A DNA stretch of 64,000 nucleotides. It comes from Felixounavirus NRG857CP1. This document shows, in pieces, positions 1 through 64,000 of the stretch. The notes below the pieces were generated by a model that saw nothing but the letters and a program-made list of their open reading frames with translations, was not told the DNA's origin and searched no databases. Position numbers and translations under genes: made by a program. Location of the stretch: sequence record OZ035806.1; one strand, written 5' to 3'. How positions within the stretch are numbered: position 1 is the stretch's first letter; every line of letters begins with the position of its first letter.

Positions 1-117
1 TACATGATTGAGAAAGTGTTCTTTAAGCTTGCAAGATACCTTGCGAGTAAAACAGACACACCTATTGATGATGAGTTCGTAGATAACTTAGAAAAAGCTT
101 TTAAGGGGGAGAAATAA

Positions 118-489
118 ATGAAGTGGCTAGAGGAAGCTTTTAAAAATAATATTGGTGTAATTGTAGTTGGTATTTTTAGTGTTATTGGGATGTATACCAC
201 GATGCAAGTTTCAAGTGGTAAACAAGAAGTGTCTGTCACAACAAAGTTACAGCAGCTAGATAATTATTCCAAAAGTAACTATTCAGCTATTCGTGATTTA
301 CAGTCTGACATGAGACTGATTCAGCTAGGGATGGAGAACCAGAAAGTTCAGTTAGAGAATGTTAAGGGTGAAAACGCAAAACTTACCAAAACTCTTGATA
401 AATTCTCTGACAGTGTGAATAATCTGGCTCAATCAGTATCAGCCCTCCAAGCTATTACTGAGAAGAACACAAAGAATACTGAGAAATAA
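118..489 (+). CDS. hypothetical protein with N-terminal hydrophobic segment and coiled-coil-like region
   Basis: 123 aa ORF; GGGGGAG RBS-like motif upstream; hydrophobic stretch IGVIVVGIFSVIGMY; followed by hairpin terminator. Confidence 0.45.
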   Translation: MKWLEEAFKNNIGVIVVGIFSVIGMYTTMQVSSGKQEVSVTTKLQQLDNYSKSNYSAIRDLQSDMRLIQLGMENQKVQLENVKGENAKLTKTLDKFSDSVNNLAQSVSALQAITEKNTKNTEK

Positions 490-493
490 AATT

Positions 494-526
494 TTAAGGC
501 TCCTTTTGACGGGAGCCTTTTTTGTT
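494..526. terminator. intrinsic terminator-like hairpin between convergent genes
   Basis: AAGGCTCC..GGGAGCC inverted repeat followed by T-run. Confidence 0.55.
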
Positions 527-527
527 T

Positions 528-1427
528 TTACTTACCTACTGACAAAGGTGCTTCAATCTTTCCTGCATGTTTGTAGTTGTTGATGCCACCAATAAAGTCA
601 CTTGCAGTAAGATGTTTTAAGTCACTTAAGGTGTTAAGTTGTACACCAATCTCAAAAGTAGGTGCATGGAACTCTTCATTGTTCATCAGTTCATAAACCT
701 GCTTCATATGGTTCTGGTAAATCTGAGTGTCTCCAAAGACACCTATCAAGTATCGTGGAGTGTATCCAGTCATCTTACAAAGAACTTCTAAGATGAAGCC
801 ATAAGACGCAATATTAAACGGAAGTCCTAAAAATGTGTCTACAGAACGCTGATACCATTGCAAATCTACTTCACCTTCGTTGGTGATATAAATCTGAAAC
901 AGAACATGACAAGGTGCTAAAGCCATCGAGTTTGCTGCAATATCTGCTGCATTCCAAGCATTAACAAGCATGTAGCGGTCTGTGATATCACCTTTCATCT
1001 TTGTTACTAAGGTCTCTAACTGGTCTACAACACAACCATTATGACCTTCAAAGTTTCTCCACTGAACCCCGTAGATTCTCCCACCTGCATCTTCTAACCA
1101 ATCTTGTTCAGAAGAATAATTAGAGCTTAACCAGCGTTTAAAATCATCTGACCAGATAGTCCAACGCTCCCCATCATTTTCACCCCAAGTACGATAACGG
1201 AGTTCACCAAGTTTATTCTCACCATTCAGGAACCATAAAGCTTCCCCAATAACTTGCCGTGTAAACACCTGTTTAGATGTTAAGAGTGGAAAACCAGTAC
1301 GCATATCAAAACGAAACTGTGGTGGAGCAAATGCAGAGATAACATCTCCAGTTCGTGTAGTACGCAGTTCACCAACGGATAAAACATGGTTCAGGATATT
1401 TTTGTAACTTGAATCTGCTTGTGACAT
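528..1427 (-). CDS. thyA: thymidylate synthase
   Basis: 299 aa; ThyA-like sequence throughout (reading-based call, no alignment run); adjacent to DHFR as in T4-type td/frd pair. Confidence 0.9.
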   Translation of the reverse strand: MSQADSSYKNILNHVLSVGELRTTRTGDVISAFAPPQFRFDMRTGFPLLTSKQVFTRQVIGEALWFLNGENKLGELRYRTWGENDGERWTIWSDDFKRWLSSNYSSEQDWLEDAGGRIYGVQWRNFEGHNGCVVDQLETLVTKMKGDITDRYMLVNAWNAADIAANSMALAPCHVLFQIYITNEGEVDLQWYQRSVDTFLGLPFNIASYGFILEVLCKMTGYTPRYLIGVFGDTQIYQNHMKQVYELMNNEEFHAPTFEIGVQLNTLSDLKHLTASDFIGGINNYKHAGKIEAPLSVGK

Positions 1428-1428
1428 A

Positions 1429-1974
1429 TCAAAAGTGTCCTTTTACTTGTGGAACATAAATTTCAAAAGTTGCTTTACCATCCTCTGATGGTTTTGACTG
1501 TACCTTTGTAAATACACGGTTATCATACAGCTTCTCAAAGAAGTTTTCAAAAGGTAAATGTACAGTGACCTCTTCAGTAACTTTATGGAAAACAGTATGG
1601 AACACTACATCAGCATATGGTAAAGCATTGACAAGGACACCTGCACCACCAATTACAAAGACATCTTCATCAATAGAGCTATCAAGATACTTCAAAAATG
1701 CTCCAAATGACTCTTTACTGGCTTTAGCATACATTACATCATCTTTGCCAAAGTCTATGCCTAAGTATGGTACAGAATTTGTTAAGACGAGGTTTGCACG
1801 TTCTGGTAATGGTTTACTGCCCAGAGTCTTAAAAGTCTCGTTACCCATGACTACTAAGTTATTTTTAGTGAGTCTCTTAAACTCTTGCATATCCTGTTTA
1901 TGTCGAGGCCACGGCATACCAGTTGGAGTACCAAACTCCCCATTTTCACCACTTGCAAAGATTAATTTAATCAT
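1429..1974 (-). CDS. folA: dihydrofolate reductase
   Basis: 181 aa; DHFR-like N-terminus MIKLIFASGENGEFG..PWP and VMGNETFKTL region; 1-nt gap to thyA. Confidence 0.85.
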   Translation of the reverse strand: MIKLIFASGENGEFGTPTGMPWPRHKQDMQEFKRLTKNNLVVMGNETFKTLGSKPLPERANLVLTNSVPYLGIDFGKDDVMYAKASKESFGAFLKYLDSSIDEDVFVIGGAGVLVNALPYADVVFHTVFHKVTEEVTVHLPFENFFEKLYDNRVFTKVQSKPSEDGKATFEIYVPQVKGHF

Positions 1975-2231
1975 TTTGTAAATCCTTTCTTAATGAACCA
2001 GTTGATAACATTCTTCACAGCTTTATTGCTATGGTAGATTAAGTGTGGTGTAGGTTGGTATGAACCATAAGCCCAGAAAGCAATGATTTCATTACATCCT
2101 GTACACCTTGTACTCTCTTCAGCAATATGACCGTTGACTATTTCACTTACCTCACCTTGTAAGTCTGTACACCCACAATGTGGACATCGGATAGGTGTTC
2201 CATCAGACTCATAGCAGTGTTCAATTTTCAT
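1971..2231 (-). CDS. small zinc-ribbon protein
   Basis: 86 aa; CPHCGC...CTGC cysteine pairs; overlaps DHFR start by 4 nt (operon coupling). Confidence 0.4.
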   Translation of the reverse strand: MKIEHCYESDGTPIRCPHCGCTDLQGEVSEIVNGHIAEESTRCTGCNEIIAFWAYGSYQPTPHLIYHSNKAVKNVINWFIKKGFTK

Positions 2232-2747
2232 TTATTTAACCTCAAAAACTGGCTCAAGAACCAATATAAAGTCTACACAGTCATCTTCTTCATCCAGAAT
2301 ACCATCAAAGTTCTTAGGAACGAAGTCGAAGAGGCTCATAACAAAACAGTCAGAAGTGACCTTGATAGTTCCTCCCATGTTCTCTACAGTCAACACTGTA
2401 CGACTTTCTTTTACCTCCCTCAGAAGATTACCCACAAAGTCATCTAAGAAGTACTTCATCAGTGACTTAAAACCTTTAGGGTAATCTGTACCAGAGTATG
2501 TTTCAATCTGAGGAACAAGCTTAACATTTATACTAGTCTTTGTTAAGAATGTATTAGAGAACATACTATCAGGTAACTTACAAACAGTCTTTCCAGTACC
2601 TTCATGTTCAATCTCAACAAAACCAGCTTCATCGCCACATGTAACTATTTTAAAAGATGCTTCATTCTCATAATGTGAAGCCATAAACTTTTTAAGCATC
2701 TCTTTAAGGAAATCTGCATGAGCATCTTGTAAGTAGATATCAATCAT
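2232..2747 (-). CDS. hypothetical protein
   Basis: 171 aa ORF in minus-strand operon, tightly packed. Confidence 0.4.
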   Translation of the reverse strand: MIDIYLQDAHADFLKEMLKKFMASHYENEASFKIVTCGDEAGFVEIEHEGTGKTVCKLPDSMFSNTFLTKTSINVKLVPQIETYSGTDYPKGFKSLMKYFLDDFVGNLLREVKESRTVLTVENMGGTIKVTSDCFVMSLFDFVPKNFDGILDEEDDCVDFILVLEPVFEVK

Positions 2748-2760
2748 AGTTAATCACCTA

Positions 2761-3120
2761 TTATGGGAACAGACACTTAATGTCGTCGTTTTTGAAAACA
2801 AAACTCGTGTAGTTATGACCGTCAACATCCAGCCAAACAGCCTGAACATCTACACCATCAAGATTCTGGTAAAGCTCTTTGATGAAGTGGTCTTTCACAA
2901 TCTGACTGCTAGTTGTTTCCAGCTTAATGTTCGAGATTGCTGAACCTACAGCCATATAGCCCATGACACGTTTCTTCTCAGTATGCTTAATCTTACCATC
3001 TTTGTAAGCCATAATGAGATTGGAGAGAATCTTCACACCATAATACTTTTCAAGGTGAGTGGGTACGCCATAAAAACCTAATGCGAAGTTTTCAGAGTGG
3101 ATAATGTTTTCACGTTTCAT
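2761..3120 (-). CDS. hypothetical protein
   Basis: 119 aa ORF in minus-strand operon. Confidence 0.4.
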   Translation of the reverse strand: MKRENIIHSENFALGFYGVPTHLEKYYGVKILSNLIMAYKDGKIKHTEKKRVMGYMAVGSAISNIKLETTSSQIVKDHFIKELYQNLDGVDVQAVWLDVDGHNYTSFVFKNDDIKCLFP

Positions 3121-3121
3121 A

Positions 3122-3421
3122 TTAATCTGCCAACCTTAAATTAAAATTAACACCAAATTTTTCACATACTTCCAACATATACTCAAGGGAAACATTCCCA
3201 GTGAGGTGGATTATGTTGGATACACGAGCCTGAGAGATACCACAAATTTTAGCAACTTGCTCTTGAGAAAGACCTCTGGATTTAATCTCTCTCTTAAAAC
3301 GATGTGCAACGAAGTCTCTCATTTCGTCTACATCCATTGGACAAATATAACTCTCCATTTCAGCCTCTCTATCAGCCTCCCAATCATCTTGTGGGGCATA
3401 AGGGTCAAAAACCTCATTCAT
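3122..3421 (-). CDS. helix-turn-helix (XRE-like) DNA-binding protein
   Basis: C-terminal RGLSQEQVAKICGISQARVSNI HTH-like segment; start chosen at internal Met (MNEVF) to limit overlap; track ORF extends to 3451. Confidence 0.5.
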   Translation of the reverse strand: MNEVFDPYAPQDDWEADREAEMESYICPMDVDEMRDFVAHRFKREIKSRGLSQEQVAKICGISQARVSNIIHLTGNVSLEYMLEVCEKFGVNFNLRLAD

Positions 3422-3626
3422 CTTTCTTCTTCCGTTTGCGTGAAGTGTCAATCAATGAATCTATGTTTGTAGCTCTAACCTTTTCACGTTCATCGTTAAG
3501 ATAATCATCAAGAGCCTTTTCAATCTGTGAATCATCTTGACAGATAACTGTAAAGACTGTAAATCCGTCTTTATCGTCAATTATCTTACCATAACCGCTT
3601 CTGGGATGTAACTTTTTAAGAGCCAT
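3414..3626 (-). CDS. hypothetical small protein
   Basis: 70 aa ORF, basic C-terminus. Confidence 0.3.
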   Translation of the reverse strand: MALKKLHPRSGYGKIIDDKDGFTVFTVICQDDSQIEKALDDYLNDEREKVRATNIDSLIDTSRKRKKKDE

Positions 3627-3627
3627 A

Positions 3628-4011
3628 TCAAATACCTGTGCAGCTTCTGTTTTCTAAGAAATACTCCACACCATACATAGCTTTTTGCATCAAATCTTCT
3701 TTAAACTGGATACGATGGTTGAGCATAGCCTGTACATCAATATCATCATGGTGCTTCTCTTTAATGTTTGCAGATTGCAGGAAATACTCTGCAAGAACAC
3801 GATATTGGTAGTCAGTCACCTTATCAGTCATCTCTGTCAAAGACTCTTCAGAGATTGGTTTAAGTAGCTCACCTTTAGATAGAGCAACACCTTTTACAAT
3901 ATGGCAAGTGTCTTCTGGAACACCTGATAAGTCCACATTTGGAAGTTCTGTTGCATTGACTGGTAAATTTATTGCCATAACCATTGCAGCAGCTAATAAA
4001 ATCTTTTTCAT
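3628..4011 (-). CDS. secreted/periplasmic protein with signal peptide
   Basis: MKKILLAAAMVMAINLPVNA-TE signal peptide-like N-terminus. Confidence 0.5.
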   Translation of the reverse strand: MKKILLAAAMVMAINLPVNATELPNVDLSGVPEDTCHIVKGVALSKGELLKPISEESLTEMTDKVTDYQYRVLAEYFLQSANIKEKHHDDIDVQAMLNHRIQFKEDLMQKAMYGVEYFLENRSCTGI

Positions 4012-4129
4012 AATGACCTCAAAGTTATATTAAATTTTGTATTACATTGAGTATAAAAATAAGCTATAACACCTGACTTGTCAACAGATTTTATAGCTTA
4101 TTTGGCAGATTTTTTATAAGGCTACTGCC

Positions 4130-4430
4130 ATCCTTCCATACATTACCTAACCAAGCCGAACATCACACAACCAGACCGAGCCGCACCCCGCCTTATTAAA
4201 AGACCCTCTTTAAAGACCTTTTAAAAAGGTGAGTCTCATTTTAATGTAGCTGAGACTAACTACCCATACCGAACCTCACCGCACCATACTACACCTGACA
4301 CCACCTTACACCACCGCACCATACCTGACCGAGCTACACATCACTTAAAAACCCTTTTCAAAGACTCTTAAGTGATGCTGGTGAGTACCCGTTGGTTTAT
4401 GCTGCTCAGTATACTCACCAAATTTTCTAT
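4130..4430. repeat. two tandem diverged repeat units (CA-rich tract + AAAGACC box + hairpin) in a 400-bp intergenic region
   Basis: unit 1 hairpin GAGTCTC..GAGACT, unit 2 hairpin GGTGAGTA..TACTCACC; both preceded by CCGAAC..CACCGCACC tracts and TTAAAAGACCCTCTTTAAAGAC / TTAAAAACCCTTTTCAAAGAC. Confidence 0.5.
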
Positions 4431-4431
4431 G

Positions 4432-4620
4432 TCAACAACTTTCTAATAAAGTTTTATGAAGATTTTGCTTAACAACCCGCCTCACATGCCTGTGCTCTTT
4501 CTTAATAAAGAGTGACCTCTTCTTGATAGAGCGCCTATTCTTGTAAGTATTACTAGGATACTTATCATGAACCGGACAACAGCTACCCGGATTGGTAAAC
4601 TTGATAATCTCTCTTTTCAC
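4432..4620 (-). CDS. small basic protein (uncertain)
   Basis: 62 aa, Lys/Arg-rich; low complexity; may be non-coding. Confidence 0.25.
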   Translation of the reverse strand: MKREIIKFTNPGSCCPVHDKYPSNTYKNRRSIKKRSLFIKKEHRHVRRVVKQNLHKTLLESC

Positions 4621-5720
4621 TATTCATAATCCCTAATAACTAACCCGACAGGGAACTGTAAAGAACCCTTACGAGTCATCTTCTGAAACTGAACCGTTAA
4701 AGGCTTCCCGATAAACTCTTCAGGATGTTCAGCAAGATACTGTTTCTTCTCGTGTGTAGTCTTCCATGAGACATCTACAAAGACGTTAGGAAGAGTCTCT
4801 ACAACGAACTTGCCATGACCACGTTTATCGGTCTTTACACCAGTCACTTTAAACTCTTCAGTGTGCATCTTCTTATGCTTAATCAAGAAGTATGAACGGT
4901 GACAACACTCATAGAAGGAGTCTTCAGAGATTGAGCGGTACATTGCACCTTCAAACTTAGCTTCAACCCACTTATCATGAGCTTCATCAAACTCTTCCCA
5001 AGAATTTACACGGATAGTCTGTACAGGAACCACTCTACAGGTATCCCCAAGCTCAACAATAGGTGAGTTATCAATAACTTCACGACGCTCAGGCCAAGAT
5101 TTTGAATTGTCACAGATATCATACCAGTAGAATTTAAGAAGGTGACGGTCTGGATTGTCAGCATTCTTAATCATAGATACAATATCTTCTAAGTCCCAGC
5201 CATGAGCATAAATCTCTCCATCAAAGTCTTCAACTTGCGGATGTAATTTAAGCAACAAAAGTAAGTCTGGGATTAGTTCTGCTGGAACGTTGTAAACAGT
5301 ATTCTCACGAGAATAAGCTGTGAAACTGACTGAATCAGCATCTCTTGAAATTCTACAACGTACACCATCCAGTTTTGGTTGAGCATCAGCAGGGAACTTC
5401 AGATACTTTGCATGACTAACCTTTGCAGCATCATGAGCAAGCTGTACACCTACCTTCTCAGTATTCTGTGCAGACTCTTTTGTGTAAGCATAACCTTTAC
5501 GGTCAACTTGCTTTTTATACTTAGCAGCAACTTCAAAGAGAGCTTGCTGTTCAGCGTTACGCTCATTCTTTTTACCGATGTTTTTCGGTTCTGCTGTGTA
5601 CTCTTCAAACATCATCTTGCCATTTTCTTTACCATAGGTTGTAATAACTTTGTCACCTACAGCAACGCATGACCAGACGTTGAAAGAGCCATCTTTATTT
5701 TGTTTGTATAGGATTGTCAT
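4620..5720 (-). CDS. ATP-dependent DNA ligase
   Basis: KLDGVRC adenylation motif (KxDG); start placed at internal Met with GAGG RBS (track ORF extends to 5753). Confidence 0.8.
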   Translation of the reverse strand: MTILYKQNKDGSFNVWSCVAVGDKVITTYGKENGKMMFEEYTAEPKNIGKKNERNAEQQALFEVAAKYKKQVDRKGYAYTKESAQNTEKVGVQLAHDAAKVSHAKYLKFPADAQPKLDGVRCRISRDADSVSFTAYSRENTVYNVPAELIPDLLLLLKLHPQVEDFDGEIYAHGWDLEDIVSMIKNADNPDRHLLKFYWYDICDNSKSWPERREVIDNSPIVELGDTCRVVPVQTIRVNSWEEFDEAHDKWVEAKFEGAMYRSISEDSFYECCHRSYFLIKHKKMHTEEFKVTGVKTDKRGHGKFVVETLPNVFVDVSWKTTHEKKQYLAEHPEEFIGKPLTVQFQKMTRKGSLQFPVGLVIRDYE

Positions 5721-5722
5721 TT

Positions 5723-5914
5723 TTATTCCTCTGAGTGATACCAAGTATTGCAAGCATTACATGCGTAAAGCTCTAAGTCATTTTTATCTGGTTTATGAAA
5801 ACAGTTTGCTCCGCAGTGGCAACGAAATGGCTTTCCACCAACTGTCAGGACGAAGGACTGAATCTTTCCATCAGGAGTCCGTACAGCATTTTTATACTTA
5901 TCTTCTTTGTTCAT
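5723..5914 (-). CDS. small zinc-finger protein
   Basis: 63 aa; CHC..C and CNAC cysteine/histidine clusters. Confidence 0.35.
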   Translation of the reverse strand: MNKEDKYKNAVRTPDGKIQSFVLTVGGKPFRCHCGANCFHKPDKNDLELYACNACNTWYHSEE

Positions 5915-6216
5915 TTCCTCTTGCCACCAATTTCTACGTCAATAACTTGAACATCACCAGCAACATCAAACTTATGAATGATGCTTTCCACAGTGTAAGT
6001 CCAACCATCAATGCGAACCAACTCACCTTCTCGTGGGACGATTGGGTTACGTTGAGCTACCGTTGTAGTAGAGTGAACAACATCATAACAATAGATATAG
6101 TTTACTAGGACTTCCATCGTGAAACCCTCACTCAATAACCGTAGTGTGTGATTGACCATTTTTGCCATAGCTATAAGATGTTGTTGTTTGGGAGTTTGGA
6201 CATCTGACAACAACAA
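5911..6216 (-). CDS. hypothetical protein
   Basis: 101 aa ORF, 4-nt overlap with downstream gene. Confidence 0.35.
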   Translation of the reverse strand: MLLSDVQTPKQQHLIAMAKMVNHTLRLLSEGFTMEVLVNYIYCYDVVHSTTTVAQRNPIVPREGELVRIDGWTYTVESIIHKFDVAGDVQVIDVEIGGKRK

Positions 6217-6364
6217 TATCTCTGCTTATAGCATCACCATGTAACTTGTATACTCTGCAATCTTGCATCTCTGGTGGGAGGCTGTAAGAAGCATTTTTAT
6301 CTTCATAAGAAGGGTTGCAGCCAGATAGAAAAATAACACCAAGCGCAATTACTGATTTCCACAT
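6128..6364 (-). CDS. lipoprotein (possible superinfection-exclusion type)
   Basis: start at internal Met; signal MWKSVIALGVIFLSGC with lipobox LSGC. Confidence 0.5.
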   Translation of the reverse strand: MWKSVIALGVIFLSGCNPSYEDKNASYSLPPEMQDCRVYKLHGDAISRDIVVVRCPNSQTTTSYSYGKNGQSHTTVIE

Positions 6365-6551
6365 AATACACCCCTGTTTACTGTTCACGATGCTCTACTT
6401 CTCTGTATGTACGTCGATAATGAATGATAAGTGGTGCTAATTCATTGCTTTTAACATTTGAGCGTAACAGTTGCCAGTCAAAACCTTTACCAACTCTTCC
6501 ATATAAATTAAAAAACTTAACTTTGCGTTTCATTTTCGGTATCTCCAATAT

Positions 6552-6779
6552 TCAGAGGTTAATATTAATACGTTCGCCCTTAAGGACTCCAGTACGGTCC
6601 CTTGCAATCTTACCATCAACAATAAGGATATGCGCAGACCTTAAAGAGTCATTATTAAAACCTTTTACGAACTTACTAGGCATCACTACAATAAGCATCT
6701 CCTGAATCAACTCTGGAGTATAGCAGTTATCATGAAGTTGTTGGATAACGTCTGCAAGTGTCATTTTTGATGTCTCCAA
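6552..6779 (-). CDS. hypothetical protein
   Basis: 75 aa ORF. Confidence 0.3.
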   Translation of the reverse strand: METSKMTLADVIQQLHDNCYTPELIQEMLIVVMPSKFVKGFNNDSLRSAHILIVDGKIARDRTGVLKGERININL

Positions 6780-6970
6780 TACTCAATGTCAATAAGTTCT
6801 TGTGCAATGCTTTTCAGATTACCTTTCAAGAAAACCTTCTCAGAACCTGAAAGAGATGAATTGTCAATTAACCTGTTCATTCTCTCAAACAACTTCTGCT
6901 TACGGTTCTTGATAGTTTCCTTTGAAGCGCCTTTCATCATCGCTGCATGGGTTCTTCCACGATGGCTCAT
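6761..6970 (-). CDS. hypothetical basic protein
   Basis: 69 aa ORF. Confidence 0.3.
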   Translation of the reverse strand: MSHRGRTHAAMMKGASKETIKNRKQKLFERMNRLIDNSSLSGSEKVFLKGNLKSIAQELIDIEYWRHQK

Positions 6971-7021
6971 AAGTCCTCCTATACAAGATATTGTATAAGG
7001 TACTCTTCCCTGAGCACCTTG

Positions 7022-7573
7022 TCAACTTAGTTTTGCAAACTCTCCGTGGAGTTTAATAGCAGCTTCACAGTAAGCTTTATGGGCTTCTTCTGGTGTGTCA
7101 AACATACCAAGATGATAGTTTTTACCTTGTAAACGTATCATTGCTCGAAACCTTTTACTTATCTTCTGTACACCTTTTGGCAACCCAGATGGGGACTCTC
7201 TTGACCGATTGCAAGAGTTTTGTGAAGCTGTACAAACCCTTAAATTCAAGTACCTATTGTCCCAACCGTCCCCATTCTTATGGTCAACCTGTAAGGTTTT
7301 ATCAGGTAGATATCCATCCATATACAAGATAACTAAACGATTTGCTTGGTAACCCCTTCCATCAATCAGCAACTGAACTGACTTGTGTCCATCAGTATTT
7401 GTTCTGTAGTTTCCAGCCCTCTTACCTCCAAATCTAGAGTTAAAGTTTGCATTACCTTCTCTAAACTTCCAAGTAAAGACCCCTGTTTCGGGGTCGTAGT
7501 CCAATAGCTCCTTAAGACGAATTTCTGTAATCATTTCAACACCATCAATGCACTTCCAACCAGCTCTTACCAA
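7022..7573 (-). CDS. HNH homing endonuclease with AP2-like DNA-binding domain
   Basis: QVDHKNGDGWDNRYLNLRVCTASQN HNH core; paralog of 17113..17637 (shared ETGVFTW, YxDG, LRVCT motifs); overlaps polymerase 3' end. Confidence 0.8.
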   Translation of the reverse strand: MVRAGWKCIDGVEMITEIRLKELLDYDPETGVFTWKFREGNANFNSRFGGKRAGNYRTNTDGHKSVQLLIDGRGYQANRLVILYMDGYLPDKTLQVDHKNGDGWDNRYLNLRVCTASQNSCNRSRESPSGLPKGVQKISKRFRAMIRLQGKNYHLGMFDTPEEAHKAYCEAAIKLHGEFAKLS

Positions 7574-10244
7574 CCTTACCTGTGCCAGTTACAAGCGTCT
7601 CACTCTTCAAACCTAAATTCTTAGATGCCTGACCATACATCCAGTCAGTTATGGCTTTAACTTCTTGAGTCATACTTTCTGGGCACTCCCAACTGTTTTC
7701 ATCGTGGTATGCCAGCAAAAGCCTAGCACCAATTGCTGGTTTTCGTCCATTTAATTTTGTCAACCCTTCTTCACATGCTCTTCTACAAGCAAGGTTAATC
7801 GCCTCATTTTGAATCTGAGCCTCTGAACCCATGAGCAAATAATTCAATAACTTATGTGGAGATTTACACCACAACCAAGCTCCAGCAACCTTTACAAAAC
7901 CCCCTTTAGAGATTGCAGCAGTCTTACCAAACACCTCTTCAAGTGCCTTTTTAGTTGCTTTGTAGTCAGCTTCCAAGTCATCTAGCAGCTTCTTAATTTT
8001 AGGCAAACGAATAAAGTAAGTCTGTTTAGTCAGTGCTCCTTCCTGAGTAGTTGCAGCTTTAATCGTCTTAGCAAACTTCTCATCACCTGCACCGAACAGC
8101 AGTGCATAGATACCATTCTTAGCTTTCTTACGACCTTTGCTAATCTCATGAAGAAGATTCTCATCCTGAGTAGCTCGACAAGTCAAGATATCCTGCTCAT
8201 CATTCAAGCTAAAGTAAATACTGTTCAGTGTATGTGCATCAGTCCCTGAATAGACAACGTACAGGTCATTCTCAGAGTCATAGCGAAGGTACTTATCAAT
8301 TTCTGGGTTGAGATACTCATCAAAATGTTTGCAGTAATAGCGTCCATCTTCTTGACGAATGAACTCAATCTCTTCTTTACCTTGCGTTACCGCTTTGGTG
8401 AAGTCTTTGTCACCCATAAAGTTACAAAGAAGAACTAGCTGGGCTGAGTTCATGTCTACAGAGACAACGTTAGTCCCTTCCTCACAAATCCACACTGCCC
8501 TCATTGGTTCCCCATAGACAGCAGCACCAGACGGTACGTTTACAATACCATATTGTGTCATACGTCCAGTTGAAGTACCAAACACCATTGCACCAGCACT
8601 AAGGCGACCATCAGGACGAATCTGGTTCAACCAACCTTTTTCATCATCCTTTGAGTTCTCAATAGTTCTGCGTCTGTGCATCAAAGTGTAGTATTTCGCA
8701 ATCTTCTGTCCAAGCTCACCTTCAATCGTATCATAAGATGATTCAGTAAGTTTTGGTGAAGTACGGATTAAGCAAGGCTCAAGCAAATCTGTGTACTTCT
8801 TCACAGACCAGTTATGCTCAATATACTGTACACCTTCGTGCTCAACATAGCTCAAACCACACCGCTCAACCATTTCCTGCCACTTAGGATGTTTTGTAAT
8901 CATCTTTTTATTGTCTTTGAAACGACAAACTTTGACAGGGCGACCATCTGAGTCTTTCTTGTAGTTCCAGTCATCTGGAATCCAACCAACTGATTTCAAG
9001 TAGTCTTTAACAACTGCTACCTGAGTCATACGAGAAACTTCAAACTCAATTGGTGTATACGGTGCATCAATCAAACCTGTGTAGCGACTTGACTCAAGTT
9101 CAAAGTGGTTAACAACGTGACTGTTATAGTACTTCACAGTTTTGACTGTTTTTACTGGCTTCCAGTCTTTGCATTTCTTACCAATCTTTGCATTCAACTC
9201 ATTGCAAATTTCACGAGCATCCTTCATTGCTACAAAACCCTCCTTGTACTCTTCACCAGTTACAGAGTTGGTTGGTGTATAGCAATTCCTTTTTTCAATG
9301 TTAAAAATCTTTGTAGTTGGCTTACCAAATGGTTTGATTTCATAAGTCTGCATCTCACCATTACGTACCTGCTGACGATACTTTGTCTTAGGGTACTTGG
9401 TAATTCTTTTCAGTCCATCTGCATGACCAAATGCTTCAACATACTCATTCCAAGCTTTTGCAAACTCTTCTCCAGTGACTTTACCTTTGGTCTTAATAGT
9501 TGGAGGTAGATGTGGTTCAACCTCTGAAGCAAGCTCATTAGTCAACTTGTCAAGTTCCTTTACATGGAACTCCATAAGCTCCTTATCAGCTTTCCAACCA
9601 TTGATAGCTTGTTGACTCATCCAGAAAGATGTTTCTTTAGCTCGCATGTAAGTTTCATAAGTGTCTATACCACACTTCTTAAGCTTGAGATACTCGTTAT
9701 CAAGTGCCCGTTTAGTTTTGGCGTTAATACGGATATCTTCTACAACACGAGTGAAGATTTCTGCATTCCACACACCCCAATGTTCAATCTCTGGTTTACG
9801 AACACCAACACGAGCACCCCATGCAGCCAAACCATGAGCACCTTTATAGCCCTTTGGAGTTGGTCTATCCATCCACTGAACACGAGACTGGATAAGAGAA
9901 TCCTGAAAGAAATTACTCCACGGTTTACACTTTGGATTATCAAAGTTCCATAAATCAGGTGCAATGTGATTGAAAACCCACCAGTCATAACCGAGACCAT
10001 TGTGGATGCAAAGACGTTTTGCCTTTAACGCAAACTCAATACCTTCACGTAAGCCACCCTTGATGTACTTAGTGTACTTGTGACCGAGGATAGGCTCATC
10101 TGTAAAGACCCATACAGGTGGCTCTTCATCGTCAGATTTATAGTCTGCGAAAGCCATTACGTGCACTTTAGTGAACTCAAGGAGTAAACCATCAGTTTCT
10201 GTATCACCAACTAAATGTAAGTTTTTAAAATCTACGTTTTCCAT
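7545..10244 (-). CDS. DNA polymerase, family A (Pol I-like) with 3'-5' exonuclease domain
   Basis: exo motif VGDTETDG; candidate motif B KKAKNGIYALLFGAG; motif C YHDE; start placed at Met with GAGGGA RBS (track ORF to 10274). Confidence 0.9.
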   Translation of the reverse strand: MENVDFKNLHLVGDTETDGLLLEFTKVHVMAFADYKSDDEEPPVWVFTDEPILGHKYTKYIKGGLREGIEFALKAKRLCIHNGLGYDWWVFNHIAPDLWNFDNPKCKPWSNFFQDSLIQSRVQWMDRPTPKGYKGAHGLAAWGARVGVRKPEIEHWGVWNAEIFTRVVEDIRINAKTKRALDNEYLKLKKCGIDTYETYMRAKETSFWMSQQAINGWKADKELMEFHVKELDKLTNELASEVEPHLPPTIKTKGKVTGEEFAKAWNEYVEAFGHADGLKRITKYPKTKYRQQVRNGEMQTYEIKPFGKPTTKIFNIEKRNCYTPTNSVTGEEYKEGFVAMKDAREICNELNAKIGKKCKDWKPVKTVKTVKYYNSHVVNHFELESSRYTGLIDAPYTPIEFEVSRMTQVAVVKDYLKSVGWIPDDWNYKKDSDGRPVKVCRFKDNKKMITKHPKWQEMVERCGLSYVEHEGVQYIEHNWSVKKYTDLLEPCLIRTSPKLTESSYDTIEGELGQKIAKYYTLMHRRRTIENSKDDEKGWLNQIRPDGRLSAGAMVFGTSTGRMTQYGIVNVPSGAAVYGEPMRAVWICEEGTNVVSVDMNSAQLVLLCNFMGDKDFTKAVTQGKEEIEFIRQEDGRYYCKHFDEYLNPEIDKYLRYDSENDLYVVYSGTDAHTLNSIYFSLNDEQDILTCRATQDENLLHEISKGRKKAKNGIYALLFGAGDEKFAKTIKAATTQEGALTKQTYFIRLPKIKKLLDDLEADYKATKKALEEVFGKTAAISKGGFVKVAGAWLWCKSPHKLLNYLLMGSEAQIQNEAINLACRRACEEGLTKLNGRKPAIGARLLLAYHDENSWECPESMTQEVKAITDWMYGQASKNLGLKSETLVTGTGKVGKSWLEVH

Positions 10245-10274
10245 TTTTACTCCCTCTAAAATCATTAACCTCAT

Positions 10275-10501
10275 ACATTACTGCAAAAAATTATAAAAAG
10301 CAAGTTGACAATGCACTTGACAAGGTGTTAATCTTTGCGAAGTGGGTTTTTACTTAAAAGGTTACTTAACAGTTTAACTATACAGATACTTTAAAACTCT
10401 TAAAAGATTATTTAATAGCTTTTAAAAAGCTTTAAAGTATAACGTATAGAATACGTTAAGATAAAAGATTAAAACTTAATAGTTACTTAAAAGAGGCTTA
10501 C
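10275..10501. promoter_or_regulatory. divergent promoter region between minus- and plus-strand gene blocks
   Basis: TTGACA...TTGACAAGGTG -35-like boxes with downstream TTAATCT; AT-rich; strand switch here. Confidence 0.5.
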
Positions 10502-10924
10502 ATGCAGAAAATGTTTGTTCACCCAGACATAGCTGACTTTGTGAGAGCTTTGCAGAAGTTGGAAGAACTTGACATTGCTGCTCAACGGGAATATGCTCAC
10601 CATCACAGGAGAATGGTTGATATACAACATGAAATAGAGTTGTCTGAAAACTATGAAGATGACTTAAAATGCTCTGTATTTGAGCATATGAAAGATGTTG
10701 CTACAGCGAGGCGTAAAGCTAAAGACACAGTTGCTTTACTAGATTCTCTTAAAAAGAGGTTGCAAAGTGGCACAGACCTGTGTAATCTAGCGTCACTGAT
10801 TAACGATGTTGAAACTTCTTGGGATAGGCACTATTATCCACGTTCTGAAAAGACACTTGACTTTTCTTCATCCGAAAACTTAAAATGTTCTAGAAAGAAA
10901 CTTAACCAACTGAGAGAGAAATAA
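10502..10924 (+). CDS. hypothetical protein
   Basis: 140 aa ORF, first gene of plus-strand block. Confidence 0.4.
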   Translation: MQKMFVHPDIADFVRALQKLEELDIAAQREYAHHHRRMVDIQHEIELSENYEDDLKCSVFEHMKDVATARRKAKDTVALLDSLKKRLQSGTDLCNLASLINDVETSWDRHYYPRSEKTLDFSSSENLKCSRKKLNQLREK

Positions 10925-10925
10925 T

Positions 10926-11726
10926 ATGAATATCGATGTAGAAAAGATGCTTGAAGAGAAAGGTGTTGATGAAGCATTCTTAATCAATGCCGTAGAAAGC
11001 ATGGCTATGATTCTTCGTGGTAATAACTACACAGAACAGTTTATGCCTGCAAGCTATAACTTGCCTGAAGACAAGTCTGATAACAGTGCTTTTGCAGAAC
11101 AGGTCAACATGATGCTTTGCGACAAAACACTTGCTTTAGCATCTATCGTTGTAGGTGTTGATGCTCTTGCAGAGTTCATTTTTTATGAGATGCAGAAAAA
11201 TGACTATATTGCCATGACCACTGAAGAAAAAGACTTGCTACTACTCGCAGGTAATGATGAACTAATTGACCTGTTAATTTCATCAACTAGTGCTGTTATG
11301 GCTGCTCTTGAGAAGCGCATGGAAGAGAAACTTTCACGATATGAAAAACTTGATTGGGGCGTAGAAGAATTAAACCCACGAATCAAAGAGATTATACAGC
11401 AAACTAAAGAGTCTTTGGAAGAAGCTGTTGAAAATGACTCTGTAGCTGATATAGAACCACTTCAGGTGAAAGTTGCGCTGATGATTCCAGCTATCTCCAC
11501 GATGATGAATATCGTTGCACTAATCCAACTTTCACAGATGATGGGTGTGAGTATTGAGTTCATTGAAGAGATGACTGGTGGCGTCAGTATGCAAGCAATC
11601 AATGATGTTTTGGTGAACATTGGTGCTTCCATCATTGAAGAGAAACTACGCATTAACTTCGGTGATGATTTTGTGAAGCAACTCTCAGCTATGGCTGAAA
11701 AAGAGTCTGCTGAGCAACTGAACTAA
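10926..11726 (+). CDS. hypothetical acidic protein
   Basis: 266 aa ORF; 1-nt spacing from upstream gene. Confidence 0.4.
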   Translation: MNIDVEKMLEEKGVDEAFLINAVESMAMILRGNNYTEQFMPASYNLPEDKSDNSAFAEQVNMMLCDKTLALASIVVGVDALAEFIFYEMQKNDYIAMTTEEKDLLLLAGNDELIDLLISSTSAVMAALEKRMEEKLSRYEKLDWGVEELNPRIKEIIQQTKESLEEAVENDSVADIEPLQVKVALMIPAISTMMNIVALIQLSQMMGVSIEFIEEMTGGVSMQAINDVLVNIGASIIEEKLRINFGDDFVKQLSAMAEKESAEQLN

Positions 11727-11740
11727 GTCTTTATAAATCT

Positions 11741-11768
11741 TACAAGCCTCCTTAGTTGGGGGCTTTTT
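11741..11768 (+). terminator. terminator-like hairpin
   Basis: AAGCCTCC..GGGGGCTTTTT. Confidence 0.4.
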
Positions 11769-11787
11769 AGTAATTAATGGAGATAAA

Positions 11788-12531
11788 ATGAGTAATATTA
11801 TAGCATTTACTGGAAAGGCGCGTTCTGGAAAAGACACCTCATGTTCTATTGTGAAGAACATCTTAGAGGATGAGCACGGCTACAATGTTGCAGTAATGGC
11901 CTTTGCAGACAACCTTAAACTATCTGCATCAAAGATATTTGACTTGACTTGGAATGACCTGTACGGTGAAACTAAAGAGACTCCGCAGGTATTTGACTTA
12001 TCATATCATGAACTGATGTTTAAAGTTACGGAAGCTATGGAGTTCACCTTCAGGGATGAACGTTACCATATGGACTTCAAGCTTATGTCAGAGTTAACCG
12101 GACGATTAATCATGGAGCTTAAGAAGGTTGCTAAACCGACTCTATTGACACGTCTGGGGTTTAGTAAAAAGTATAAATTCTCATCAAGACAAATTCAACA
12201 GATTTGGGGTACTGAAGTTGTCCGTAAAGTAATGGGCGACAAGTTCTGGTCTAAAGACCTTGAAAAAAGAATGGTTAGATTCCATGAAATGTGCTCACTT
12301 AGAAATCAATATGGTTTTGTCTTAATCAGTGATTTAAGATTTGACTCTGAAGCTGAATGGCTGAGTAGATTTGCACACCAAACTATTGAAGTAAAAAGAG
12401 ACAATGTGGACAAAGTTTCATCACATGTTTCAGAAAATGGAATTTCTACAAAATATGAGCGTGACATTATTCATAATAATGGTACTCTTGCAGACCTTGA
12501 GAACAAGCTAAGAGCCATCATTAAAGTTTAA
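11788..12531 (+). CDS. deoxynucleoside monophosphate kinase (T4 gp1-like)
   Basis: P-loop FTGKARSGKDT at N-terminus resembling T4 dNMP kinase. Confidence 0.65.
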   Translation: MSNIIAFTGKARSGKDTSCSIVKNILEDEHGYNVAVMAFADNLKLSASKIFDLTWNDLYGETKETPQVFDLSYHELMFKVTEAMEFTFRDERYHMDFKLMSELTGRLIMELKKVAKPTLLTRLGFSKKYKFSSRQIQQIWGTEVVRKVMGDKFWSKDLEKRMVRFHEMCSLRNQYGFVLISDLRFDSEAEWLSRFAHQTIEVKRDNVDKVSSHVSENGISTKYERDIIHNNGTLADLENKLRAIIKV

Positions 12532-12539
12532 AAGAGATA

Positions 12540-12740
12540 ATGAAGATGAGAGTAAAAGACAATTTTAAAGTTATTGACCACCGTTTAGTGGAACTCTCAT
12601 CTCTTTCCAATGAGGTAATGATTGAACGTCTTAAGAGAGTTGAATCACGAAGGAAAGAGATTGCAGATGAAATTCATGAACTGGACAAGATTGAAAATGG
12701 ATTGAAGGCAGAACTACAACGAAGAGGTGCTAATGTCTAA
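12540..12740 (+). CDS. small coiled-coil protein
   Basis: 66 aa ORF. Confidence 0.35.
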   Translation: MKMRVKDNFKVIDHRLVELSSLSNEVMIERLKRVESRRKEIADEIHELDKIENGLKAELQRRGANV

Positions 12741-14718
12741 AGGTCGTAAATTGAAAGAGGCTGGTCAGTTTGTTGGTCATTGCGCATGTCCACGTTGTGG
12801 TTCATCAGATGCTGGTTCAATCTATCACCATGACGATGATTCTTATTCAATGACTTGCTTTAGTTGTAACAAAGGTTTCCCAGAGTGGGATTTTGATAAA
12901 GGACAAATCGTGAGCACTTATTCTACTGGTTCAGACAATAAAAACCGTACTTTCCGTGGAATGGATTTAGACGATGTGAAAGAAAACCTTGAAGCAATGG
13001 ACTTAAAGGACAGGAAGATTCCTGCAAAAGTTCTTGAGCGTTTGGGTATCAAGGTTGACATTGACAGTGACGGTGAAATTGACGCACATTTCTACCCAAC
13101 TTACAAACGTAATGAAGATGGTAAGCTAGAACATGTTGGCTACCGTGTTCGTCACCGTTATCCCGAAGACCATCCAAAAGAACACCTACGTGGTAAGCTA
13201 AAAGATTTCTCAGGTGGTGTTGGAGACATTAAAGGTGAACTGGCAATGTTCGGTTCATGGATTGCTCCAGAAGGTGGTAACCGTCTATTCATCTGGGAAG
13301 GTGAGATGGAATGTGCGACAGCAATCTATATGACTTCTCTTGCGATTAAGGACAAGTCTCGTCGTAAGAATTACTGTCACGTATCTGTCCCATCAGGTGC
13401 AAACATTAAGTCTATCAAAGACAACTATCAGTACATCACATCATTTGATGAGATTTACTTGTGCTTTGATAACGATGAAGCAGGTGCTAAAGCTACCAAA
13501 GAGGCTGCTGGTATCCTACCTATTGAGAAGGTTCGTTTATTCCAGTATCCAGAGGGTGTAAAAGACCTTAACGAATGGTGGACAAAGTTCTATAAAGAGA
13601 AAGATACAGTTCTTGAAGGGTTTAAGCAGCGTATATACAATGCACCCCGTTACTGTCCTGCTGGTATCAAGAACTTCGCAGATGGTTTTGAGGCAATGAA
13701 GAATCGTGGTCAGATTCCATTGATTCCTTTCCCAGAATCATTCGGAGATTTGAACAGACTGACTTATGGTGGTTATGGACTAGGTGAGATTACAACTCTG
13801 GCAGCACCATCTTCAGTAGGTAAGTCAGCTTACACTCGTGAGATGATTTATTCAGCTTGGAAGGAAACCGATTACAATATTGGTGTAATTCCTGTAGAAG
13901 ATACCTACGAAGAGTTGATGGAGATGCTCTGTGCAATCCACCTGAGTAAGCAGATTTCCGAGATTCCTTATGACGAACGTGATTGGGATGAATTAAAGGA
14001 AGCACACGCAGAACTATCTAAAGGTCGTCGTATCCATATCGTTGACCATCAAGGGGCAATTGACCAAGATAACCTGCTGGAGTTTGTTGACTATCTTGTT
14101 AATAGTTTAGACTGTAAGATTATTATTCTTGACCCTATTACGTTGGCTCTGTCACGTTCTGATACGGATGAAGAGGAAGTATTGTCTGAACTATTGCGTC
14201 GTTGCAAACGCTACCAGTATGCACAGGTAAACGTCTGTCACGTTCGTAAGAGTGCAGGTGGTCAGAAGGCTAACTCTGAAGGTGGGGATATCTCTGAAGA
14301 GGATATTAAAGGCTCTGGTGCGTATTTCCAGATTTCTATGAACAACATTCTGTTAATGCGTAACAAGGTTGACCCAGACCCTGTTAAGAAAAACTTGACA
14401 AAAATCAAGCTAACTAAATGTCGCCGTCACGGTAAGTCAACGGGTATTGCTGGTCATACTTGGTACAATCCAGATACAGGACGCCTCATCAAAGCATCTG
14501 GTTGCGGAGTTGACATTGATGGTGCAGCAGAAAATATTCGCCAACAGTTTGGTATTGGTGAAGCTGAAGACCATTACGATGACTCTTTACCACATTATGA
14601 GGATGAAGTGTTTGACCGTGAGACTGGTGAAGTTTATACTGAAGAGCATCGTCAAAGCTCAACGATTCCACCTGTATTAAGTGAGGATGCAGATGACTGC
14701 CCATTCGAAACTGAGTGA
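12727..14718 (+). CDS. bifunctional DNA primase/helicase (T7 gp4-like)
   Basis: N-terminal zinc ribbon CPRCGS..CFSCNKG; TOPRIM-like EGEMEC..FDNDEAG; DnaB-type Walker A APSSVGKS. Confidence 0.85.
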   Translation: MLMSKGRKLKEAGQFVGHCACPRCGSSDAGSIYHHDDDSYSMTCFSCNKGFPEWDFDKGQIVSTYSTGSDNKNRTFRGMDLDDVKENLEAMDLKDRKIPAKVLERLGIKVDIDSDGEIDAHFYPTYKRNEDGKLEHVGYRVRHRYPEDHPKEHLRGKLKDFSGGVGDIKGELAMFGSWIAPEGGNRLFIWEGEMECATAIYMTSLAIKDKSRRKNYCHVSVPSGANIKSIKDNYQYITSFDEIYLCFDNDEAGAKATKEAAGILPIEKVRLFQYPEGVKDLNEWWTKFYKEKDTVLEGFKQRIYNAPRYCPAGIKNFADGFEAMKNRGQIPLIPFPESFGDLNRLTYGGYGLGEITTLAAPSSVGKSAYTREMIYSAWKETDYNIGVIPVEDTYEELMEMLCAIHLSKQISEIPYDERDWDELKEAHAELSKGRRIHIVDHQGAIDQDNLLEFVDYLVNSLDCKIIILDPITLALSRSDTDEEEVLSELLRRCKRYQYAQVNVCHVRKSAGGQKANSEGGDISEEDIKGSGAYFQISMNNILLMRNKVDPDPVKKNLTKIKLTKCRRHGKSTGIAGHTWYNPDTGRLIKASGCGVDIDGAAENIRQQFGIGEAEDHYDDSLPHYEDEVFDRETGEVYTEEHRQSSTIPPVLSEDADDCPFETE

Positions 14719-14970
14719 TAGTTATAAAAGAGAGGGGTTCACACCCTTCTTTGAAGAAAAAAGTTTAAATAAATTTCAGGAAGAGTGTTTGACAAAGATT
14801 GATAGGTTCTATAGAATGCTCCTTATGAAATGCGATGGGGAAGTTGAGATAAAAGAAGATTTCCACCAAAGCATGATTACAGTCATCATTGCGCTACCTC
14901 AGCATAATATTAGCTGGCTGTTTATAATTAAAGAAAATGTGTTTGAATATCAAGTATATCGGAGAATATC

Positions 14971-15120
14971 ATGAAACACTCTAAAGCATTTGAAAAAGTT
15001 TTTGGGGATTCCTTAAAAGCCACTGCTGGAAAACCAGCAAAATACTATGAAGAGAAACGTGTAAGAACTGGAAAAACTGCACGTAAAGCAGCTTCTAAAG
15101 ATAAGCACAACTTCCAGTAA
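14971..15120 (+). CDS. small basic protein (50 aa, below track cutoff)
   Basis: ATG preceded by GGAGAA RBS; not in ORF track because under 60 aa. Confidence 0.35.
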   Translation: MKHSKAFEKVFGDSLKATAGKPAKYYEEKRVRTGKTARKAASKDKHNFQ

Positions 15121-15192
15121 TTAGTATTTGACAATAGAGTATCAACAAATTAGAATTGGTACTCTTCATAAATTGAGATAGAGGTTTAAATA

Positions 15193-16050
15193 ATGTCTAA
15201 AGTTGTTAAAATGAAAGCTCCGGTAGAGAAGTACAACGGTACTGAACGTCAAACTCTGCGTTACCTGCTGAAAGATGTCTGGTTTTATTACCTGAACACT
15301 TCACCACGTCCGGGAAAAGGTAAGTCTATTGATAAGAAATTCCCAGGAAAAGATTGTAACTACAGTGTGTCAATTCTGGCAGAAGATGGTAACAAGCTGT
15401 TTAAAGAGTTTACTAAGTCTAAGAAAAACCCAGAAGGTTGGGATAAAGTTACTACTGAAGCAGTTGATGCAGATGACTTCGAAGAGAAGTTTGGTTGTAA
15501 ACCACCTTTTGAAGCAGACACTTACTACATCTTGAAAGTAAGTCGTGCAGCAGCTTATAAAGATGGTGCTGTATGGACAGCTAAACAGTCATTCCCTGTA
15601 ATGCTGATTGAAGAAGTAAATGGTAAGCGTGTAGCTGTTAAGCAGCCGATGAAGAAAATCAAAGCTCAAGCATCTGATAAACATGAAGATGACAAGAACT
15701 ATGATGTAATCCATCCAGATATTGCAGTTGGTAACGGTTCTTTTGGTAGTGTGATTCTTTCTACTCACTTCTACACTTTTGAGAACAATGTTCTGACAAA
15801 ACCTATTCAGGAACAGTTTATCATTGATACTCTTGTACCTTACACTGGTGGTAACGGTGCTAATGGCGAGCCTGAACTGGATGAAGATGAACTGGCTATG
15901 CTTGGTCTTGATGGTGTTGAAGATAACGGTGAAATCACTGAAGAAGACGCAACAGACCATAAACCTTCGAATGCTTCTGATGATGGTGATGATGAAGATT
16001 TACCAGACCCAGATGACGAAGAAGATGAAGACTTCGATACAGAAGACTAA
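15193..16050 (+). CDS. single-stranded DNA-binding protein (T7 gp2.5-like)
   Basis: 285 aa with highly acidic C-terminal tail DDGDDEDLPDPDDEEDEDFDTED; located between helicase and exonuclease. Confidence 0.6.
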   Translation: MSKVVKMKAPVEKYNGTERQTLRYLLKDVWFYYLNTSPRPGKGKSIDKKFPGKDCNYSVSILAEDGNKLFKEFTKSKKNPEGWDKVTTEAVDADDFEEKFGCKPPFEADTYYILKVSRAAAYKDGAVWTAKQSFPVMLIEEVNGKRVAVKQPMKKIKAQASDKHEDDKNYDVIHPDIAVGNGSFGSVILSTHFYTFENNVLTKPIQEQFIIDTLVPYTGGNGANGEPELDEDELAMLGLDGVEDNGEITEEDATDHKPSNASDDGDDEDLPDPDDEEDEDFDTED

Positions 16051-16112
16051 TCTCTAAAAGTTACTTTAAAGCCCCATACTAAGTACAGGGCTTTTTCATA
16101 TGGAGAGCCATA

Positions 16113-17159
16113 ATGGAGAAGTACACATTAACAAAACTTCCCGATTCAGTTACACATGTTTTTATTGACTCTGACAGTATTGCCTATAAAGGTGCTTGTG
16201 TAGTTGAGAAAGCAAAATATAAATATGTCAATAAACTCACAGCAGAAGAATCTGAACCATTTGATAATGCGAAAGATGCTGCAAGATGGTTAGCAGACCA
16301 GAGAATCCTTGTGGAAGAACTTGGCCTGACATTTGATGAAGATGAATGGGAAAGACAGACTTGGAAAGAAGCTAAGAGTGAAAAAGAAGCTATCATGGCT
16401 ACTCAACAGGTTCTTCAGGAATGGCTTAAGGTTGTTGGTAAAGAGAGAACTTGGGTAGGTTACTTAACAGAGAAAGGTGTGCATAAACATAAAGACATTA
16501 AAGGTCTTGAGCACCAATATCAAGGTAACCGTAAAGATGCTGTCACACCAACACACTTAGTTGCTTGTCGTGAATATCTTCTGTCAAGACCAGAGTTCAA
16601 ACTCTTAAGGGGAGGCTTCGAAGCCGATTCAATCGTAATTGCTAAAGCTGAAAAGATGGGTAAGAAAGCTGCTCTTATGAGTATTGACAAAGACCTTCGA
16701 CAAGCTGAAGGGACTTATTGTATTGATATGACTTATGAAAAATCACCACTAATTTTTATCGCTGATAATAATGTTGGTAATATCTGGGATTGCCCTATCA
16801 AATCAAAACCAAAAGCTGCAAAAACAGTTGGTGTAGGTTTTAAATTCTTGTGTTATCAGGCTGTTGCTGGAGATAATGCAGACAACTACTTCGGCCTAAA
16901 AGGTGCTGGTAAAGTAGCTGTGATGAATGCTTTAGAGGGTAAAGAGACCTACAAAGAGTGTCTTGACGCTATCTATGAACTTTATGCTAAAAAAGACTCT
17001 TATACCTATGTGTCATGGGATGGACAGACCGTTACAAAGACGCCGTTAGAGTTAATGGAACAGCATTTCTTCCTAGCTTATCAAGAGCGAAATAAATCAG
17101 ATATTTTTTCATTTGAAAAGTATGGTTGGACTCCAAATGTTGACTCAGCAGATACTTAA
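16113..17159 (+). CDS. 5'-3' exonuclease (T7 gp6-like)
   Basis: motifs VFIDSDSIAY, SIDKDL and AVAGDNADNYFGLKGAG parallel T7 gp6 DGDW, SCDKDF, GDITDGYSGIAG. Confidence 0.6.
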   Translation: MEKYTLTKLPDSVTHVFIDSDSIAYKGACVVEKAKYKYVNKLTAEESEPFDNAKDAARWLADQRILVEELGLTFDEDEWERQTWKEAKSEKEAIMATQQVLQEWLKVVGKERTWVGYLTEKGVHKHKDIKGLEHQYQGNRKDAVTPTHLVACREYLLSRPEFKLLRGGFEADSIVIAKAEKMGKKAALMSIDKDLRQAEGTYCIDMTYEKSPLIFIADNNVGNIWDCPIKSKPKAAKTVGVGFKFLCYQAVAGDNADNYFGLKGAGKVAVMNALEGKETYKECLDAIYELYAKKDSYTYVSWDGQTVTKTPLELMEQHFFLAYQERNKSDIFSFEKYGWTPNVDSADT

Positions 17160-17637
17160 AGAATATCTACACTATGACCCCGAAACAGGGGTCTTTACGT
17201 GGATAAAGAAATCAGCTAAAAGAACAGTTATAGGTTCCATTGCAGGTACACCACATAAGCGAGGTTATATTAGGATAAAAATTAAAAGAAAACCCTATAT
17301 GGCTCATGATTTAGCAATCCTGTACACAGACGGTTTCCTACCTAACAGAGTAGACCATCGAAATGGTATTACTAATGATAATCGGAGATTAAATCTAAGG
17401 GTTTGCACACAAGCTGAAAACTCTTGGAATAGAAGAACACACTCCAACAACACATCTGGAGTTAAGGGTGTATCTTTCTATAAGGCTAACCAAAAATGGA
17501 AGGCCAGAGTTATGACACACGGAGTATCTCACTTTCTGGGGTATTTTGACAGTATTGAAGATGCCAAAGATGCAGTCACAAAGAAAAGAGAAGAACTACA
17601 TAAAGAGTTTTCAAATCACGGAGAAGCTTATGAATGA
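17113..17637 (+). CDS. HNH homing endonuclease with AP2-like domain
   Basis: RVDHRNGITNDNRRLNLRVCTQAEN; paralog of 7022..7573; overlaps exonuclease 3' end. Confidence 0.75.
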   Translation: MKSMVGLQMLTQQILKEYLHYDPETGVFTWIKKSAKRTVIGSIAGTPHKRGYIRIKIKRKPYMAHDLAILYTDGFLPNRVDHRNGITNDNRRLNLRVCTQAENSWNRRTHSNNTSGVKGVSFYKANQKWKARVMTHGVSHFLGYFDSIEDAKDAVTKKREELHKEFSNHGEAYE

Positions 17638-18131
17638 AGATTAAAGGATTTGGCAATTGCCCTACCTACGGTCATTGGGTATCTTTATGTGGGGAAGTTG
17701 ACCCCACTAAACATTTTGGCTTTGTCTATTTAGTGCACTGTAAGAAGACTGGACAATATTATATCGGAAAGAAACAGTTTAACAGTGTGACCAAAAGAAA
17801 AGTTGCTGGGAAGACTCGGAAGAAGATAGTCACTAAGGAAAGTGATTGGATGACTTATGAGACTTCTTCTGAGTATATTAAAAAAGATATTGAGAGTTTT
17901 GGAAAAGAATTTTTTGACTTTTACATTATTCAGACCTACTACACAAAAGGTGGCCTAGTCTATGGTGAAGCAAACCTTCAACATAAATTCGATGTAATGA
18001 CAAAAAGGATTGACTCTAAGCTCAGACTCTTCTACAATGCCAATATTGCAGCAATTAAGTTTATCACTAAAGAAACTTATGAAGATGCTGAAAAAAGAAT
18101 CCATAAGGTAATGAAAGCAAATTGTGCTTGA
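17634..18131 (+). CDS. GIY-YIG-like nuclease (possible homing endonuclease)
   Basis: FVYLVHCKKTGQYYIGKK resembles the GIY..YIG motif. Confidence 0.4.
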   Translation: MKIKGFGNCPTYGHWVSLCGEVDPTKHFGFVYLVHCKKTGQYYIGKKQFNSVTKRKVAGKTRKKIVTKESDWMTYETSSEYIKKDIESFGKEFFDFYIIQTYYTKGGLVYGEANLQHKFDVMTKRIDSKLRLFYNANIAAIKFITKETYEDAEKRIHKVMKANCA

Positions 18132-18137
18132 TAACTA

Positions 18138-18401
18138 TTGAGAGAGAATAAAATGTTTAACAAAAGTAAAGCTGTGAGTCATGTAGCAAAAGTTGACAGC
18201 AAGATTGAAGAACTTGAGCGCATCCTTGCAAATGCTAGAGAGTCAATAATTAAAGAAGTTGAAGCTGTTGAGTCTCAAATGCAGCACCTAATGCTTAAAC
18301 GTCAAGAGCTACGTGAACATCTAGAATATATTGAAACACGAGAGCTAAAGGTTAACAAATATTTTAAGGAGTCCGAATGTTTAACTCAAGAGAATCAGTA
18401 A
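18138..18401 (+). CDS. hypothetical coiled-coil protein
   Basis: 87 aa ORF with AGAGAATAAA RBS region. Confidence 0.35.
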   Translation: MRENKMFNKSKAVSHVAKVDSKIEELERILANARESIIKEVEAVESQMQHLMLKRQELREHLEYIETRELKVNKYFKESECLTQENQ

Positions 18402-19132
18402 AAAACTGGAACCTTCGTTGTGGAAACACTCAAAAGCAACCTTACAGTGATGAGTATTGGGAATCTTTAAAATCTCAATCTCTGTGTATGCTTGAAGAAG
18501 CAAAAGAGCTTGTAAAAGCAATTGAAGAGAAAGACCCCATTGAGACACTGGATGCTCAGGCAGATTTGCAATATGTTCTTGACGGTTTGATTTATCTGTC
18601 ACAACATGACCATAACGGTGCTATGAAAGCTGTTTGCCATAATAATGACCTGAAGTACACAGATAACTATGAAGAAGCTTTAAAACGTCTTGCAGACATT
18701 GAAAAGCGTACTGGTCAAGAGTGTATTATCAGAATGTCAGTAGTTGATGGTAAAGAGTGGTATGCTATTGTTCGTGCAGCCGATGGGAAGATTATGAAGC
18801 AATCAAATCTCCCTAAAGTACAGCTTGGTGAATACATTGTAGAACTTGAAAGCCAAGAACTTTTTGTGGTAGTATCTGAGACATGCGTTATTTGCAAAGG
18901 TATTGTAGGTAGCTTAAAGGATTTGGGTGTAGATGGTTTTGTAGAAGTTAATCCAATTACCTCTAAAGCAGATAAAGACTTCTGTAAAGAGAACGGACTA
19001 TGGATTGCAGATATTGTCTACTATGATGGTGAGCAGTTCCATGTAACCTCATACCCGAAACTGAATTATGATGCTAATAACCTGAAGTGCTGGTTAAAAG
19101 GGGTTGGTTATAATGGATTCACAGAACATTAA
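18377..19132 (+). CDS. hypothetical protein
   Basis: 251 aa ORF. Confidence 0.4.
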   Translation: MFNSRESVKNWNLRCGNTQKQPYSDEYWESLKSQSLCMLEEAKELVKAIEEKDPIETLDAQADLQYVLDGLIYLSQHDHNGAMKAVCHNNDLKYTDNYEEALKRLADIEKRTGQECIIRMSVVDGKEWYAIVRAADGKIMKQSNLPKVQLGEYIVELESQELFVVVSETCVICKGIVGSLKDLGVDGFVEVNPITSKADKDFCKENGLWIADIVYYDGEQFHVTSYPKLNYDANNLKCWLKGVGYNGFTEH

Positions 19133-19436
19133 TAAAGAGGGTGTGGCTCAGAAGAGCCACTTCTCAAACTACAATATTTCTATGACGGTGTTTATGAATG
19201 ACCCGTTACTAGAAAAATATGGTGAGACTCCAGATACACTTCTGGACAATGAACAAGTTTTAAAAGCAGTCCTGTACAAATACGGTATTGATATTGAGAA
19301 AGAGTATTCTTTTGAAATCTGCCAACACAGAAACACTTTTGGTAAAGTTGTGATGGCTCCACTCTTTATGGGCGTAGAAAGGACTGACTATGGCTGGTTG
19401 TATCTGAAAAGAAACTTGGAGAAATACCGTGTCTAA
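19104..19436 (+). CDS. hypothetical protein
   Basis: 110 aa ORF. Confidence 0.35.
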   Translation: MVIMDSQNINKEGVAQKSHFSNYNISMTVFMNDPLLEKYGETPDTLLDNEQVLKAVLYKYGIDIEKEYSFEICQHRNTFGKVVMAPLFMGVERTDYGWLYLKRNLEKYRV

Positions 19437-19764
19437 AGCAAAAAAGCTATCTTATGATGACATTATCTCAGGTGCTAAGTTAGGTGTTGATAGTATCGGA
19501 CAAGATGTTAAGCACGGAGACACAGTCATGTACTGTGATGACCGAAGAGGTAGAAGTGCAATCTTGTTTGGAAGAATTGTTTGCAAGATGAGAGGTAATT
19601 ACGTTGTTGCAGACATGGATGTGAACGTTACACAAAAACTTGAAACAATTATGGATGCTAGCGCACCATCATGGTTCCTAAATTGTATGCACACCTCGTC
19701 AGTCACAAAAGTAAGTGATAAGTTTTACGATATGTGGCAGAATGAGCAAATTTTCAAGATTTAA
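19429..19764 (+). CDS. hypothetical protein
   Basis: 111 aa ORF. Confidence 0.35.
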   Translation: MSKAKKLSYDDIISGAKLGVDSIGQDVKHGDTVMYCDDRRGRSAILFGRIVCKMRGNYVVADMDVNVTQKLETIMDASAPSWFLNCMHTSSVTKVSDKFYDMWQNEQIFKI

Positions 19765-19767
19765 ACT

Positions 19768-19793
19768 ATGGAGCCTCTTCGGAGGCTCTTTTC
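19768..19793 (+). terminator. intrinsic terminator
   Basis: GGAGCCTC-TTCG-GAGGCTC followed by TTTT. Confidence 0.6.
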
Positions 19794-19810
19794 ATCTGTA
19801 GGATTCAAAA

Positions 19811-22045
19811 ATGATTAAGACAATTAAAAAATCAAACGGTACAGTAGTAAGCTTTGACCCAGAAAGACTGAATAAGTGGGCATCATGGGCAGATAAACGT
19901 GGGATTATCTGGTCAGAAGTCACTATGGAAGCCATGAAACGTGTCTATGAGGGTTGCACTACAAAAGAGATGCACCAAGCCATGATTGATGTTTGTGTTG
20001 ATAAACAAACTCAAGAGTACTCAGATATGGCTGGACGACTGCTTTTGGGTATTATCTACAAAGAAGCCTTTGGAGGCTTTACTAAGGTTCCTACGCTGGT
20101 TACCTTCGTTAAAAATATGGAGAGAGCAGGACTTTGGGAGAAGATGGATTATTCACAGGAAGAGCTTGAATACCTGCAAGGTTACATCGTACACTCAAAA
20201 GATATCTCTTACGGTTATGCAGTCTTGAAACAGTTCAGAGACAAGTATGGTATCCGTGATATTAAAACAGGAAGACTTTTTGAGTCACCACAATTTATGT
20301 TTATGGGTATGGCTATGAAAGCCTTTGAGAAGCAACCAAAGCACCGTAGACTGCAAGATGTTATCAAGCTGTACACTTACCTATCTGACCTGAAGATTAA
20401 TGCTCCTACGCCTTATTTAAATGGTTTAAGAGCTACTAAATCAGGTTATGCGTCATGCTGTTTGATTAAGGCGAATGATACTGCTGAATCTCTAGGTATT
20501 GCTGCAAAGGTTGCCTATGACATGACCACAAAGCAAGCTGGTATTGGGATGCTGATGGAGACTCGCACTATTGGTGATGGCATCCGTCAAAATACTATTG
20601 AACACATGGGTAAGCTGCCTTATTATAAGCTTGTACGTTCATCTGTAGAGGCAAACAAACAGAAGAGTCGTGGTGGTTCAGCTAATAACTTCTACACTGC
20701 TCTAGACCCGCAGATTGAAGATTTACTGCGTTTGAAGCACCCTACAACGGTTCCTTCTAAACGTATTAATGAGATGGACTACTCATTCGGCACAAACGAT
20801 TATTTCTGGCAGTGTGTTCAGTATGATACAGATTGGTTGCTATTCTCTTACAAAGATGCACCAAAACTCTATGACATGTTCTACACAGCATCTGCTGATG
20901 AGTTTGCTATGGCAGTTGGTCACGCAGTACATTCAGGAGTTAAGCACAGACGAGTAAAGGCTCGTGAAATTGCTAAGCTGTTTATTCAACAGCGTTATGC
21001 TACAGGTCGTGTGTATCCATTCTTCACTAACAATGCAAACACGCATACACCATTTAAAGAGTCATTGAAGATGTCAAATCTTTGTATGGAAATTGTGTTG
21101 CCAGTGTATGGTTTTGAGAAAGAGACAGACCTTTACAGAGATGATGCTGTGAAAGAGGATGGTGAGGTGGCTCTTTGCTTCCTAGCTAGTTTGGTTGCAG
21201 GGAGAATTTCAGAAGATGAATACGCTGACGTTGCTTATTATGCTCTTGCAATGGTTGACTCCGTTATTGACCTTATGGATTATCCGTATCCGTCGATGCG
21301 TAACCATGTTCAGAAGCGTCGTTCTGTTGGGATTGGCCTTACAAATGTGGCTCATTACCTTGCGAAGAACTACGTGAACTACTCTTCACGAGCAGGTAAA
21401 ACGAAGCTTCATGAGCTTGCTGAAATGCACTCTTACTATCTGCATGAAGCCTCTCTGAGACTTGCTAAAGAGCGTGGTGTTCCAGAGTACATGAAGTTCA
21501 CTAAGTATCCTGAAGGCTGGGTTCCTCCAAAGACAGCTAACAAGAAGATTGATGAAAAGCATGATGCAAAACTAAGATATGATTGGGATGACTTAGCACA
21601 ACGTATCAAAGAGAATGGTGGAATCCGAAACTCTGTATTAGAAGCTTACATGCCTAATGAGAGTTCTTCACTAGCAACTAATACGACAAATGGCTTGTAC
21701 CCAATTCGTGACTTTATTTTAACTAAAAAATCTGCAACTGGTAACGTACTGTTTATTGTTCCAGATTATGAAGAGTTGAAGTATGTTTATGAAATTGCTT
21801 GGGATATTGACACCTTTGATATGATTGATTGTTATGCAATTGTTCAAAAGTTCACTGGTCAAGCTATTTCTTCAGACTTCTATGTTGACTATGCAAAGTC
21901 TAAGAAGGTATCATTGGCTCAAGCTTTGAAGTACATGATTTATGCCAACTCAGTTGGTATGAAAACCATGTACTACCTTAACAGTCGCATTGGTGTAGGT
22001 AAATCTGCACTGCAAGATGCTTATTGCGAGGGTTGTGGTGTTTAG
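19811..22045 (+). CDS. nrdA: ribonucleotide reductase class I large subunit
   Basis: 744 aa; catalytic-site motif SNLCMEI; C-terminal CEGCG cysteine pair. Confidence 0.9.
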   Translation: MIKTIKKSNGTVVSFDPERLNKWASWADKRGIIWSEVTMEAMKRVYEGCTTKEMHQAMIDVCVDKQTQEYSDMAGRLLLGIIYKEAFGGFTKVPTLVTFVKNMERAGLWEKMDYSQEELEYLQGYIVHSKDISYGYAVLKQFRDKYGIRDIKTGRLFESPQFMFMGMAMKAFEKQPKHRRLQDVIKLYTYLSDLKINAPTPYLNGLRATKSGYASCCLIKANDTAESLGIAAKVAYDMTTKQAGIGMLMETRTIGDGIRQNTIEHMGKLPYYKLVRSSVEANKQKSRGGSANNFYTALDPQIEDLLRLKHPTTVPSKRINEMDYSFGTNDYFWQCVQYDTDWLLFSYKDAPKLYDMFYTASADEFAMAVGHAVHSGVKHRRVKAREIAKLFIQQRYATGRVYPFFTNNANTHTPFKESLKMSNLCMEIVLPVYGFEKETDLYRDDAVKEDGEVALCFLASLVAGRISEDEYADVAYYALAMVDSVIDLMDYPYPSMRNHVQKRRSVGIGLTNVAHYLAKNYVNYSSRAGKTKLHELAEMHSYYLHEASLRLAKERGVPEYMKFTKYPEGWVPPKTANKKIDEKHDAKLRYDWDDLAQRIKENGGIRNSVLEAYMPNESSSLATNTTNGLYPIRDFILTKKSATGNVLFIVPDYEELKYVYEIAWDIDTFDMIDCYAIVQKFTGQAISSDFYVDYAKSKKVSLAQALKYMIYANSVGMKTMYYLNSRIGVGKSALQDAYCEGCGV

Positions 22046-22100
22046 TTTTAATAACTATGAGGGTCGTAAAAGACCCTCTAAAAATAACTTTGGAGAGACC

Positions 22101-22358
22101 ATGAAAGATTTAATAGAAAAACATGAGCGACCTATATACTTGCTCCACAAGCCTCGGAAAACGATGTACTATGTGAGTAGTACAGATATGATGATAAAAC
22201 AAAAGGATGACTCATGGGTTGCTGGTATCTCTTACATCTCCACAGTAGATGGTAAAATCTATGCAAGACCTTATGAGATGTTTAACAAAGAAAATTGGGA
22301 AGTTTTAGACAGAAAACAAGCCTCAGAAATGATAAAGAAAGGAGAAATCACACTATGA
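22101..22358 (+). CDS. hypothetical small protein between nrdA and nrdB
   Basis: start moved to internal Met after nrdA stop and a GAGGGTC hairpin; track ORF begins at 22017 inside nrdA. Confidence 0.35.
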   Translation: MKDLIEKHERPIYLLHKPRKTMYYVSSTDMMIKQKDDSWVAGISYISTVDGKIYARPYEMFNKENWEVLDRKQASEMIKKGEITL

Positions 22359-23428
22359 TTAACCAGCACCCAATCTTTTTAGGTGGTGAGAGAAAAACTT
22401 TTGACTCACTCAATAAGCACTACCCAAAAATCTTTGAACTTTATAAACAACAAAAAGCACAAGATTGGTCAGAAGATGAGTTCCCTTTTGAACAATCACG
22501 TCTTGATTTTGAGAGTGTCCCAGCATCAATGTCAGGTGTAATGCTTGAGATTCTTAAGTGGCAATGGGAAGCAGACACTCAAGTTGCTAAGAGCTTGGCA
22601 TTTGCCTTTGCACCCTTTATCTCTGACGACATCTATGCAACTGCAATTATGAAGCAGTCTGAGATTGAAAACCTACATGCTCTTACTTACTCAGAGATTG
22701 TAAGACAATGTATTAAAAACCCTGAAACAATCTTAGATGAGATTAACCAGAATGTTGCTGTGCAAGACCGATTAAAAACTGTGAATCGTGTTCTCGAAGA
22801 ATTGCTGGATGAGGGTATAAACTATCGACTGAGTTATGTCCGTGACTCACTTCTGGACAAAGACCCTTTACACTTCCATAAAGTGATTCTAAAAGGTCTA
22901 TTTGCAGTGACTGCACTGGAAGGTATTTCTTTTATGGCATCCTTTGCATGTACTTTTGCACTTGATGCTCAAGATAAATTTCAGGGTATTGCTCAAGCTG
23001 TCCAGAAAATTATGCTTGATGAAATCCTTCACACTAAAATTGATATTGAAGTTTTAAAAGAAACTTTAAGAGATGATGAGTGGCAGAAAGCTTTTCAACA
23101 GATTCTTCCAGAGATTAAAGTAATCTTAGATGAAGTAGTTGAAAGTGAAGAGAAATGGTCGTATTATATCTTCTCCGAAGGACGTGCTGTAGTTGGCTTA
23201 AATACAAAGCTTCTTCATGAGTGGGTTTACTATAATGCTGCACCACTGTATGATATGTTTGGCATTCCCAGAGATTTTGTAGCTCCTAAAGAACCACCTT
23301 TGAAGTACATGATTAAGAAGATGGAAATTGATAAAGAGCAGAATGCTAATCAGGAGCAACAGAACGGTGCGTACCTATTGAATACTGTTGTAGATGATTT
23401 GAATAGTGGATTTTTAGAGGTTCCTTAA
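22355..23428 (+). CDS. nrdB: ribonucleotide reductase class I small subunit
   Basis: R2-like; start at Met with AAGGAG RBS (track ORF begins 22295). Confidence 0.85.
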   Translation: MINQHPIFLGGERKTFDSLNKHYPKIFELYKQQKAQDWSEDEFPFEQSRLDFESVPASMSGVMLEILKWQWEADTQVAKSLAFAFAPFISDDIYATAIMKQSEIENLHALTYSEIVRQCIKNPETILDEINQNVAVQDRLKTVNRVLEELLDEGINYRLSYVRDSLLDKDPLHFHKVILKGLFAVTALEGISFMASFACTFALDAQDKFQGIAQAVQKIMLDEILHTKIDIEVLKETLRDDEWQKAFQQILPEIKVILDEVVESEEKWSYYIFSEGRAVVGLNTKLLHEWVYYNAAPLYDMFGIPRDFVAPKEPPLKYMIKKMEIDKEQNANQEQQNGAYLLNTVVDDLNSGFLEVP

Positions 23429-23670
23429 TGACTTATGTAATTTACTCCAAAACTGGATGCCCTCAGTGTGAGACTGCAAAGAATTTTGCAAAAGCTCGTG
23501 GTATTGACCATGTTGTGAGAATGTTAGGGCAGGATTATGAACTGTCAGACCTGATGGATATTGCACAGATGCCAGTTCGTCAGATGCCATTCATCATGAA
23601 GACTGATGGTCAAAATCTAAAACCTGTTGGGATGCTACAGAATTTTATGGCAGAGGTGAATAATGCTTAA
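23428..23670 (+). CDS. glutaredoxin / NrdH-like redoxin
   Basis: 80 aa with CPQC active-site motif near N-terminus. Confidence 0.65.
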   Translation: MTYVIYSKTGCPQCETAKNFAKARGIDHVVRMLGQDYELSDLMDIAQMPVRQMPFIMKTDGQNLKPVGMLQNFMAEVNNA

Positions 23671-23869
23671 ACGCCTTTGGGAAGGTTTGGTTGTTGATGC
23701 ACCAGCCATTGTGATTGGTATGCTTGTTGTTAACCTATTTACTGATTTTGAACAAGGTTCATTGTTTGGAGCCATGCTATTATGGGTTATCTTTGAAATA
23801 TTAGAGATACAGCTAGGCATCACTGAAAAACTAAGAGAAATCTTTGCGAAGTTTTCTAAAAAGATTTAA
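23663..23869 (+). CDS. small hydrophobic protein
   Basis: 68 aa ORF, predicted membrane segments. Confidence 0.3.
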   Translation: MLKRLWEGLVVDAPAIVIGMLVVNLFTDFEQGSLFGAMLLWVIFEILEIQLGITEKLREIFAKFSKKI

Positions 23870-23874
23870 AATGA

Positions 23875-23900
23875 AAGGGTCTCTTCGGAGACCTTTTTAG
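23875..23900 (+). terminator. intrinsic terminator
   Basis: AAGGGTCTC-TTCG-GAGACCTTTTT. Confidence 0.55.
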
Positions 23901-23917
23901 CATGTAAAGGGGCAATA

Positions 23918-26062
23918 ATGAACAAAGTACAGATTATTAAAAAGAATGGCTCACTTGAAGAACCTGATATCAAAAAAGTTTTAGCAGCAGTCACAAAATC
24001 AGCTAACAGAGTTGGTTATAAAGAGCTTCCACCAGATGTTACTCAAGCTCTTGAGTCAGCATTTATGAGGATTCTGGTAAAGTCCACTAAGCAGAATAAT
24101 TTGCTAATTTCGGTAAATGATATTCACAGTATTGTTGAGGGTGCTTTGGCAGAAGTCAATCACGAGATTTATGAGTCTTACTCAACATATAGAAATTACC
24201 GTAAAGAAGTTGCTCAAAATTGGGATGAACTCTACCAGAAGACTAAAGATACACTCTTCTTAGGTGACCGTGAAAATGCTAACTTTGACAGTAGTTTAAT
24301 TTCTACAAAAGGTTCAATTATTCGTGGTTATCTGACTAAAGAAATCTTTAAACAGTACCATTTAACACCAGAGGAACTGGAAGCCATTGAAAAAGGATTT
24401 ATCTATATCCATGATTTAAGAGACCTGATTTTTGGTGGTATCAACTGTTGCCTGTTTGACATTGGTAAAGTCCTGAAAGGTGGCTTTGAAATGTCTGGCA
24501 TCGAATATTGTGAACCAAAGTCTGTGCTGTCGGCCTTACAGGTTATTGGTGACGTAGTTCTTTCAGCAACTGCACAACAATTTGGTGGCTTTACTTTAGC
24601 AGAGATTGATAAGGTACTTGTACCGTATGCTAAGAAGTCTCTACGCTATCATGCTGAGAAAGCAGCATCTTATGGTATTCCTAAAGAACATTACCACAAT
24701 TATGTCATGGAGCAGCTACAGATTGAACTGACTCAAGGTTTCCAGTCACTTGAAATGAAACTAAACACTGTACCTTGTAGCCGTGGGGATTTTGCATTCA
24801 CAACTTTGACATTCGGGTTACTTGACTCAGATATGTCCAATGAAGATAACCGACTGCAATATATGATTGCAAGTACCCTCCTAGATGTTCGTATGAATGG
24901 TCAAGGTAAGAGCAAGAAACCTGTTGTATTCCCTAAACTGGTTTATATTTATGACCAGAAGAGACATGATGAAAATATCTGTCAAAGTCACCTGTACAGT
25001 AAAGCTATTGAGTGTTGCTCTAAAGCAATGTATCCAGACTTCTTAAGTGTATCTGGTCATGGTGCTGTAGCAGAGGCTTTTGAGCGTTCTGGCAAGGTTA
25101 TTTCGCCGATGGGTTGCCGAGCGTTCTTATCTCCGTATCTTAACGAGAATGGGGAAGAGTTCTACGTTGGTCGTGCTAACATTGGTGCTGTATCTTTGAA
25201 CTTACCAATGATTTACCAGTATTCTAAAGAGAATGGTTTAGATTTCTGGAAAGAGCTTGATAAGTACCTAGAGATGATTCGTAGTTTCCACAAGAAACGT
25301 TACGAAATGATTGCTAATATGCCAGCAAGTTCTAACCCTCTTGCATTTACACAAGGTGGTCTGTACAAAGGAACTAAGAAGCCTACTGACAAGGTTGGTT
25401 GGGATATTGTGAAGTCCTTCACAGCTTCTTTTGGTGTTACTGCGCTTGATGAGCTATCTGTTCTTGCTGAAGGTAAACGACTTCATGAAGTTGGAAGCTG
25501 TAGTTTTGCATACGATGTTCTGGCATACATCAACATGAAAACTGAAGAGTTTAAAAATGAAGATGGCTTCTTATATGCCGTCTATGGTACTCCAGCAGAA
25601 TCACTTTGCGGAACTCAGTTAAAACAGTTCAGAGATATGTTTGGCGTTATCAAAGGTGTTTCTGATAAGGAATACTTTACAAACAGTTTCCATATGAATG
25701 TTGCAGCAGACATCTCACCATTTAAGAAGCAGGACTTAGAAGAGCCATTCTTCCATATCTGTAGAGGTGGTAGAATCCAGTATGTCAGGGTAGCTAATCC
25801 AGAAAACTTAACAGCACTTAAAAGTTGTATTACCAGAGGGATGTTGAAAGGTTTCTATCAGGGGCTTAACTTTGACTTAGCAATCTGTGAACATTGTGGT
25901 AACAGACCAAAGGCTGATGTTGAAGAATGTGAGGTTTGTCATTCACACGATATCTCTGTGATTAACAGGGTGTGCGGGTACTTGTCATTCACAAAAATTA
26001 AAGGTCAGTCTCGAATGAATGACGCTAAGATGGCAGAAATTAAGGATAGGGTTTCTATGTAG
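23918..26062 (+). CDS. nrdD: anaerobic ribonucleoside-triphosphate reductase
   Basis: 714 aa; C-terminal zinc site CEHCG..CEVCH and glycyl-radical motif RVCGYLS. Confidence 0.9.
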   Translation: MNKVQIIKKNGSLEEPDIKKVLAAVTKSANRVGYKELPPDVTQALESAFMRILVKSTKQNNLLISVNDIHSIVEGALAEVNHEIYESYSTYRNYRKEVAQNWDELYQKTKDTLFLGDRENANFDSSLISTKGSIIRGYLTKEIFKQYHLTPEELEAIEKGFIYIHDLRDLIFGGINCCLFDIGKVLKGGFEMSGIEYCEPKSVLSALQVIGDVVLSATAQQFGGFTLAEIDKVLVPYAKKSLRYHAEKAASYGIPKEHYHNYVMEQLQIELTQGFQSLEMKLNTVPCSRGDFAFTTLTFGLLDSDMSNEDNRLQYMIASTLLDVRMNGQGKSKKPVVFPKLVYIYDQKRHDENICQSHLYSKAIECCSKAMYPDFLSVSGHGAVAEAFERSGKVISPMGCRAFLSPYLNENGEEFYVGRANIGAVSLNLPMIYQYSKENGLDFWKELDKYLEMIRSFHKKRYEMIANMPASSNPLAFTQGGLYKGTKKPTDKVGWDIVKSFTASFGVTALDELSVLAEGKRLHEVGSCSFAYDVLAYINMKTEEFKNEDGFLYAVYGTPAESLCGTQLKQFRDMFGVIKGVSDKEYFTNSFHMNVAADISPFKKQDLEEPFFHICRGGRIQYVRVANPENLTALKSCITRGMLKGFYQGLNFDLAICEHCGNRPKADVEECEVCHSHDISVINRVCGYLSFTKIKGQSRMNDAKMAEIKDRVSM

Positions 26063-26069
26063 AATACAA

Positions 26070-26633
26070 ATGAATTACGAACTAATATATAATGCAATTA
26101 TTAAAAAGGCACATTCTGAAAGGGGTGTGCCTCTCACATACTACAAATGTCAAGGTAAGGGTTATGAAAGACACCATATCATACCAGTATGTCTAGGTGG
26201 CGATAAAATTAGTGGAGATAACATTGCTTTACTTACACCTAGAGAGCATTATATAGCTCATAAATTACTGGTTAAGATGTATCCAAACAATCATAAGTTA
26301 TGGTTTGCATGGAGCAGGTTAGCTCATGATGGCCTAGATAGGAAAATATCATCCAGAGACTATGAAAAGGTAAGGGCTTTAAACTCGAAAGCTCTATCGA
26401 TTGTGAATAAAGGTAGGGTTTTCACTGAAGAGCATCGAAGACGATTAGGAGAAGCTCAAATAGGTAATACAAAGTCAAAAGGTTGTAAAAGGTCTATGGA
26501 AACAAGGAAGAAGATGTCAGAAGCCGGAAAAAAGCCAAAGAAAAAGAAAACTTGCCCGCATTGTGGCATGACTGGTGGTGCTGGTAACATGACTCGATAT
26601 CATTTTGACAATTGTAAGAAAAAAAAAAAATAA
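26070..26633 (+). CDS. HNH endonuclease inserted between nrdD and nrdG
   Basis: YERHHIIPVCLGGD...NIALLTPREHYIAHK HNH core; C-terminal CPHCG zinc finger; start at Met after nrdD stop. Confidence 0.6.
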   Translation: MNYELIYNAIIKKAHSERGVPLTYYKCQGKGYERHHIIPVCLGGDKISGDNIALLTPREHYIAHKLLVKMYPNNHKLWFAWSRLAHDGLDRKISSRDYEKVRALNSKALSIVNKGRVFTEEHRRRLGEAQIGNTKSKGCKRSMETRKKMSEAGKKPKKKKTCPHCGMTGGAGNMTRYHFDNCKKKKK

Positions 26634-26654
26634 CCTTATGTAAAACTTGACAAG

Positions 26655-27041
26655 GTGGTGTGGGTCTTGATAGGCTTACATCACCTTTTTATTTGGAGTT
26701 ACATTATGGACTTGTGGCTTTATGTAGCAGTTTGTGGGATTGTATGTCTGATAATCTTATTTATTCTTGGAATAATGCGATTTAGAGACATCATACAGTC
26801 AGATTTTTTGCCTGAGTTTGCCATGATGGTTGGAGTTATTGCACTTTGTGTCTTGGCGGTGTTCTATTCATACAAAACTGTGATATGGATGAAGTCAAAC
26901 AATTGTGTAAAAACTCATCAACATCGTGAGGTTACTTATTTTGTGAGTGTACTTAGTGGGAACACCACTGTACTTGTCCCACAAACTTCTGTAGAGTATC
27001 TTTACACATGTGATAATGGTAAAACTATATGGTGGAATTAA
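26655..27041 (+). CDS. hypothetical membrane protein
   Basis: 128 aa, multiple hydrophobic helices; start codon uncertain. Confidence 0.3.
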   Translation: MVWVLIGLHHLFIWSYIMDLWLYVAVCGIVCLIILFILGIMRFRDIIQSDFLPEFAMMVGVIALCVLAVFYSYKTVIWMKSNNCVKTHQHREVTYFVSVLSGNTTVLVPQTSVEYLYTCDNGKTIWWN

Positions 27042-27244
27042 CAATGGCAACACTCTTAAAGGTATTGACACCCACACTACACATAGTAATCTTCTTCTTT
27101 GGGGTTAGTGTTATGGTATGGGGTTTTTCAGACCCACAATGGAGTTTCTCATATCATGGTCAGATGGATTTATGGTCATGCTTCAAACCATTTTTAGGGT
27201 TAGTCATAGCATTCAGTGCATTACCAACTAAGGTGAAATTATGA
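27029..27244 (+). CDS. hypothetical small membrane protein
   Basis: 71 aa hydrophobic ORF. Confidence 0.3.
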   Translation: MVELTMATLLKVLTPTLHIVIFFFGVSVMVWGFSDPQWSFSYHGQMDLWSCFKPFLGLVIAFSALPTKVKL

Positions 27245-27636
27245 TTAAGTTGAGTCAAAAACAGTTAGAGTGGATTAAAGATTATGCCTCAGAGTGTGGC
27301 TCTTGTGAAAAGAATCACGTAAGATACTCAACATTCCACACGGTCTTCACATTGTATATCGGCGACAATGTTCTAAGTGATTCTGTAGAAGATGGTGTAG
27401 CATTGCCTAATGAATTGCTTGACAAATTAGCTGTAGTCACTGGAACTTGGTCTGAAGAAGATGGTCACGAACTATCTGATGATGTTGTCTTCTACAGTCT
27501 TGAAAACATCATGAATCCAGAGTACATTATGCTAATGACTTGCGCACAAGATTGTGTACCATTACAAAACTTCATTAAAGAGCACTGTGAAGAATTTATT
27601 ACTAAACAGGTTCCTTGTCAGGTGGTGTTTGAATGA
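27241..27636 (+). CDS. hypothetical cysteine-rich protein
   Basis: 131 aa ORF. Confidence 0.35.
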   Translation: MIKLSQKQLEWIKDYASECGSCEKNHVRYSTFHTVFTLYIGDNVLSDSVEDGVALPNELLDKLAVVTGTWSEEDGHELSDDVVFYSLENIMNPEYIMLMTCAQDCVPLQNFIKEHCEEFITKQVPCQVVFE

Positions 27637-27695
27637 GTAAAACAATTCGAAGAAAAGGTTTAAAGAACGTTTATATTTATTGGTGAGGTAACTAG

Positions 27696-28181
27696 ATGAA
27701 TTACATGGAGATTAGGCCATTTGACACAGCTAATGGTGAAGGGGTTCGTGTAAGCCTCTTCGTAGCTGGTTGTAAGCATCACTGCGAAGGCTGCTTTAAC
27801 AGGGAGTCTTGGAAGTTTAATGCTGGTAAAGAGTTTACTTATGCAAACCTCTACGGTATCATTAAGTTAATGGATGATGAGGCCATCAGTGGGTTGTCAA
27901 TACTCGGTGGAGAGCCTCTGGATGATAGAAATATTCAAGAGGTTACCAACATATGCAAGCGTATTAAAACTGTTTATCCAGAAAAGTCTATATGGCTTTG
28001 GACAGGTTTTCAGTTACATGAAAAAATTCACCTTGATGTGATGAAATATGTTGACGTGGTGATTGATGGTAAGTATGATTCATCTAAACCAACAGTTAAA
28101 CCGTATCGTGGTTCAGATAACCAAAACCTCTGGAGAAAAGAGTACGGATGGCAAGGTGATTGTCAGTGGAGAGCAGAGTGA
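27696..28181 (+). CDS. nrdG: anaerobic ribonucleotide reductase activating protein (radical SAM)
   Basis: CKHHCEGC radical-SAM CxxxCxxC motif near N-terminus. Confidence 0.85.
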   Translation: MNYMEIRPFDTANGEGVRVSLFVAGCKHHCEGCFNRESWKFNAGKEFTYANLYGIIKLMDDEAISGLSILGGEPLDDRNIQEVTNICKRIKTVYPEKSIWLWTGFQLHEKIHLDVMKYVDVVIDGKYDSSKPTVKPYRGSDNQNLWRKEYGWQGDCQWRAE

Positions 28182-28261
28182 TTATTCTGGCAAATGGACT
28201 AAGGTATAACTCCAATTGGTATCACTGAAGAAGAACTTCATAAGTTCTGTATTAAACTTTA

Positions 28262-28543
28262 ATGAGAGAGGCTAAAATGGGAATTTTAGGTAATATGAAA
28301 GCTGGCTTCTTGAAGGCACTGGCAAAAGCAGCAGCAATCATTTCTATGACTGGAAAGCAGGTTGGTGTAGATGCTTCAGCAGTTGCACAAGTTCTTACAA
28401 GCCAAATTGAACAGCAACCTTACATCTATGTAGGCCGTGGCAAAGGTGGTAAGAAACAAGCCCACCGTCCGTCTGGTGCAGCAGCTATTAAACGAGCAGC
28501 CAAGAAAGCTCGTAACCGTAAACGTAATAAGAAGGCTAAATAA
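28262..28543 (+). CDS. hypothetical protein with basic C-terminal tail
   Basis: 93 aa; KKARNRKRNKKAK tail. Confidence 0.35.
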   Translation: MREAKMGILGNMKAGFLKALAKAAAIISMTGKQVGVDASAVAQVLTSQIEQQPYIYVGRGKGGKKQAHRPSGAAAIKRAAKKARNRKRNKKAK

Positions 28544-28545
28544 TC

Positions 28546-28866
28546 ATGAGCAAAGTTTATAACACTCGCAAATTACAGATTTTCGTACTGTGCCAGTTTA
28601 TGGCTAAAGAATACAACTTCTACTATTGCGGCACAGGTTTTATTAGTGATGATGATGGCTCATACCTTCCATTCAAAGAAGCTGTGAAGCTCTTTAATGA
28701 AGAGGAAAGCTCTAAGAAAGATATTGAAAAGGTGAAACTGACCTACAGCAAGAAAGATAAGAAGATTATCTGCCTAGATAACTTTGTAAAAGTTACTGGA
28801 AAAGCAAAAGAGCTTATGGATGAGAGTGAGATTCCATTCACAAGCCTCTTGAAAGTAGCTCAGTAA
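28546..28866 (+). CDS. hypothetical protein
   Basis: 106 aa ORF. Confidence 0.35.
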   Translation: MSKVYNTRKLQIFVLCQFMAKEYNFYYCGTGFISDDDGSYLPFKEAVKLFNEEESSKKDIEKVKLTYSKKDKKIICLDNFVKVTGKAKELMDESEIPFTSLLKVAQ

Positions 28867-28875
28867 ACAGATACT

Positions 28876-28900
28876 ATAGGGGAACTGTAAAGGTTCCCTT
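28876..28900 (+). terminator. intrinsic terminator
   Basis: GGGAAC..GTTCCC + TTTTT. Confidence 0.5.
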
Positions 28901-28917
28901 TTTATTTTGGAGGTAAA

Positions 28918-29433
28918 ATGTATCTGTCAAACCTGAAACGTTCGGTTGCAATGTCAGTTCTAAGACTCAGCTTTGATGAGCGTCAAGAATTTATAGACTC
29001 CCACAAATATGACCCTTCAAATTCTAATCACATGGTTCTTTGGAATCGTGATAACTTCCGTGAAAGAGCACTTGTCCGTTATTACCCACACTACACAATA
29101 GATAACCTGTATGAATGGTGTGTTGTGAAGAACACCATTGCAACACTGAACAATCTTTGCAGGTATACGGGTAAGCAAACATTTACACTAGGCCACCACA
29201 AACCTGTTACAAAGGGTGGTGAGCATCACTGTGCAAACTGGTTTATCCAGACTAAACTTGATAACCAGAAGCAAGGAGATAACCTTCTAAGCACACCTAA
29301 GATGACCTATGAAGAGCAAGAGAAATATATCAAAAACAATATGCCAGATGTGCTTGACAACAACTATACAGATTTGGCAATATCTCTCCTGTTGAAGTTC
29401 GAGACAGTTTATAGGGCAACTTACAATGGCTAA
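28918..29433 (+). CDS. hypothetical protein
   Basis: 171 aa ORF. Confidence 0.4.
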   Translation: MYLSNLKRSVAMSVLRLSFDERQEFIDSHKYDPSNSNHMVLWNRDNFRERALVRYYPHYTIDNLYEWCVVKNTIATLNNLCRYTGKQTFTLGHHKPVTKGGEHHCANWFIQTKLDNQKQGDNLLSTPKMTYEEQEKYIKNNMPDVLDNNYTDLAISLLLKFETVYRATYNG

Positions 29434-29704
29434 AGAAAAGTGGGAGATTTTACCATTAGTCAGTGAAGGTGGTAATGGTTGTGAGATGTACATGATACGT
29501 GGTCATGTCCCAGAGCCAATTGCACTTGAGATGGTAAACAACTTTACAGATGGTTCTTACAAAGACTTAGGCGAACCAACTGTCAAGCAACAATGGGTTA
29601 AACCTGTACCAGACAGCACAGGTAACTGTAGTGTACTTTATCACGTTGTAGACCCTGCAAAATGCAAATCTGCAATGGCAGTAACAAACGTAACTTTTGA
29701 TTGA
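29426..29704 (+). CDS. hypothetical protein
   Basis: 92 aa ORF. Confidence 0.35.
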   Translation: MAKEKWEILPLVSEGGNGCEMYMIRGHVPEPIALEMVNNFTDGSYKDLGEPTVKQQWVKPVPDSTGNCSVLYHVVDPAKCKSAMAVTNVTFD

Positions 29705-29715
29705 GAGAGAAAACT

Positions 29716-30597
29716 ATGAAAACATCTATCCGTGTTACAGTTCATTCACCAACTAAAGGGACTCATGAAGAAGAGTTTAACATCATCCAATTTCCTTCTG
29801 GTGAGATTGGTGGACACTTTTCGCCAGAGTTTGTTGATTTCACTGCTTATGCAGCATCATCCATCAACAATGTGATTATGATTGTAAAAGGTTATGATAA
29901 GGACACATTGTTTGCTGTGGCACTTGCTAAAGAAGCAATTGATGATTTAATTCCTCATGATTATGCTTTAAAGACTGTCATCTTTTACTACTTACCAAAT
30001 GCACGATATGACCGTCACATGTTTAAAGGCGACGCAGCAGCTTTAAAGGTTTTTGCTAAACAGGTAAATGCAATGGGATTTGGTGCAGTCTGTGCAGTTG
30101 ACCCTCACAGTTACGTTCCAGATAACCTGTTTAACTGCTTCCAGAGTATTCCTCAAAAGGAGATTGCAGTCCACTATGCAAATGACCCACTGGTTGATTA
30201 CTTAGTAGCCCCAGATGCAGGTGCTGCTAAGAAGGTTGCAGAGACAGCTAAAGAGGTGGATAAACCATATATCACAATGTCTAAGGTGCGTAACCTTAAG
30301 ACTGGTGAAATTACTGGTATGCGAATCCTTGATGATGTTGATTTGACAGATAAAACCGTCATGATTCTGGATGATATCTGTGATGGTGGTCGAACCTTCA
30401 TAGAAGCAGCTAGACATCTTCGTGAAGCAGGTGCAAAACGTGTGGAACTCTATGTAACACATGGTATCTTCTCTAAAGATGTTGAAAACCTTCTTGACAA
30501 TGGCATTGACCACATCTACACTACAAACTCTTTAGGGGAAGCTAAAGACCGTGGCTTAACACATTATGGTCAAGTTACTGTAGCAAACCTTGATTAA
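29716..30597 (+). CDS. ribose-phosphate pyrophosphokinase (PRPP synthetase)-like enzyme; candidate ADPR-pyrophosphate synthetase of NARP1
   Basis: phosphoribosyltransferase-type motif VMILDDICDGGRTF; PRPP-synthetase-like length; start at Met with GAGAGA RBS. Confidence 0.75.
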   Translation: MKTSIRVTVHSPTKGTHEEEFNIIQFPSGEIGGHFSPEFVDFTAYAASSINNVIMIVKGYDKDTLFAVALAKEAIDDLIPHDYALKTVIFYYLPNARYDRHMFKGDAAALKVFAKQVNAMGFGAVCAVDPHSYVPDNLFNCFQSIPQKEIAVHYANDPLVDYLVAPDAGAAKKVAETAKEVDKPYITMSKVRNLKTGEITGMRILDDVDLTDKTVMILDDICDGGRTFIEAARHLREAGAKRVELYVTHGIFSKDVENLLDNGIDHIYTTNSLGEAKDRGLTHYGQVTVANLD

Positions 30598-30606
30598 AAC
30601 TTTATA

Positions 30607-30630
30607 GGGGCTTAAAAGCCCCATTTTGAG
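30607..30630 (+). terminator. hairpin between the two NAD-pathway genes
   Basis: GGGGCTT-AAA-AGCCCC. Confidence 0.4.
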
Positions 30631-30642
30631 AGAGATTAAAAG

Positions 30643-32424
30643 ATGACTAAATCACTTTATGCAGTACCAGCAGGTTTAAACGCAGATGCTTACAAATCTG
30701 GTCACATTTACCAGTATCCTAGTGCAACAGAATACTTGATGTTCAACCTGACACCACGTAGTGATAAATGGTTTAACAGCCCTTTAGCAATTGACGGTGT
30801 AGTGGCTTTTGGTATTCAACGTTTTGTTAAAGATTACTTGATAGACCACTGGAATGCCACTTTCTTTGAACGTGATAAAAAAGAAGCCATTGATGAAATC
30901 TTAGAAGTCATGAATGGTGTTCTGGGTAAAGATGCTATCGGTCGAGAGCATTGGGAAGCACTTCACGACTTAGGTTATCTACCAGTTGAAGTATACGCTG
31001 TAGAAGAAGGCACAGTTGTTCCAATGCGTGTCCCGATGATTGTCTTTCAGAACACTGTTTCAGGTTTTCATTGGGTAGCAGGTTATCTGGAAGATGCTTT
31101 CTCTGCTGAAATTTGGAAGGCTTGCACCATTGCAACTATTGCATTGCATTACAAACGCATCTGTAAGAAGTGGGCTGAACTTACTTGTGACAATGACTTA
31201 CATTTACCTTATCAGTGCCATGATTTTGCTATGCGTGGTATGTCCGGCTTTACTGATGACGCATTTAACGCTGTAGGCCACTTAACCAGCTTTAAAGGAA
31301 CTGATAGCTTCCCTGCTGTGTATACGGCTAAACGAATCTATGGACAGCCTTACCCAATCTCTGATATTGGTAGCTCTGTACCAGCCACTGAGCACTCTGT
31401 AATGTGTGCAAACATTGCTTGGGAAGGTGGTAATGAGTTGATTGAAGAAGAAAGACGCTTTAAAGGTGAGTTACAAACCTTCCGTCGCTTCTTAACAGAA
31501 ACTTACCCAACTGGTATTGCAAGTGTTGTTTCAGACACTTATAACTTCTGGAGAACTGTGTCAGAAATTTTACCAGCACTTCGTAAAGAAATTATGGAAC
31601 GTGATGGCAAACTGGTAATTCGTCCTGACTCTGGAGACCCTGTACATATTGTCACAGGTTATAAAGCAATCCACTTAGAATGTGCTAAGAAGGCTTATTA
31701 TGAACATCTTAGCAAGCTGGAAGCTAGTGATACAATGCTAAGCTCTGTCCTGAACATGAAGCTTGAAAACATCAACTATGGTATTGCTGGATGGCTACTG
31801 TCAGAAGGCTACGAAATGGTTGTTGACAGAGAAGACTTTGAAGTTGCTGATACAGTGATGTTGAAAAATGCTTATATGGTTGGTTCTGCAAACGTTGTAA
31901 CACGTCCTATAGCTGAGATTGATGGAGCTATTAAGACTCTGTATAACATCTTTGGAGGAACTATTAACTCTAAAGGTTTTAAGGTACTTGATGAGCACAT
32001 TGGCCTTATCTATGGCGACTCTATCACGTTGGAACGTGCAAACGAAATCCTGAAGCGTCTGTATGAAATGGGTTTTGCAAGCTCTAACGTAGTTTTTGGT
32101 GTAGGTTCTTACACTTATCAGTACATGACTCGTGACACCTTTGCATTTGCTGTTAAAGCAACTCTTGCAAGCATCGGTGGTAAAGAGATTATGCTTGCAA
32201 AAGACCCTAAAACAGATAGTGGTGTTAAGAAATCTGCCTTTGGTGGTGTAGCACCTATGTGGGATGGTGATAAGCTGAAAGCTGTAGATGGCTACGGATT
32301 CCAGAGTTTTGCAGATGTACTTGACCACCCAGCTTGTGCTTTACGTTTAGTCTTTAGTGACTCTGAGCAGTTTGGTTACACAACTCTTGGTGATATTCGA
32401 AATAATATTGACAAGCAGCTTTAA
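30643..32424 (+). CDS. nicotinamide phosphoribosyltransferase (NAMPT/NadV)-like enzyme; candidate NARP1 nicotinamide ADPR transferase
   Basis: 593 aa; NAMPT-like from the N-terminus onward (reading-based call, no alignment run). Confidence 0.8.
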   Translation: MTKSLYAVPAGLNADAYKSGHIYQYPSATEYLMFNLTPRSDKWFNSPLAIDGVVAFGIQRFVKDYLIDHWNATFFERDKKEAIDEILEVMNGVLGKDAIGREHWEALHDLGYLPVEVYAVEEGTVVPMRVPMIVFQNTVSGFHWVAGYLEDAFSAEIWKACTIATIALHYKRICKKWAELTCDNDLHLPYQCHDFAMRGMSGFTDDAFNAVGHLTSFKGTDSFPAVYTAKRIYGQPYPISDIGSSVPATEHSVMCANIAWEGGNELIEEERRFKGELQTFRRFLTETYPTGIASVVSDTYNFWRTVSEILPALRKEIMERDGKLVIRPDSGDPVHIVTGYKAIHLECAKKAYYEHLSKLEASDTMLSSVLNMKLENINYGIAGWLLSEGYEMVVDREDFEVADTVMLKNAYMVGSANVVTRPIAEIDGAIKTLYNIFGGTINSKGFKVLDEHIGLIYGDSITLERANEILKRLYEMGFASSNVVFGVGSYTYQYMTRDTFAFAVKATLASIGGKEIMLAKDPKTDSGVKKSAFGGVAPMWDGDKLKAVDGYGFQSFADVLDHPACALRLVFSDSEQFGYTTLGDIRNNIDKQL

Positions 32425-32437
32425 AAGTATATGATAA

Positions 32438-32462
32438 GAGGCTCCTACGGGAGCCTTTTTAA
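32438..32462 (+). terminator. intrinsic terminator
   Basis: AGGCTCC-TACG-GGAGCCTTTTT. Confidence 0.6.
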
Positions 32463-32477
32463 TTTCTGGAGAAAACT

Positions 32478-32813
32478 ATGAAAATCAAAGAGATGAACAT
32501 CAACATTGTCTTAGAAGAACGTTGGGAGAACATCAAGAAGCCTGAAGATGGTCATAAGTTCCTTAACAAAATCTTGGTAGCAGCTAAAGAAGAACTGACT
32601 GGCAAGGTCGCAGCAGCAATCACAATAAAGGTCTGCGTAAAAGGTCTTCCGCAACATCACCAATTTGCACTTGACGAGTTTAAAGAGAGCTTCTACAATC
32701 CAAACAAACAGATGCTTGAAAGTAACTTTGCAGTGTCTACAAGTATTGTCCATGACAGAAGCTTTATCCTTTACAAGAATATGAGAGGTGAGTCATGCAA
32801 GCATATTGGATAG
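32478..32813 (+). CDS. hypothetical protein
   Basis: 111 aa ORF. Confidence 0.35.
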   Translation: MKIKEMNINIVLEERWENIKKPEDGHKFLNKILVAAKEELTGKVAAAITIKVCVKGLPQHHQFALDEFKESFYNPNKQMLESNFAVSTSIVHDRSFILYKNMRGESCKHIG

Positions 32814-32971
32814 AAATTTTACTGTCACTTGGTAGTGTAGCAGTATTTGTTTACCTCCTTTGTAAGTACTTTGCAGAGCACAAAAAATGTGACTACTGTA
32901 ATGGAGAGGGGTACATAAGGGCAGGATGTTGCCCTATGTGTGGTGGTTCTGGTAAAATGTTTAATAAGTAA
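32795..32971 (+). CDS. small membrane-anchored zinc-ribbon protein (58 aa, below track cutoff)
   Basis: N-terminal TM helix then CDYCNGEG...CCPMCGGSG. Confidence 0.3.
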   Translation: MQAYWIEILLSLGSVAVFVYLLCKYFAEHKKCDYCNGEGYIRAGCCPMCGGSGKMFNK

Positions 32972-32999
32972 TTTAACAGTAAACTGAGAGGAAAGTATT

Positions 33000-35366
33000 A
33001 TGCGCATGGTAAACGACCACGCAGAAGTGATTAAGAGTTCAACTTCTTTAGAGACGTCTCAAGCACAGATTACAATGACACCTGAAATGTTCAGCCTTTT
33101 GAGTTCTGGTGTATATACCTTTAAAGAAAGGGCAGTGATTCGTGAACTGTCATGTAACGCAGTAGATGCTCAGAAAGAAGCTGGAAAAGAGAATATCCCG
33201 TTCCATGTGCATTTACCTACTCGTTTTGAGCCTTACTTTGAAGTCCGTGATTTTGGAACTGGATTGACTCATGATAAAGTTATGAGTTTGTACCTAAACT
33301 ACGGGGCTTCTACGAAGAATGACTCTAATGATTACATTGGTGCAATGGGTATCGGCTCAAAATCTCCATTTGCAATTGCTCAGTCATTCACAGTATCTAG
33401 CTATGTTGACGGTGTTGTTAATAAGTACTCAGTTTACCTTGAGAATGGTATCCCTCAAGTAACTAAGCTTACTACCAACCCAACAAAGGAACCTAATGGC
33501 TTAGCTGTACGTGTAGCAGTTGCTGACCATCGTATCTCAAAATTCTTTGAAGAAGCTGGTCACGTATACTCATACTTTGCTGTAAAACCAGAAAGCAATA
33601 TCGAGTATGACGATGTATTAGCAGATATGAACGTCATTGCCCGTGAAGAAGGTGTTTATGATGCCATGATTCATAAGCAAAGCTGGCGTTCTAGTAGTAA
33701 CAGGACAGAGTTTAATGTGGTGATGGGTAACATTGCATACCCTGTTAACATGGAAGCATTACTTGGTGATGATTTCTTCAAAGTCTTGCCAGAATTTTTC
33801 CGTAGGAGCGTAGACCTTGTAAACATCTACATGCCTATTGGTTCAGTTGCTATTGCAGCTTCTCGTGAAGCATTGCAGATGAATGACACGACAAAAAATG
33901 TTATCATTGAGGCTACTAAAAAGATAACTGAAGCAATTACAAAGGATGTTATCAAGAAAGTTAATAGCCAACCTACACTCATGGATGCTGCACAGGCTTA
34001 TGCTGAGTTACGTTTGAACTCACGAGAGATGTTTAATGCTGTGTGTACAAAGCTAGAGTGGGGAGGTGTTAAGCTTGATTCTCTGGAAGAAGAATTACTA
34101 AACATTCGTCGTGGAATTATCTACGCAGAGGACGGCTCAGTCATCTATGAACGTGACGGCAAAGGTAATATTAAGGTTGACAGTAAAGGAAACAACATTC
34201 CTAAAGTGGACTACCTATACAATCCAGTTGCTTATGTTAAGTTCAACTCTTTAGAGAGTAAGATTCGTGCAACAGCACTTTCCTACACTCAAGAGGCGAG
34301 CATGTTCAATATCTTTGGTGCAATGCGTAAAAGTCAAATTGAACAGTTTTTGTTCGTGATTAATGACCGTCGCAATAAAAACGGTACTGAGAAGACTGTA
34401 GGACGCAATCAAATCTTGCGTGGTGCATGTCGAGATTATGCCAGTGAGTCGAATCTGTTTCACAGATACAATGGTATTGTGTTTGTATTCTCGACTGAAA
34501 AAGAGTTAGATGATTTAATCAATCTACATAAACTTGATAAAAGCTTGTTAAAGATTGTGAAAATGTCTGATAAGGAGCACCATTACCAGCGCAAAGAAGC
34601 TGTAAGGGGTGTTGTAAAACTCTGGAAAGCTGTTCCAGCAGAAGGTGTAGCTTCCTATAAAGAGGTTTCAGAGGACTTTGATACAATTGAAGAACCTCAG
34701 CTTTACATTAAGGCAGTTGGTGACACAGTTGATGGCGAATGTTTTTGCTCATCTCCAGAAGATGTAGCCAAGTCAGTTGCTAATGTTACAGGGAAGACAG
34801 TCTATGTTTTCCGAAAAGCAAATTGGAAAAAGATACCAGAAGACTGGATTGAAGTAGATGAGAAACTCTTGAACGACAGCTTAACTGATGTTCATTGGAT
34901 TAATCATAACAGGTATATGACACGTATCTATATGAATGGTGTCCTTGACCTTACAAGCAGTTGGATTATTGCCAGAAACTTTACGTTCAATAACAGGAAG
35001 ATTTCTCGTGGCTATTGCTATTCACGGGATACAAACAAAACTATCTTCCTAGAAGGAAATGAAGATGCTGTAGAGGCAATGTTCGGTAAAATCCAATACG
35101 TTGCTGCACCATTTGCATACACTTATACTATTAGTGTATTGAAAACTTTGAAAGACTGTCTTGACAATGATACAAAGCTTTACAAGAAAATTAAGAAAGC
35201 TGGTGACCGTATGGTCATTAAGGTGACAAACTACCTTTCAAAAAGAAAACAAGAAAACTTCTTGCTTTCTCATTTAGATTGGAATAAAGTGTCACCCATC
35301 GAAGTGAGTAAGTTCTTAGGCTTTGATGTAAAATGTGTTCCAGAAGGGACTACAATTTATGATTAA
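33000..35366 (+). CDS. rIIA-like protein with GHKL-type ATPase domain
   Basis: N-box RELSCNAVDA, G1 box VRDFGTGL, G2 box GAMGIGSKSPF; size similar to T4 rIIA. Confidence 0.55.
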   Translation: MRMVNDHAEVIKSSTSLETSQAQITMTPEMFSLLSSGVYTFKERAVIRELSCNAVDAQKEAGKENIPFHVHLPTRFEPYFEVRDFGTGLTHDKVMSLYLNYGASTKNDSNDYIGAMGIGSKSPFAIAQSFTVSSYVDGVVNKYSVYLENGIPQVTKLTTNPTKEPNGLAVRVAVADHRISKFFEEAGHVYSYFAVKPESNIEYDDVLADMNVIAREEGVYDAMIHKQSWRSSSNRTEFNVVMGNIAYPVNMEALLGDDFFKVLPEFFRRSVDLVNIYMPIGSVAIAASREALQMNDTTKNVIIEATKKITEAITKDVIKKVNSQPTLMDAAQAYAELRLNSREMFNAVCTKLEWGGVKLDSLEEELLNIRRGIIYAEDGSVIYERDGKGNIKVDSKGNNIPKVDYLYNPVAYVKFNSLESKIRATALSYTQEASMFNIFGAMRKSQIEQFLFVINDRRNKNGTEKTVGRNQILRGACRDYASESNLFHRYNGIVFVFSTEKELDDLINLHKLDKSLLKIVKMSDKEHHYQRKEAVRGVVKLWKAVPAEGVASYKEVSEDFDTIEEPQLYIKAVGDTVDGECFCSSPEDVAKSVANVTGKTVYVFRKANWKKIPEDWIEVDEKLLNDSLTDVHWINHNRYMTRIYMNGVLDLTSSWIIARNFTFNNRKISRGYCYSRDTNKTIFLEGNEDAVEAMFGKIQYVAAPFAYTYTISVLKTLKDCLDNDTKLYKKIKKAGDRMVIKVTNYLSKRKQENFLLSHLDWNKVSPIEVSKFLGFDVKCVPEGTTIYD

Positions 35367-35372
35367 AGTGTT

Positions 35373-35398
35373 TGACAAGGGGCTTTGAAGCCCCTTAA
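35373..35398 (+). terminator. hairpin after rIIA-like gene
   Basis: GGGGCTT-TGA-AGCCCC; overlaps a TTTGACAAGGGG promoter-like box. Confidence 0.4.
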
Positions 35399-35445
35399 AA
35401 TAGCATCACAAAATGATTTATTAACTAACAAGAGAGAGTAATAAG

Positions 35446-36555
35446 ATGACTACTAAAACTAAAGCACAGATTGACGCAGAAATTTACAAACTGGTTAAAG
35501 AGGGCAAGCTGACTAAAACCGCTATTGCACAGAAATTTAACACCTCAACCCGTTCAGTCGGTCGTGCTGTAGAGCGTCATGAAGCAACCTTAAAAGGGAA
35601 TAAGAAGGTGACTTCTACACCAGCTACGAAGACTTTGAAGCAAGTTGCCAAGACCTTTAAAAAGAAAGCTGGCAAACCAGTTGAAAAGGTCGTTAAAGAT
35701 GCTGTACAGAAAGCTCCAGTAAATAAACTACATGAAGCTATGCAGAAAGATGACAAGATTGAGTACATGATTACTGGTGACTCTGTAATTATGACTTACG
35801 GTTCAGAATCTGAAATTGTTGAGTCTACTCATCCGAACTATCAAGAGATTGTAGTTCATGTTGTGAAAGGTGAGTTCAAGAAAGCTTTCGAACTGATGAA
35901 CATTCGTAAGTCTATCGAAAACTTCACTCAGGGTGCTATCACAATCAAAGGTGACAAGTTATTCTACGGTGCTGTTGAGATGCGTTCTACTCTGGTTGAC
36001 CGTATTCTTCACATGATGAAGACTGGAGATAAAGGTTTTGAACGCCTTGTAATGTTCTTTGAAAAACTGATGGAAAACCCATCTAAAGATTCCGTAGAAC
36101 AACTTTGGGGCTTCGTATCTCACCTTGATGTTGAAATTGATGAAGAAGGCTACATCATTGGTTGGAAGAAAGTCTCTACTCGTGAAGGCAAGCTGGTTGA
36201 CTCCCACACCTACAGAGTACCTAATGATTTGGGTAACATTGTAGAAATGCCACGTTGGATGGTTGATAATAACCGTAACGTGACTTGCTCTCAAGGTCTT
36301 CACGTTGGTGCTTGGGATTATGTTCGCTGCTTCTCAGGTGATACAATTCTTAAGGTTCGTGTTCATCCACGAGACGTTGTATCCGTACCAACTGATTACA
36401 ACGATATGAAGATGCGTTCATCACGTTATGAAGTTGCAGCAATCGTTGATAATCAACGTAAAGTACTGAAAGCATGGGATGGTAAGACTGAAGCTTTACA
36501 TGTCATCGTTGGTACTGCTGGTGAACTTATCTCTCAGCGTAAACGTGAAAGCTAA
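35446..36555 (+). CDS. possible rIIB-like partner protein
   Basis: 369 aa gene immediately downstream of rIIA-like gene; position-based guess only. Confidence 0.3.
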   Translation: MTTKTKAQIDAEIYKLVKEGKLTKTAIAQKFNTSTRSVGRAVERHEATLKGNKKVTSTPATKTLKQVAKTFKKKAGKPVEKVVKDAVQKAPVNKLHEAMQKDDKIEYMITGDSVIMTYGSESEIVESTHPNYQEIVVHVVKGEFKKAFELMNIRKSIENFTQGAITIKGDKLFYGAVEMRSTLVDRILHMMKTGDKGFERLVMFFEKLMENPSKDSVEQLWGFVSHLDVEIDEEGYIIGWKKVSTREGKLVDSHTYRVPNDLGNIVEMPRWMVDNNRNVTCSQGLHVGAWDYVRCFSGDTILKVRVHPRDVVSVPTDYNDMKMRSSRYEVAAIVDNQRKVLKAWDGKTEALHVIVGTAGELISQRKRES

Positions 36556-36567
36556 TAAGTAATTTCT

Positions 36568-36593
36568 TAAAAGGCTGCTTCGGCGGCCTTTTT
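36568..36593 (+). terminator. intrinsic terminator
   Basis: AAGGCTGC-TTCG-GCGGCCTTTTTT. Confidence 0.6.
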
Positions 36594-36655
36594 TATTTGT
36601 GTTTTGTGCAGAGTGCTGTATAATTGTTGTCACGATAAACTAAACAGGAGAACCA

Positions 36656-37204
36656 ATGAAGAAATTGATTCTAGGTTTGTGCTTAATGTTTACAGCACAC
36701 TTATCTTATGCAGTTGACTGCCCAGAGCTATCAATTAGCCAAAAAGTAAACATGTTAAAAGCTTACCAGTATGGTGAGAATAACATGGGTAAAGGTTGGG
36801 GTATAACTCTAGCTGCTATAGCCTTACAAGAGTCAGAGTTAGGTCTGAAGGTAGAGAATAAAAAGACACATGATTATGGTATTTTCCAGAATCACTTGAA
36901 GACTGTTGTAAAGCGTAACAAAATTAGCCCTAATGTGGCTAAAAAGAAACTCTTAAAAGATTTTGACTATGCTGCGAAGGAAACGCACAAAGAACTTGAG
37001 TTTTGGACAAAGGTGCATGGTCAGCCAAAGTCAAAGAGGACTTTACAAAAAGTTTTAGCATCATATAATGCTGGGTATTCGTACAGAATCCCTAAAGCTA
37101 AGAAGTATTCTCAAGATGTCTATAACAACATGAAAGTTATTGCTCAATGTGAATTTGCAACAAACATTTCTAAGGTAAATCATGAAAAAATTAAGAAAGT
37201 CTGA
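36656..37204 (+). CDS. secreted lytic transglycosylase-like (lysozyme-like fold) protein
   Basis: signal peptide MKKLILGLCLMFTAHLSYA; ALQESELGL...DYGIFQ resembles the SLT E-S...G-x-x-Q signature. Confidence 0.45.
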   Translation: MKKLILGLCLMFTAHLSYAVDCPELSISQKVNMLKAYQYGENNMGKGWGITLAAIALQESELGLKVENKKTHDYGIFQNHLKTVVKRNKISPNVAKKKLLKDFDYAAKETHKELEFWTKVHGQPKSKRTLQKVLASYNAGYSYRIPKAKKYSQDVYNNMKVIAQCEFATNISKVNHEKIKKV

Positions 37205-37877
37205 TGAAGTACTGTGTCATGCTTATGACTTACATCCTCATGAGTTAGGTCTTGATTCCTGTGTATGGACTCCAGAACAGTGTAGGGATTTTGAAGACAC
37301 CGCAAGAGAGGTTGTATGTTCACTCGAAGAGTTCCACACATCAGAGCCAATTGTTAATGTTGTAGATAAAGAGACTGGACAAGCTATAGGTGTAAGTCGT
37401 GATAGCTTAGTCATAGTCAATAAAGACCTTGTAGAAAAAGGGAATCTCATCTTAGCAGATATTGATGGTGTTCTTACAAATTTTAATCACGAAGATTGTT
37501 CAACGGAATTGACTGACGGTTCATTCTCGCAGTATACCAATCTTCTTGATTCTGTAAGAGCAAAGCCGACGTATGTTTTCAATATCATTGATGCAATTGC
37601 TAATCATGCTGCTGTTGGACTCTTGACAGCGAGAGGTGAATCTCAGAGAATACCTACTGAGATGTTTTTAAGGCACAACATAGAGCATGACTACATGCTT
37701 TTTATGCGTGGTTTTGGAACTAACTCTATAAGTGCAGAAAGTTTGAAAGTGAGGATGATTCAGTCTTGCATCCTGCCTTACTTTAATATAGTATGTTTTA
37801 TAGAAGACACAGAGAAGAATGTGCAGAAGGTGAACAGAATCCTTCCACACATTAAAACCATGTTAGTTAAACATTGA
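37182..37877 (+). CDS. putative HAD-superfamily hydrolase
   Basis: ILADIDGVLTNF resembles HAD motif I DxDG(T/V). Confidence 0.35.
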   Translation: MKKLRKSDEVLCHAYDLHPHELGLDSCVWTPEQCRDFEDTAREVVCSLEEFHTSEPIVNVVDKETGQAIGVSRDSLVIVNKDLVEKGNLILADIDGVLTNFNHEDCSTELTDGSFSQYTNLLDSVRAKPTYVFNIIDAIANHAAVGLLTARGESQRIPTEMFLRHNIEHDYMLFMRGFGTNSISAESLKVRMIQSCILPYFNIVCFIEDTEKNVQKVNRILPHIKTMLVKH

Positions 37878-37887
37878 GAGAAAACTT

Positions 37888-38352
37888 ATGAACAATATCA
37901 TTACGGTAGCACTGGACGATACGGTAAACAAATCTGCAATAGTTCGTAAAATGATTCAAGGTAACTTTGAAGGTAAAATTTTTCGTGCTGTTAATGTAAA
38001 AGCTGATGGCAGCATTCGTGAATATCGTGCATTATTGAATGTTAAAAAACACGTAAAAGGTGCTGGTTCAACTACTGCACACAAAGAAAACCTGATGACT
38101 ATCTATGATATGGGCAAGGCTTCAGAGTTAGGTGCTGAAGGTATCGTTAAAGAAGGTGCTCCGTATCGCTCTTTCAATCTGGAAACTACTCTTATGCTTT
38201 CCTTTACAAGTGGTTCTAAAACAATCACTTATCTCTTTACTGATGCTGCAACGGTATCTGCTATTAAGGATAGCACTGTCAAAGCTGGCGTAGTTGCTGC
38301 TGCAAAAGCTTCTTCGATGGCTGCGAATATCCTTGCTAAAGTCCTCGGTTAA
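37888..38352 (+). CDS. hypothetical protein
   Basis: 154 aa ORF. Confidence 0.4.
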   Translation: MNNIITVALDDTVNKSAIVRKMIQGNFEGKIFRAVNVKADGSIREYRALLNVKKHVKGAGSTTAHKENLMTIYDMGKASELGAEGIVKEGAPYRSFNLETTLMLSFTSGSKTITYLFTDAATVSAIKDSTVKAGVVAAAKASSMAANILAKVLG

Positions 38353-38363
38353 GGTTAAGATAC

Positions 38364-38388
38364 AGGCTCCTTCGGGAGCCTTTTTCAT
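38364..38388 (+). terminator. intrinsic terminator
   Basis: GGCTCC-TTCG-GGAGCCTTTTT. Confidence 0.6.
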
Positions 38389-38404
38389 TTTAGGAGATTG
38401 TTAA

Positions 38405-38752
38405 ATGACATTTAAAGAGTTCTGTCAAGCTACTTTCATAATTGTTTTCTTAGTTGGTGCAGGTGTCTGGGGAGGATACTCTTACAGAGACTATCAAGTT
38501 GCTGAAACTGAGCTAAATAATGAGAAACTAATAAGTGTTGCTAAAGATGCTTATCAGGAAGGTTTAGCCACACTCAGCACCAATTACAAAAATGATTTGA
38601 AAGATGTGCTTGCTAAGAATAAGCATACAAAAGAGGTACTAACATATGAAAAAACTAAGCCAGAGTTTTATAATGTTTGTGTTACTGATAACTATGTCAG
38701 GGTGTTCAACGAACAAAGTGAGCAGTACATTCAAAAACTCCCAAGTAAGTGA
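38405..38752 (+). CDS. possible inner-membrane spanin (i-spanin-like)
   Basis: N-terminal TM helix FIIVFLVGAGVWGGY followed by charged helical region; 3' end overlaps a lipoprotein ORF in another frame. Confidence 0.4.
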   Translation: MTFKEFCQATFIIVFLVGAGVWGGYSYRDYQVAETELNNEKLISVAKDAYQEGLATLSTNYKNDLKDVLAKNKHTKEVLTYEKTKPEFYNVCVTDNYVRVFNEQSEQYIQKLPSK

Positions 38753-38915
38753 GGGTGATAAGTACACCCAAGAAGAATCACGGTATATCATCAAAGGCAA
38801 CACAGGCAGCGATGTAGCAGCAGCCCTTGAGTTCTATCGTGACGGCTTTTACCAGTGCACAATCAAAGCTAACAACCTTATTGACATGATTTTATTAGGG
38901 AATAAGCAGCAATGA
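38646..38915 (+). CDS. possible outer-membrane lipoprotein spanin (o-spanin-like)
   Basis: lipoprotein-like signal MKKLSQSFIMFVLLITMSGC; overlapped-gene architecture with upstream ORF. Confidence 0.4.
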   Translation: MKKLSQSFIMFVLLITMSGCSTNKVSSTFKNSQVSEGDKYTQEESRYIIKGNTGSDVAAALEFYRDGFYQCTIKANNLIDMILLGNKQQ

Positions 38916-39181
38916 CAGAGAATCAAGATACTTTTTACGTAGAAGGGTACTTACTGTTACCACGACCAAAAGAGACTTATATGCGAATTGATTTCTCACC
39001 AACCATTATGGATAATGTGATGTGCCATATCTTTATGCAAGGTGTCACAGCACAGCTTAAACATGTTGGTAAAGAGTGCAAAATAAAGGTTGACACTCAT
39101 CCAGAAATCAAAGAGAATCACTACACATGGTTCTTACCAGATTCTAAAGAAATCTTAGCAGTTCTTAAAACGAGGAAGTAA
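38912..39181 (+). CDS. hypothetical protein
   Basis: 89 aa ORF. Confidence 0.35.
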   Translation: MTENQDTFYVEGYLLLPRPKETYMRIDFSPTIMDNVMCHIFMQGVTAQLKHVGKECKIKVDTHPEIKENHYTWFLPDSKEILAVLKTRK

Positions 39182-39183
39182 CT

Positions 39184-39510
39184 ATGCAGATTAATGGAAG
39201 AGACTTTGTAGCCGTTTACTATGAGAAAGGTAAAGAAGTTGGCGTAGCACAAGTATCTTATGGCAATGGTAAGTGGCTATATGGAACAATCGCAGTAGTA
39301 GGAACAAGAAGTGATACAAAAACCTTTAAAGATTGTGTTGACCTTCTTGAAGAATCCATCCAGAATCATTGGTGTCTGATATGGATGACTGATAACGAAG
39401 TGATGGAGCGTTTCAAAAAGATTGATATCAACATTGACAGTATTGAGCATGTTGATTTATATGAACTAACTGAGAAGGTAAACTATGAAAGTAATACTAG
39501 CCAGAGATAA
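39184..39510 (+). CDS. hypothetical protein
   Basis: 108 aa ORF. Confidence 0.35.
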   Translation: MQINGRDFVAVYYEKGKEVGVAQVSYGNGKWLYGTIAVVGTRSDTKTFKDCVDLLEESIQNHWCLIWMTDNEVMERFKKIDINIDSIEHVDLYELTEKVNYESNTSQR

Positions 39511-39712
39511 AAAGACACGAAAACTTATAAGGTCAGCAGTATTCATTGGACGAAATGAGGTCATCCCATTTACAGCAAATGATGTGATAGCTTACAGGAA
39601 GAACTTAGTATTCACTGACTGCTTACGTGGCTTCATCTCTGAACCATTGGAAGACTTTAAAAGTCGTTGTGGTAAAGGTATCATCATTCAAGAGGCAATT
39701 ATTCATGGCTGA
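39485..39712 (+). CDS. hypothetical protein
   Basis: 75 aa ORF. Confidence 0.3.
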   Translation: MKVILARDKKTRKLIRSAVFIGRNEVIPFTANDVIAYRKNLVFTDCLRGFISEPLEDFKSRCGKGIIIQEAIIHG

Positions 39713-39905
39713 CTTCTGTAAAGACTGTTCTATCGAAATGTTCGGACGTGATACAGGTGACTTAAAAGGTCTTATCACTGAAGATGATTTTAAAGCTGGT
39801 TATGCAATGCCAGTAATCTGTGAAGGTTGTGGGTGCATCTGGGTAGACCATGAGGGGCAACGTGTAAAACCTTCAGAAGATAAAGAATCTTGGGAGAGAT
39901 GCTAA
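39627..39905 (+). CDS. small zinc-finger protein
   Basis: CKDC...CEGCGC motifs. Confidence 0.3.
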   Translation: MASSLNHWKTLKVVVVKVSSFKRQLFMADFCKDCSIEMFGRDTGDLKGLITEDDFKAGYAMPVICEGCGCIWVDHEGQRVKPSEDKESWERC

Positions 39906-40691
39906 ATGGGTATTGTAAAAATCATCAATGGTGATATCTTTGCTGCATTTGATAAAGGTAAGTTTGACATCATTGGTCATGGTTGTAACTGCATGAACCT
40001 AATGGGCGCAGGTATCGCTGACAAGATTTCTAAACTTTACCCAAAAGCATATGAGACCGATACAGAAGTTTATCTCTATGCAGGTGGTATAGGTCACAAA
40101 CCCTGTGAGAATTTACTAGGTAATTTCTCTGTAGCACGCTTAAAACAAGGTCGTATAGCTAACCTTTACACTCAGCTTAAGACTGGTAAAGATGCCCGAT
40201 ACAGTGCTTTAGAGTCATCTTTGAAACAGCTTAACAGATACTGTGAAGTCAATCAGTTGAAGAAAGTTGGTTTACCTATGATTGGTGTAGGTATCGGTGG
40301 ACTTGACCCTCAAGCCGTCACAGTTATCATCAATCAGGTGATGAAGAGTGTAGATGTTTATCTATATGTCTATGAAGGAGAGATGTACCACAAGTTACTC
40401 TCAGGTTGGAAGAACTACTGTGAACCAGAATACTTTGCAGGTGTAGCAGTGTTCACAGATAACGCAGTTACCCTCTTCAGACGAAGAAAAGGTAAGATAC
40501 ATCAAAGTAACCCTCCGGTTGAAAAGATGTCTCTAAGTAACGCTCTAGTTACCCACCTGTCAAAGAGCAATCACAGAATTGCTGTAACATTTGGTAGTGA
40601 TGCAGAAGCTTATATCTATGCAAGAACTGATGAGGATATTGAGGCAATCTTCTCTTCACCAGAAGTTACCTTCTTAGACGCAAAGAACTAA
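39906..40691 (+). CDS. macro-domain (ADP-ribose binding/processing) protein
   Basis: N-terminal INGDIF...IIGHGCNCMNLMGAGIADKI resembles macro-domain Gly-rich ADP-ribose pocket. Confidence 0.5.
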   Translation: MGIVKIINGDIFAAFDKGKFDIIGHGCNCMNLMGAGIADKISKLYPKAYETDTEVYLYAGGIGHKPCENLLGNFSVARLKQGRIANLYTQLKTGKDARYSALESSLKQLNRYCEVNQLKKVGLPMIGVGIGGLDPQAVTVIINQVMKSVDVYLYVYEGEMYHKLLSGWKNYCEPEYFAGVAVFTDNAVTLFRRRKGKIHQSNPPVEKMSLSNALVTHLSKSNHRIAVTFGSDAEAYIYARTDEDIEAIFSSPEVTFLDAKN

Positions 40692-40739
40692 GAAACTCTG
40701 TAGGATATCCACAATAGCCTAAGCCTTTCTTATCTGGTA

Positions 40740-41010
40740 AATTTTTCAGGTAAGGAGGGCTTTTTCATTTCAGATTTGTGCAGGTAGATTTCTCTACAGA
40801 ACTCTATAGAGAAAATTTTGAACTCCAAAGAGAAAATTCATTTTCAAACTGTGCAGGTAATCTCCAAAGAGCTTTTTCATTTTCAAAACGTGCAGACCCC
40901 GCTCAGGTCGGGCAAGAAAAATCATTTTAGAATTGTGCAGGTAGGTTTTTATAGACAGCCAGCCCAACCCCTCTCCCCCTCTTACTCCCCCTCTCCCCAA
41001 AAGTCAAGAG
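40740..41010. repeat. iteron-like direct repeat cluster followed by C-rich tract
   Basis: four copies of TCATTTTCAAA-NN-TGTGCAGGTA at about 40761, 40836, 40874, 40918; then CCCCTCTCCCCCTCTTACTCCCCCTCTCCCC. Confidence 0.55.
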
Positions 41011-41119
41011 AAAAATTTGTAGCGGATTGAAAAATAATTCTTGATTTGCGTTCTGTTTTGTGGTAGTCGTGCGCACCCGTTTCATTACAGTTTTGCCAAA
41101 AATATTTTTAAAATTTTTA

Positions 41120-41211
41120 TTGACTCTTTGAACGTGGTTATCTAATATTTACATCAACGGGGAGGGAATGACCTTTCCCACTAAATAAAATCCTAAACTG
41201 GAGATTCAAAA
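41120..41211 (+). promoter_or_regulatory. class I early promoter-hairpin-RBS cassette
   Basis: TTGACT-17-TAATAT then CAACGGGGAGGGAATGACCTTTCCCACTAA hairpin and TAAACTGGAGATTCAAAAATG. Confidence 0.55.
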
Positions 41212-41400
41212 ATGGCATCAAGAAAAATTAAAGTTGGCGATGAGGTTAACATTAAGCACGAATACTCTTACAAAATGCTAACTATACGCTCTTATAAGGT
41301 TTATCAGGTGGAAGCTATCCACAAAGATAATACTTTTTCCTTAAAAGGGTATAGCGAACGTTTCCCTGCTGAACTCTTTGAGAAATGGAGCGCGAAATAA
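41212..41400 (+). CDS. small early-type protein
   Basis: 62 aa; preceded by class I cassette. Confidence 0.45.
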   Translation: MASRKIKVGDEVNIKHEYSYKMLTIRSYKVYQVEAIHKDNTFSLKGYSERFPAELFEKWSAK

Positions 41401-41606
41401 TGCTTTACAGTCGTGAATTGATGGTTACAACTAACGTTAACACAAAGGTAAAACGTTTTTACATGCAAATTTGTGGCGTATGGTCTAGAATATCAGAAGC
41501 TGACTATTGCAACTATGTAGAAACAGCTATAAACTCTAATTGCTACCTTACAAGAAATACTAAGAATTTTACAAGGCAAACAGCGATTTACTATTACGAT
41601 AAATAA
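41385..41606 (+). CDS. small hypothetical protein
   Basis: 73 aa; overlaps upstream gene; alternative Met at 41400. Confidence 0.35.
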   Translation: MEREIMLYSRELMVTTNVNTKVKRFYMQICGVWSRISEADYCNYVETAINSNCYLTRNTKNFTRQTAIYYYDK

Positions 41607-41696
41607 AAAGTACTTTACATGGGGCTTATAGTTCGATAAAGTAAGCCCCAGATAAAGAGCTTTACCAAATTAACCCTTAAACTAGGAGATTCAAAA
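41607..41696 (+). promoter_or_regulatory. class II promoter cassette with inverted repeat spanning the -10 region
   Basis: TTTACA-17-TAAAGT embedded in GGGGCTTA..TAAGCCCC, then AGATAAAGAGCTTTACC and TAAACTAGGAGATTCAAAAATG. Confidence 0.55.
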
Positions 41697-42077
41697 ATGG
41701 CATATCGTGCACCTAAATTCATCAACAAAGACAACTTTCGCAACGCACTGGAGAAGTCACTTGATGAAAATTTTAAAGGCAACATTATCGTTGTTCACGC
41801 ATTCAATTTTAAGTATGATGTAAACGGGAATAGAATCAACCATTACACGGCAACCATGTTAGATGGCACACTATCAAGTGAAAAAGCTGTACTGAATGCA
41901 CTTGCTGGACGTGGTAAAAACCTGATAAAATGCGATAAGAGACGTTATCAGGGTGGCGCATATGGTTATGATGATGCTATTTATCATCTTGAAAATATGG
42001 GCTATCAAGTAGAAAAAGCTGGAGCATCACAAATCATCGGCAGTGACGGCTATGTGACAATTTTCAAAATTAACTGA
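41697..42077 (+). CDS. small early-type protein
   Basis: 126 aa; preceded by class II cassette. Confidence 0.45.
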   Translation: MAYRAPKFINKDNFRNALEKSLDENFKGNIIVVHAFNFKYDVNGNRINHYTATMLDGTLSSEKAVLNALAGRGKNLIKCDKRRYQGGAYGYDDAIYHLENMGYQVEKAGASQIIGSDGYVTIFKIN

Positions 42078-42079
42078 TA

Positions 42080-42172
42080 AAGTACTTTACAAGGGGCTTA
42101 AAAGTTGGTATCTTAAGCCCCAGATAAAGAGCTTTACCACTAAATCAAGTCCTTAAACTAGGAGATTCAAAA
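42080..42172 (+). promoter_or_regulatory. class II promoter cassette
   Basis: TTTACA..GGGGCTTAAAAGTTGGTATCTTAAGCCCC..AGATAAAGAGCTTTACC..AGGAGATTCAAAAATG. Confidence 0.55.
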
Positions 42173-42685
42173 ATGAAAACTGTAGACGCTACCTTTGAAG
42201 TTGTAAAAGAAAAATTTTCCATCATTTACGAAGCTGTTAATTGCTACGAAGCAAGCCATAACCTTGATAATTGGGAATTTACAGATGACCATCAAGGCGG
42301 TGTGACTGTTAAAAATCCTAACTATCAGCATAATGCATTTAAATATGCAATCCCTTTGCATTACAGCCTTAAACAGCTTTCTAGTGACTATGCAAAACAA
42401 GGCCGGGAAAATCCATCAAAAGAGGCTTACGCAAGCTTACAGAAAGAACTAGAAAGAGATTTAGAGGCTTCAGAGTACAACCTTGCCGCGAAAGTTGTGG
42501 ATGCAAACGGTAACACGGTTTTAGAAAGTTTTTATCTTGGTTATGCTTTCGATTGGTGCTATCGTGACGGCGATGATTTAGAGGATAGACTAAAAGAAGA
42601 GGTGAACAATTCAGACGCAGAATCTGAAGTATTAGAACGTTTGGAATCACTAAAAGATTCAGTGATGAATATCTTTAAGAACTAA
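42173..42685 (+). CDS. early-type acidic protein
   Basis: 170 aa; preceded by class II cassette. Confidence 0.45.
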   Translation: MKTVDATFEVVKEKFSIIYEAVNCYEASHNLDNWEFTDDHQGGVTVKNPNYQHNAFKYAIPLHYSLKQLSSDYAKQGRENPSKEAYASLQKELERDLEASEYNLAAKVVDANGNTVLESFYLGYAFDWCYRDGDDLEDRLKEEVNNSDAESEVLERLESLKDSVMNIFKN

Positions 42686-42687
42686 AT

Positions 42688-42777
42688 AGATTTCTTTACA
42701 CGGGGTTATCAAGCTGGTAGGATAGCCCCAGATAAAGAGATTTATCAAATAAAGTCCTTAAACTAGGAGATTCTAAA
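42688..42777 (+). promoter_or_regulatory. class II promoter cassette (diverged copy)
   Basis: TTTACACGGGGTTATC..GGATAGCCCCAGATAAAGAGATTTATC..AGGAGATTCTAAAATG. Confidence 0.5.
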
Positions 42778-43074
42778 ATGAAATTATCAAATCAAGTGCG
42801 TGAAAATCTAAGCAAATTACTCAACAAAATTGATTTCATTGAAACATCAAGGAATAGTCATGATGTTATGGAATGGTTACACGGCAAAATAAAAGGCCGT
42901 CGTGTAGTGATTTGCTTATGGAACAGTTGCAGGGAGTATAAAAAACCTGTATTGCAAGTTAATATCTATGATGATACTTTTAAAAGTCCTGTAAAGTCTG
43001 AAAGTGATTTACTAGATTCTTATGAGATAACTGTAAATGGCAAAGTGTCACGTAAAGAGGAAGCACTATGTTAA
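42778..43074 (+). CDS. small early-type protein
   Basis: 98 aa; preceded by class II cassette. Confidence 0.45.
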   Translation: MKLSNQVRENLSKLLNKIDFIETSRNSHDVMEWLHGKIKGRRVVICLWNSCREYKKPVLQVNIYDDTFKSPVKSESDLLDSYEITVNGKVSRKEEALC

Positions 43075-43400
43075 TGATGGGTATCACTGCAATCATTGCT
43101 ATTATGGCGCTATATAAGGCGTACAGCGCCTACAATCTGGCAAGTAAGGCAATCACGCAACAGGTCAATAATAGCCTTGTAATGAGTTTTCTGGAGCGTT
43201 TAAGTGATGAACAAATAAAACGGTTAGAAATGAGCTTCAGATTTCAATCAAAAACTTATCAAATCAGCGACATTTTCAAAGATAATTTTCAGCTTGTCGA
43301 TGATTATAACTCTCTGATAAATGCTTTAAATATCAGCGACTTAAAAGACTATTACACTATAATTGTCCAAGAACTGAACAAACGAAAAAATTTCTCTTGA
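43068..43400 (+). CDS. small protein with N-terminal hydrophobic helix
   Basis: 110 aa; MLMMGITAIIAIMALY; overlaps upstream gene by 7 nt. Confidence 0.4.
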   Translation: MLMMGITAIIAIMALYKAYSAYNLASKAITQQVNNSLVMSFLERLSDEQIKRLEMSFRFQSKTYQISDIFKDNFQLVDDYNSLINALNISDLKDYYTIIVQELNKRKNFS

Positions 43401-43404
43401 TTTT

Positions 43405-43490
43405 AGTTTTAAAAACAAGTAAATTACTAATCAACGGGGAGGGAATGACCTTCCCCACTAAGTAAAGTCCTTAAACTAGGAGATTCAAAA
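43405..43490 (+). promoter_or_regulatory. class I promoter-hairpin-RBS cassette
   Basis: GTAAATTACTAATCAACGGGGAGGGAATGACCTTCCCCACTAAGTAAA..AGGAGATTCAAAAATG. Confidence 0.55.
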
Positions 43491-43763
43491 ATGTACACTA
43501 CTAACAACGGTCGCACCTTAAACGTAACCCTACGCCACTATGTGAACGGTGTAATGCACTTCGAGGATTTACAAGCTGAGCAACATATCTTAGATTGGCA
43601 AGTAGCAGGACTCCAAAAAACTGCTACGGGATACGGTAAAAAGATTCCAACCAGTTGGAAAGTACACTACGAAGGACGTTTGCGCAGAATTTATCAGGAT
43701 GTGCAAAGCAATAGCGCATCGAGTTACATTATAGTAAAAGGCAAAAAACTGCATTTAATGTAA
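43491..43763 (+). CDS. small early-type protein
   Basis: 90 aa; preceded by class I cassette. Confidence 0.45.
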   Translation: MYTTNNGRTLNVTLRHYVNGVMHFEDLQAEQHILDWQVAGLQKTATGYGKKIPTSWKVHYEGRLRRIYQDVQSNSASSYIIVKGKKLHLM

Positions 43764-43849
43764 AGTACTTTACATGGGGCTTGGAAGTTGATATCTTAAG
43801 CCCCAGATAAAGAGCTTTACCACTCAATCCTAAATTGGAGAACTTAAAA
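43764..43849 (+). promoter_or_regulatory. class II promoter cassette
   Basis: TTTACATGGGGCTTGGAAGTTGATATCTTAAGCCCCAGATAAAGAGCTTTACC. Confidence 0.55.
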
Positions 43850-44254
43850 ATGGCTATTAATAACCGTGAATTATCAATGTTAAAAGCACGTTTGACCGTT
43901 AATCGAATCAACATTATGACATCATCAGCGCCTGATGAGACATTGCACAACATTATCGGAAAGATTCAAAGCGTTATTTTAGACGTTGAAAACGTAAAAA
44001 GTTCATTGGCTGACGTTGCAGCAGGTATCACGCTAGACGGTGCGCAATATGAAATGTCCGACATGTTAGGCAAATCAAAGGTAATGAATAAAGAGCTTGA
44101 TTTAAAGATGTTCCGATTTGCTGTTAAAGTATGGCTATCCGTCGAGTATGACGCTAATTTTGCAATCGCTGATTTCTTTGCCACTTGGTTACAACGTAAT
44201 TTGACAAATCACGATTTTCGTGATGTCTGTGATGCAATTTATGCAGAACTCTAA
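43850..44254 (+). CDS. small early-type protein
   Basis: start set at Met after GGAGAACTTAAAA RBS (track ORF begins 43835). Confidence 0.45.
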   Translation: MAINNRELSMLKARLTVNRINIMTSSAPDETLHNIIGKIQSVILDVENVKSSLADVAAGITLDGAQYEMSDMLGKSKVMNKELDLKMFRFAVKVWLSVEYDANFAIADFFATWLQRNLTNHDFRDVCDAIYAEL

Positions 44255-44262
44255 AAAATTTT

Positions 44263-44355
44263 GTTGACACTGGTTTTTAGATAGATTAAATTACACATCA
44301 ACGGGGAGGGAATGACCTTCCCCACTAAATAAAGTCCTAAACTGGAGATTCTAAA
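44263..44355 (+). promoter_or_regulatory. class I promoter-hairpin-RBS cassette
   Basis: TTGACA-17-TAAATT, then CAACGGGGAGGGAATGACCTTCCCCACTAAATAAA..GGAGATTCTAAAATG. Confidence 0.6.
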
Positions 44356-44559
44356 ATGGCTATTATTAACGGTTTAACCATTGAAACTACACACATCAAA
44401 GATATCAAAGTTGGCGATATAGTCCTTTCCCACGGCGTAGAAAAAACTGTCACTGCAAAGGATATCAAAGAGGATTCTTTCATGGGTAGGACTCTTTTCG
44501 GTGATTCTTATTGCTTAGGTTACCTTGCAGTTTTAAAAGTTGTCAAAAATAACAAATAA
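44356..44559 (+). CDS. small early-type protein
   Basis: 67 aa; preceded by class I cassette. Confidence 0.45.
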   Translation: MAIINGLTIETTHIKDIKVGDIVLSHGVEKTVTAKDIKEDSFMGRTLFGDSYCLGYLAVLKVVKNNK

Positions 44560-44561
44560 AG

Positions 44562-44643
44562 TACTTTACAAGGGGCTTATAAGTCTGTAAAGTAAGCCCC
44601 AGATAAAGAGCTTTACACAATCCTTAAACTAGGAGATTAAAAA
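44562..44643 (+). promoter_or_regulatory. class II promoter cassette
   Basis: TTTACAAGGGGCTTATAAGTCTGTAAAGTAAGCCCCAGATAAAGAGCTTTAC..AGGAGATTAAAAAATG. Confidence 0.55.
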
Positions 44644-45186
44644 ATGAAATGCTATCACGGAACTACTCAAGAAAATTTCCTCAACCTGATTAATAACGGT
44701 GATAAACCATCAGGCGCATGGAATTGTTCGGATATGGACGGCAATTTTTACGTGTATCCAGAAAATAAAATCTATGGCGACGATGAGGAAGAAATAGCAT
44801 CAGAGGGCATTCAGCAAGCTCTAGGCAATGCCACTATCACCGCAGCTTTTCAGATGAAGACTCAAAATATTGTTATCTTAGAACTCGATATTCCAGAGGA
44901 TGAGCTAAATGATGATTATTCTTGTGATAATATGTCGAGTGTAGCAAGTTTTACAGAGTACTTTGATGTAAATTGGATTAAAAAGGTCTATACAACAGAG
45001 TTTAACGCTATGTATTCACCTTTTTGTCTTCCTTCATTGGATAACCCAAATTTAAACTATCTTGATGAGTCTCTGGAGCTTCTTGCTAAAAGTGTTCAAC
45101 AGTCGGACAGTATTCAGGTTTTTTGTGACATCATGGATACACTGACAGGAAACATTGCAGAAGAGGATTTAAAGAGCTTTTTCTAA
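44644..45186 (+). CDS. early-type acidic protein
   Basis: 180 aa; preceded by class II cassette; followed by hairpin AGCCCC..GGGGCT. Confidence 0.45.
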   Translation: MKCYHGTTQENFLNLINNGDKPSGAWNCSDMDGNFYVYPENKIYGDDEEEIASEGIQQALGNATITAAFQMKTQNIVILELDIPEDELNDDYSCDNMSSVASFTEYFDVNWIKKVYTTEFNAMYSPFCLPSLDNPNLNYLDESLELLAKSVQQSDSIQVFCDIMDTLTGNIAEEDLKSFF

Positions 45187-45212
45187 AAACCTATGCAATC
45201 ACCTTATAAACA

Positions 45213-45238
45213 CTAATCAGCCCCTTGTAGGGGCTTTT
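45213..45238 (+). terminator. terminator-like hairpin
   Basis: CAGCCCC-TTGTA-GGGGCTTTT. Confidence 0.45.
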
Positions 45239-45252
45239 AGAGGGCTTAAATC

Positions 45253-45486
45253 ATGCTTACAACCATTTACCTCATCCTTTCCATCTGTAATGGTCATTCA
45301 TGTGATTTTAAAGGGCTTGAAGAGTTTACAGGAAGTAAAGAAAATGCTATTCAAGTTTGCCAGATAGCAAGACAAGACTATCCCGCTAGTGATGATATAC
45401 AATGTTACTTTAAGACAGAAGATGAAGACGGTATCTATTTTGACAGCGTAGATGGTCAGTATGAAATTATCATTGAAAAAGACTAG
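45253..45486 (+). CDS. small protein with signal-like N-terminus
   Basis: 77 aa; MLTTIYLILSICNGHSC. Confidence 0.35.
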   Translation: MLTTIYLILSICNGHSCDFKGLEEFTGSKENAIQVCQIARQDYPASDDIQCYFKTEDEDGIYFDSVDGQYEIIIEKD

Positions 45487-45489
45487 ACA

Positions 45490-45577
45490 AGCCTGATAAA
45501 AATCTGTAAATTGTCAATCAACGGGGAGGGAATGACCTTCCCCACTAAGTACAATCCTTAAACTAGGAGATTCAAAA
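45490..45577 (+). promoter_or_regulatory. class I promoter-hairpin-RBS cassette
   Basis: GTAAATTGTCAATCAACGGGGAGGGAATGACCTTCCCCACTAAGTACAA..AGGAGATTCAAAAATG. Confidence 0.55.
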
Positions 45578-45919
45578 ATGGCTTATGTAACCGTAATTAC
45601 CGATAAAGAAAATTCATCTTGGTCAACTCAAGTAAGTGATAAGATGTCACCTATGCAGTGCCTAAAATACTTTGAACAGTGGAACAAAGGCGAGGACACA
45701 AGCCCCTTTCAAGTGATGCAGATTATCCATGTAGATAACGAAGGGAATAAAACGGTTTTAAATAGTGAGTACTACGCAAGCCGTTTTGAAACGAGAAGTA
45801 AAACAATGAAGCTTTTACGTGAATCCGGTTACTCCCATATCGCCGCGCTAATCTGGGATGACCTGCTAAAAAACCAACGTATCAGCTATGTAAAACCTGA
45901 AAAAATATTCATCAGTTAA
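45578..45919 (+). CDS. small early-type protein
   Basis: 113 aa; preceded by class I cassette. Confidence 0.45.
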   Translation: MAYVTVITDKENSSWSTQVSDKMSPMQCLKYFEQWNKGEDTSPFQVMQIIHVDNEGNKTVLNSEYYASRFETRSKTMKLLRESGYSHIAALIWDDLLKNQRISYVKPEKIFIS

Positions 45920-46059
45920 TCAATAACTTACAAAAAACTTTTAAAAAAAATGTTGACAATACCCCTTGACATTGGTAACTTTGTTCGAGGGGGTTTATCT
46001 AAAAGGGATTCACTTAAAAGATTCTTTATAGATAAGCTCAAAAAATTACTTGCAATCAG

Positions 46060-46142
46060 CTATCAAAACAAGTAAATTACTAATCAACGGGGAGGGAATG
46101 ACCTTCCCCACTAAGTAAAATCCTTAAACTAGGAGAGTCAAA
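46060..46142 (+). promoter_or_regulatory. class I promoter-hairpin-RBS cassette
   Basis: AAGTAAATTACTAATCAACGGGGAGGGAATGACCTTCCCCACTAAGTAAAA..AGGAGAGTCAAAATG. Confidence 0.55.
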
Positions 46143-46673
46143 ATGAACAAGTTTAAAGCTATCAACTTCATTCGTTCAAATGCTGTAATGTCTAAGCCTG
46201 TAAAAGATACATATGAATTTCGTTGTAATGGGGTACACTTTGCAACCATCACTAAGTCAGAAAACGGGGCTTATTATGTACATCGTCGTAATGTTGCAAC
46301 CGTTGTAGTCTCTCACTTTATGCAAGCTGTAGCGGAATTATTACCGTTATTCTTAGAGATTTACTTAGATGAGTGTAAAAACGTTCACAACCACGTTAAA
46401 AACCTTTTAAACGGTTATAAAATGGCTTATGAACGTTCTATCAAGTCACTAAACAAGTTTTACAATGCACCTGCAAATACTGTTTCAATGGCTTATGATG
46501 TAAACGGTGAGTTAGTTAGTCTCTTTAAAGTGGAAGAAATTAAACTGTATAATCTACGTCCTAGTGGTTACTCTAAGACTCTTGGTGAAGGTTTAACGTT
46601 CAATATCAAGAACTTAGAAAAAACTTTAAAAGATATTGAAAAAGATATTGACGAGACACTTAAAAGTCTGTAA
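46143..46673 (+). CDS. early-type protein
   Basis: 176 aa; preceded by class I cassette. Confidence 0.45.
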   Translation: MNKFKAINFIRSNAVMSKPVKDTYEFRCNGVHFATITKSENGAYYVHRRNVATVVVSHFMQAVAELLPLFLEIYLDECKNVHNHVKNLLNGYKMAYERSIKSLNKFYNAPANTVSMAYDVNGELVSLFKVEEIKLYNLRPSGYSKTLGEGLTFNIKNLEKTLKDIEKDIDETLKSL

Positions 46674-46741
46674 ATTGTCAATCAACGGGGAGGGAATGAC
46701 CTTCCCCACTAAATAAAACCCTTAAACTAGGAGATTCAAAA
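46655..46741 (+). promoter_or_regulatory. class I promoter-hairpin-RBS cassette
   Basis: GTAAATTGTCAATCAACGGGGAGGGAATGACCTTCCCCACTAAATAAAA..AGGAGATTCAAAAATG. Confidence 0.55.
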
Positions 46742-46990
46742 ATGGCAACTATCCGCGCTACTGTTAACGAGTTCGGTTTTTCTTCTCTGGATGTTAAATT
46801 TGACATTGCAGGCACTGATAACGCCTTTGAAATGGTGAAATGTCTTATCAGTCAGACCATCAAAGATTATAATCCTTCGGATGAGTTCTGGGAGGAAACA
46901 AAACAAGAAGTTCTCAAGGATGGTTATACTTATCACTATTGGGGAGAAAAAATCGTCTCCCTGTACTACAACAAACAAGATTATAACTAA
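46742..46990 (+). CDS. small early-type protein
   Basis: 82 aa; preceded by class I cassette; last gene of plus-strand block. Confidence 0.45.
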   Translation: MATIRATVNEFGFSSLDVKFDIAGTDNAFEMVKCLISQTIKDYNPSDEFWEETKQEVLKDGYTYHYWGEKIVSLYYNKQDYN

Positions 46991-47029
46991 TCGACGCAGC
47001 GGGGCTATTTAGCCCCAGATACCTGAACA

Positions 47030-47055
47030 GCCCCTTAAAATGGGGCTTTTTTACG
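47030..47055 (+). terminator. intrinsic terminator closing the plus-strand block
   Basis: CAGCCCC-TTAAAAT-GGGGCTTTTTT. Confidence 0.6.
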
Positions 47056-47059
47056 TCTA

Positions 47060-48660
47060 TGTAATAGCCTCTATTCAATCCTTTTCCTTTCCTTTCCAGA
47101 ATCTATCCCACTGATTCAATAGAATCTTATCAGACCTTAAAAGCAATAACTCTATAGTCTACTCTATAACCTCTTATCAAATCAACTTAAATAAAAGCCA
47201 ATAACCCCAGAAAGGGGATGGCCCATTTAAACGCTCTATAAAGCTCTATAACAGCCTTATCAACCTAACTTAAGGGATTGCATTAACTCACCCTTAAAAA
47301 CCCTTTATAAAGCTTCTCAGAGCCTTAAAAGAATCTTATAAGGGTGTAAGCTTTATCATCTCATTAGTATTCTTGTGAATAACTAAACAACCCCTTGATA
47401 GTCACTAAAAAGTATGTTATAGGGGGCTTTAAAGTTACTTTGAAGTAGCTTAAAAGTTACGTAAAAGAGGTTATAAAGTTACGTAAATGCTAGCCCCCTT
47501 AACATTTTCTTAACAATTTCTTAACAAACCCTACATAGTTATGCTTTTAAGGCACTTGTTAGCAACTTGTTAGCCCCTTGTTAAATCTCTGTTAAGACCA
47601 TGTAAAAGCCTTGTAAGAGTCTTTGACATAGCCTTTAAAGCTCCTGTAAAGCTCTATAAAGAGGTGTTTGTACAGTTGGGGGGTAAATACTAGGAAGAGG
47701 CTTAAAAGGGCTTACAAGGAGCTATAGAGAGCTTTTAAGAGGTATGTTTAGAGAATCACTAAGAAAGAGAGGGAACGATAAGAAAAGAGTAGTGACCATG
47801 TTAATAGCTTGTTAAAAAGATTAAACACTTGTTAAAAACTTGTTAATTATCTTAACAAAATAACTCTTAAAAATTAACTTGTTAGCTCTTGTTAGTCATC
47901 TGTTAAGATTCTGTAAAGCCCATGTATCAACTGTTAAGAAACTGTTAAGCCCTTGTTAGCTCTGTTAAGAATCTGTTAAGACCTTTGAAGAGTTGTTAAG
48001 AAGATGTTAGAACTGTTGAGAGATTGTTAATGATATTTTAAAATTTTGCAAAGTACTTGTAAGGGAGCTGTTAAGGGCTACCAAGCAGATATACATCTTC
48101 TACAGATATTTTTGAGTTCCTTCAAAGACCCTAAAAAAATGACTTGATATTCCTATTTTATAAAAATTTTAAAATTCTGAATAATTACCTATACAGTCTT
48201 TTAAAAATACAGGCATAAACAGGCTTATAAGATACCTTGTTAGTACCGTGTTAGACCTTGTGAGATAAGGTCTGTAAAGATATTCCTGTTAAGTTTGTTA
48301 AAACAGTCTATATAGAGGCTTAGTAATACCTAGTGAACACCTATAGAGGGTAACATAGCTGACATAATGGGTTACTGTTAAGTAACACAGATAACCTAGA
48401 GATTAAGAGGTGTATAGGGGGCTTCTAAGAGGGTATAGAGAGATGGTTAAGGTGATTGTATAGGCTGTTAAGAAGGCTTGTTAGAAGAGTGTTTAGAAGG
48501 GCTATACAGAGGGGCTATTAAGACCACTAGATAGTTACTAAGATACTATATAGTACTATATAACTATATATAGAGAGTAAGCTTAAGAAGGTTGTTAAGA
48601 AGGGTAGATATTTTATTCACATATGATGGTGACCCAGAGGTTGGGACAACCGATGAAATT
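47060..48660. repeat. 1.6-kb non-coding, repeat-dense region between convergent gene blocks
   Basis: no ORF of 60 aa or more; dozens of (C)TTGTTA(A/G)(G/C) boxes, densest about 47500..48020 with roughly 10-11 bp spacing; also CTCTATA and AAGTTAC repeat families. Confidence 0.6.
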
Positions 48661-48664
48661 TTAT

Positions 48665-48690
48665 AAAAATTAAAAAGCCCCCAATTAAGG
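48665..48690 (-). terminator. terminator-like hairpin for the minus-strand block
   Basis: minus-strand reading GCCTCC..GGGGGC followed by T-run. Confidence 0.35.
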
Positions 48691-48706
48691 AGGCTCTTAA
48701 GATATT

Positions 48707-49312
48707 TTAAATCAGTGTTTCCAGAACTGTCTTCAGTGATGACTTGGTTGTCTGATAAAAATGAGTAAATCCATTGTTGTTATCGAATACCTGCATCATG
48801 ATATCATCTCCCTTGATTGGGTACACTCGGATATCATAGTGGAATCCATTAAAGATAGCAGAGCCATTACAGAATGAACTAAAGTCATCAACTGAGATGT
48901 ACTCTTCGTGACCTGTGATTTTTATACAGACACCTTTACTCGGTCTCTTAGGGTTGATATCTTCCATGATAGACATGCTCTGTCCACCAAGAGATACCAT
49001 AGTGACCACTTTACGGTTCTTCTGTTTAAAGTACATCTTAACTTTCTGTAAAGTGTCTTCATAGAACGGATAAGACCTTTCTACAAAGATTCCTTCAAGT
49101 GGCTCTTTACCATTTTCAACTTCTCTGTTATGCCGTACTGCAAAGATAATTTGTTGGAACCAGTCAAGATTTTCTTCGGAGAGTGCTTCCCGAATATCAT
49201 TCCAGTCAAGGACTAGGTAGTTGCCTTCAACATCTTTTAAGTTATCTTTTTCCATATCTATCACACCATTATCGTAAAACTTGGTAGTCTGGTACTGCAA
49301 ACTTGTTGTCAT
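48707..49312 (-). CDS. hypothetical protein
   Basis: 201 aa ORF. Confidence 0.4.
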   Translation of the reverse strand: MTTSLQYQTTKFYDNGVIDMEKDNLKDVEGNYLVLDWNDIREALSEENLDWFQQIIFAVRHNREVENGKEPLEGIFVERSYPFYEDTLQKVKMYFKQKNRKVVTMVSLGGQSMSIMEDINPKRPSKGVCIKITGHEEYISVDDFSSFCNGSAIFNGFHYDIRVYPIKGDDIMMQVFDNNNGFTHFYQTTKSSLKTVLETLI

Positions 49313-49733
49313 TGTTTTTAATGAGGTCTTCTTCTGTTACTAAGAATGTAAGACCACACAAGTGTGTATAGCGGCTATCATACTCAAATATTTTAAGTAA
49401 GTATTTACCATCATGATAGACAGATTCTACTACACCTTTTGCAACAATCTTTCCGGTCTTGAAGTCTTTAAGACGGTATACATTACCAACTTTAGGGACT
49501 GTTTTCACTTCAGGTTCTTTTAGCTTCTCACCAACTTCTACATCACCTAGTAAGTGAGAACTTTCAAACGCTACATATTGCATATAAGCTTCTGAGCATT
49601 CCCAGATAAAACAATGTACAAGAACCTTAGCAGCATGTCTTGAACAGCTCAACTTATCACAAATCTCTTTGTACATCTCATCTTTAGTTGAGTTGTCAAG
49701 CATTGCTTTTTGGACTACTTCTTTAATTTTCAT
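49269..49733 (-). CDS. hypothetical protein
   Basis: 154 aa ORF. Confidence 0.4.
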   Translation of the reverse strand: MKIKEVVQKAMLDNSTKDEMYKEICDKLSCSRHAAKVLVHCFIWECSEAYMQYVAFESSHLLGDVEVGEKLKEPEVKTVPKVGNVYRLKDFKTGKIVAKGVVESVYHDGKYLLKIFEYDSRYTHLCGLTFLVTEEDLIKNNDNKFAVPDYQVLR

Positions 49734-49785
49734 TTCGCTACCTTCTAAGTTTCTACAAAGGGGCTATCAAGTAACCCCTAAGTTA

Positions 49786-50010
49786 TTACTCAGACTTTTC
49801 AGTCTTCTTATCGGATTTCTTACTAGTCTTCTTCTCAGCTTTCTGTTCAGGCTCCTTCTCAGAAGTTGCCTTAATAACCATATCAAGAAGCTCTGATAAG
49901 TCACTCTTCAGCAAAGTAACAGGCTGCTCGTTGTAGAAGTTTTTGTCAAGATAAACTTTGAACTCTTCTATAGAAGGAAATCCAAAAATTGGTACAGGTG
50001 TCTTAATCAT
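49786..50010 (-). CDS. small protein with lysine-rich C-terminal tail
   Basis: 74 aa; C-terminus EKEPEQKAEKKTSKKSDKKTEKSE. Confidence 0.35.
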   Translation of the reverse strand: MIKTPVPIFGFPSIEEFKVYLDKNFYNEQPVTLLKSDLSELLDMVIKATSEKEPEQKAEKKTSKKSDKKTEKSE

Positions 50011-50086
50011 TACTTAGTTTCTCCATAGGCATCTTTTAAGATTGCCTTGTTAATCATTTCAGCGATTGCAAAACGAACACATACAG

Positions 50087-50620
50087 CTATAATTGTAGGT
50101 TGCATTCTTTACTTACCTCTTCAAGTTTAACCTCAGAGTCCTTGAGTCGTTTCTTATGAACTCTGAATCTCATTAGTGCGATGATGATACCAACTAAAGG
50201 GACAGCATACAAGTACCAAACATCATATACCTTTGCAGTAATCTGTGTAATGGTTAAGTCTTGAGCTATGGAACTGATTGCTGATACGGCTAGTAATGTT
50301 GCTAGGAAAAATGCCAGTACCATGACAATACTTAAACAACCTCTGGCATGGTGTTCATGCTTAATGCACTTATTCTTTTCGTCAACAACCCTGTTGTAGT
50401 CGTTTGTAAAGTCTCTGTAGAAAGCTTTCAAGTATTCTTTATTGTAGCCTTCAAAGCAACCTGTACCGTACCAATAATCACCACCAAAATGTGCTATGAT
50501 ACCAGTATCTCCATTTGGTTTTGTTACTCTTAGGGAAGTATGATGGCGAGTATCCTGATAATCTATCTTGTATCTTTCTTCGTAAATCATTTTCCAACCC
50601 CTCTCAATCGTTTGTTCCAC
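50087..50620 (-). CDS. hypothetical membrane protein
   Basis: 177 aa; two hydrophobic helices in C-terminal half. Confidence 0.4.
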   Translation of the reverse strand: MEQTIERGWKMIYEERYKIDYQDTRHHTSLRVTKPNGDTGIIAHFGGDYWYGTGCFEGYNKEYLKAFYRDFTNDYNRVVDEKNKCIKHEHHARGCLSIVMVLAFFLATLLAVSAISSIAQDLTITQITAKVYDVWYLYAVPLVGIIIALMRFRVHKKRLKDSEVKLEEVSKECNLQL

Positions 50621-50820
50621 TCAAGGTCAACAAGTCTTTGCAGGACTTTCCCTCTAGGTGTTACACCTTTTAAGTCTGCATCGTAGCAACGGTAAAAGTC
50701 ACCTTCAGCGTGTTTACCATAGCATTTTCTGATATTCTGACTTCTACGGTATTGTTCTAATAGAGACAGTCTGTAGTAATCTTCAACTGTAGTTAGTTTT
50801 TTCATTCTTTCACCACGCAT
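50587..50820 (-). CDS. hypothetical small protein
   Basis: 77 aa ORF. Confidence 0.3.
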   Translation of the reverse strand: MRGERMKKLTTVEDYYRLSLLEQYRRSQNIRKCYGKHAEGDFYRCYDADLKGVTPRGKVLQRLVDLEWNKRLRGVGK

Positions 50821-50888
50821 CTTCTTAAGAAACTAAAAAGGGAACTACCTCTCGATAGCCCCCATCATAGTTAACATTGTATATTTGG

Positions 50889-51470
50889 TCAAGAGTATTT
50901 TTTAGGCAGTAATGCGCTTCTCTTGTTACTCTCTTCACTCAATAGTGCGATAAAATCGTCACCTTTGCCTTTCCACGGGCTGAATGAAGGGATATGTTCA
51001 CGAATAGCCTCAATAACCGTCTTAAGTGCTGTATTTTTCATCCACCAGTCAGAATCTGCTGATGCTACAACATAGTACCCGCCATCATCAGTAAGGATTG
51101 GCTCTGAGATACATGGTGAAATCAGAGTGGTGATGATTGAACCATTGTTCATATAGTATGTACGCTTCATAACCTTTTCAAGAAGCTTGTGAAGGTCACC
51201 AAACAGTGTTACAAGCTCTTTGTGGTCAATGTCTTTTTCGAGATTTGCTCGATACTTCAAAAGTGCAGCATCAACTTCTCTGTCATTAAACTTGAAGTAC
51301 TGAACTTCCTCAACAAGACAAACACTGATGTTGTTAACATTCATAGTCAACTTGCAAACTTTTGCAGGAGAATTGATATTTGGTTGAAAAAGTGCAATAC
51401 ACCCTTCAATGTTTCCAAAATGTTGTACTAATGTCACTTGTGGAGTGATACTCTGTTGCTCTTCGGACAT
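50889..51470 (-). CDS. hypothetical protein
   Basis: 193 aa ORF. Confidence 0.4.
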   Translation of the reverse strand: MSEEQQSITPQVTLVQHFGNIEGCIALFQPNINSPAKVCKLTMNVNNISVCLVEEVQYFKFNDREVDAALLKYRANLEKDIDHKELVTLFGDLHKLLEKVMKRTYYMNNGSIITTLISPCISEPILTDDGGYYVVASADSDWWMKNTALKTVIEAIREHIPSFSPWKGKGDDFIALLSEESNKRSALLPKKYS

Positions 51471-51814
51471 TACAGTTTCCTCATTAAATACTTTTTAAGT
51501 TGTGTGTTAGGTTTCTCAAAAACTTCTATAGAAGATATCTTAACAGATTCACCACGCATACCTGTGTGTTTGAATATATAGTACTCTAACATCCCTATAT
51601 ACTTTGCTGGTAAGTCATGCTTGACATACACCGTTACAGAGTCTTCAAACTCAACAACCTTTGTACCATCTTTGTAGTTAAACTCTTTAGGATGGTCGTA
51701 GTTGTCGATATCGTACATTAAAAAGAGTCTTTTCCGTTGCATGTCAAGCTTATTGGTTAAAGACTCTTTGATGTCTGAGAAGTTTTTGTACACTGTGACA
51801 TGGAGCTTACTCAT
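51470..51814 (-). CDS. hypothetical protein
   Basis: 114 aa ORF, 1-nt overlap with neighbour. Confidence 0.4.
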   Translation of the reverse strand: MSKLHVTVYKNFSDIKESLTNKLDMQRKRLFLMYDIDNYDHPKEFNYKDGTKVVEFEDSVTVYVKHDLPAKYIGMLEYYIFKHTGMRGESVKISSIEVFEKPNTQLKKYLMRKL

Positions 51815-52100
51815 CGTTAAACTCTCTGACGAAGAAATAGTTGACTTTGTTATTACCTACCATAAGGTCAAAGCAGGTGTTCTCAAAAGGTTTGTTGTAG
51901 GCATCATATGACGTGTACGTATCAGCTACTTGTTTGGTATTGAGCTTTTTACTTGATGGATTTAAGAGGCCACCGTATAGTTTCTTGATAGCCTCTTCTA
52001 CAACAGACCAGATAATTTCGTCAGTAATTTCTTCGTACAGGTCAAGTTCACGCTCTAGTGAGAAGTCACAAATTGGGAAAATAACCTGTACTTTACTCAT
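51807..52100 (-). CDS. hypothetical protein
   Basis: 97 aa ORF. Confidence 0.35.
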   Translation of the reverse strand: MSKVQVIFPICDFSLERELDLYEEITDEIIWSVVEEAIKKLYGGLLNPSSKKLNTKQVADTYTSYDAYNKPFENTCFDLMVGNNKVNYFFVREFNDE

Positions 52101-52504
52101 TAACGAATAACCTGTGTGACTTGAATTGCTTCAGTTACGGACAATTCACCTACTTTCTCTTCTTTGATAAAAGTGAAGGTGAGTTCAACAGGTTCTTCTT
52201 CTTCTTCTTCTTGCTCAACTGGAACACCATTAAGCTCATCAAAGATTGATTTGGTTGTCCAGTCTTCACCACCATCTGGGTAGTGGATTGCGTAGAGAGG
52301 GAACTCCCTGTCAAACCAACCAAATACAGGGCAGCCATCTTCATCATCTCGCATTCGATGAAGGGTGCTTCCAGACCCTGTAAAACGAAGGAATAAATCT
52401 CCGTTGCACTTGAATATTACTGCGTCGGCAAAACCAATGTCTTCTCGACCATCATGGCCAAACGTGTCTACCTTTACTTGAATATCTCTAACATCTTTAT
52501 TCAT
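52100..52504 (-). CDS. hypothetical protein with acidic EEEEEE linker
   Basis: 134 aa ORF. Confidence 0.4.
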   Translation of the reverse strand: MNKDVRDIQVKVDTFGHDGREDIGFADAVIFKCNGDLFLRFTGSGSTLHRMRDDEDGCPVFGWFDREFPLYAIHYPDGGEDWTTKSIFDELNGVPVEQEEEEEEPVELTFTFIKEEKVGELSVTEAIQVTQVIR

Positions 52505-52895
52505 AAAAACCTCTCTCTGCTTGTTCGATTTTCGCTTTTAGAACTTCACACCGTTCAATGTGATATCTGGCTTCATGCTCATGTGTCGCCAAAGTTCTTT
52601 CAAGAATGGTTTTATAGTAACCTGCAAGCTGCTCTCTTGTCAATGGGTTCTCTGAAATAATATCAAGGCCACTTTCACCTAGAGTATTAAATTGTCCATG
52701 CTCATTTACATGGTAAGTCTCAAATTTGAATAAACCGTTATTAGCAGCCTCAATAGGTGAGAGTTCAACCAACTCAACGGTGAACATTGTATGTACCCTA
52801 TCACCAACTGTAACAATGTTACTTCCAATGATGCGTACAAGCGAACCATTACGAGTGTACTTAAAAGTCCCAAAGTCACTAGCCCAAAGCTTCAT
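52497..52895 (-). CDS. hypothetical protein
   Basis: 132 aa ORF. Confidence 0.4.
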   Translation of the reverse strand: MKLWASDFGTFKYTRNGSLVRIIGSNIVTVGDRVHTMFTVELVELSPIEAANNGLFKFETYHVNEHGQFNTLGESGLDIISENPLTREQLAGYYKTILERTLATHEHEARYHIERCEVLKAKIEQAERGFYE

Positions 52896-52904
52896 AATTT
52901 TCTC

Positions 52905-52935
52905 CTTAGAAAATAAAAAAGGCTCCCGAAGGAGC
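52905..52935 (-). terminator. intrinsic terminator downstream of lysozyme gene (minus strand)
   Basis: plus-strand AAAAAAGGCTCCCGAAGGAGCC = minus-strand GGCTCCTTCGGGAGCCTTTTTT. Confidence 0.55.
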
Positions 52936-52946
52936 CTATGAAGATA

Positions 52947-53411
52947 TTACTTTGGGTATACACTGTCAAGATAAATGTCAGCTTCCATTCTACGTCTGTT
53001 TTTCAGACCGTTTGAAGTGACCTTCTTACCCTTAACTGTAACCTTGTTCCACCACTGCATAGCTTCTGCACAACCTACCTTATTACCAGCATTGTGTCGC
53101 TTGATAAATGTAGAATCCTGCATAGCTGTGATACCGATGTTGTATGTTTCACTTACAAGTGCATCGAACTCATTCTGAGAAGTTGGAACCTTGATAGCTT
53201 TATTCACTGCTGCAACGAACTTCTCAACATCTGCAAGAAGATACTGTTCAGCTTGTTCGGCAGTAATTTTCATACCCATCTTAACAGGTTTTCCGTCAAT
53301 ACGGATTGTACCATACCCGATTGTCGGGATTCCGGCAGAGTCTTCGTAAGCCTCTAACTTCAGACCTTCAAAGAACTTAATAGCTTCTAGACCTTTTCTT
53401 GAGAGTTGCAT
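52947..53411 (-). CDS. lysozyme (T4 e-type, GH24-like endolysin)
   Basis: FEGLKLEAYEDSAGIPTIGYGT Glu-Asp-Thr catalytic triad spacing typical of T4 lysozyme family. Confidence 0.85.
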   Translation of the reverse strand: MQLSRKGLEAIKFFEGLKLEAYEDSAGIPTIGYGTIRIDGKPVKMGMKITAEQAEQYLLADVEKFVAAVNKAIKVPTSQNEFDALVSETYNIGITAMQDSTFIKRHNAGNKVGCAEAMQWWNKVTVKGKKVTSNGLKNRRRMEADIYLDSVYPK

Positions 53412-54292
53412 TATGCCTCCCCTGCTGGGTTAACTGTAACCGTTGCTGCATTAGATGTTACAGAGCCACCTGCGCCAGTAACTACACAGGTGTAGCTTCC
53501 TGCATCAGCAGTGGTTGCACCTTCTTTGGTGTAAGTTGCAGCAGTTGCATCGAGGATGTCTTCCTCACCTTTCTTCCATTGGTAACCTGTCGCACCTGTT
53601 GCCACAACATTCAGCGTTAAGGTCTCACCTTCAGTGATTTCTTGATTGGTTGGCTGTTGAGTGATAACTGGTAAAGCTTTCACAGTAACGGTTGCAGGGC
53701 TAGAAGTGACAGAACCACCTGCACCTGTTACAACGCAAGTGTATGAACCAGCATCAGAAGGTGCTACAGACTGTTTTGTGTAGGTTGCAGATGTGGCGCT
53801 AGTGATATTCTCACCATCCTTTTTCCATTGATATCCAGTGGCATTAGTTGCAATAATGCTTAGGGTAAGTGTACCACCTTCATTTACTGTTTGATTGGTT
53901 GGTTGCTGAGTAATTGATGGTGGCTTGATAGCATCCTTCAACTTAGCATTCAACATTGAGAATGGTTTAACTCTTGCCAACCATTCACAATAAACTGTAT
54001 CAACGTCTTTACCATTGATAATTGCATATTGTAAGTCCATGAAGAAGTCAGAGGTTCTCATTTGAGCACCAATGCTGTAAAGCAACTCATCACTAAATGG
54101 AACTTTGTAGTCTGGTTTGTAGTCAAACTCATCGACTTCTGCAATATCAGCTTCAGGCCAATACGAACTGTAGGTAAGCGGTAAAATAGCCTCTTGATAT
54201 GTTCTAAAATCATATCTCTTACCAGCCTTTACGTTTGCAATGAAGCCCTTCACAAACTCTTTGAAGTCTGGGTAAGTCTTTGCTTTAATCAT
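53411..54292 (-). CDS. protein with two tandem Ig-like repeats fused to a conserved N-terminal domain
   Basis: two about 80 aa repeats ITQQPTNQ..GYQWKK..GSYTCVVTGAGGSVTS..ATVTV; N-terminal 120 aa paralogous to 54289..54660. Confidence 0.5.
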   Translation of the reverse strand: MIKAKTYPDFKEFVKGFIANVKAGKRYDFRTYQEAILPLTYSSYWPEADIAEVDEFDYKPDYKVPFSDELLYSIGAQMRTSDFFMDLQYAIINGKDVDTVYCEWLARVKPFSMLNAKLKDAIKPPSITQQPTNQTVNEGGTLTLSIIATNATGYQWKKDGENITSATSATYTKQSVAPSDAGSYTCVVTGAGGSVTSSPATVTVKALPVITQQPTNQEITEGETLTLNVVATGATGYQWKKGEEDILDATAATYTKEGATTADAGSYTCVVTGAGGSVTSNAATVTVNPAGEA

Positions 54293-54660
54293 TTCTTTTT
54301 AGCCTCTAAATGTGCGTTTAGTCTAAAATAACCTTTGTGATGCGGAGATACGTCACCAACAACAATACCTTTAACCTTATAACCTTTACCAATTACATAC
54401 TGGATATCCATAAGGAATCTTCCAAGACCAACAATATGGAACATTGGATATAATAGATTCTCAGAGTCTGGAATATTGATTTCGGGTTTGTAGGTTCGAT
54501 GTTCGATTGTTGGTGTAATATCTTCTTCAGGCCATTTGCTGAGTCTCCATGTCAAAGGTGTTGGGATAACATCATTAAGGCTGTACCTTTCACCATTTTG
54601 CACGGAATTGACATAGGATTGTAGGAAGCAATAAAAGTCTTTTGCACTCTTAGCTTCCAT
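54289..54660 (-). CDS. paralog of the N-terminal domain of the Ig-like protein
   Basis: shared pattern DF..F...V..V..G.RY...WPE.DI...LLY...FMD.QY.I..G with downstream gene. Confidence 0.4.
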   Translation of the reverse strand: MEAKSAKDFYCFLQSYVNSVQNGERYSLNDVIPTPLTWRLSKWPEEDITPTIEHRTYKPEINIPDSENLLYPMFHIVGLGRFLMDIQYVIGKGYKVKGIVVGDVSPHHKGYFRLNAHLEAKKK

Positions 54661-54707
54661 TAAATATCCTTATAAATAGTTAAAGGGGCATCAGCCCCTA
54701 TTCACAC

Positions 54708-55298
54708 TTAAGCTTTGGTCTTAAGTAGGTTCTTAAGTTTTTTAAGATTCATACTCTCATCAAACTTAAAACCAAATCCATTGACATAATCAATGAACTC
54801 GGATTTCTTACTGAGTGACAATGCGTAACTCATATCAAAGTTCTTACTTGTTTCTGCGTCTGGACTAGAGTTCACATCAAATGAAATTTCCGTAGGCTCT
54901 TGCTTACTTTTTCTCATATTATCAACCAACAAACATGTATAGTTTGCTGGATAGAAATTTACACTACCATCAACGTAGCTGTACTTATTATTATGGATAA
55001 GGTTGGAAAAGACCTTAAGGAATGTTTCTGAGTCGTGGCAAACAAGTTTGAATTGGCTGCTCTCTCCAAGCGCAACTAATGAGTACGGACTTTCACTATC
55101 AAAGTCATAATTTGGATTTGATGCCGTTACTGTTACACGCATCAAGTTATTAGCAATGGTCTTCTGTTTAAAAGAATTTTGAACATAGTGAAGACCTCTA
55201 TCACACTGATTGACTAGCTCTTTAAGTAGGTCATTTGCATATGGCGAATTAATTGATACAGAGCCATCACTATTGTAATTAAAACTTACTGTTAACAT
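54708..55298 (-). CDS. hypothetical protein
   Basis: 196 aa ORF. Confidence 0.4.
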   Translation of the reverse strand: MLTVSFNYNSDGSVSINSPYANDLLKELVNQCDRGLHYVQNSFKQKTIANNLMRVTVTASNPNYDFDSESPYSLVALGESSQFKLVCHDSETFLKVFSNLIHNNKYSYVDGSVNFYPANYTCLLVDNMRKSKQEPTEISFDVNSSPDAETSKNFDMSYALSLSKKSEFIDYVNGFGFKFDESMNLKKLKNLLKTKA

Positions 55299-55525
55299 TT
55301 TTCAGTTCTCCTGCGATTTATAATTTTGCTGCAATAGAGAAACGAAGTAAACTCACTGGAAGAAACCATTAAGTGTTGTTCACTAGATTGAGCCATTGCC
55401 CTGAAATACATTCCAGTCAAAGCATCATAGTGACTATTCTTTCCAATTGAGGTTATATAGCCATGACTCTTTGCAGTTTGATATAAATCTATAATATCTG
55501 CGATTTCTAATTGGGAACTACACAT
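55292..55525 (-). CDS. hypothetical small protein
   Basis: 77 aa ORF. Confidence 0.3.
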   Translation of the reverse strand: MCSSQLEIADIIDLYQTAKSHGYITSIGKNSHYDALTGMYFRAMAQSSEQHLMVSSSEFTSFLYCSKIINRRRTEKC

Positions 55526-55689
55526 AGATAATCCTCTTGTCTTCTGTAATTTTGAAAGAACAGGTACAGACCAATTTCAGAGGATGAATAGTAGAGTAAC
55601 TCTACCCTTTTTGATTCCTTACAGTGATTGGTATTTTTACCTTTCTTCGGGTTGTTTGATTTTCTCATTAAGTCTCCTTTGTAGAACAA
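55507..55689 (-). CDS. hypothetical small basic protein (uncertain)
   Basis: 60 aa ORF, first of minus block. Confidence 0.25.
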   Translation of the reverse strand: MFYKGDLMRKSNNPKKGKNTNHCKESKRVELLYYSSSEIGLYLFFQNYRRQEDYLCVVPN

Positions 55690-55917
55690 GGCAGACCTAC
55701 AGCTTTAAGTAAGATGGTACAGTAATCCATACAACAAGTCAAGAACTATTGCAAGTTAAAAAAGTTGTTGACAAAGTACTTGACAAGGTGTAGGCTTATA
55801 AATACTTAGAAGATAACTTAAAAGGTTCCTCTAAAAAGGCTATTTAAACAGATATCTTTCTGGATATCTATCTTTTATCTTAAAAGCCTTTTAAGAGGTC
55901 TTATAAGAGGCATACCA
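55690..55917. promoter_or_regulatory. divergent promoter region
   Basis: TTGACAAAGTACTTGACAAGGTGTAGGCTTATAAATACT -35/-10-like boxes; strand switch. Confidence 0.5.
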
Positions 55918-56289
55918 ATGAAAAACAGAACAAACAAAGGCCAGTTTAAAAAAGGCCAGTCTGGAAACCCATCTGGAAGACCAAAAGGCTCTCGTAACAA
56001 AAGCTCACTTGTAAAAGCTCAACTGACCATTGATAATTCTGCTGAGTTTGCTGCAAAGTTGTTTGAGGCGATTGTTACAAGGGACGCTGCTAAGCTTGCA
56101 GAGTTCGGTTTAAACACAGATGACGTAACCATCAAGAGCATGATTGAGGTCGGTAAAACTATCATGACTCACTCAGCAGGTGAGATGAAAGCAATTGCAG
56201 CAGATACTAAGAAAACCCCTGATAATGGTGGTCAGCCACAGACAGATAACAAACCAACGTTCTCTGCTGTAGCTACTCTCAAAAAATAA
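55918..56289 (+). CDS. hypothetical protein with basic N-terminus
   Basis: 123 aa; MKNRTNKGQFKKGQSGNPSGRPKGSRNKS. Confidence 0.4.
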   Translation: MKNRTNKGQFKKGQSGNPSGRPKGSRNKSSLVKAQLTIDNSAEFAAKLFEAIVTRDAAKLAEFGLNTDDVTIKSMIEVGKTIMTHSAGEMKAIAADTKKTPDNGGQPQTDNKPTFSAVATLKK

Positions 56290-56371
56290 TTTTAAAAGGT
56301 GTTGACAGACTCTACAAAGTTGCTCTAAAGTCTGTCACATCAAACAACAAAATGAGAGAAGAGAGTAAAAT

Positions 56372-57787
56372 ATGAGCGAGTTATTTAAACATGCGCACCT
56401 TCATGCAGGTCGAACTGAAAATGGTGCTGTAAACCATACTTCATCAATGTCTGCTCTGGTAGACTTCTACAAAGCCGCTGGCTCAAGCCGTAGCAATGTA
56501 GAAATCTTACCAGACCTGTTCTACAAAGCTTTGCGTGAGGATGTTGATGTTGCAGTTCGTATTTTACTGCATATGCGAGATGTACGAGAAGGCATGGGTG
56601 AGCGTAAAGCTTTCCGAACTGTTTTACTTCAAGCGATTGAAGATAAAGTTTTAGAACCTACACAGGTTCTTCGCATTATGGATAAGATTGCAGAACTTGG
56701 TCGTTTTGATGACTTCAAAATCTTCGTAGGTACTCGTTTCGAGACAGATGCCTTCAAACATTTAGAAGCAGCATTACTAGACCCTGCAACAGCAGGTTTA
56801 GCAGCTAAGTGGTTGCCACGAGTAAAACCACGCCACAAACAGTTTGTAAAACGTTTCTGTAAATTTGCAAACTTAAGCGAGAAGGAGTATCGCACACTGT
56901 TATCTGCACTGTCTGATACGGTTGAGCAAAAAATCTCTGCTAATGAGTTTGGTAAGATTGACTACAGCAAGATTCCTTCACTCGCTGCTGCACGTTACCA
57001 AAAACTCTTTAACCGTAAAGATGGAGAACGTTACAAAGCTTACATCGAATCACTCTCAAAGGGTGAGGCTAAGATTAACGCTGGTGCTGTTTACCCATAT
57101 GATGTGATTAAATCTATCAAGCATGGTAATGCAGATGTTGCTAATGAGCAGTGGAAAGCACTACCAAACTGGATGGCAGAAGGTGAGAACATCTTATGTA
57201 TGACTGATGTCTCAAGTTCAATGTCTTTGGTGAACTTTGGTTCAATTACTGCCCTTGATATTGGTGTATCACTTGCCTTGTATGTAGCAGAACGCAATAC
57301 AGGTTGCTTTAAAGATGAGTTAATGGTCTATTCAACAAACCCTCATTTCATTGAACTGAGTGGTGATTTACGAAACCGTCATCGTCAGGTAATGCGTCAT
57401 GTTGAATATGGTTCAACTAACTTACAAGCAGCTTTTGACCGTATTCTTGAAATAGGTAAGAGAAACAACTTGACTCAGAAAGATATGCCAAGTAAGCTTA
57501 TCATCTTCTCTGATATGGAGTTCAATCAGGTTGATGGTGCAAATGGTCGTACAAACTTTGAAGCAATTCAGAGTAAGTACAAAAAAGCTGGATACGAAAT
57601 GCCACAACTAGTATTCTGGTACTTAGCAAACCGTAATGGTACTTGCGAAGTATCTGTTAAGGATAATGGTGTAGCAATGGTATCAGGGTTCTCTCCAGCC
57701 ACTTTAAAAGCTCTGCTTGGTGGTGAGAAGTTTGACCCAATCAGCGTAATGCTCAAAGCAGTAATGATTGACCGTTACATCTGGTAA
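56372..57787 (+). CDS. vWA-like (MIDAS DxSxS) domain protein
   Basis: 471 aa; ILCMTDVSSSM resembles von Willebrand A MIDAS motif. Confidence 0.45.
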   Translation: MSELFKHAHLHAGRTENGAVNHTSSMSALVDFYKAAGSSRSNVEILPDLFYKALREDVDVAVRILLHMRDVREGMGERKAFRTVLLQAIEDKVLEPTQVLRIMDKIAELGRFDDFKIFVGTRFETDAFKHLEAALLDPATAGLAAKWLPRVKPRHKQFVKRFCKFANLSEKEYRTLLSALSDTVEQKISANEFGKIDYSKIPSLAAARYQKLFNRKDGERYKAYIESLSKGEAKINAGAVYPYDVIKSIKHGNADVANEQWKALPNWMAEGENILCMTDVSSSMSLVNFGSITALDIGVSLALYVAERNTGCFKDELMVYSTNPHFIELSGDLRNRHRQVMRHVEYGSTNLQAAFDRILEIGKRNNLTQKDMPSKLIIFSDMEFNQVDGANGRTNFEAIQSKYKKAGYEMPQLVFWYLANRNGTCEVSVKDNGVAMVSGFSPATLKALLGGEKFDPISVMLKAVMIDRYIW

Positions 57788-57952
57788 AAAGTTTTAAAAA
57801 GGGTATTGACAATGTGTTTAATACCCTTTAATATGTCCTACATAGAAACGAAATGAGAGCTTTTCTAAGATACTGAAAAATATTTTAAAAAAGTTCTTGA
57901 CAACCACTAAAAAATAATGTTAAAGTGGTTACATAGAGTTTGAAAAGTTTAT

Positions 57953-58029
57953 CTCTGTTTAGCTCAGCTTGGTAGAGCGTTCCGTTTGGGGCGGTAAGGC
58001 CGGAGGTTCAAGTCCTCCAACAGAGACCA
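57953..58029 (+). tRNA. tRNA-Pro (anticodon TGG)
   Basis: manual fold: acceptor CTCTGTT/AACAGAG, D-arm GCTCAGCTTGGTAGAGC, anticodon loop TTTGGGG, T-loop GGAGGTTCAAGTCCTCC, CCA encoded. Confidence 0.7.
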
Positions 58030-58036
58030 AATTAAT

Positions 58037-58114
58037 GTTCCAGTAGACAAAACGGTAAAGTCACCACTCTTTCAAAGTGGATATTTGAGGGTTCAAATCC
58101 CTTCTGGAACGCCA
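58037..58114 (+). tRNA. tRNA-Glu (anticodon TTC)
   Basis: acceptor GTTCCAG/CTGGAAC; anticodon arm CCACT-CTTTCAA-AGTGG; T-loop GAGGGTTCAAATCCCTT. Confidence 0.7.
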
Positions 58115-58121
58115 GTTTTGA

Positions 58122-58194
58122 CAGAAGACCAATTACAGCAAACTTAATCTTATTCATCTGAAGCTAAATCGGACAAAGAAGAGATTTGGTCTGG
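58122..58194 (+). repeat. inter-tRNA spacer element A (CAGAAGACC..GGTCTGG family)
   Basis: 5' box CAGAAGACCAATTACAGCAA, 3' box TTGGTCTGG; arms AGACCAA/TTGGTCT can pair. Confidence 0.5.
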
Positions 58195-58205
58195 TCATTA
58201 AGAAT

Positions 58206-58282
58206 TGCGGGTATAGAGAAAGGGCGTCTCACATGTCTCATTAGCATGGTATCGGCAGGTTCGACTCCTGCACCCGCCTCCA
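58206..58282 (+). tRNA. tRNA-Met or Ile2 (anticodon CAT)
   Basis: T8A9, D-stem GAGA/TCTC, anticodon arm CATGT-CTCATTA-GCATG, T-loop GCAGGTTCGACTCCTGC; acceptor base 1-72 ambiguous. Confidence 0.55.
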
Positions 58283-58288
58283 ATTTTG

Positions 58289-58348
58289 CAGAAGACCGTA
58301 TGCAGCAATAAACTACTTTTTGCGGATAAAAGAAAAAACACGGTCTGG
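58289..58348 (+). repeat. inter-tRNA spacer element B (CAGAAGACC..GGTCTGG family)
   Basis: CAGAAGACCGTATGCAGCAA...ACACGGTCTGG; arm pair GACCGT/ACGGTC covaries relative to element A. Confidence 0.5.
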
Positions 58349-58359
58349 CAATGTATTAA

Positions 58360-58436
58360 GGTTAGGAAGCACATAAGGTATGTGCGGTCGCCTGTTAAGC
58401 GAATGGCACAGGGTTCGAATCCCTGACTAACCGCCA
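58360..58436 (+). tRNA. tRNA-Asn (anticodon GTT)
   Basis: acceptor GGTTAGG/ACTAACC, anticodon loop CTGTTAA, T-loop CAGGGTTCGAATCCCTG, CCA encoded. Confidence 0.7.
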
Positions 58437-58445
58437 AATTTAAAT

Positions 58446-58533
58446 GTGTCGTTATCCCGTAGATGGTAGCGGTGGGGACTGTAAATCCCTTGTCATTGAG
58501 ACTCGGTAGGTTCGACTCCTACACGGCACACCA
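58446..58533 (+). tRNA. tRNA-Tyr (anticodon GTA), long variable arm
   Basis: anticodon arm GGGGA-CTGTAAA-TCCCT; long variable arm; T-loop GTAGGTTCGACTCCTAC; CCA encoded. Confidence 0.7.
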
Positions 58534-58539
58534 AATAAA

Positions 58540-58616
58540 GGTTATGTAGTTTAACTGGATAAAATACTCCCCTGTCACGGGAGATGATGTGAGTTCAAGT
58601 CTCATCGTAACCGCCA
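58540..58616 (+). tRNA. tRNA-Asp (anticodon GTC)
   Basis: acceptor GGTTATG/CGTAACC, anticodon arm CTCCC-CTGTCAC-GGGAG, T-loop GTGAGTTCAAGTCTCAT. Confidence 0.7.
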
Positions 58617-58677
58617 ATTTTGAGAGGGCTATTTAGCTCCTCCCTTAAAGAGTTCTTACGAGTATTCTTTAAAGGAG

Positions 58678-58754
58678 CAGAAGACCAATTACAGCAAGTA
58701 CGTATGATATTTTCAAGCCAATTTAATTTTGAAAAAATTTAAAACTTGGTCTGG
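58678..58754 (+). repeat. inter-tRNA spacer element C1 (CAGAAGACC..GGTCTGG family)
   Basis: CAGAAGACCAATTACAGCAAG...AAACTTGGTCTGG. Confidence 0.5.
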
Positions 58755-58767
58755 CTCAACAAATTTA

Positions 58768-58899
58768 CAGAAGACCGTTTACAGCAAAACTTAAACAATC
58801 TATTTCTCCGGTAAAGAAAAGGCGAAGGTTCGATTCCTTCACTCGGCAGATGTCGAGTTGGTGTAATGGTAGCACTTAAGATGATAAACAACGGTCTGG
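58768..58899 (+). repeat. inter-tRNA spacer element C2, containing tRNA-like fragments
   Basis: CAGAAGACCGTTTACAGCAAAAC...AACAACGGTCTGG; internal GAAGGTTCGATTCCTTC T-arm-like and GTCGAGTTGGTGTAATGGTAGCAC D-arm-like pieces in non-canonical order. Confidence 0.45.
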
Positions 58900-58900
58900 T

Positions 58901-59044
58901 AATTATCTTTGTAGATAAGTTATTAAGCTTACCTGTGAGTATGCGACCACAAAGGGTGAAAGGGTAAATTCTAGATTTAAACCCAACAAGGCACATCGCT
59001 ACAGACCTTAAGCAAGTCTGGGTAGCTTATCTACAAAGATAATT
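58901..59044. repeat. element bounded by a perfect 19-bp inverted repeat
   Basis: left AATTATCTTTGTAGATAAG, right CTTATCTACAAAGATAATT, about 106 bp between. Confidence 0.55.
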
Positions 59045-59048
59045 TAAT

Positions 59049-59124
59049 GGAAGTGTAGCAGAATGGTGATGCGGCAGACTTTTAATCTGACAGGCGATGG
59101 GTTCGAATCCCTCCACTTCTACCA
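59049..59124 (+). tRNA. tRNA-Lys (anticodon TTT)
   Basis: acceptor GGAAGTG/CACTTCT, anticodon loop CTTTTAA, T-loop TGGGTTCGAATCCC; paralogous to tRNA at 60758. Confidence 0.6.
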
Positions 59125-59128
59125 ATAT

Positions 59129-59205
59129 GGTTCAGTCGCAGATAAGGTAATGCAGGGGTCTCATAAGCCCTATGAATGTGGGTTCGATTCCCATCTGAAC
59201 CTCCA
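59129..59205 (+). tRNA. tRNA-Met (anticodon CAT), three G-C pairs in anticodon stem
   Basis: acceptor GGTTCAG/CTGAACC, anticodon arm GGGGT-CTCATAA-GCCCT, T-loop GTGGGTTCGATTCCCAT. Confidence 0.6.
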
Positions 59206-59207
59206 AT

Positions 59208-59282
59208 TGTGGGTTAGCATAAATGGTAATGCAAACGGCTGATAACCGTTAGAAGAGGGTTCGATACCCTCACCTACAACCA
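59208..59282 (+). tRNA. tRNA-Ile (anticodon GAT)
   Basis: D-arm GCATAAATGGTAATGC, anticodon arm AACGG-CTGATAA-CCGTT, T-loop GAGGGTTCGATACCCTC. Confidence 0.7.
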
Positions 59283-59296
59283 ATTTCAATAAAGTT

Positions 59297-59326
59297 GTTG
59301 ACATTAAGATGTGACCACTTTATAGT
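59297..59326 (+). promoter_or_regulatory. strong sigma70-like promoter inside tRNA cluster
   Basis: TTGACA-17 nt-TATAGT (GTTGTTGACATTAAGATGTGACCACTTTATAGTAACT). Confidence 0.55.
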
Positions 59327-59649
59327 AACTGAAAATGATTCAGCATATGTATAATTCAAACACCAATACATGAGTGTTAGACGTAACACAATGTGGGGAA
59401 ATTTGTTGTACATGTTCTGAATAGTTTTCGTTGCGTAGCGTCTATTTTGCAAATTTAAAATAAATGCAAACGACAATGTTTTTCTGGCAGTAGCTTGATA
59501 GGCTAAACACCAGTGAGGTCTTCCAATCCCTCATCAAAGAATTTGGCGTACTCGCCCACGGTATGATTAATAAGGTGGGCAACATTCTAAAGGGTATCCC
59601 TTATGGGGCTTGGCTTAAATGCAATGAGTACCCTTTAAAATGTTAATTA

Positions 59650-59731
59650 CGGGGCGTATCTCAGCGGTCTTCTAAACCGCCGTTAACCGAGTAAGTGGAG
59701 TATGCGGGTTCGAGTCCTGCCGCCTCGACCA
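59650..59731 (+). tRNA. atypical tRNA-like gene, possibly tRNA-Arg (TCT)
   Basis: canonical acceptor CGGGGCG/CGCCTCG, T-loop GCGGGTTCGAGTCCTGC, hairpin GCGGT-CTTCTAA-ACCGC; D region does not fold canonically. Confidence 0.4.
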
Positions 59732-59746
59732 ATTTTGGATGAAATC

Positions 59747-60094
59747 ATGAAAACTTGTATTAGGTGCAAACTTAGCAAGGATGAAAGTGATTTCTACATG
59801 AAAGATGGTAGGAGAACTCATTCATACTGTAAAAAGTGTGTTAATGAGCAAACCATAGAAAGACAAAGAGCACTTAAACTTTCAGCTATTGAGTACAAAG
59901 GTGGGGTTTGTCATGATTGTGGTAAAAGGTATCATCCAGCAGTGTATGACTTCCATCATTTGAATCCTTCAGATAAAGATTTTAACATTGGTCATAGAAA
60001 AAGTCTTAAGTTCTCTCAGGAGCTAAAGGACGAACTTGACAAATGTGTTTTGCTATGTTCAAATTGCCATAGGGTAAGACATGCAAAGTATTAG
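59747..60094 (+). CDS. HNH endonuclease embedded in tRNA cluster
   Basis: CIRC..CKKC zinc finger, HH..N..H core, CSNCH; start at ATG just after tRNA (track ORF begins 59702 inside the tRNA). Confidence 0.7.
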   Translation: MKTCIRCKLSKDESDFYMKDGRRTHSYCKKCVNEQTIERQRALKLSAIEYKGGVCHDCGKRYHPAVYDFHHLNPSDKDFNIGHRKSLKFSQELKDELDKCVLLCSNCHRVRHAKY

Positions 60095-60231
60095 TTAGCA
60101 GATTGCTTAGACGACCTTATCGGGTCTCCGTGTAAGGAGGTGGTCTGTATCTCATGTTTTCCAGAACATGTAAATAATCTGAGAAGGGGCTTTACAGTGT
60201 TGAGATAATACGGTAAGCTTCGAATTATAGT

Positions 60232-60314
60232 ATGGGACGATGTTAAGACTCTAAGGCATGAGCAACGGCCTCCAAAACCGTTTCAAAGGGGTTCAACTCC
60301 TCCGTCCCATGCCA
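60232..60314 (+). tRNA. tRNA-Trp (anticodon CCA), extended D region
   Basis: acceptor ATGGGAC/GTCCCAT, anticodon arm ACGGC-CTCCAAA-ACCGT, T-loop GGGGTTCAACTCCTCC; D region about 7 nt longer than usual. Confidence 0.45.
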
Positions 60315-60327
60315 AAGTCTTATTAGG

Positions 60328-60415
60328 GGTAGGTAGCGGCTAATGGCAGCCAAACAGTCTTGAAAACTGTTGCCACTGTAGAGATACGGTGAGGGTTCGA
60401 CTCCTTTACTTACCG
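60328..60415 (+). tRNA. tRNA-Ser (anticodon TGA), long variable arm
   Basis: anticodon arm ACAGT-CTTGAAA-ACTGT; about 20-nt variable arm; T-loop GAGGGTTCGACTCCTTT. Confidence 0.7.
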
Positions 60416-60572
60416 CCTAATAAGATTTAAAGCCAAGCTTCATTCGGATGTTGCTTTGGTATACCGCGTGTATTGTTGTACGCACTGATAAAGCACCTAG
60501 TAGGTGTCACGGAGAAGAGATAATATCAAGCTCTCCAAAGGTTCTAGTCACCGGATTAAACAAGACTATGCA

Positions 60573-60596
60573 AAGACCTTTTTAGGTCTTTTTAGA
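60573..60596 (+). terminator. terminator-like hairpin in tRNA cluster
   Basis: AAAGACC-TTTTTA-GGTCTTTTT. Confidence 0.4.
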
Positions 60597-60672
60597 GGGC
60601 TTCTAAGGTTATTACAGCTTGTTGTGGAACCTTGTTGCTTAGGTTCTTAGAAGTTCTCTAAAAAGATTTAAT

Positions 60673-60750
60673 GGGAGATTGACGGTAATTGGTAAACCTA
60701 CCATCCTTAGAAGTTGGTGTTTGAGGGTTCGAATCCCTTGTCTCCTACCA
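60673..60750 (+). tRNA. tRNA-Leu (anticodon TAG), short variable arm
   Basis: acceptor GGGAGAT/GTCTCCT, anticodon arm CCATC-CTTAGAA-GTTGG, T-loop GAGGGTTCGAATCCCTT, A73. Confidence 0.5.
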
Positions 60751-60757
60751 AATTAAT

Positions 60758-60833
60758 GCAGGTGTAGCAAAATGGTTATGCGGCTGACTCTTAATCAGTA
60801 AGACGATGGGTTCAATTCCCTCCACCTGTACCA
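60758..60833 (+). tRNA. tRNA-Lys (anticodon CTT)
   Basis: acceptor GCAGGTG/CACCTGT, anticodon arm GCTGA-CTCTTAA-TCAGT, T-loop TGGGTTCAATTCCC. Confidence 0.65.
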
Positions 60834-60839
60834 AAAAAT

Positions 60840-60915
60840 GGGGTCATAGTTTATATGGTTAAAATTCGAGTTTTGCAAACTTGGGAACTGAGTTCAATTC
60901 TCAGTGACTCCACCA
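60840..60915 (+). tRNA. tRNA-Ala (anticodon TGC)
   Basis: acceptor GGGGTCA/TGACTCC with G3-U70 pair (Ala identity element); anticodon arm CGAGT-TTTGCAA-ACTTG; T-loop CTGAGTTCAATTCTCAG. Confidence 0.75.
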
Positions 60916-60921
60916 ATTAGT

Positions 60922-60996
60922 GCATCCATAGTTTAAACGGGAAAATTACAGTCTTCCAAACTGAGGTTGAGGGTTCGATTCCCTCTGGATGCTCCA
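60922..60996 (+). tRNA. tRNA-Gly (anticodon TCC)
   Basis: acceptor GCATCCA/TGGATGC, anticodon arm ACAGT-CTTCCAA-ACTGA, T-loop GAGGGTTCGATTCCCTC. Confidence 0.75.
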
Positions 60997-61003
60997 AATT
61001 AAT

Positions 61004-61079
61004 GCTCCTATCGTATAATTGGCTATTACGGTTGCCTTGTAAGCAACTTATCAGGGTTCGAATCCTTGTGGGAGCACCA
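61004..61079 (+). tRNA. tRNA-Thr (anticodon TGT)
   Basis: acceptor GCTCCTA/TGGGAGC, anticodon arm GTTGC-CTTGTAA-GCAAC, T-loop CAGGGTTCGAATCCTTG. Confidence 0.75.
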
Positions 61080-61175
61080 ATTCAGAGGTCAAGTGAAAGA
61101 CCGCTTTGAGTCAACTGAAGACCGTAACAAATTCCACGGAGTTGAGTTAGCGGCACAACTTCAGACCTCTTTCAC

Positions 61176-61250
61176 ACTCGCTTAGTTTATATGGTAAAAC
61201 ACCACCCTTACAAGATGAAGAAAAAGGTTCAAGTCCTTTAGTGAGTACCA
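61176..61250 (+). tRNA. tRNA-Val (anticodon TAC), weak anticodon stem
   Basis: acceptor ACTCGCT/AGTGAGT, D-arm GTTT..AAAC, anticodon loop CTTACAA, T-loop AAAGGTTCAAGTCCTTT. Confidence 0.5.
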
Positions 61251-61251
61251 T

Positions 61252-61329
61252 GTTCCAGTATCCCAATTGGCAGAGGATGCAAGCTCAAACCTTGTATTAG
61301 TGACGGTTCGAATCCGTCTTGGAACACCA
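61252..61329 (+). tRNA. tRNA-Leu (anticodon CAA), short variable arm
   Basis: acceptor GTTCCAG/TTGGAAC, anticodon arm GCAAG-CTCAAAC-CTTGT, T-loop GACGGTTCGAATCCGTC, A73. Confidence 0.5.
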
Positions 61330-61334
61330 ATTTT

Positions 61335-61410
61335 GCAGGATTAGTTCAAATGGATAGAGCAACAGTCTACGAAACTGTTAATAGGGGTTCGAATCCCTTA
61401 TCCTGCGCCA
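61335..61410 (+). tRNA. tRNA-Arg (anticodon ACG)
   Basis: acceptor GCAGGAT/ATCCTGC, anticodon arm ACAGT-CTACGAA-ACTGT, T-loop GGGGTTCGAATCCC. Confidence 0.75.
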
Positions 61411-61428
61411 GATAAGCAAGAGGAATTT

Positions 61429-61671
61429 ATGCAAACATTAATCGTCGTTGAACATGAAAATCCCAATAGTATTGAGTTTGTAAGGGTTCCCACTATAGAT
61501 ACCCACATTTTCTTAAAAGTCGGATGGGAATGCGACCCAATAAAAGTAGAAAGATTTATTGGTCATTGCTTTTGTGGAAGACAACTTAAAAGTGTCAATT
61601 TTGAGACAATGTTACCAGAAAGCTCAGAAACAAGTAATAATGCTTACCTCCTTACGAGGGTTAGACAATGA
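61429..61671 (+). CDS. hypothetical small protein in tRNA cluster
   Basis: 80 aa ORF with AGGAAT RBS-like sequence. Confidence 0.35.
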   Translation: MQTLIVVEHENPNSIEFVRVPTIDTHIFLKVGWECDPIKVERFIGHCFCGRQLKSVNFETMLPESSETSNNAYLLTRVRQ

Positions 61672-62225
61672 GATACTTAAAATATGCTTCATGGATTTTC
61701 TTAGCTTTGCTAGAACCACTTGCAGCAATACTAGCAGTTATCTTAGCACCTTTCGTAGTTCCATTCTACAGTGAGAAGAAAGGACATCTACCTTTTGGAT
61801 TCAGATGGATGGAGACCTATGACAACCCAATTGATGGTGATGAAGGTCACGTTAAAAGATGGGCTAATATTAGATGGATTGGTAAACTAGGTGTCTACAT
61901 GCAAAGAGTTGGATGGCTCTGGAGAAACAAAGCTTATAACTTCTCTTACCATGTGTTAGGAAGAGATGTAAAAGATGTTACTAAGTGGAAAGGTAATATC
62001 AACGTAAGTTCTAACCCTGAAGATAATCAGACTGGTTATCTCCTAATGTGGAACAGGAATGCTTGGGGATTATTCGCTTTTATCCCATCAATTAAAATCT
62101 TTGGTAAACAATTTTACTGGAGAATTTATATTGGATGGAAACTAAAAAGCGTTGTCCCAGAAGAAAGAGCATTCTCAAGGGAAAGAGTTATGTTGGCATT
62201 CTTTATTCATCCACTAAGAAAGTAA
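61668..62225 (+). CDS. hypothetical membrane-associated protein in tRNA cluster
   Basis: 185 aa; N-terminal hydrophobic helices; Trp-rich. Confidence 0.4.
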   Translation: MRYLKYASWIFLALLEPLAAILAVILAPFVVPFYSEKKGHLPFGFRWMETYDNPIDGDEGHVKRWANIRWIGKLGVYMQRVGWLWRNKAYNFSYHVLGRDVKDVTKWKGNINVSSNPEDNQTGYLLMWNRNAWGLFAFIPSIKIFGKQFYWRIYIGWKLKSVVPEERAFSRERVMLAFFIHPLRK

Positions 62226-62233
62226 AGATTTAA

Positions 62234-62309
62234 AGGGGATTAGTTTACAAGGTTAAAACCTCGGTCTTTGAAATCGAAGAAGTTGGTTCAATTCCAACAT
62301 CCCCCGCCA
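62234..62309 (+). tRNA. tRNA-Gln (anticodon TTG)
   Basis: anticodon arm TCGGT-CTTTGAA-ATCGA, D-arm GTTT..AAAC, T-loop GTTGGTTCAATTCCAAC, CCA encoded. Confidence 0.65.
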
Positions 62310-62311
62310 AT

Positions 62312-62390
62312 GCTCCATTACTCCAATTGGCAGAGAGGCCAGACTTAAAATCTGTGTTATGTATCGGTTCGAATCCGATATGGAGTACCA
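62312..62390 (+). tRNA. tRNA-Leu (anticodon TAA), short variable arm
   Basis: acceptor GCTCCAT/ATGGAGT, anticodon loop CTTAAAA, T-loop ATCGGTTCGAATCCGAT, A73. Confidence 0.55.
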
Positions 62391-62395
62391 AATTT

Positions 62396-62471
62396 AGCGG
62401 TATAGCATAACTGGCAATGCAGCAGTCTCTGAAGCTGTCTTATTAAGGTTCAAATCCTTATGCCGCTGCCA
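62396..62471 (+). tRNA. tRNA-Gln (anticodon CTG)
   Basis: acceptor AGCGGTA/TGCCGCT, D-arm GCAT..ATGC, anticodon arm GCAGT-CTCTGAA-GCTGT, T-loop TAAGGTTCAAATCCTTA. Confidence 0.6.
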
Positions 62472-62502
62472 CTTCTAAGGATTCTTACGAGAGTCCTTAA
62501 AT

Positions 62503-62578
62503 GTGGCCTTATCATAAATGGTAATGACCCATGCTGTGAACATGGTCTATACGGGTTCAAATCCCGTAGGTCACCCCA
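62503..62578 (+). tRNA. tRNA-His (anticodon GTG)
   Basis: anticodon arm CCATG-CTGTGAA-CATGG, T-loop ACGGGTTCAAATCCCGT, discriminator C73. Confidence 0.7.
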
Positions 62579-62583
62579 ATTTA

Positions 62584-62658
62584 TAGTCCAAGTAGCTTAT
62601 ATGGTTAAAGCGCGTGTCTGAAAAACATGAGAAGAGGGTTCAAATCCCACTGGACTAC
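62584..62658 (+). tRNA. tRNA-Phe (anticodon GAA)
   Basis: acceptor TAGTCCA/TGGACTA, anticodon arm CGTGT-CTGAAAA-ACATG, T-loop GAGGGTTCAAATCCCAC; junction between acceptor and D-arm ambiguous. Confidence 0.6.
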
Positions 62659-62676
62659 CAATTTCAAAGGTGCTTA

Positions 62677-63411
62677 ATGAAAGAGATGACAGAACAAGGT
62701 AAGGAGATTTTTAATCTCTTAAAAACTGGTAAAGGGTTTTCTAACCCCCTTATTACTGGTGCAGCAGTTCTCGGTGGAACCGTAGCTGCCTCTACATCAC
62801 TTGTAAGCTCTATTAGCTCTGTATCAGACCCTACAGTAAAGGATAAGCTTGTTGCTGCTGGACTTACAACAGTCCTTCTAAACAGCTTTACAACAAGCCT
62901 TACAAGCACTACAGCAACTACTAAAACTCTGACAGACTATGGTCAAAAGTCTATTGATGAGTTTTCATCACGTATGCAGGTAGCAAAGGGGTATTCCAAT
63001 GTTATGGGTGCAGCAGGAGAACAAGTTGGTTGTACACCATTCAGTGGTATCATGGGTGTTGCTACAGAGTATGGTCAAAAAGCTATTGATATGATGAACA
63101 GTACACTAGATAGTGTTAATGGTGTGTTAAGTGACTTGCAAGATGCTATTGATAAGGGTCTTGATACTGTTTCTGATTTAGCTAATCAAGCTGTTAGTAA
63201 GATTAATGAAGGTATTTCAAAGATTACAGCTTATGCAGATGAAGTTGTGCAGATGATTGAAGAAGAAGCTGCCCTTATTGCAGAGTACCTTAAAACGAAT
63301 ATCAATGGGTTCTTAGCAGGCATCTTACCAGACTGGTTTGATGATGCCTGTAAAACTGGTGTAATTGACACTATTGCAACACCAGAAATGAAGAGCGCAT
63401 TACAGAAATAA
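62677..63411 (+). CDS. hypothetical Ser/Thr/Ala-rich protein
   Basis: start at ATG after tRNA-Phe (track ORF begins at GTG 62614 inside the tRNA). Confidence 0.4.
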   Translation: MKEMTEQGKEIFNLLKTGKGFSNPLITGAAVLGGTVAASTSLVSSISSVSDPTVKDKLVAAGLTTVLLNSFTTSLTSTTATTKTLTDYGQKSIDEFSSRMQVAKGYSNVMGAAGEQVGCTPFSGIMGVATEYGQKAIDMMNSTLDSVNGVLSDLQDAIDKGLDTVSDLANQAVSKINEGISKITAYADEVVQMIEEEAALIAEYLKTNINGFLAGILPDWFDDACKTGVIDTIATPEMKSALQK

Positions 63412-63412
63412 T

Positions 63413-63505
63413 GGAAGATTAACCCTAAAAGGTAAGGGAGCAGTTTGCTAAACTGCCAGTAGCTGAGAAATCGGTGTACCAGTTCAAGTCTGGTATCTTC
63501 CTCCA
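63413..63505 (+). tRNA. tRNA-Ser (anticodon GCT), long variable arm
   Basis: acceptor GGAAGAT/ATCTTCC, anticodon arm GCAGT-TTGCTAA-ACTGC, long variable arm, T-loop ACCAGTTCAAGTCTGGT. Confidence 0.7.
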
Positions 63506-63509
63506 ATTT

Positions 63510-63585
63510 GAATCCGTGACAGAAATGGCTATGTGCCTGTCTGCAAAACAGGTTTATAAGGGTTCGAGTCCCTTCGGATTCTCCA
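63510..63585 (+). tRNA. tRNA-Cys (anticodon GCA)
   Basis: acceptor GAATCCG/CGGATTC, anticodon arm CCTGT-CTGCAAA-ACAGG, T-loop AAGGGTTCGAGTCCCTT, U73. Confidence 0.7.
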
Positions 63586-63629
63586 ATTTATTTTACTCTC
63601 TCTCAATTAAAATAATAATAATGCCCTGC

Positions 63630-63690
63630 TATAAGTATTCTTCCTTTCGCTACCGAAGAGTATTTTTAGACAGGGCTTTTTTACAGAGTT
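63630..63690 (+). terminator. terminator-like hairpin after tRNA cluster
   Basis: GCCCTG...CAGGGC followed by TTTTTT. Confidence 0.4.
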
Positions 63691-63807
63691 ATACTTTATA
63701 AGAAGCCTTATACAGTATGTCTCTGACGTACATTGTGGTTTCTCCTTGACGGTCTCTGTACCGTCTTTTTTAAGGGGAAACATGATTAACTATTTGGAGA
63801 AAACATA

Positions 63808-64000
63808 ATGAGCGAGACCATTTATAAAGAACTTTATGAAGCTAATAAGAAGCTAGAATTTATGCAGAATACTATCATGGCAATTGCAGACAGATTGTCT
63901 GTAGCAACAGGTATTGATATTAAAGAAGCATCTATGGATGCACTTCTTGATGCTGTTGATGCAAAGTTCGAAGTTAAGAAAGAAGAGACTGCTACAGACT
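63808..64000 (+). CDS. hypothetical protein, 3'-truncated by window end
   Basis: ATG preceded by GGAGAAAAC RBS; ORF runs to the end of the window. Confidence 0.4.
   Translation, partial: MSETIYKELYEANKKLEFMQNTIMAIADRLSVATGIDIKEASMDALLDAVDAKFEVKKEETATD

Follow-up and report, generated by a model that had tools for sequence, protein, structure and literature searches.

Short direct terminal repeats (DTRs) accompanied by arrays of short repeats are known from the T7-like phages; in T7 itself the terminal repeat is reportedly flanked by the short-repeat arrays SRL and SRR, a description that goes back to Dunn and Studier in 1983. Phased repeats also occur in the small-terminase recognition sites of lambda (the R sites of cosB) and of SPP1 (the pacL and pacR boxes). 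The long terminal repeat of T5 contains a gene-free injection-stop region rich in repeats, direct as well as inverted, and in DnaA-like boxes; unlike the DTR of the Felix O1-like phages, the T5 repeat is about 10 kb long and carries pre-early genes. For the Felix O1-like phages, the DTR can already be found in GenBank annotations and three papers, which give its length and position alone, and the literature searched holds no description of phased TGTTAAG boxes, of their polarity, of an inverted boundary motif or of conservation across genera.

The locus was studied in a 64,000-nucleotide stretch of Felixounavirus NRG857CP1 (OZ035806.1), referred to from here on as the window. Positions 46991–48706, bounded by the stop of an 82-aa ORF at 46990 (+ strand) and the stop of a 201-aa ORF at 48707 (− strand), contain no complete ORF of 60 aa or more, the largest internal ORF being 33 aa. 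The original prediction, made from the sequence of the window, had stated that no such ORF lies between two convergent terminators, and this is borne out by the ORF list together with the two terminator-like hairpins at the borders (Table 1). The six ORFs flanking the gap match only PHROGs without an assigned function and have no Pfam match. Megablast with the 1.6-kb sequence as query returned 253 phage records, nearly all from Felixounavirus, the Felix O1-like myophages of Escherichia, Salmonella and Shigella; at least 80% of the query was covered in 173 of these records, and the best match was 98% identical. A more sensitive search added Mooglevirus, at 72–77% identity, and a short match of 85 bp in Erwinia phages of the genus Kolesnikvirus.

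Table 1. Sequence features of the gene-free interval and their positions in the window.
Feature	Position	Strand	Remarks
Terminator-like hairpin with T-run	47029..47047	+	Closes rightward early-gene operon
Left unique flank of the putative concatemer junction	47048..47492		Unique sequence adjoining the right DTR copy of virion DNA on its inner side; CTCTATA at 47150, 47162, 47234 and 47244; also holds CTTAAAAG/CTTATCA-type units
22-bp tandem repeat, about 2.9 copies, GCTTTAAAGTTACGTAAAAGA	47426..47487	+	Found by TRF; adjoins left DTR boundary
DTR, single collapsed copy	47493..48082		Boundaries from PhageTerm-derived records
Left-edge boxes, three inverted CTTAACA	47498..47526	−	11-bp period; adjoin left DTR edge
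Four direct boxes, CTTGTTAG/CTGTTAAG	47554..47596	+	11-bp period
Four direct TGTTAA and one inverted copy	47799..47857	+	Direct at 47799, 47810, 47830 and 47841; inverted at 47851
Main array, 15 units	47880..48031	+	11 exact TGTTA[AG], 4 degenerate; TRF periods 11/31/62
TTTTGCAAAG motif	48044..48053	+	About 30 bp inside right DTR edge
Last box, fused to right DTR boundary (TGTTAAGGGCTACC)	48069..48082	+	Invariant in 22 genomes
Right unique flank	48083..48672		Unique sequence adjoining the left DTR copy of virion DNA on its inner side; direct TGTTAR at 48238, 48249, 48287, 48296, 48376, 48466, 48479 and 48593; TATAGAG at 48311, 48342, 48434 and 48569
GCAGATATACATC	48085..48097	+	Directly outside right boundary; genus-invariant save T/C at the penultimate base
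Terminator-like hairpin with T-run	48673..48698	−	Closes leftward operon

By homology to the mapped ends of relatives, the interval is the genome-terminus region, and the same homology gives the position and boundaries of its DTR. The records of phages Pr103Blw and D4 carry exact 581-bp repeats at both ends, with the same boundaries in each (start GCCCCCTTAACA, end TGTTAAGGGCTACC), and these repeats map to 47493–48082 of the window. In the Pr103Blw record (MW481326) they are annotated as “short direct terminal repeat” at 1–581 and 87841–88421, in agreement with the two 581-bp terminal repeats found with PhageTerm (PMC8303462); the D4 termini come from PhageTerm in the hands of a different group (PMC11737134). 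A 613-bp DTR was found by PhageTerm for Ro111lw, also Felix O1-like (PMC6454146), and the class given to these relatives by PhageTerm is “DTR, T7-like short” (PMC6454146, PMC8303462). UAB_69 (OL656108) is annotated with a 618-bp “DTR” in the homologous gap, which corresponds to 47491–48084 of the window, i.e. 2 bp from the PhageTerm boundary at each edge, and is 100% identical to positions 15150–15767 of UAB_Phi87. At least nine further GenBank records begin or finish inside the region. The length of the DTR is 570–660 bp across 22 aligned genomes and 581–618 bp in the mapped or annotated relatives.

The presence of the same sequence at both virion ends thus follows by homology from Pr103Blw and D4, along with a 444-bp repeat in Erwinia phage M7. 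That the ends are fixed and non-permuted is seen in the two independent PhageTerm analyses, in the UAB_69 annotation within 2 bp of them, and in Bal31-sensitive fragments of UAB_Phi87. Self-comparison shows one repeat copy per unit, with a single internal copy in the window and in most GenBank records. Termini lying elsewhere had been named in the original prediction as evidence that would count against it; on checking, the mapped ends of close relatives fall inside the region.

One record places the ends differently. That of UAB_Phi87 (JN225449) has an exact 542-bp duplication at its ends, which maps to 61893–62434 of the window, in the tRNA cluster. Termini in this cluster, 13 kb away, were rejected on the DTR annotations of Pr103Blw and UAB_69 and on restriction arithmetic with SpeI and Bal31. 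The published UAB_Phi87 genome is 87,669 bp including a 608-bp DTR, with Bal31-sensitive SpeI fragments of 4322 and 2819 bp (PMC4837284). Subtracting 608 from 87,669 leaves 87,061 bp, which is the length of the record minus 542, while the sum of the two fragments minus the DTR requires a circular fragment of 6533 bp. Circular SpeI fragments of the UAB_Phi87 sequence measure 3321, 8559, 6568, 40349, 11425 and 16839 bp, of which only the 6568-bp fragment (13014–19582) fits, and it includes the homologous gap (14.6–16.2 kb). The fit of the individual fragments is approximate, the UAB_69 boundaries predicting 4433 and 2753 bp; ends at the record ends would predict 1134 and about 16,250 bp in place of the published 4322 and 2819. 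Given the 87,061-bp unit and the SpeI data, we attribute the 542-bp duplication in JN225449 to an assembly artefact and place the physical ends of UAB_Phi87 in the homologous gap. UAB_69 comes from the laboratory that studied UAB_Phi87.

The most conspicuous elements of the region are the TGTTA(A/G) boxes. Between 47499 and 48598 (1.1 kb), TGTTA[AG] occurs 28 times on the + strand and four times inverted (YTAACA), where about two copies are expected. The whole 64-kb window holds 135 copies, compared with 127 ± 11 in dinucleotide shuffles, so that the enrichment (about 14-fold) is purely local. If up to one mismatch to TGTTAAG is allowed and both strands are searched, the DTR has 44 boxes per kb, the flanks 19–20 and the remainder of the window 6.8. 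In total there are about 32 boxes over more than 1 kb, about 24 of them within the DTR. CTGTTAAG, with 10 copies, and CTTGTTAG, with 7, are the most frequent forms, and the actual consensus is C(T)TGTTA(A/G)(G). The dozens of boxes originally claimed are therefore present under this looser consensus but not under the stricter one then given, since the octamer TTGTTAAG was found only twice; the inverted copies claimed with them are the four YTAACA. Two further repeat families from the same source, CTCTATA and AAGTTAC, also hold up by count, with five copies of CTCTATA against 0.05 expected and three of AAGTTAC, which are part of the 22-bp tandem repeat.

Units of the main array follow one another at 9, 10 or 11 bp (mean 10.36 bp), and their phase coherence is R=0.92 at a period of 10.3–10.4 bp but only 0.18 at 11.0 bp. 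The proposal of one box per helical turn near 47880–48030 thus survives exact counting as a local property. A long-range helical phase across all boxes of the DTR was rejected: R reaches 0.81 at 10.4 bp, but this is not significant against the run-shift null (0.26), in which each array is kept intact and moved as a whole. Helical phasing is established only within the local array, not between arrays. The boxes are also polar, with inverted copies starting 5 bp inside the left edge (GCCCCCTTAACA...) and nearly all copies direct from 47545 on. CTCTATA and its complement TATAGAG form a dyad, all five copies of the former being at or before 47652 and all five of the latter at or after 47723, and the layout in Moogle is the same.

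The two edges of the DTR are marked by motifs that hardly vary. At the left edge, GTTACGTAAAT(G/A)CTA(G/A)CCCC is all but constant across 22 genomes, with single substitutions in three, and is kept in Mooglevirus; at the right edge, TGTTAAGGGCTACCAAGCAGATATACA is essentially invariant in 22 non-redundant genomes. A few bases further inside the edge motifs, the sequence varies among the 22 genomes, and the 11-bp inverted box unit at the left edge is present in 2 to 5 copies. The right end TGTTAAGGGCTACC and the left edge GCTAGCCCCCTTAACA together make a terminal inverted repeat, both edges bearing the same outward-facing sequence, TGTTAAGGG(GG)CTA(C/G)C. As a consequence of this inverted repeat, both virion ends look alike from outside. 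Just outside the edges the invariant elements differ: TTACGTAA occurs twice on the left, as a palindrome within the 22-bp tandem repeat (47457–47464 and 47479–47486), and GCAGATATACA occurs on the right. GCAGATATACATC is a candidate cleavage or recognition element. The TTTTGCAAAG motif is largely kept, as TT(T/C)TGCAAAG in Felixounavirus, exactly in Moogle, only as CTGCAAAG in Sf13, and in Erwinia phage M7 as TTTTGCAAAGG, about 30 bp inside the right edge.

Each of the 22 genomes has 18–22 direct and 2–6 inverted boxes per DTR. In Mooglevirus (Moogle and Sf13) the boundaries are preserved almost letter for letter, and the 570-bp equivalent of the DTR holds 17–18 direct boxes; 17 boxes align column for column between the window and the two Mooglevirus phages. 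When the DTR of the window is compared with Mooglevirus, 88.5% of box bases are conserved, against 69.8% of the other bases (circular-shift p 0.03, for boxes versus spacers over the DTR plus the right flank). Boxes in the right flank are not better kept than their surroundings (58% versus 70%) in the same comparison.

Further away, the record of Erwinia phage M7 (Kolesnikvirus, HQ728263) begins and ends with an exact 444-bp repeat in the syntenic gap. Joined, its two ends make up about 1.9 kb without genes between two convergent operons, which is the same architecture. Only about 85 bp of this gap can be aligned to the window, yet TGTTAAGA occurs there 19 times. TTAACA copies are found in the left part of the M7 DTR and direct arrays in the right part and the right flank, and GTAGATATACA stands directly outside the right edge, where the window has GCAGATATACA. 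A search of IMG/VR with the pattern TGTTAAGN4TGTTAAG gave, among the matches listed, mostly single chance matches and a few real arrays. In two unrelated metagenomic phage contigs (L103 and L131), related arrays adjoin a Terminase_6 TerL, and a third (L112) has an array with TGTTAAGGGCTGCCC and no blastn match to known phages. The arrays in these three contigs are a hint that the system may be more widespread.

Local phasing, fusion of boxes to the edges, selective conservation and persistence in three genera lead us to infer that the boxes are packaging-protein sites. We think there is a good chance that the region is the concatemer junction of the Felix O1-like phages, with the DTR at its centre and the boxes as putative sites for a packaging protein. 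Most likely, the boxes act in cis in terminase recognition and in the processing of the DTR, as in concatemer junctions of the T7 type, and TGTTAAG is probably the binding place of a DNA-packaging recognition protein. In such a scheme, unit-length DNA would be packaged with a short, exact and non-permuted DTR, the terminase cutting at both of its edges. The phased boxes would be bound by an oligomeric recognition protein, either one that acts as a small terminase or a different factor involved in packaging or end processing. With one face of the DNA coated or wrapped by this protein, the TerL nuclease would be brought into place to cut twice, at sites about 590 bp from each other, and the repeat would be duplicated during packaging, as has been proposed for T7.

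Clustered, phased motifs beside a cleavage site, as in pac and cos sites, are found here. A pac site was one of the options of the original prediction, and its packaging and terminus part is upheld by the mapped ends of relatives; the small terminase that goes with such a site could not be identified with Pfam or PHROGs, either among the six flanking ORFs or in the 66-aa ORF upstream of TerL, which belongs to a PHROG without an assigned function and has no Pfam match. The Felix O1 genome paper reports TerL only (PMC3185647). TerL is of the Terminase_6N/6C type and is encoded about 16 kb from the region, a distance that speaks against the packaging reading, whereas many pac and cos sites adjoin the terminase genes. 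Two proteins were considered as readers of the boxes, and neither makes a confident candidate: the 66-aa ORF, which has no family of known function, and an HTH_3 protein, neither of which is detectable by tblastn in the Erwinia phages that share the boxes. The HTH_3 protein (gene 35 of Bas63) has negative fitness scores when disrupted, according to the per-gene scores for Bas63 in the PhageMaP supplement. It is conceivable, although we would rather doubt it at present, that the boxes and TGTTAAGGG(GG)CTA(C/G)C make up a new terminus-recognition system, common to at least three genera of Ounavirinae and served by a non-canonical, small-terminase-like putative reader.

The main rival keeps the DTR as described and gives the boxes a role other than packaging, namely end protection or tethering, control of stepwise ejection, a role put forward for the injection-stop region of T5, or recombination or replication restart at the DTR leading to concatemers. 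Such a role would suit the extent of the boxes, which run through the entire DTR and for about 500 bp outside it rather than marking the cut sites alone, as well as the second family, CTCTATA/TATAGAG, which forms a large dyad around the DTR; the lack of a TerS identifiable by Pfam or PHROGs points the same way, as does the range of 2 to 5 left-edge units with no apparent harm. The first and last boxes, however, are fused to the two invariant boundary motifs, so that at least those copies are tied to the cutting sites, and we consider a purely non-packaging role unlikely.

Origin-binding sites, another option of the original prediction, are a very improbable reading; the arrays would then be iterons, the stretch at about 48150–48185 an AT-rich unwinding element, and 47374–47382 and 48613–48621 DnaA boxes. 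An origin would account for direct repeats in helical phase, for the AT-rich stretch and for two perfect TTATNCACA matches (in inverted orientation, by eye), where about 0.05–0.1 would be expected in 1.6 kb, but these DnaA-like boxes are lost in Moogle and Sf13 and the six flanking ORFs include no initiator-like gene by Pfam or PHROGs. Nor is there an origin-type skew switch: the region coincides with the maximum of cumulative GC skew and with a point of convergent transcription, and the skew minimum falls near 10 kb together with a divergent junction, next to the genes for the polymerase and the primase-helicase. The units, moreover, are 7–8 bp long at a spacing of 10–11 bp, not iterons of 17–22 bp, and the mapped ends already account for the region. 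We give almost no credence to the two other options of that prediction, one or more non-coding RNAs and a partition centromere, which a long gene-free interval conserved within the genus might otherwise suggest; 11-bp direct repeats are also a feature of R1 parC-type centromeres, a likeness that favours the latter. Rfam gave no match at E<0.1 (the best matches scored 26 bits with a gathering score of 55, and 21.6 bits with a gathering score of 79), promoter-like sites are not in excess (13 versus 11.4 in shuffles), transcription coming in from either side ends at the borders, and length polymorphism in 11-bp steps does not suit a structured RNA. A centromere is at odds with a lytic phage, and scanning the six flanking ORFs revealed no ParA-, ParM-, ParB- or ParR-like protein, i.e. 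neither an adjacent ATPase or actin gene nor one for a centromere-binding protein.

The Felix O1-like phages are widely used in typing of Salmonella and E. coli, in biocontrol and in therapy, and neither a small terminase nor a packaging signal has been defined for them so far. Many of the deposited genomes have been opened arbitrarily, and at least one (JN225449) has a misleading terminal duplication. With the ends located in the gap, the invariant boundary motifs provide a rule by which Felix O1-like genomes can be oriented and annotated, while the approximately 24 phased TGTTA(A/G) boxes of the DTR offer a cis-element with which to fish out the recognition protein. The DTR locus also comprises sites to be avoided or exploited when engineering these phages.

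Among known systems, the concatemer junctions of T7 and T3 belong to genomes that, like the present one, are unit-length and non-permuted and carry a repeat of a few hundred bp at either end. In both cases concatemers and collapsed assemblies hold that repeat once per unit, short motifs form arrays within and beside it, and cuts at its two edges are followed by its duplication. The Felix O1-like phages differ in being myoviruses of 85–89 kb with a repeat of 570–660 bp, compared with 160–230 bp in T7 and T3, and their repeat is placed between two convergent operons, not upstream of early promoters as in T7. The TGTTAAG sequence is unrelated to the T7 box, the boxes fill the repeat itself and their polarity switches, and TerL is of the Terminase_6 type (T4-like), with no recognisable TerS equivalent to T7 gp18.

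With lambda cosB and the SPP1 pac region, the common trait is the arrangement of several short motifs on one face of the helix beside a nuclease cut site, and by analogy such same-face motifs could wrap around an oligomeric recognition protein. Unlike those systems, the region has about 24 boxes in the DTR and about 32 in total over more than 1 kb, two cutting sites instead of one, no TerS identifiable with Pfam or PHROGs, and a terminase gene about 16 kb away. The injection-stop region of T5 is similar in being a gene-free stretch on the kilobase scale that is tied to a terminal repeat; we know of no two-step ejection in Felix O1-like phages. The closest counterparts are the DTRs annotated in Pr103Blw, UAB_69, UAB_Phi87, Ro111lw and M7, which have the same locus, homologous sequence and the same boundaries as the region described here.

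The direct terminal repeat (DTR) varies in length from 569 to 658 bp in the alignment of 22 Felixounavirus genomes, because an 11-bp unit at its left edge (CTTAACAnTTT, 47498-47530 in the window) is present in 2 to 5 copies. These copy-number differences are a slippage-type polymorphism, with steps of whole helical turns. At both edges, the PhageTerm-derived boundaries of Pr103Blw and D4 lie 2 bp inward of the UAB_69 annotation (window 47491-47493 and 48082-48084), and alignment of the record edges of Erwinia phage M7 agrees with the UAB_69 convention. The offset could reflect short overhangs lost during library end-repair, or simply differing conventions. To the right of the DTR, the alignment shows a 24-bp insertion, ATGAGGTAGATTCTACCGAATCAA, immediately 3' of the GCAGATATACATC element in two of the 22 genomes; the same insertion follows this element in the Mooglevirus Moogle (L031:2446-2470). 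It is not found in the window, where its site would be just right of 48097.

The GenBank record of UAB_Phi87 (JN225449) carries at its ends an exact 542-bp duplication (1-542 = 87062-87603) that maps to window 61893-62434, in the tRNA cluster. The duplication is distinct from the DTR of 608 bp found experimentally for this phage; it looks like a leftover assembly overlap and may mislead those who equate record ends with physical ends.

The unique sequence on either side of the DTR contains one perfect match to the DnaA-box consensus (see table); neither match is kept in Moogle or Sf13. These phages have few proteins that can be recognised as DNA-binding; one is a 99-aa HTH_3 “transcriptional regulator” (UAB_Phi87, L005:9047-9346), the window homologue of which should lie near 3.1-3.4 kb on the minus strand. 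The protein is conserved across Felixounavirus and Mooglevirus, and was not detected by tblastn in Erwinia phages. In Bas63, disruption of gene 35, which encodes it, gives clearly negative fitness scores (about -1.2 in host S17).

Dense TGTTAAG/TTAACA arrays are also found in IMG/VR phage contigs, among the matches listed, although these loci were retrieved with the TGTTAAG motif itself as query, so that selection bias is complete. In L112, from a 169-kb source contig, eight TTAACA copies are followed by five of TGTTAAG, terminating in TGTTAAGGGCTGCCC, which is similar to the right DTR edge of the window; blastn of L112 alone gave no match among known phages. In L103, a Terminase_6-type TerL lies 4.4 kb downstream of the array.

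Positions of DnaA-box matches, contig arrays and intergenic repeats
Feature	Sequence	Coordinates	Remark
DnaA box TTATNCACA	window	47374-47382; 48613-48621	inverted relative orientation
TGTTAAG/TTAACA array	L112	7180-7560	
TGTTAAG/TTAACA array	L035	6107-6400	
TGTTAAG/TTAACA array	L103	595-790	
TGTTAAG/TTAACA array	L131	4179-4520	
Early-gene intergenic repeats	window	41607-41705; 42064-42178; 43386-43497; 43747-43859; 44287-44363; 44543-44643; 45506-45583; 46065-46143; 46660-46753	examples

Further repeats lie within window 41607-46753, where intergenic segments of ~65-115 bp recur many times upstream of small early genes. They are 88-97% identical to several UAB_Phi87 intergenic sites, and are probably repeated promoter/terminator modules. 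In this they would resemble the repeats of 57 bp and 39 bp that the Felix O1 genome paper (PMC3185647) describes.

What the first reader, a model, noticed from the sequence alone, without database searches (positions are those of the whole stretch)
57953..63585. Near-complete tRNA repertoire (about 27 genes) with identity elements intact
Manual folding finds tRNAs for Pro, Glu, Met(x2), Asn, Tyr, Asp, Lys(x2), Ile, Arg(x2), Trp, Ser(x2), Leu(x3), Ala, Gly, Thr, Val, Gln(x2), His, Phe and Cys. Known identity elements are present: G3-U70 in tRNA-Ala, C73 in tRNA-His, U73 in tRNA-Cys, A73 in the Leu candidates. A set this large suggests translation tuned for independence from host tRNA supply, possibly against tRNA-cleaving defence nucleases, though that role is inference.
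Basis: partly seen in the sequence, partly recalled or inferred. Interest (0 to 1): 0.5.

Follow-up and report, generated by a model that had tools for sequence, protein, structure and literature searches.

The report
Felix O1-type phage tRNA gene array
This is the well-known cluster of about 25 transfer-RNA genes carried by Felix O1-like phages of E. coli and Salmonella, so the finding is real but ordinary; the gaps between the tRNA genes, however, hold small structured RNAs that look like partners of an RNA-binding protein encoded just upstream.

Summary
ARAGORN finds 25 tRNA genes at 57953-63585, all on the + strand and none elsewhere in the 64 kb. Rfam confirms 23 of them. "Arg no. 2" (59650-59731) lacks a D arm. 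"Trp" (60232-60314) has an 8-bp acceptor stem.

The window is 100% identical to Felixounavirus NRG857CP1 and about 96% identical to Salmonella phage Felix O1, whose tRNA cluster was published in 2010. The array is therefore already known.

The phage set follows its A/T-rich codon usage: the U34 isoacceptor is present in all seven non-arginine four-codon boxes. It could read roughly 75-89% of phage codons.

The anti-nuclease role remains inference. Loops of classical nuclease targets match the host's, and Bas63 tRNA genes are mostly dispensable in laboratory strains.

Beyond the finding, the gene just upstream (56372-57787) has a Ro60 fold. Four array spacers carry a conserved stem plus a UUACAGCAA motif. 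One of them contains a circularly permuted tRNA-like domain, as in bacterial YrlA Y RNAs. The short ones resemble dictyostelid Class I RNAs. These spacer RNAs appear to be undescribed.

The parts
55918..56289 (+). DUF5681 gene; conserved left neighbour of the module
   Evidence: Pfam PF18932, E 2e-14. Same position in Felix O1, Sf14, L007 and L008.
56372..57787 (+). Ro60-fold (TROVE-like helical ring plus vWA) RNA-binding protein; Pfam DUF2828 + DUF7788
   Evidence: Pfam. PHROG 850 'RNA-binding protein', E 1e-182. AlphaFold model pLDDT 88, pTM 0.87. The top 11 Foldseek PDB hits are all Ro60/TROVE, E 6e-8 to 3e-6.
57897..57926 (+). sigma-70-like promoter in front of the first tRNA (TTGACA-18-TAAAGT, TG extended)
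   Evidence: Consensus scan, 10 of 12 matches. A consensus match only.
57953..58029 (+). tRNA-Pro(UGG)
   Evidence: ARAGORN. Rfam 57.7 bits. C1:G72 and A73.
58037..58114 (+). tRNA-Glu(UUC)
   Evidence: ARAGORN. Rfam 60.6 bits.
58119..58197 (+). spacer element el1: terminal stem, AGA/G bulges, helix AGACCAA/UUGGUCU, motif UUACAGCAA
   Evidence: Repeat family D10. Fold. Model R1, 17.2 bits.
58206..58282 (+). tRNA(CAU), called 'Met'; atypical (U1xC72, U73, U37)
   Evidence: ARAGORN. Rfam 28.5 bits, just under the cut-off of 29.
58286..58351 (+). spacer element el2 (helix AGACCGU/ACGGUCU, motif AUGCAGCAA)
   Evidence: R1 25.4 bits, E 0.0012, the top hit in the window. Outer stem UGC/GCA here against UAC/GUA in Felix O1.
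58360..58436 (+). tRNA-Asn(GUU)
   Evidence: ARAGORN. Rfam 48 bits.
58446..58533 (+). tRNA-Tyr(GUA), long variable arm
   Evidence: ARAGORN. Rfam only 29.6 bits, to the tRNA-Sec model. tRNAscan called it 'pseudo' in Felix O1 (PMC3185647).
58540..58616 (+). tRNA-Asp(GUC)
   Evidence: ARAGORN. Rfam 60.7 bits.
58675..58757 (+). spacer element el3
   Evidence: R1 22 bits, E 0.0086.
58765..58902 (+). spacer element el4: same stem and motif, enclosing a circularly permuted tRNA-like domain (core 58821-58877: T arm, 7-bp acceptor-like hairpin, D arm)
   Evidence: Fold. Model R2, trained only on other phage lineages: 37.6 bits, E 4.8e-7, gap-free. Compensatory change in the hairpin between Felix O1-like phages and Sf14/EP1.
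58901..59044 (+). long-stem structured spacer RNA
   Evidence: MFE z-score -5.9. 11 pairs with compensatory changes across 5 phages.
59049..59124 (+). tRNA-Lys(UUU)
   Evidence: ARAGORN. Rfam 54.4 bits.
59129..59205 (+). tRNA(CAU), second 'Met' (U73)
   Evidence: ARAGORN. Rfam 54.3 bits.
59208..59282 (+). tRNA-Ile(GAU)
   Evidence: ARAGORN. Rfam 63.4 bits.
59298..59326 (+). strongest sigma-70-like promoter of the region (TTGACA-17-TATAGT)
   Evidence: 11 of 12 matches. A consensus match only.
59650..59731 (+). non-canonical tRNA-like 'Arg(UCU)': no D arm, 20-nt variable insert, intact CUUCUAA loop, T arm, A73-CCA
   Evidence: Rfam 31.7 bits, with alignment. Rejected by ARAGORN. Canonical Arg-UCU sits at this place in Sf14 and EP1; Erwinia phage Tian and Yersinia phage P778 also encode a canonical Arg-UCU elsewhere in their arrays. 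Two compensatory stem changes in L007.
59702..60094 (+). HNH homing endonuclease gene (the likely true start is ATG 59747)
   Evidence: PHROG 2255, E 3e-42. Pfam HNH weak. Annotated in Felix O1.
60232..60314 (+). non-canonical tRNA-like 'Trp(CCA)': 8-bp acceptor, 4-bp T stem, G73-CCA
   Evidence: Rfam tRNA-Sec model, 23 bits. MFE z-score -2.8. Conserved with compensatory changes in Sf14, L007 and Yersinia phage P778.
60328..60417 (+). tRNA-Ser(UGA); the only gene without an encoded CCA
   Evidence: ARAGORN. Rfam 31.1 bits.
60582..60671 (+). 26-bp-arm hairpin in a spacer
   Evidence: Inverted repeat I1. MFE z-score -4.6.
60673..60750 (+). tRNA-Leu(UAG), short variable loop
   Evidence: ARAGORN. 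Rfam 40 bits.
60758..60833 (+). tRNA-Lys(CUU)
   Evidence: ARAGORN. Rfam 56.9 bits.
60840..60915 (+). tRNA-Ala(UGC), G3:U70
   Evidence: ARAGORN. Rfam 56.9 bits.
60922..60996 (+). tRNA-Gly(UCC)
   Evidence: ARAGORN. Rfam 59.6 bits.
61004..61079 (+). tRNA-Thr(UGU)
   Evidence: ARAGORN. Rfam 58.4 bits. Anticodon stem differs from E. coli thrU at 28:42.
61084..61170 (+). structured spacer
   Evidence: MFE z-score -3.7.
61176..61250 (+). tRNA-Val(UAC)
   Evidence: ARAGORN. Rfam 55.8 bits.
61252..61329 (+). tRNA-Leu(CAA), short variable loop
   Evidence: ARAGORN. Rfam 44 bits.
61335..61410 (+). tRNA-Arg(ACG)
   Evidence: ARAGORN. Rfam 61.4 bits.
61429..61671 (+). small ORF (phrog_14202, unknown function)
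61668..62225 (+). DUF7338 gene, annotated as a membrane protein in relatives
   Evidence: Pfam E 8e-62. Annotation in relatives.
62234..62309 (+). tRNA-Gln(UUG)
   Evidence: ARAGORN. Rfam 56.6 bits.
62312..62390 (+). tRNA-Leu(UAA), short variable loop
   Evidence: ARAGORN. Rfam 47.5 bits.
62396..62471 (+). tRNA-Gln(CUG)
   Evidence: ARAGORN. Rfam 58.7 bits.
62503..62578 (+). tRNA-His(GUG), C73, no encoded G-1
   Evidence: ARAGORN. Rfam 53.3 bits.
62585..62660 (+). tRNA-Phe(GAA)
   Evidence: ARAGORN. Rfam 45 bits.
62677..63411 (+). DUF7217 gene (Felix O1 ORF49 homologue). The start is taken as ATG 62677, not the mechanical GTG 62614 that overlaps tRNA-Phe.
   Evidence: Pfam E 5e-87, aligned from residue 29. 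Same 735-nt length as Felix O1 ORF49. Gp49 is listed among the virion proteins in PMC3185647.
63413..63505 (+). tRNA-Ser(GCU)
   Evidence: ARAGORN. Rfam 46.2 bits.
63510..63585 (+). tRNA-Cys(GCA), U73
   Evidence: ARAGORN. Rfam 56.4 bits.
63748..63771 (+). terminator-like hairpin plus T run after the last tRNA
   Evidence: Consensus scan. A consensus match only.

Best explanation
This is the tRNA gene array of a Felix O1-like myovirus (genus Felixounavirus), which lies between a Ro60-fold gene and the DUF7217 and terminase genes. It holds 25 canonical tRNA genes for 19 amino acids and two conserved non-canonical tRNA-like genes (UCU and CCA anticodons). A homing-endonuclease gene, three other ORFs and structured spacer RNAs are interspersed. 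Most likely (inferred) the array is transcribed from host-type promoters as long precursors. Host RNase P and 3'-processing enzymes would then cut these, and host synthetases would charge the products. The resulting tRNAs would add to the cellular pool a broad, almost minimal decoding set. That set has a U34 tRNA in each of the seven non-arginine four-codon boxes and one tRNA per two-codon box. It fits the phage's A/T-rich codons and would keep phage translation going late in infection as host tRNA supply falls or is damaged. Shown here: the genes, their structures and identity elements, their conservation, and the fit to codon usage. Inferred: expression, processing, charging and the selective benefit.
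For: Gene calls come from ARAGORN and Rfam. The region is 100% identical to Felixounavirus NRG857CP1 and 95-97% identical to Felix O1 and about 180 other phage records. Gene order matches Felix O1, D4, Sf14 and EP1, and an equivalent array occupies the same genome position in Erwinia phage Tian. Acceptor-end features fit E. coli synthetase identity rules as I know them (Giege et al. 1998): Pro C1:G72/A73, Ala G3:U70, Cys U73, Gly U73, Thr G1:C72/C2:G71, Gln G73 with a weak 1:72 pair, Leu A73. CCA is encoded in 24 of 25 genes. For codon usage, NNA codons of the seven boxes served by U34 tRNAs are 1.85-3.4 times over-represented relative to E. coli, and TTA, CAA and AAG are also enriched. The set reads 48 or 49 of the 61 sense codons, which is 75% (strict wobble) to about 89% (E. 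coli-type cmo5U wobble, excluding Gly GGU) of phage codons. Promoter-like sites lie at 57897 and 59298 and a terminator-like site follows the last gene. Published work agrees: Felix O1 has 22 tRNAs, 7 of them predicted to affect translation rate (PMC3185647), and Sf14 late genes have their best tRNA adaptation index with the phage pool (PMC12482277).
Against: No expression, processing or aminoacylation data exist for this phage. Several members are atypical for E. coli: His lacks G-1, both CAU tRNAs have U73, the three Leu tRNAs lack the long variable arm, Ser(GCU) has U73, and tRNAscan flagged Tyr and His as 'pseudo' in Felix O1. A simple codon-by-codon test is weak (Mann-Whitney p = 0.13 for the phage/host ratio and 0.04 for phage RSCU). 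Bas63 tRNA genes were mostly dispensable on four K-12 strains (PMC11482910).
Confidence: 0.75

Rival explanations
1. The main selective value of the array is counter-defence. The phage tRNAs replace host tRNAs that are cleaved by anticodon-arm nucleases (PrrC, PARIS AriB, retron-Eco7 PtuAB, P2 OLD, Schlafen-type nucleases), either because they resist cleavage or simply by replenishing the pool.
For: Phage tRNAs with anticodons UUU (Lys), GUA (Tyr) and UGU (Thr) rescue cells from AriB, PtuAB and P2-OLD (PMC12445682, PMC11464382, PMC11555353), and all three anticodons are present here. The phage tRNA bodies are only about 55-70% identical to their E. coli counterparts, and every anticodon stem compared differs. 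Thr(UGU) has U28:A42 where E. coli thrU has C28:G42. That is the change PMC12445682 describes as altering the CNG cleavage motif, although there it was insufficient on its own. The breadth of the set suits an unpredictable range of nucleases. The neighbouring Ro60-like protein of Bas63 counters a defence system, ppl (PMC11482910).
Against: The anticodon loops of Lys-UUU, Tyr, Asn, Asp, Thr-UGU and Arg-ACG are identical to the host's (against Table 8 of PMC12482277). That study rejected nuclease escape for the closely related Sf14 set. Nothing in this window tests resistance. The U34-rich composition is explained equally well by codon usage or by minimal decoding.
Confidence: 0.3
2. The array is largely evolutionary baggage. 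On this view the tRNA genes were accumulated and shuffled by recombination and homing endonucleases and give little present benefit, and several are pseudogenes.
For: The HNH gene content of the array varies between close relatives: three in Felix O1, one here, and different sites in EP1. L007 carries only 16 tRNAs. Several members are atypical. Bas63 tRNA genes are mostly non-essential in the laboratory (PMC11482910).
Against: The same set and order are kept across genera at 85% nucleotide identity (Felixounavirus, Mooglevirus, Suspvirus), and equivalent arrays occur in Erwinia and Yersinia phages. Even the two odd elements retain their structure through compensatory changes. Phage genomes are under strong size constraint.
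Confidence: 0.07
3. The tRNAs mainly widen host range, by making translation independent of differences between the tRNA pools of Escherichia, Salmonella, Shigella and Citrobacter.
For: Near-identical arrays occur in phages isolated on several enterobacterial genera.
Against: These hosts have almost the same tRNA sets and codon usage. The Sf14 analysis excluded host-range expansion (PMC12482277).
Confidence: 0.05

Closest known systems
tRNA cluster of Salmonella phage Felix O1 and E. coli phage wV8 (Whichard et al. 2010, PMC3185647; Villegas et al. 2009, PMC2674420)
   Same: Same genes in the same order at about 96% nucleotide identity, with the same flanking genes. ARAGORN gives the identical 25-gene set on the Felix O1 locus.
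   Different: Felix O1 has three HNH genes inside the array and this phage has one. The published counts (22 and 23, from tRNAscan-SE) are lower than ARAGORN's 25.
Shigella phage Sf14 (Mooglevirus), 26 tRNAs (PMC12482277)
   Same: Same array at about 85% identity, with the same anticodons and nearly the same anticodon loops.
   Different: Sf14 has a canonical tRNA-Arg(UCU) where this phage has the D-arm-less version followed by an HNH gene.
tRNA regions of coliphages T5 and T4
   Same: These are large clustered tRNA sets in virulent coliphages. From my own knowledge, T5's region is interspersed with homing-endonuclease genes and T4's cluster also encodes two small stable RNAs of unknown function. 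T5 tRNA-Lys and tRNA-Tyr neutralise PARIS and retron-Eco7 (PMC11464382, PMC11555353).
   Different: There is no sequence relationship beyond tRNA features, and no defence-evasion data exist for the Felix O1 group. T4 and T5 have no adjacent Ro60-like gene that I know of.
Bacterial and phage Ro60-Y RNA modules: Salmonella rsr-yrlBA, mycobacteriophage YrlA, Thermus phage phiLo Ro60-Yrl1/2 (PMC4201824, PMC12135203)
   Same: A Ro60-fold protein gene sits next to several small RNAs whose ends pair in a bulged stem beside a short conserved single-stranded motif. At least one RNA has a tRNA-like domain in which the acceptor stem is closed by a loop.
   Different: The protein matches Pfam DUF2828/DUF7788, not TROVE. 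The motif is UACAGCAA rather than GNCGAA. The window's element does not match Rfam YrlA, and its relatives reach only 41-42 bits against a cut-off of 69. The RNAs lie inside a tRNA array.
Dictyostelid Class I RNAs (Rfam RF01414; PMC7919456)
   Same: Both have a short terminal stem that begins with G paired to the C of a 3' CUG. The motif (C)CUUACAGCAA lies directly after the 5' strand, with the same invariant C6, C9, A10 and A11, and the interior is variable.
   Different: The kingdoms differ and there is no DUSE promoter. The phage copies have an extra outer stem and are longer. Rfam scores are below the cut-off of 41.5 (18 bits here, 25-27 bits in L009 and L011). The known direct binder in Dictyostelium is the RRM protein Rnp1A, not a Ro60-like protein.

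Membership tests
Felix O1-type (Ounavirinae) phage tRNA array | Cluster of canonical tRNA genes called by standard predictors | tested here: met
   25 by ARAGORN. 24 Rfam hits at the gathering score: 23 of the 25 ARAGORN genes plus the Arg-like element.
Felix O1-type (Ounavirinae) phage tRNA array | Nucleotide homology and the same gene order as the Felix O1 array | tested here: met
   96% identity over 95% of the region. Identical ARAGORN gene list.
Felix O1-type (Ounavirinae) phage tRNA array | Position between the DUF5681/DUF2828 genes and the DUF7217, terminase and portal genes | tested here: met
   The left flank and DUF7217 lie in the window. The terminase follows in the relatives but lies beyond the end of the window.
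Functional elongator tRNAs of an E. coli host | Cloverleaf with 7-bp acceptor, D arm, 5-bp anticodon stem with 7-nt loop, T arm and 3' CCA | tested here: met
   Met for the 25. Not met for 59650-59731, which has no D arm, nor for 60232-60314, which has an 8-bp acceptor and a C.A mismatch closing the loop.
Functional elongator tRNAs of an E. coli host | Isotype identity elements recognised by the host synthetases | tested here: inconclusive
   Present for Ala, Cys, Leu (A73), Pro, Gly, Thr, Gln, Asp, Asn, Glu, Lys, Phe, Val, Ile and Tyr. Atypical for His (no G-1), both CAU tRNAs (U73) and Ser-GCU (U73). The identity rules come from my own knowledge (Giege et al. 1998).
Functional elongator tRNAs of an E. 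coli host | Expression, processing and aminoacylation in infected cells | not testable with these tools
   Needs tRNA-seq or acid-gel Northern blots.
Anti-nuclease replacement tRNAs (as in T5 against PARIS and retron-Eco7) | Same anticodon as the host tRNA that the nuclease targets | tested here: met
   Lys-UUU, Tyr-GUA and Thr-UGU are present.
Anti-nuclease replacement tRNAs (as in T5 against PARIS and retron-Eco7) | Anticodon stem-loop differences from the host tRNA that confer resistance | tested here: inconclusive
   The loops are identical for Lys, Tyr and Thr (PMC12482277). The stems differ, and Thr has C28U/G42A. The effect on cleavage is unknown.
Anti-nuclease replacement tRNAs (as in T5 against PARIS and retron-Eco7) | Rescue of infection or growth in the presence of the nuclease | not testable with these tools
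   Needs genetics.
Ro60 / Y RNA (YrlA-type) module | Protein with the Ro60 fold (helical-repeat ring plus vWA domain) | tested here: met
   Model pLDDT 88. The top 11 PDB hits are all Ro60/TROVE, full length, TM 0.48-0.66.
Ro60 / Y RNA (YrlA-type) module | Sequence membership of the TROVE domain family (Pfam PF05731) | tested here: not met
   Pfam gives DUF2828 + DUF7788, and VWA_2 weakly. A profile search of PDB sequences finds Ro60 only at E = 0.76.
Ro60 / Y RNA (YrlA-type) module | Adjacent RNA with paired ends, a conserved motif and a tRNA-like domain whose acceptor stem is closed by a loop | tested here: met
   el4 58765-58902. The core at 58821-58877 is hit by R2 at E 4.8e-7.
Ro60 / Y RNA (YrlA-type) module | Match to Rfam YrlA (RF02553) at its gathering score of 69 bits | tested here: not met
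   No hit in the window. Related elements in L011 and L009 score 42.1 and 40.9 bits (E about 1e-7) but stay below the cut-off.
Ro60 / Y RNA (YrlA-type) module | Physical binding of the RNA by the protein | not testable with these tools
   Needs RIP/CLIP or EMSA.
Dictyostelid Class I RNA (RF01414) | Terminal stem starting with G paired to the C of a 3' CUG(U), followed by the 11-nt motif CCUUACAGCAA | tested here: met
   AAG-ACCAA-UUACAGCAA ... UUGGU-CUG in el1 and el3, with close variants in el2 and el4.
Dictyostelid Class I RNA (RF01414) | Rfam gathering score of 41.5 bits, length 42-65 nt, upstream DUSE promoter | tested here: not met
   18 bits for el2 and 12.8 bits for el4. The elements are 66-138 nt long, and the promoter context is bacterial.

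The most novel reading that the evidence does not exclude
The array is not only a tRNA operon. Its spacers encode a family of Y-RNA-like non-coding RNAs: one YrlA-type RNA with a circularly permuted tRNA-like domain and three short ones. These would be released by tRNA processing and bound by the Ro60-fold DUF2828 protein encoded immediately upstream. In Bas63 the homologous protein is reported to counter the ppl defence system. The same protein-plus-RNA module sits beside tRNA arrays in unrelated large phages. Its RNA signature is a G-started stem, the UUACAGCAA motif and a CUG end, which is the signature of dictyostelid Class I RNAs. Those eukaryotic RNAs, so far considered unique to social amoebae, may therefore be Y-RNA-like partners of eukaryotic DUF2828 proteins. 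In addition, the D-arm-less UCU element and the 8-bp-acceptor CCA element may be working non-canonical tRNAs that decode AGA/AGG and UGG.
Probability: 0.45. Interest if true: 0.72.

Novelty: already known. Interest (0 to 1): 0.25.

Why it matters
As a tRNA repertoire this adds nothing new. The Felix O1 cluster has been in the literature since 2010, and the exact sequence is a public, though unannotated, record. Its value lies in what the array contains besides tRNAs. If the spacer RNAs are partners of the Ro60-fold protein, Felix O1-like phages would offer a tractable E. coli system for studying Ro60/Y RNA function, and Bas63 is already in the BASEL collection. That would put the speculation in the PhageMaP preprint onto defined RNA candidates. 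It could also link an orphan class of abundant amoebal RNAs to a protein family. The two conserved non-canonical tRNA-like genes would test how far bacterial translation tolerates a tRNA without a D arm.

Tried and rejected
1. Could 59650-60314 be one tRNA gene split by an HNH-containing intron? Rejected. Each flanking element has its own complementary acceptor strands and its own CCA, and Sf14 has the Trp-like element without the HNH gene.

2. Rfam YrlA on the window's el4: no hit even in a 191-nt search. Membership is therefore not claimed. The link rests on architecture, on sub-threshold YrlA hits in relatives and on my own model R2.

3. Sequence-only searches of the Ro60-like protein against PDB gave nothing for the single sequence and E = 0.76 for a profile. 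Only the predicted fold gave a clear answer.

4. A loose regular-expression and complementarity scan for the spacer element has background hits at scores 13-15, so it was replaced by calibrated covariance models.

5. MAFFT alignments of whole elements were out of register (A5, A8). I used fixed-length constructs with trimmed interiors instead, so the models are built on edited sequences. The covariation count is partly circular, because the 3' strands were chosen by complementarity.

6. The R1 hit at 11384-11420 lies inside a reading frame and was judged to be chance.

7. I tried to check whether Dictyostelium DDB_G0281243, which was pulled down with a Class I RNA, is a DUF2828 protein. The AlphaFold library was not available, Avesson et al. 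2011 is not held, and no other paper names the gene.

8. I tried to fetch Bas63 by a guessed accession and got a different phage. The equation of Bas63 gp130 with ORF 56372-57787 therefore rests on the preprint's description (a Ro60-like gene directly upstream of the tRNAs in a Felixounavirus).

9. A Watson-Crick-only codon test was weak. A wobble-aware view is more informative but cannot separate codon matching from a minimal decoding set.

Full report
**1. The observation**

ARAGORN on the full 64-kb window tRNA genes. All lie on the + strand between 57953 and 63585, and there are none elsewhere. Lowering its threshold to 90% adds nothing. At 80% it adds only obvious antisense shadows, an undetermined call at 60227-60314 and another at 62967-63049.

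Rfam's tRNA model passes its curated cut-off for 23 of the 25, and also for one extra site at 59650-59728 (31.7 bits against 29). The two ARAGORN genes that fall short in Rfam are:
- Tyr 58446 (29.6 bits, to the tRNA-Sec model);
- the first CAU tRNA at 58206 (28.5 bits).

I read the acceptor ends and loops from ARAGORN's structures.
- G3:U70 in Ala;
- C73 in His;
- U73 in Cys;
- A73 in all three Leu tRNAs.

Twenty-four of the 25 genes encode the 3' CCA.

**2. What the two extra candidates are**

"Arg no. 2" (59650-59731) has a 7-bp acceptor stem, A73-CCA, a good T arm and an anticodon hairpin with the loop CUUCUAA. In the Rfam alignment it has 4 nt where the model has the 15-nt D arm, and a 20-nt insert in the variable region.
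- Sf14 and EP1 have a normal tRNA-Arg(UCU) at this position in the array. Erwinia phage Tian and Yersinia phage P778 also encode a normal tRNA-Arg(UCU), elsewhere in their differently ordered arrays.
- The D-arm-less form is shared by Felix O1, D4 and the more distant contig L007, where the anticodon stem carries two compensatory G-C to U-A changes.

"Trp" (60232-60314) has an 8-bp acceptor stem, G73-CCA, a 4-bp T stem and the loop CUCCAAA closed by a C.A mismatch.
- Its fold is more stable than all 200 shuffles (z = -2.8).
- It is kept in Felix O1, Sf14, L007 and Yersinia phage P778, with compensatory changes in the acceptor, anticodon and T stems.

Both are therefore conserved, structured, tRNA-derived RNAs. 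Whether they work as tRNAs cannot be decided here.

**3. What the region is**

The 5.7-kb region is 100% identical to the unannotated record OZ035796.1 (Felixounavirus NRG857CP1). It is 95-97% identical to Salmonella phage Felix O1 and about 180 other records from Escherichia, Salmonella and Shigella phages.

The Felix O1 locus gives the same 25 genes in the same order with ARAGORN. Sf14 (Mooglevirus) and EP1 (Suspvirus) keep the array at about 85% identity. Erwinia phage Tian (Kolesnikvirus) has a 26-gene array in the same genome position.

The literature already describes this cluster:
- 22 tRNAs in Felix O1 (PMC3185647);
- 23 in wV8 (PMC2674420);
- 26 in Sf14 (PMC12482277).

The finding is therefore real and already known.

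**4. Anatomy**

Promoter-like sites precede the first gene (57897-57926) and follow tRNA-Ile (59298-59326, 11 of 12 consensus positions). A terminator-like hairpin follows tRNA-Cys. These are consensus matches only.

The array is interrupted by four ORFs:
- one HNH homing-endonuclease gene (59702-60094);
- a small ORF (61429-61671);
- a DUF7338 gene (61668-62225);
- a DUF7217 gene (62677-63411).

Felix O1 has three HNH genes in its array and EP1 has one at a different place, so endonuclease content is polymorphic.

Several tRNAs are unusual for an E. coli host:
- the three Leu tRNAs have short variable loops (75-76-nt bodies);
- His has no encoded G-1;
- both CAU tRNAs have U73;
- the first CAU tRNA has U37 and an unpaired 1:72.

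**5. Function: codon usage**

I compared 90 long ORFs of the window (17,512 codons) with 42 annotated E. coli K-12 genes (14,748 codons).

In every non-arginine four-codon box (Pro, Ser, Leu, Ala, Gly, Thr, Val) the phage carries the U34 isoacceptor. The matching NNA codons are 1.85-3.4 times over-represented in the phage. TTA (2.4 times), CAA (1.5 times) and AAG (1.5 times) are also served.

A plain Watson-Crick test is weak (p = 0.13 for the phage/host ratio, 0.04 for phage RSCU). In two-codon boxes the phage prefers NNU, which the same G34 tRNA reads by wobble.

Under standard wobble the set reads 75% of phage codons. With E. coli-type cmo5U wobble my script gave 92%, but that wrongly credits Gly-UCC with GGU. 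Corrected, the figure is about 89%, or about 92% if the two odd elements work.

Codons not covered:
- UGG;
- AGA/AGG (AGA is 9.9 times enriched);
- AUA;
- GGU/GGC;
- CGG;
- the NNC codons of family boxes.

There is also no initiator-type tRNA.

One U34 tRNA per family box is also what a minimal decoding set looks like. The pattern therefore fits both codon matching and general supply, which was the conclusion reached for Sf14 (PMC12482277).

**6. Function: defence**

Phage tRNAs do neutralise tRNA nucleases in other systems. Lys-UUU works against PARIS AriB, Tyr-GUA against retron-Eco7 PtuAB, and Thr-UGU against P2 OLD (PMC11464382, PMC11555353, PMC12445682). All three anticodons are present here.

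The loops of these tRNAs, and of Asn, Asp and Arg-ACG, equal the host loops listed in PMC12482277. That study rejected nuclease escape.

The bodies are nevertheless only about 55-70% identical to E. coli thrU, tyrU, glyT, lysT and valT, and all the anticodon stems differ. Thr(UGU) has U28:A42 where thrU has C28:G42. PMC12445682 reports that this change alters the OLD cleavage motif, though it was not sufficient alone.

In Bas63, a Felixounavirus, the tRNA genes were mostly non-essential on four K-12 strains (PMC11482910).

The defence role is therefore possible and untested. I rank it second.

**7. The upstream gene**

ORF 56372-57787 matches Pfam DUF2828 and DUF7788 and PHROG 850, 'RNA-binding protein'. 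Sequence searches against PDB were not significant.

An AlphaFold model built from 40 homologues is confident (pLDDT 88, pTM 0.87). Its top 11 Foldseek hits in the PDB are all Ro60/TROVE proteins, aligned over the full length (E 6e-8 to 3e-6). They include the Ro60 of Thermus phage phiLo.

The PhageMaP preprint reports that Bas63 gp130 is Ro60-like, lies directly upstream of the tRNAs and counters the ppl defence. It speculates that some annotated tRNAs might be Y RNAs (PMC11482910).

**8. Structured RNAs in the spacers**

Four spacers carry a repeated element (repeat family D10). It consists of:
- an outer 3-4-bp stem;
- an AGA bulge opposite a single G;
- a 7-8-bp helix AGACCNN/NNGGUCU;
- the single-stranded motif (U/A)UACAGCAA directly after the 5' strand.

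The helix tips and outer stems covary between copies and between phages. For example, el2 has UGC/GCA here against UAC/GUA in Felix O1.

The fourth element (58765-58902) encloses, in this order, a variable-arm-like hairpin, a T arm (GAAGGUUCGAUUCCUUC), a 7-bp hairpin and a D arm (GUGUAAUGGUAGCAC). That is a tRNA circularly permuted at the anticodon loop, which is the architecture of bacterial YrlA Y RNAs (PMC4201824). The 7-bp hairpin shows a U-A to A-U compensatory change in Sf14 and EP1.

**9. The same module elsewhere**

The exact motif pairs occur at matching places in Felix O1, D4, Sf14, EP1 and L007. They are absent from Erwinia phage Tian, which has a tRNA array but no DUF2828 gene.

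Homologues of the protein (48-55% identity) in Yersinia phage P778 (L008) and in two phage contigs of about 143-149 kb (L009, L011) are also followed by tRNA arrays. There too the protein gene is followed by elements of the same design but with different helix sequences.

Rfam scores on those elements:
- tRNA-like elements against YrlA: 42.1 bits in L011 and 40.9 bits in L009 (E about 1e-7; cut-off 69);
- short elements against Dicty_Class_I_RNA: 25-27 bits (E 0.01-0.03; cut-off 41.5).

I built two covariance models from L008, L009 and L011 only.
- R1 (stem plus motif) returns el2 (E 0.0012), el3 (E 0.0086) and el1 as the top three hits in the whole window on both strands. It finds nothing in Tian, L012 or 50 kb of E. 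coli.
- R2 (permuted T arm, hairpin, D arm) has 58821-58877 as its best hit in 167 kb (37.6 bits, E 4.8e-7, no gaps). Its weaker hits are junctions between neighbouring tRNA genes.

**10. Resemblance to Class I RNAs**

Dictyostelid Class I RNAs are defined by (PMC7919456):
- a 6-bp terminal stem whose first G pairs with the C of a 3' CUGU;
- an 11-nt motif CCUUACAGCAA next to the 5' strand, with U3, C6, C9, A10 and A11 nearly invariant;
- a variable interior.

The phage elements read AAG-ACCAA-UUACAGCAA ... UUGGU-CUG. This is the same layout with the same invariant positions.

Class I RNAs were reported as unique to Dictyostelia. One of four proteins pulled down with a Class I RNA, DDB_G0281243, has no known function (bioRxiv 10.1101/2020.04.05.026054). 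I could not check whether it belongs to DUF2828.

The window's own Rfam scores are low (18 bits for el2). I therefore report a resemblance and a testable hypothesis, not membership.

**11. Other structured spacers**

Spacer 58901-59044 folds into a 25-bp stem (z = -5.9) that keeps 11 pairs through compensatory changes in five phages. Spacers 60582-60671 and 61084-61170 are also unusually stable (z = -4.6 and -3.7). Their roles are unknown.

**12. Verdict**

The finding is a correct description of a known feature. Interest is low for the tRNA set itself.

The set is broad and matched to phage codons, but independence from the host is incomplete and the anti-nuclease role is untested.

The most novel thing in the region is the set of Y-RNA-like spacer RNAs next to a Ro60-fold gene. 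As far as the searchable literature shows, only their possible existence has been speculated on.

Noticed in passing
window 56372-57787 (+): The gene directly upstream of the array is annotated only as DUF2828/DUF7788 or 'RNA-binding protein'. It has a confidently predicted Ro60 (TROVE + vWA) fold, and its top 11 PDB fold matches are all Ro60 proteins.
   Followed up: yes
window 58119-58197, 58286-58351, 58675-58757, 58765-58902 (+): Four spacer elements share a bulged terminal stem (AGA-AGACC / GGUCU-G) and the motif UUACAGCAA. The fourth holds a circularly permuted tRNA-like domain (T arm, closed acceptor-like hairpin, D arm) as in YrlA Y RNAs. Models trained only on other phage lineages find them at E 0.001 to 5e-7.
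   Followed up: yes
window el1-el4; L009 8534-8670; L011 7552-7690: The short elements have the defining layout of dictyostelid Class I RNAs: a G-started stem, the CUUACAGCAA motif and a 3' CUG. Copies in related phages hit Rfam RF01414 at 25-27 bits (E 0.01-0.03). Class I RNAs were thought to be unique to social amoebae.
   Followed up: partly
L008 7001-8437; L009 7001-8440; L011 6001-7431; L010 6001-7437: DUF2828 (Ro60-fold) genes in unrelated phages (Yersinia P778, two contigs of about 143-149 kb, Vibrio phi-pp2) also lie next to or near tRNA arrays, with similar stem-plus-motif RNAs beside them. One homologue (L012) has neither tRNAs nor the motif nearby.
   Followed up: partly
window 59650-59731 (+): A tRNA-like gene with a UCU anticodon loop has no D arm and a 20-nt variable insert. 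It replaces the canonical tRNA-Arg(UCU) of Sf14 and EP1 and sits just upstream of an HNH gene. Its anticodon stem shows two compensatory changes in L007. AGA is the codon most enriched in the phage (9.9 times).
   Followed up: yes
window 60232-60314 (+): A tRNA-like gene with a CCA anticodon has an 8-bp acceptor stem, a 4-bp T stem and G73-CCA. It is conserved with compensatory changes as far as Yersinia phage P778, and is replaced by an HNH gene in phage EP1.
   Followed up: yes
window 60673-60750, 61252-61329, 62312-62390; 62503-62578; 58206-58282: All three tRNA-Leu genes lack the long variable arm typical of bacterial tRNA-Leu. tRNA-His has T at -1, so it has no encoded G-1. The first CAU tRNA has U37, an unpaired 1:72 and U73. 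One of the two CAU tRNAs might be an AUA-reading tRNA-Ile2, but this cannot be decided here.
   Followed up: partly
window 58901-59044; 60582-60671; 61084-61170 (+): Three further spacers fold far better than shuffled controls (z = -5.9, -4.6, -3.7). The first keeps a 25-bp stem through 11 compensatory pairs in five phages and contains a small hairpin CAGAC-CUUAAGCAA-GUCUG that recalls the motif.
   Followed up: partly
window 59702-60094; L001 3885-4370 and 6168-6581; L005 about 4850-5500: The number and position of HNH homing-endonuclease genes inside the array differ between close relatives: one here, three in Felix O1, and another site in EP1.
   Followed up: partly
window 62614-63411 (+): The mechanical ORF starts at a GTG inside tRNA-Phe. 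The real start is probably ATG 62677, which gives the 735-nt length of Felix O1 ORF49. Felix O1 Gp49 is listed among the virion proteins found by proteomics (PMC3185647), so a structural-protein gene appears to sit inside the tRNA array.
   Followed up: partly
window 61004-61079 (+): tRNA-Thr(UGU) has U28:A42 where E. coli thrU has C28:G42. PMC12445682 links this substitution to an altered P2-OLD cleavage motif in phage rescue tRNAs.
   Followed up: partly
window 61300-61362, 62361-62422 and similar sites: Junctions between adjacent tRNA genes (the T arm and 3' acceptor strand of one, then the 5' acceptor strand and D arm of the next) score as weak matches to the permuted tRNA-like model. This suggests how such a domain could arise within an array.
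   Followed up: no
window 11384-11420 (+): A weak match to the stem-plus-motif model (15 bits, E 0.44) lies inside what reads as a coding frame. It is probably chance.
   Followed up: partly
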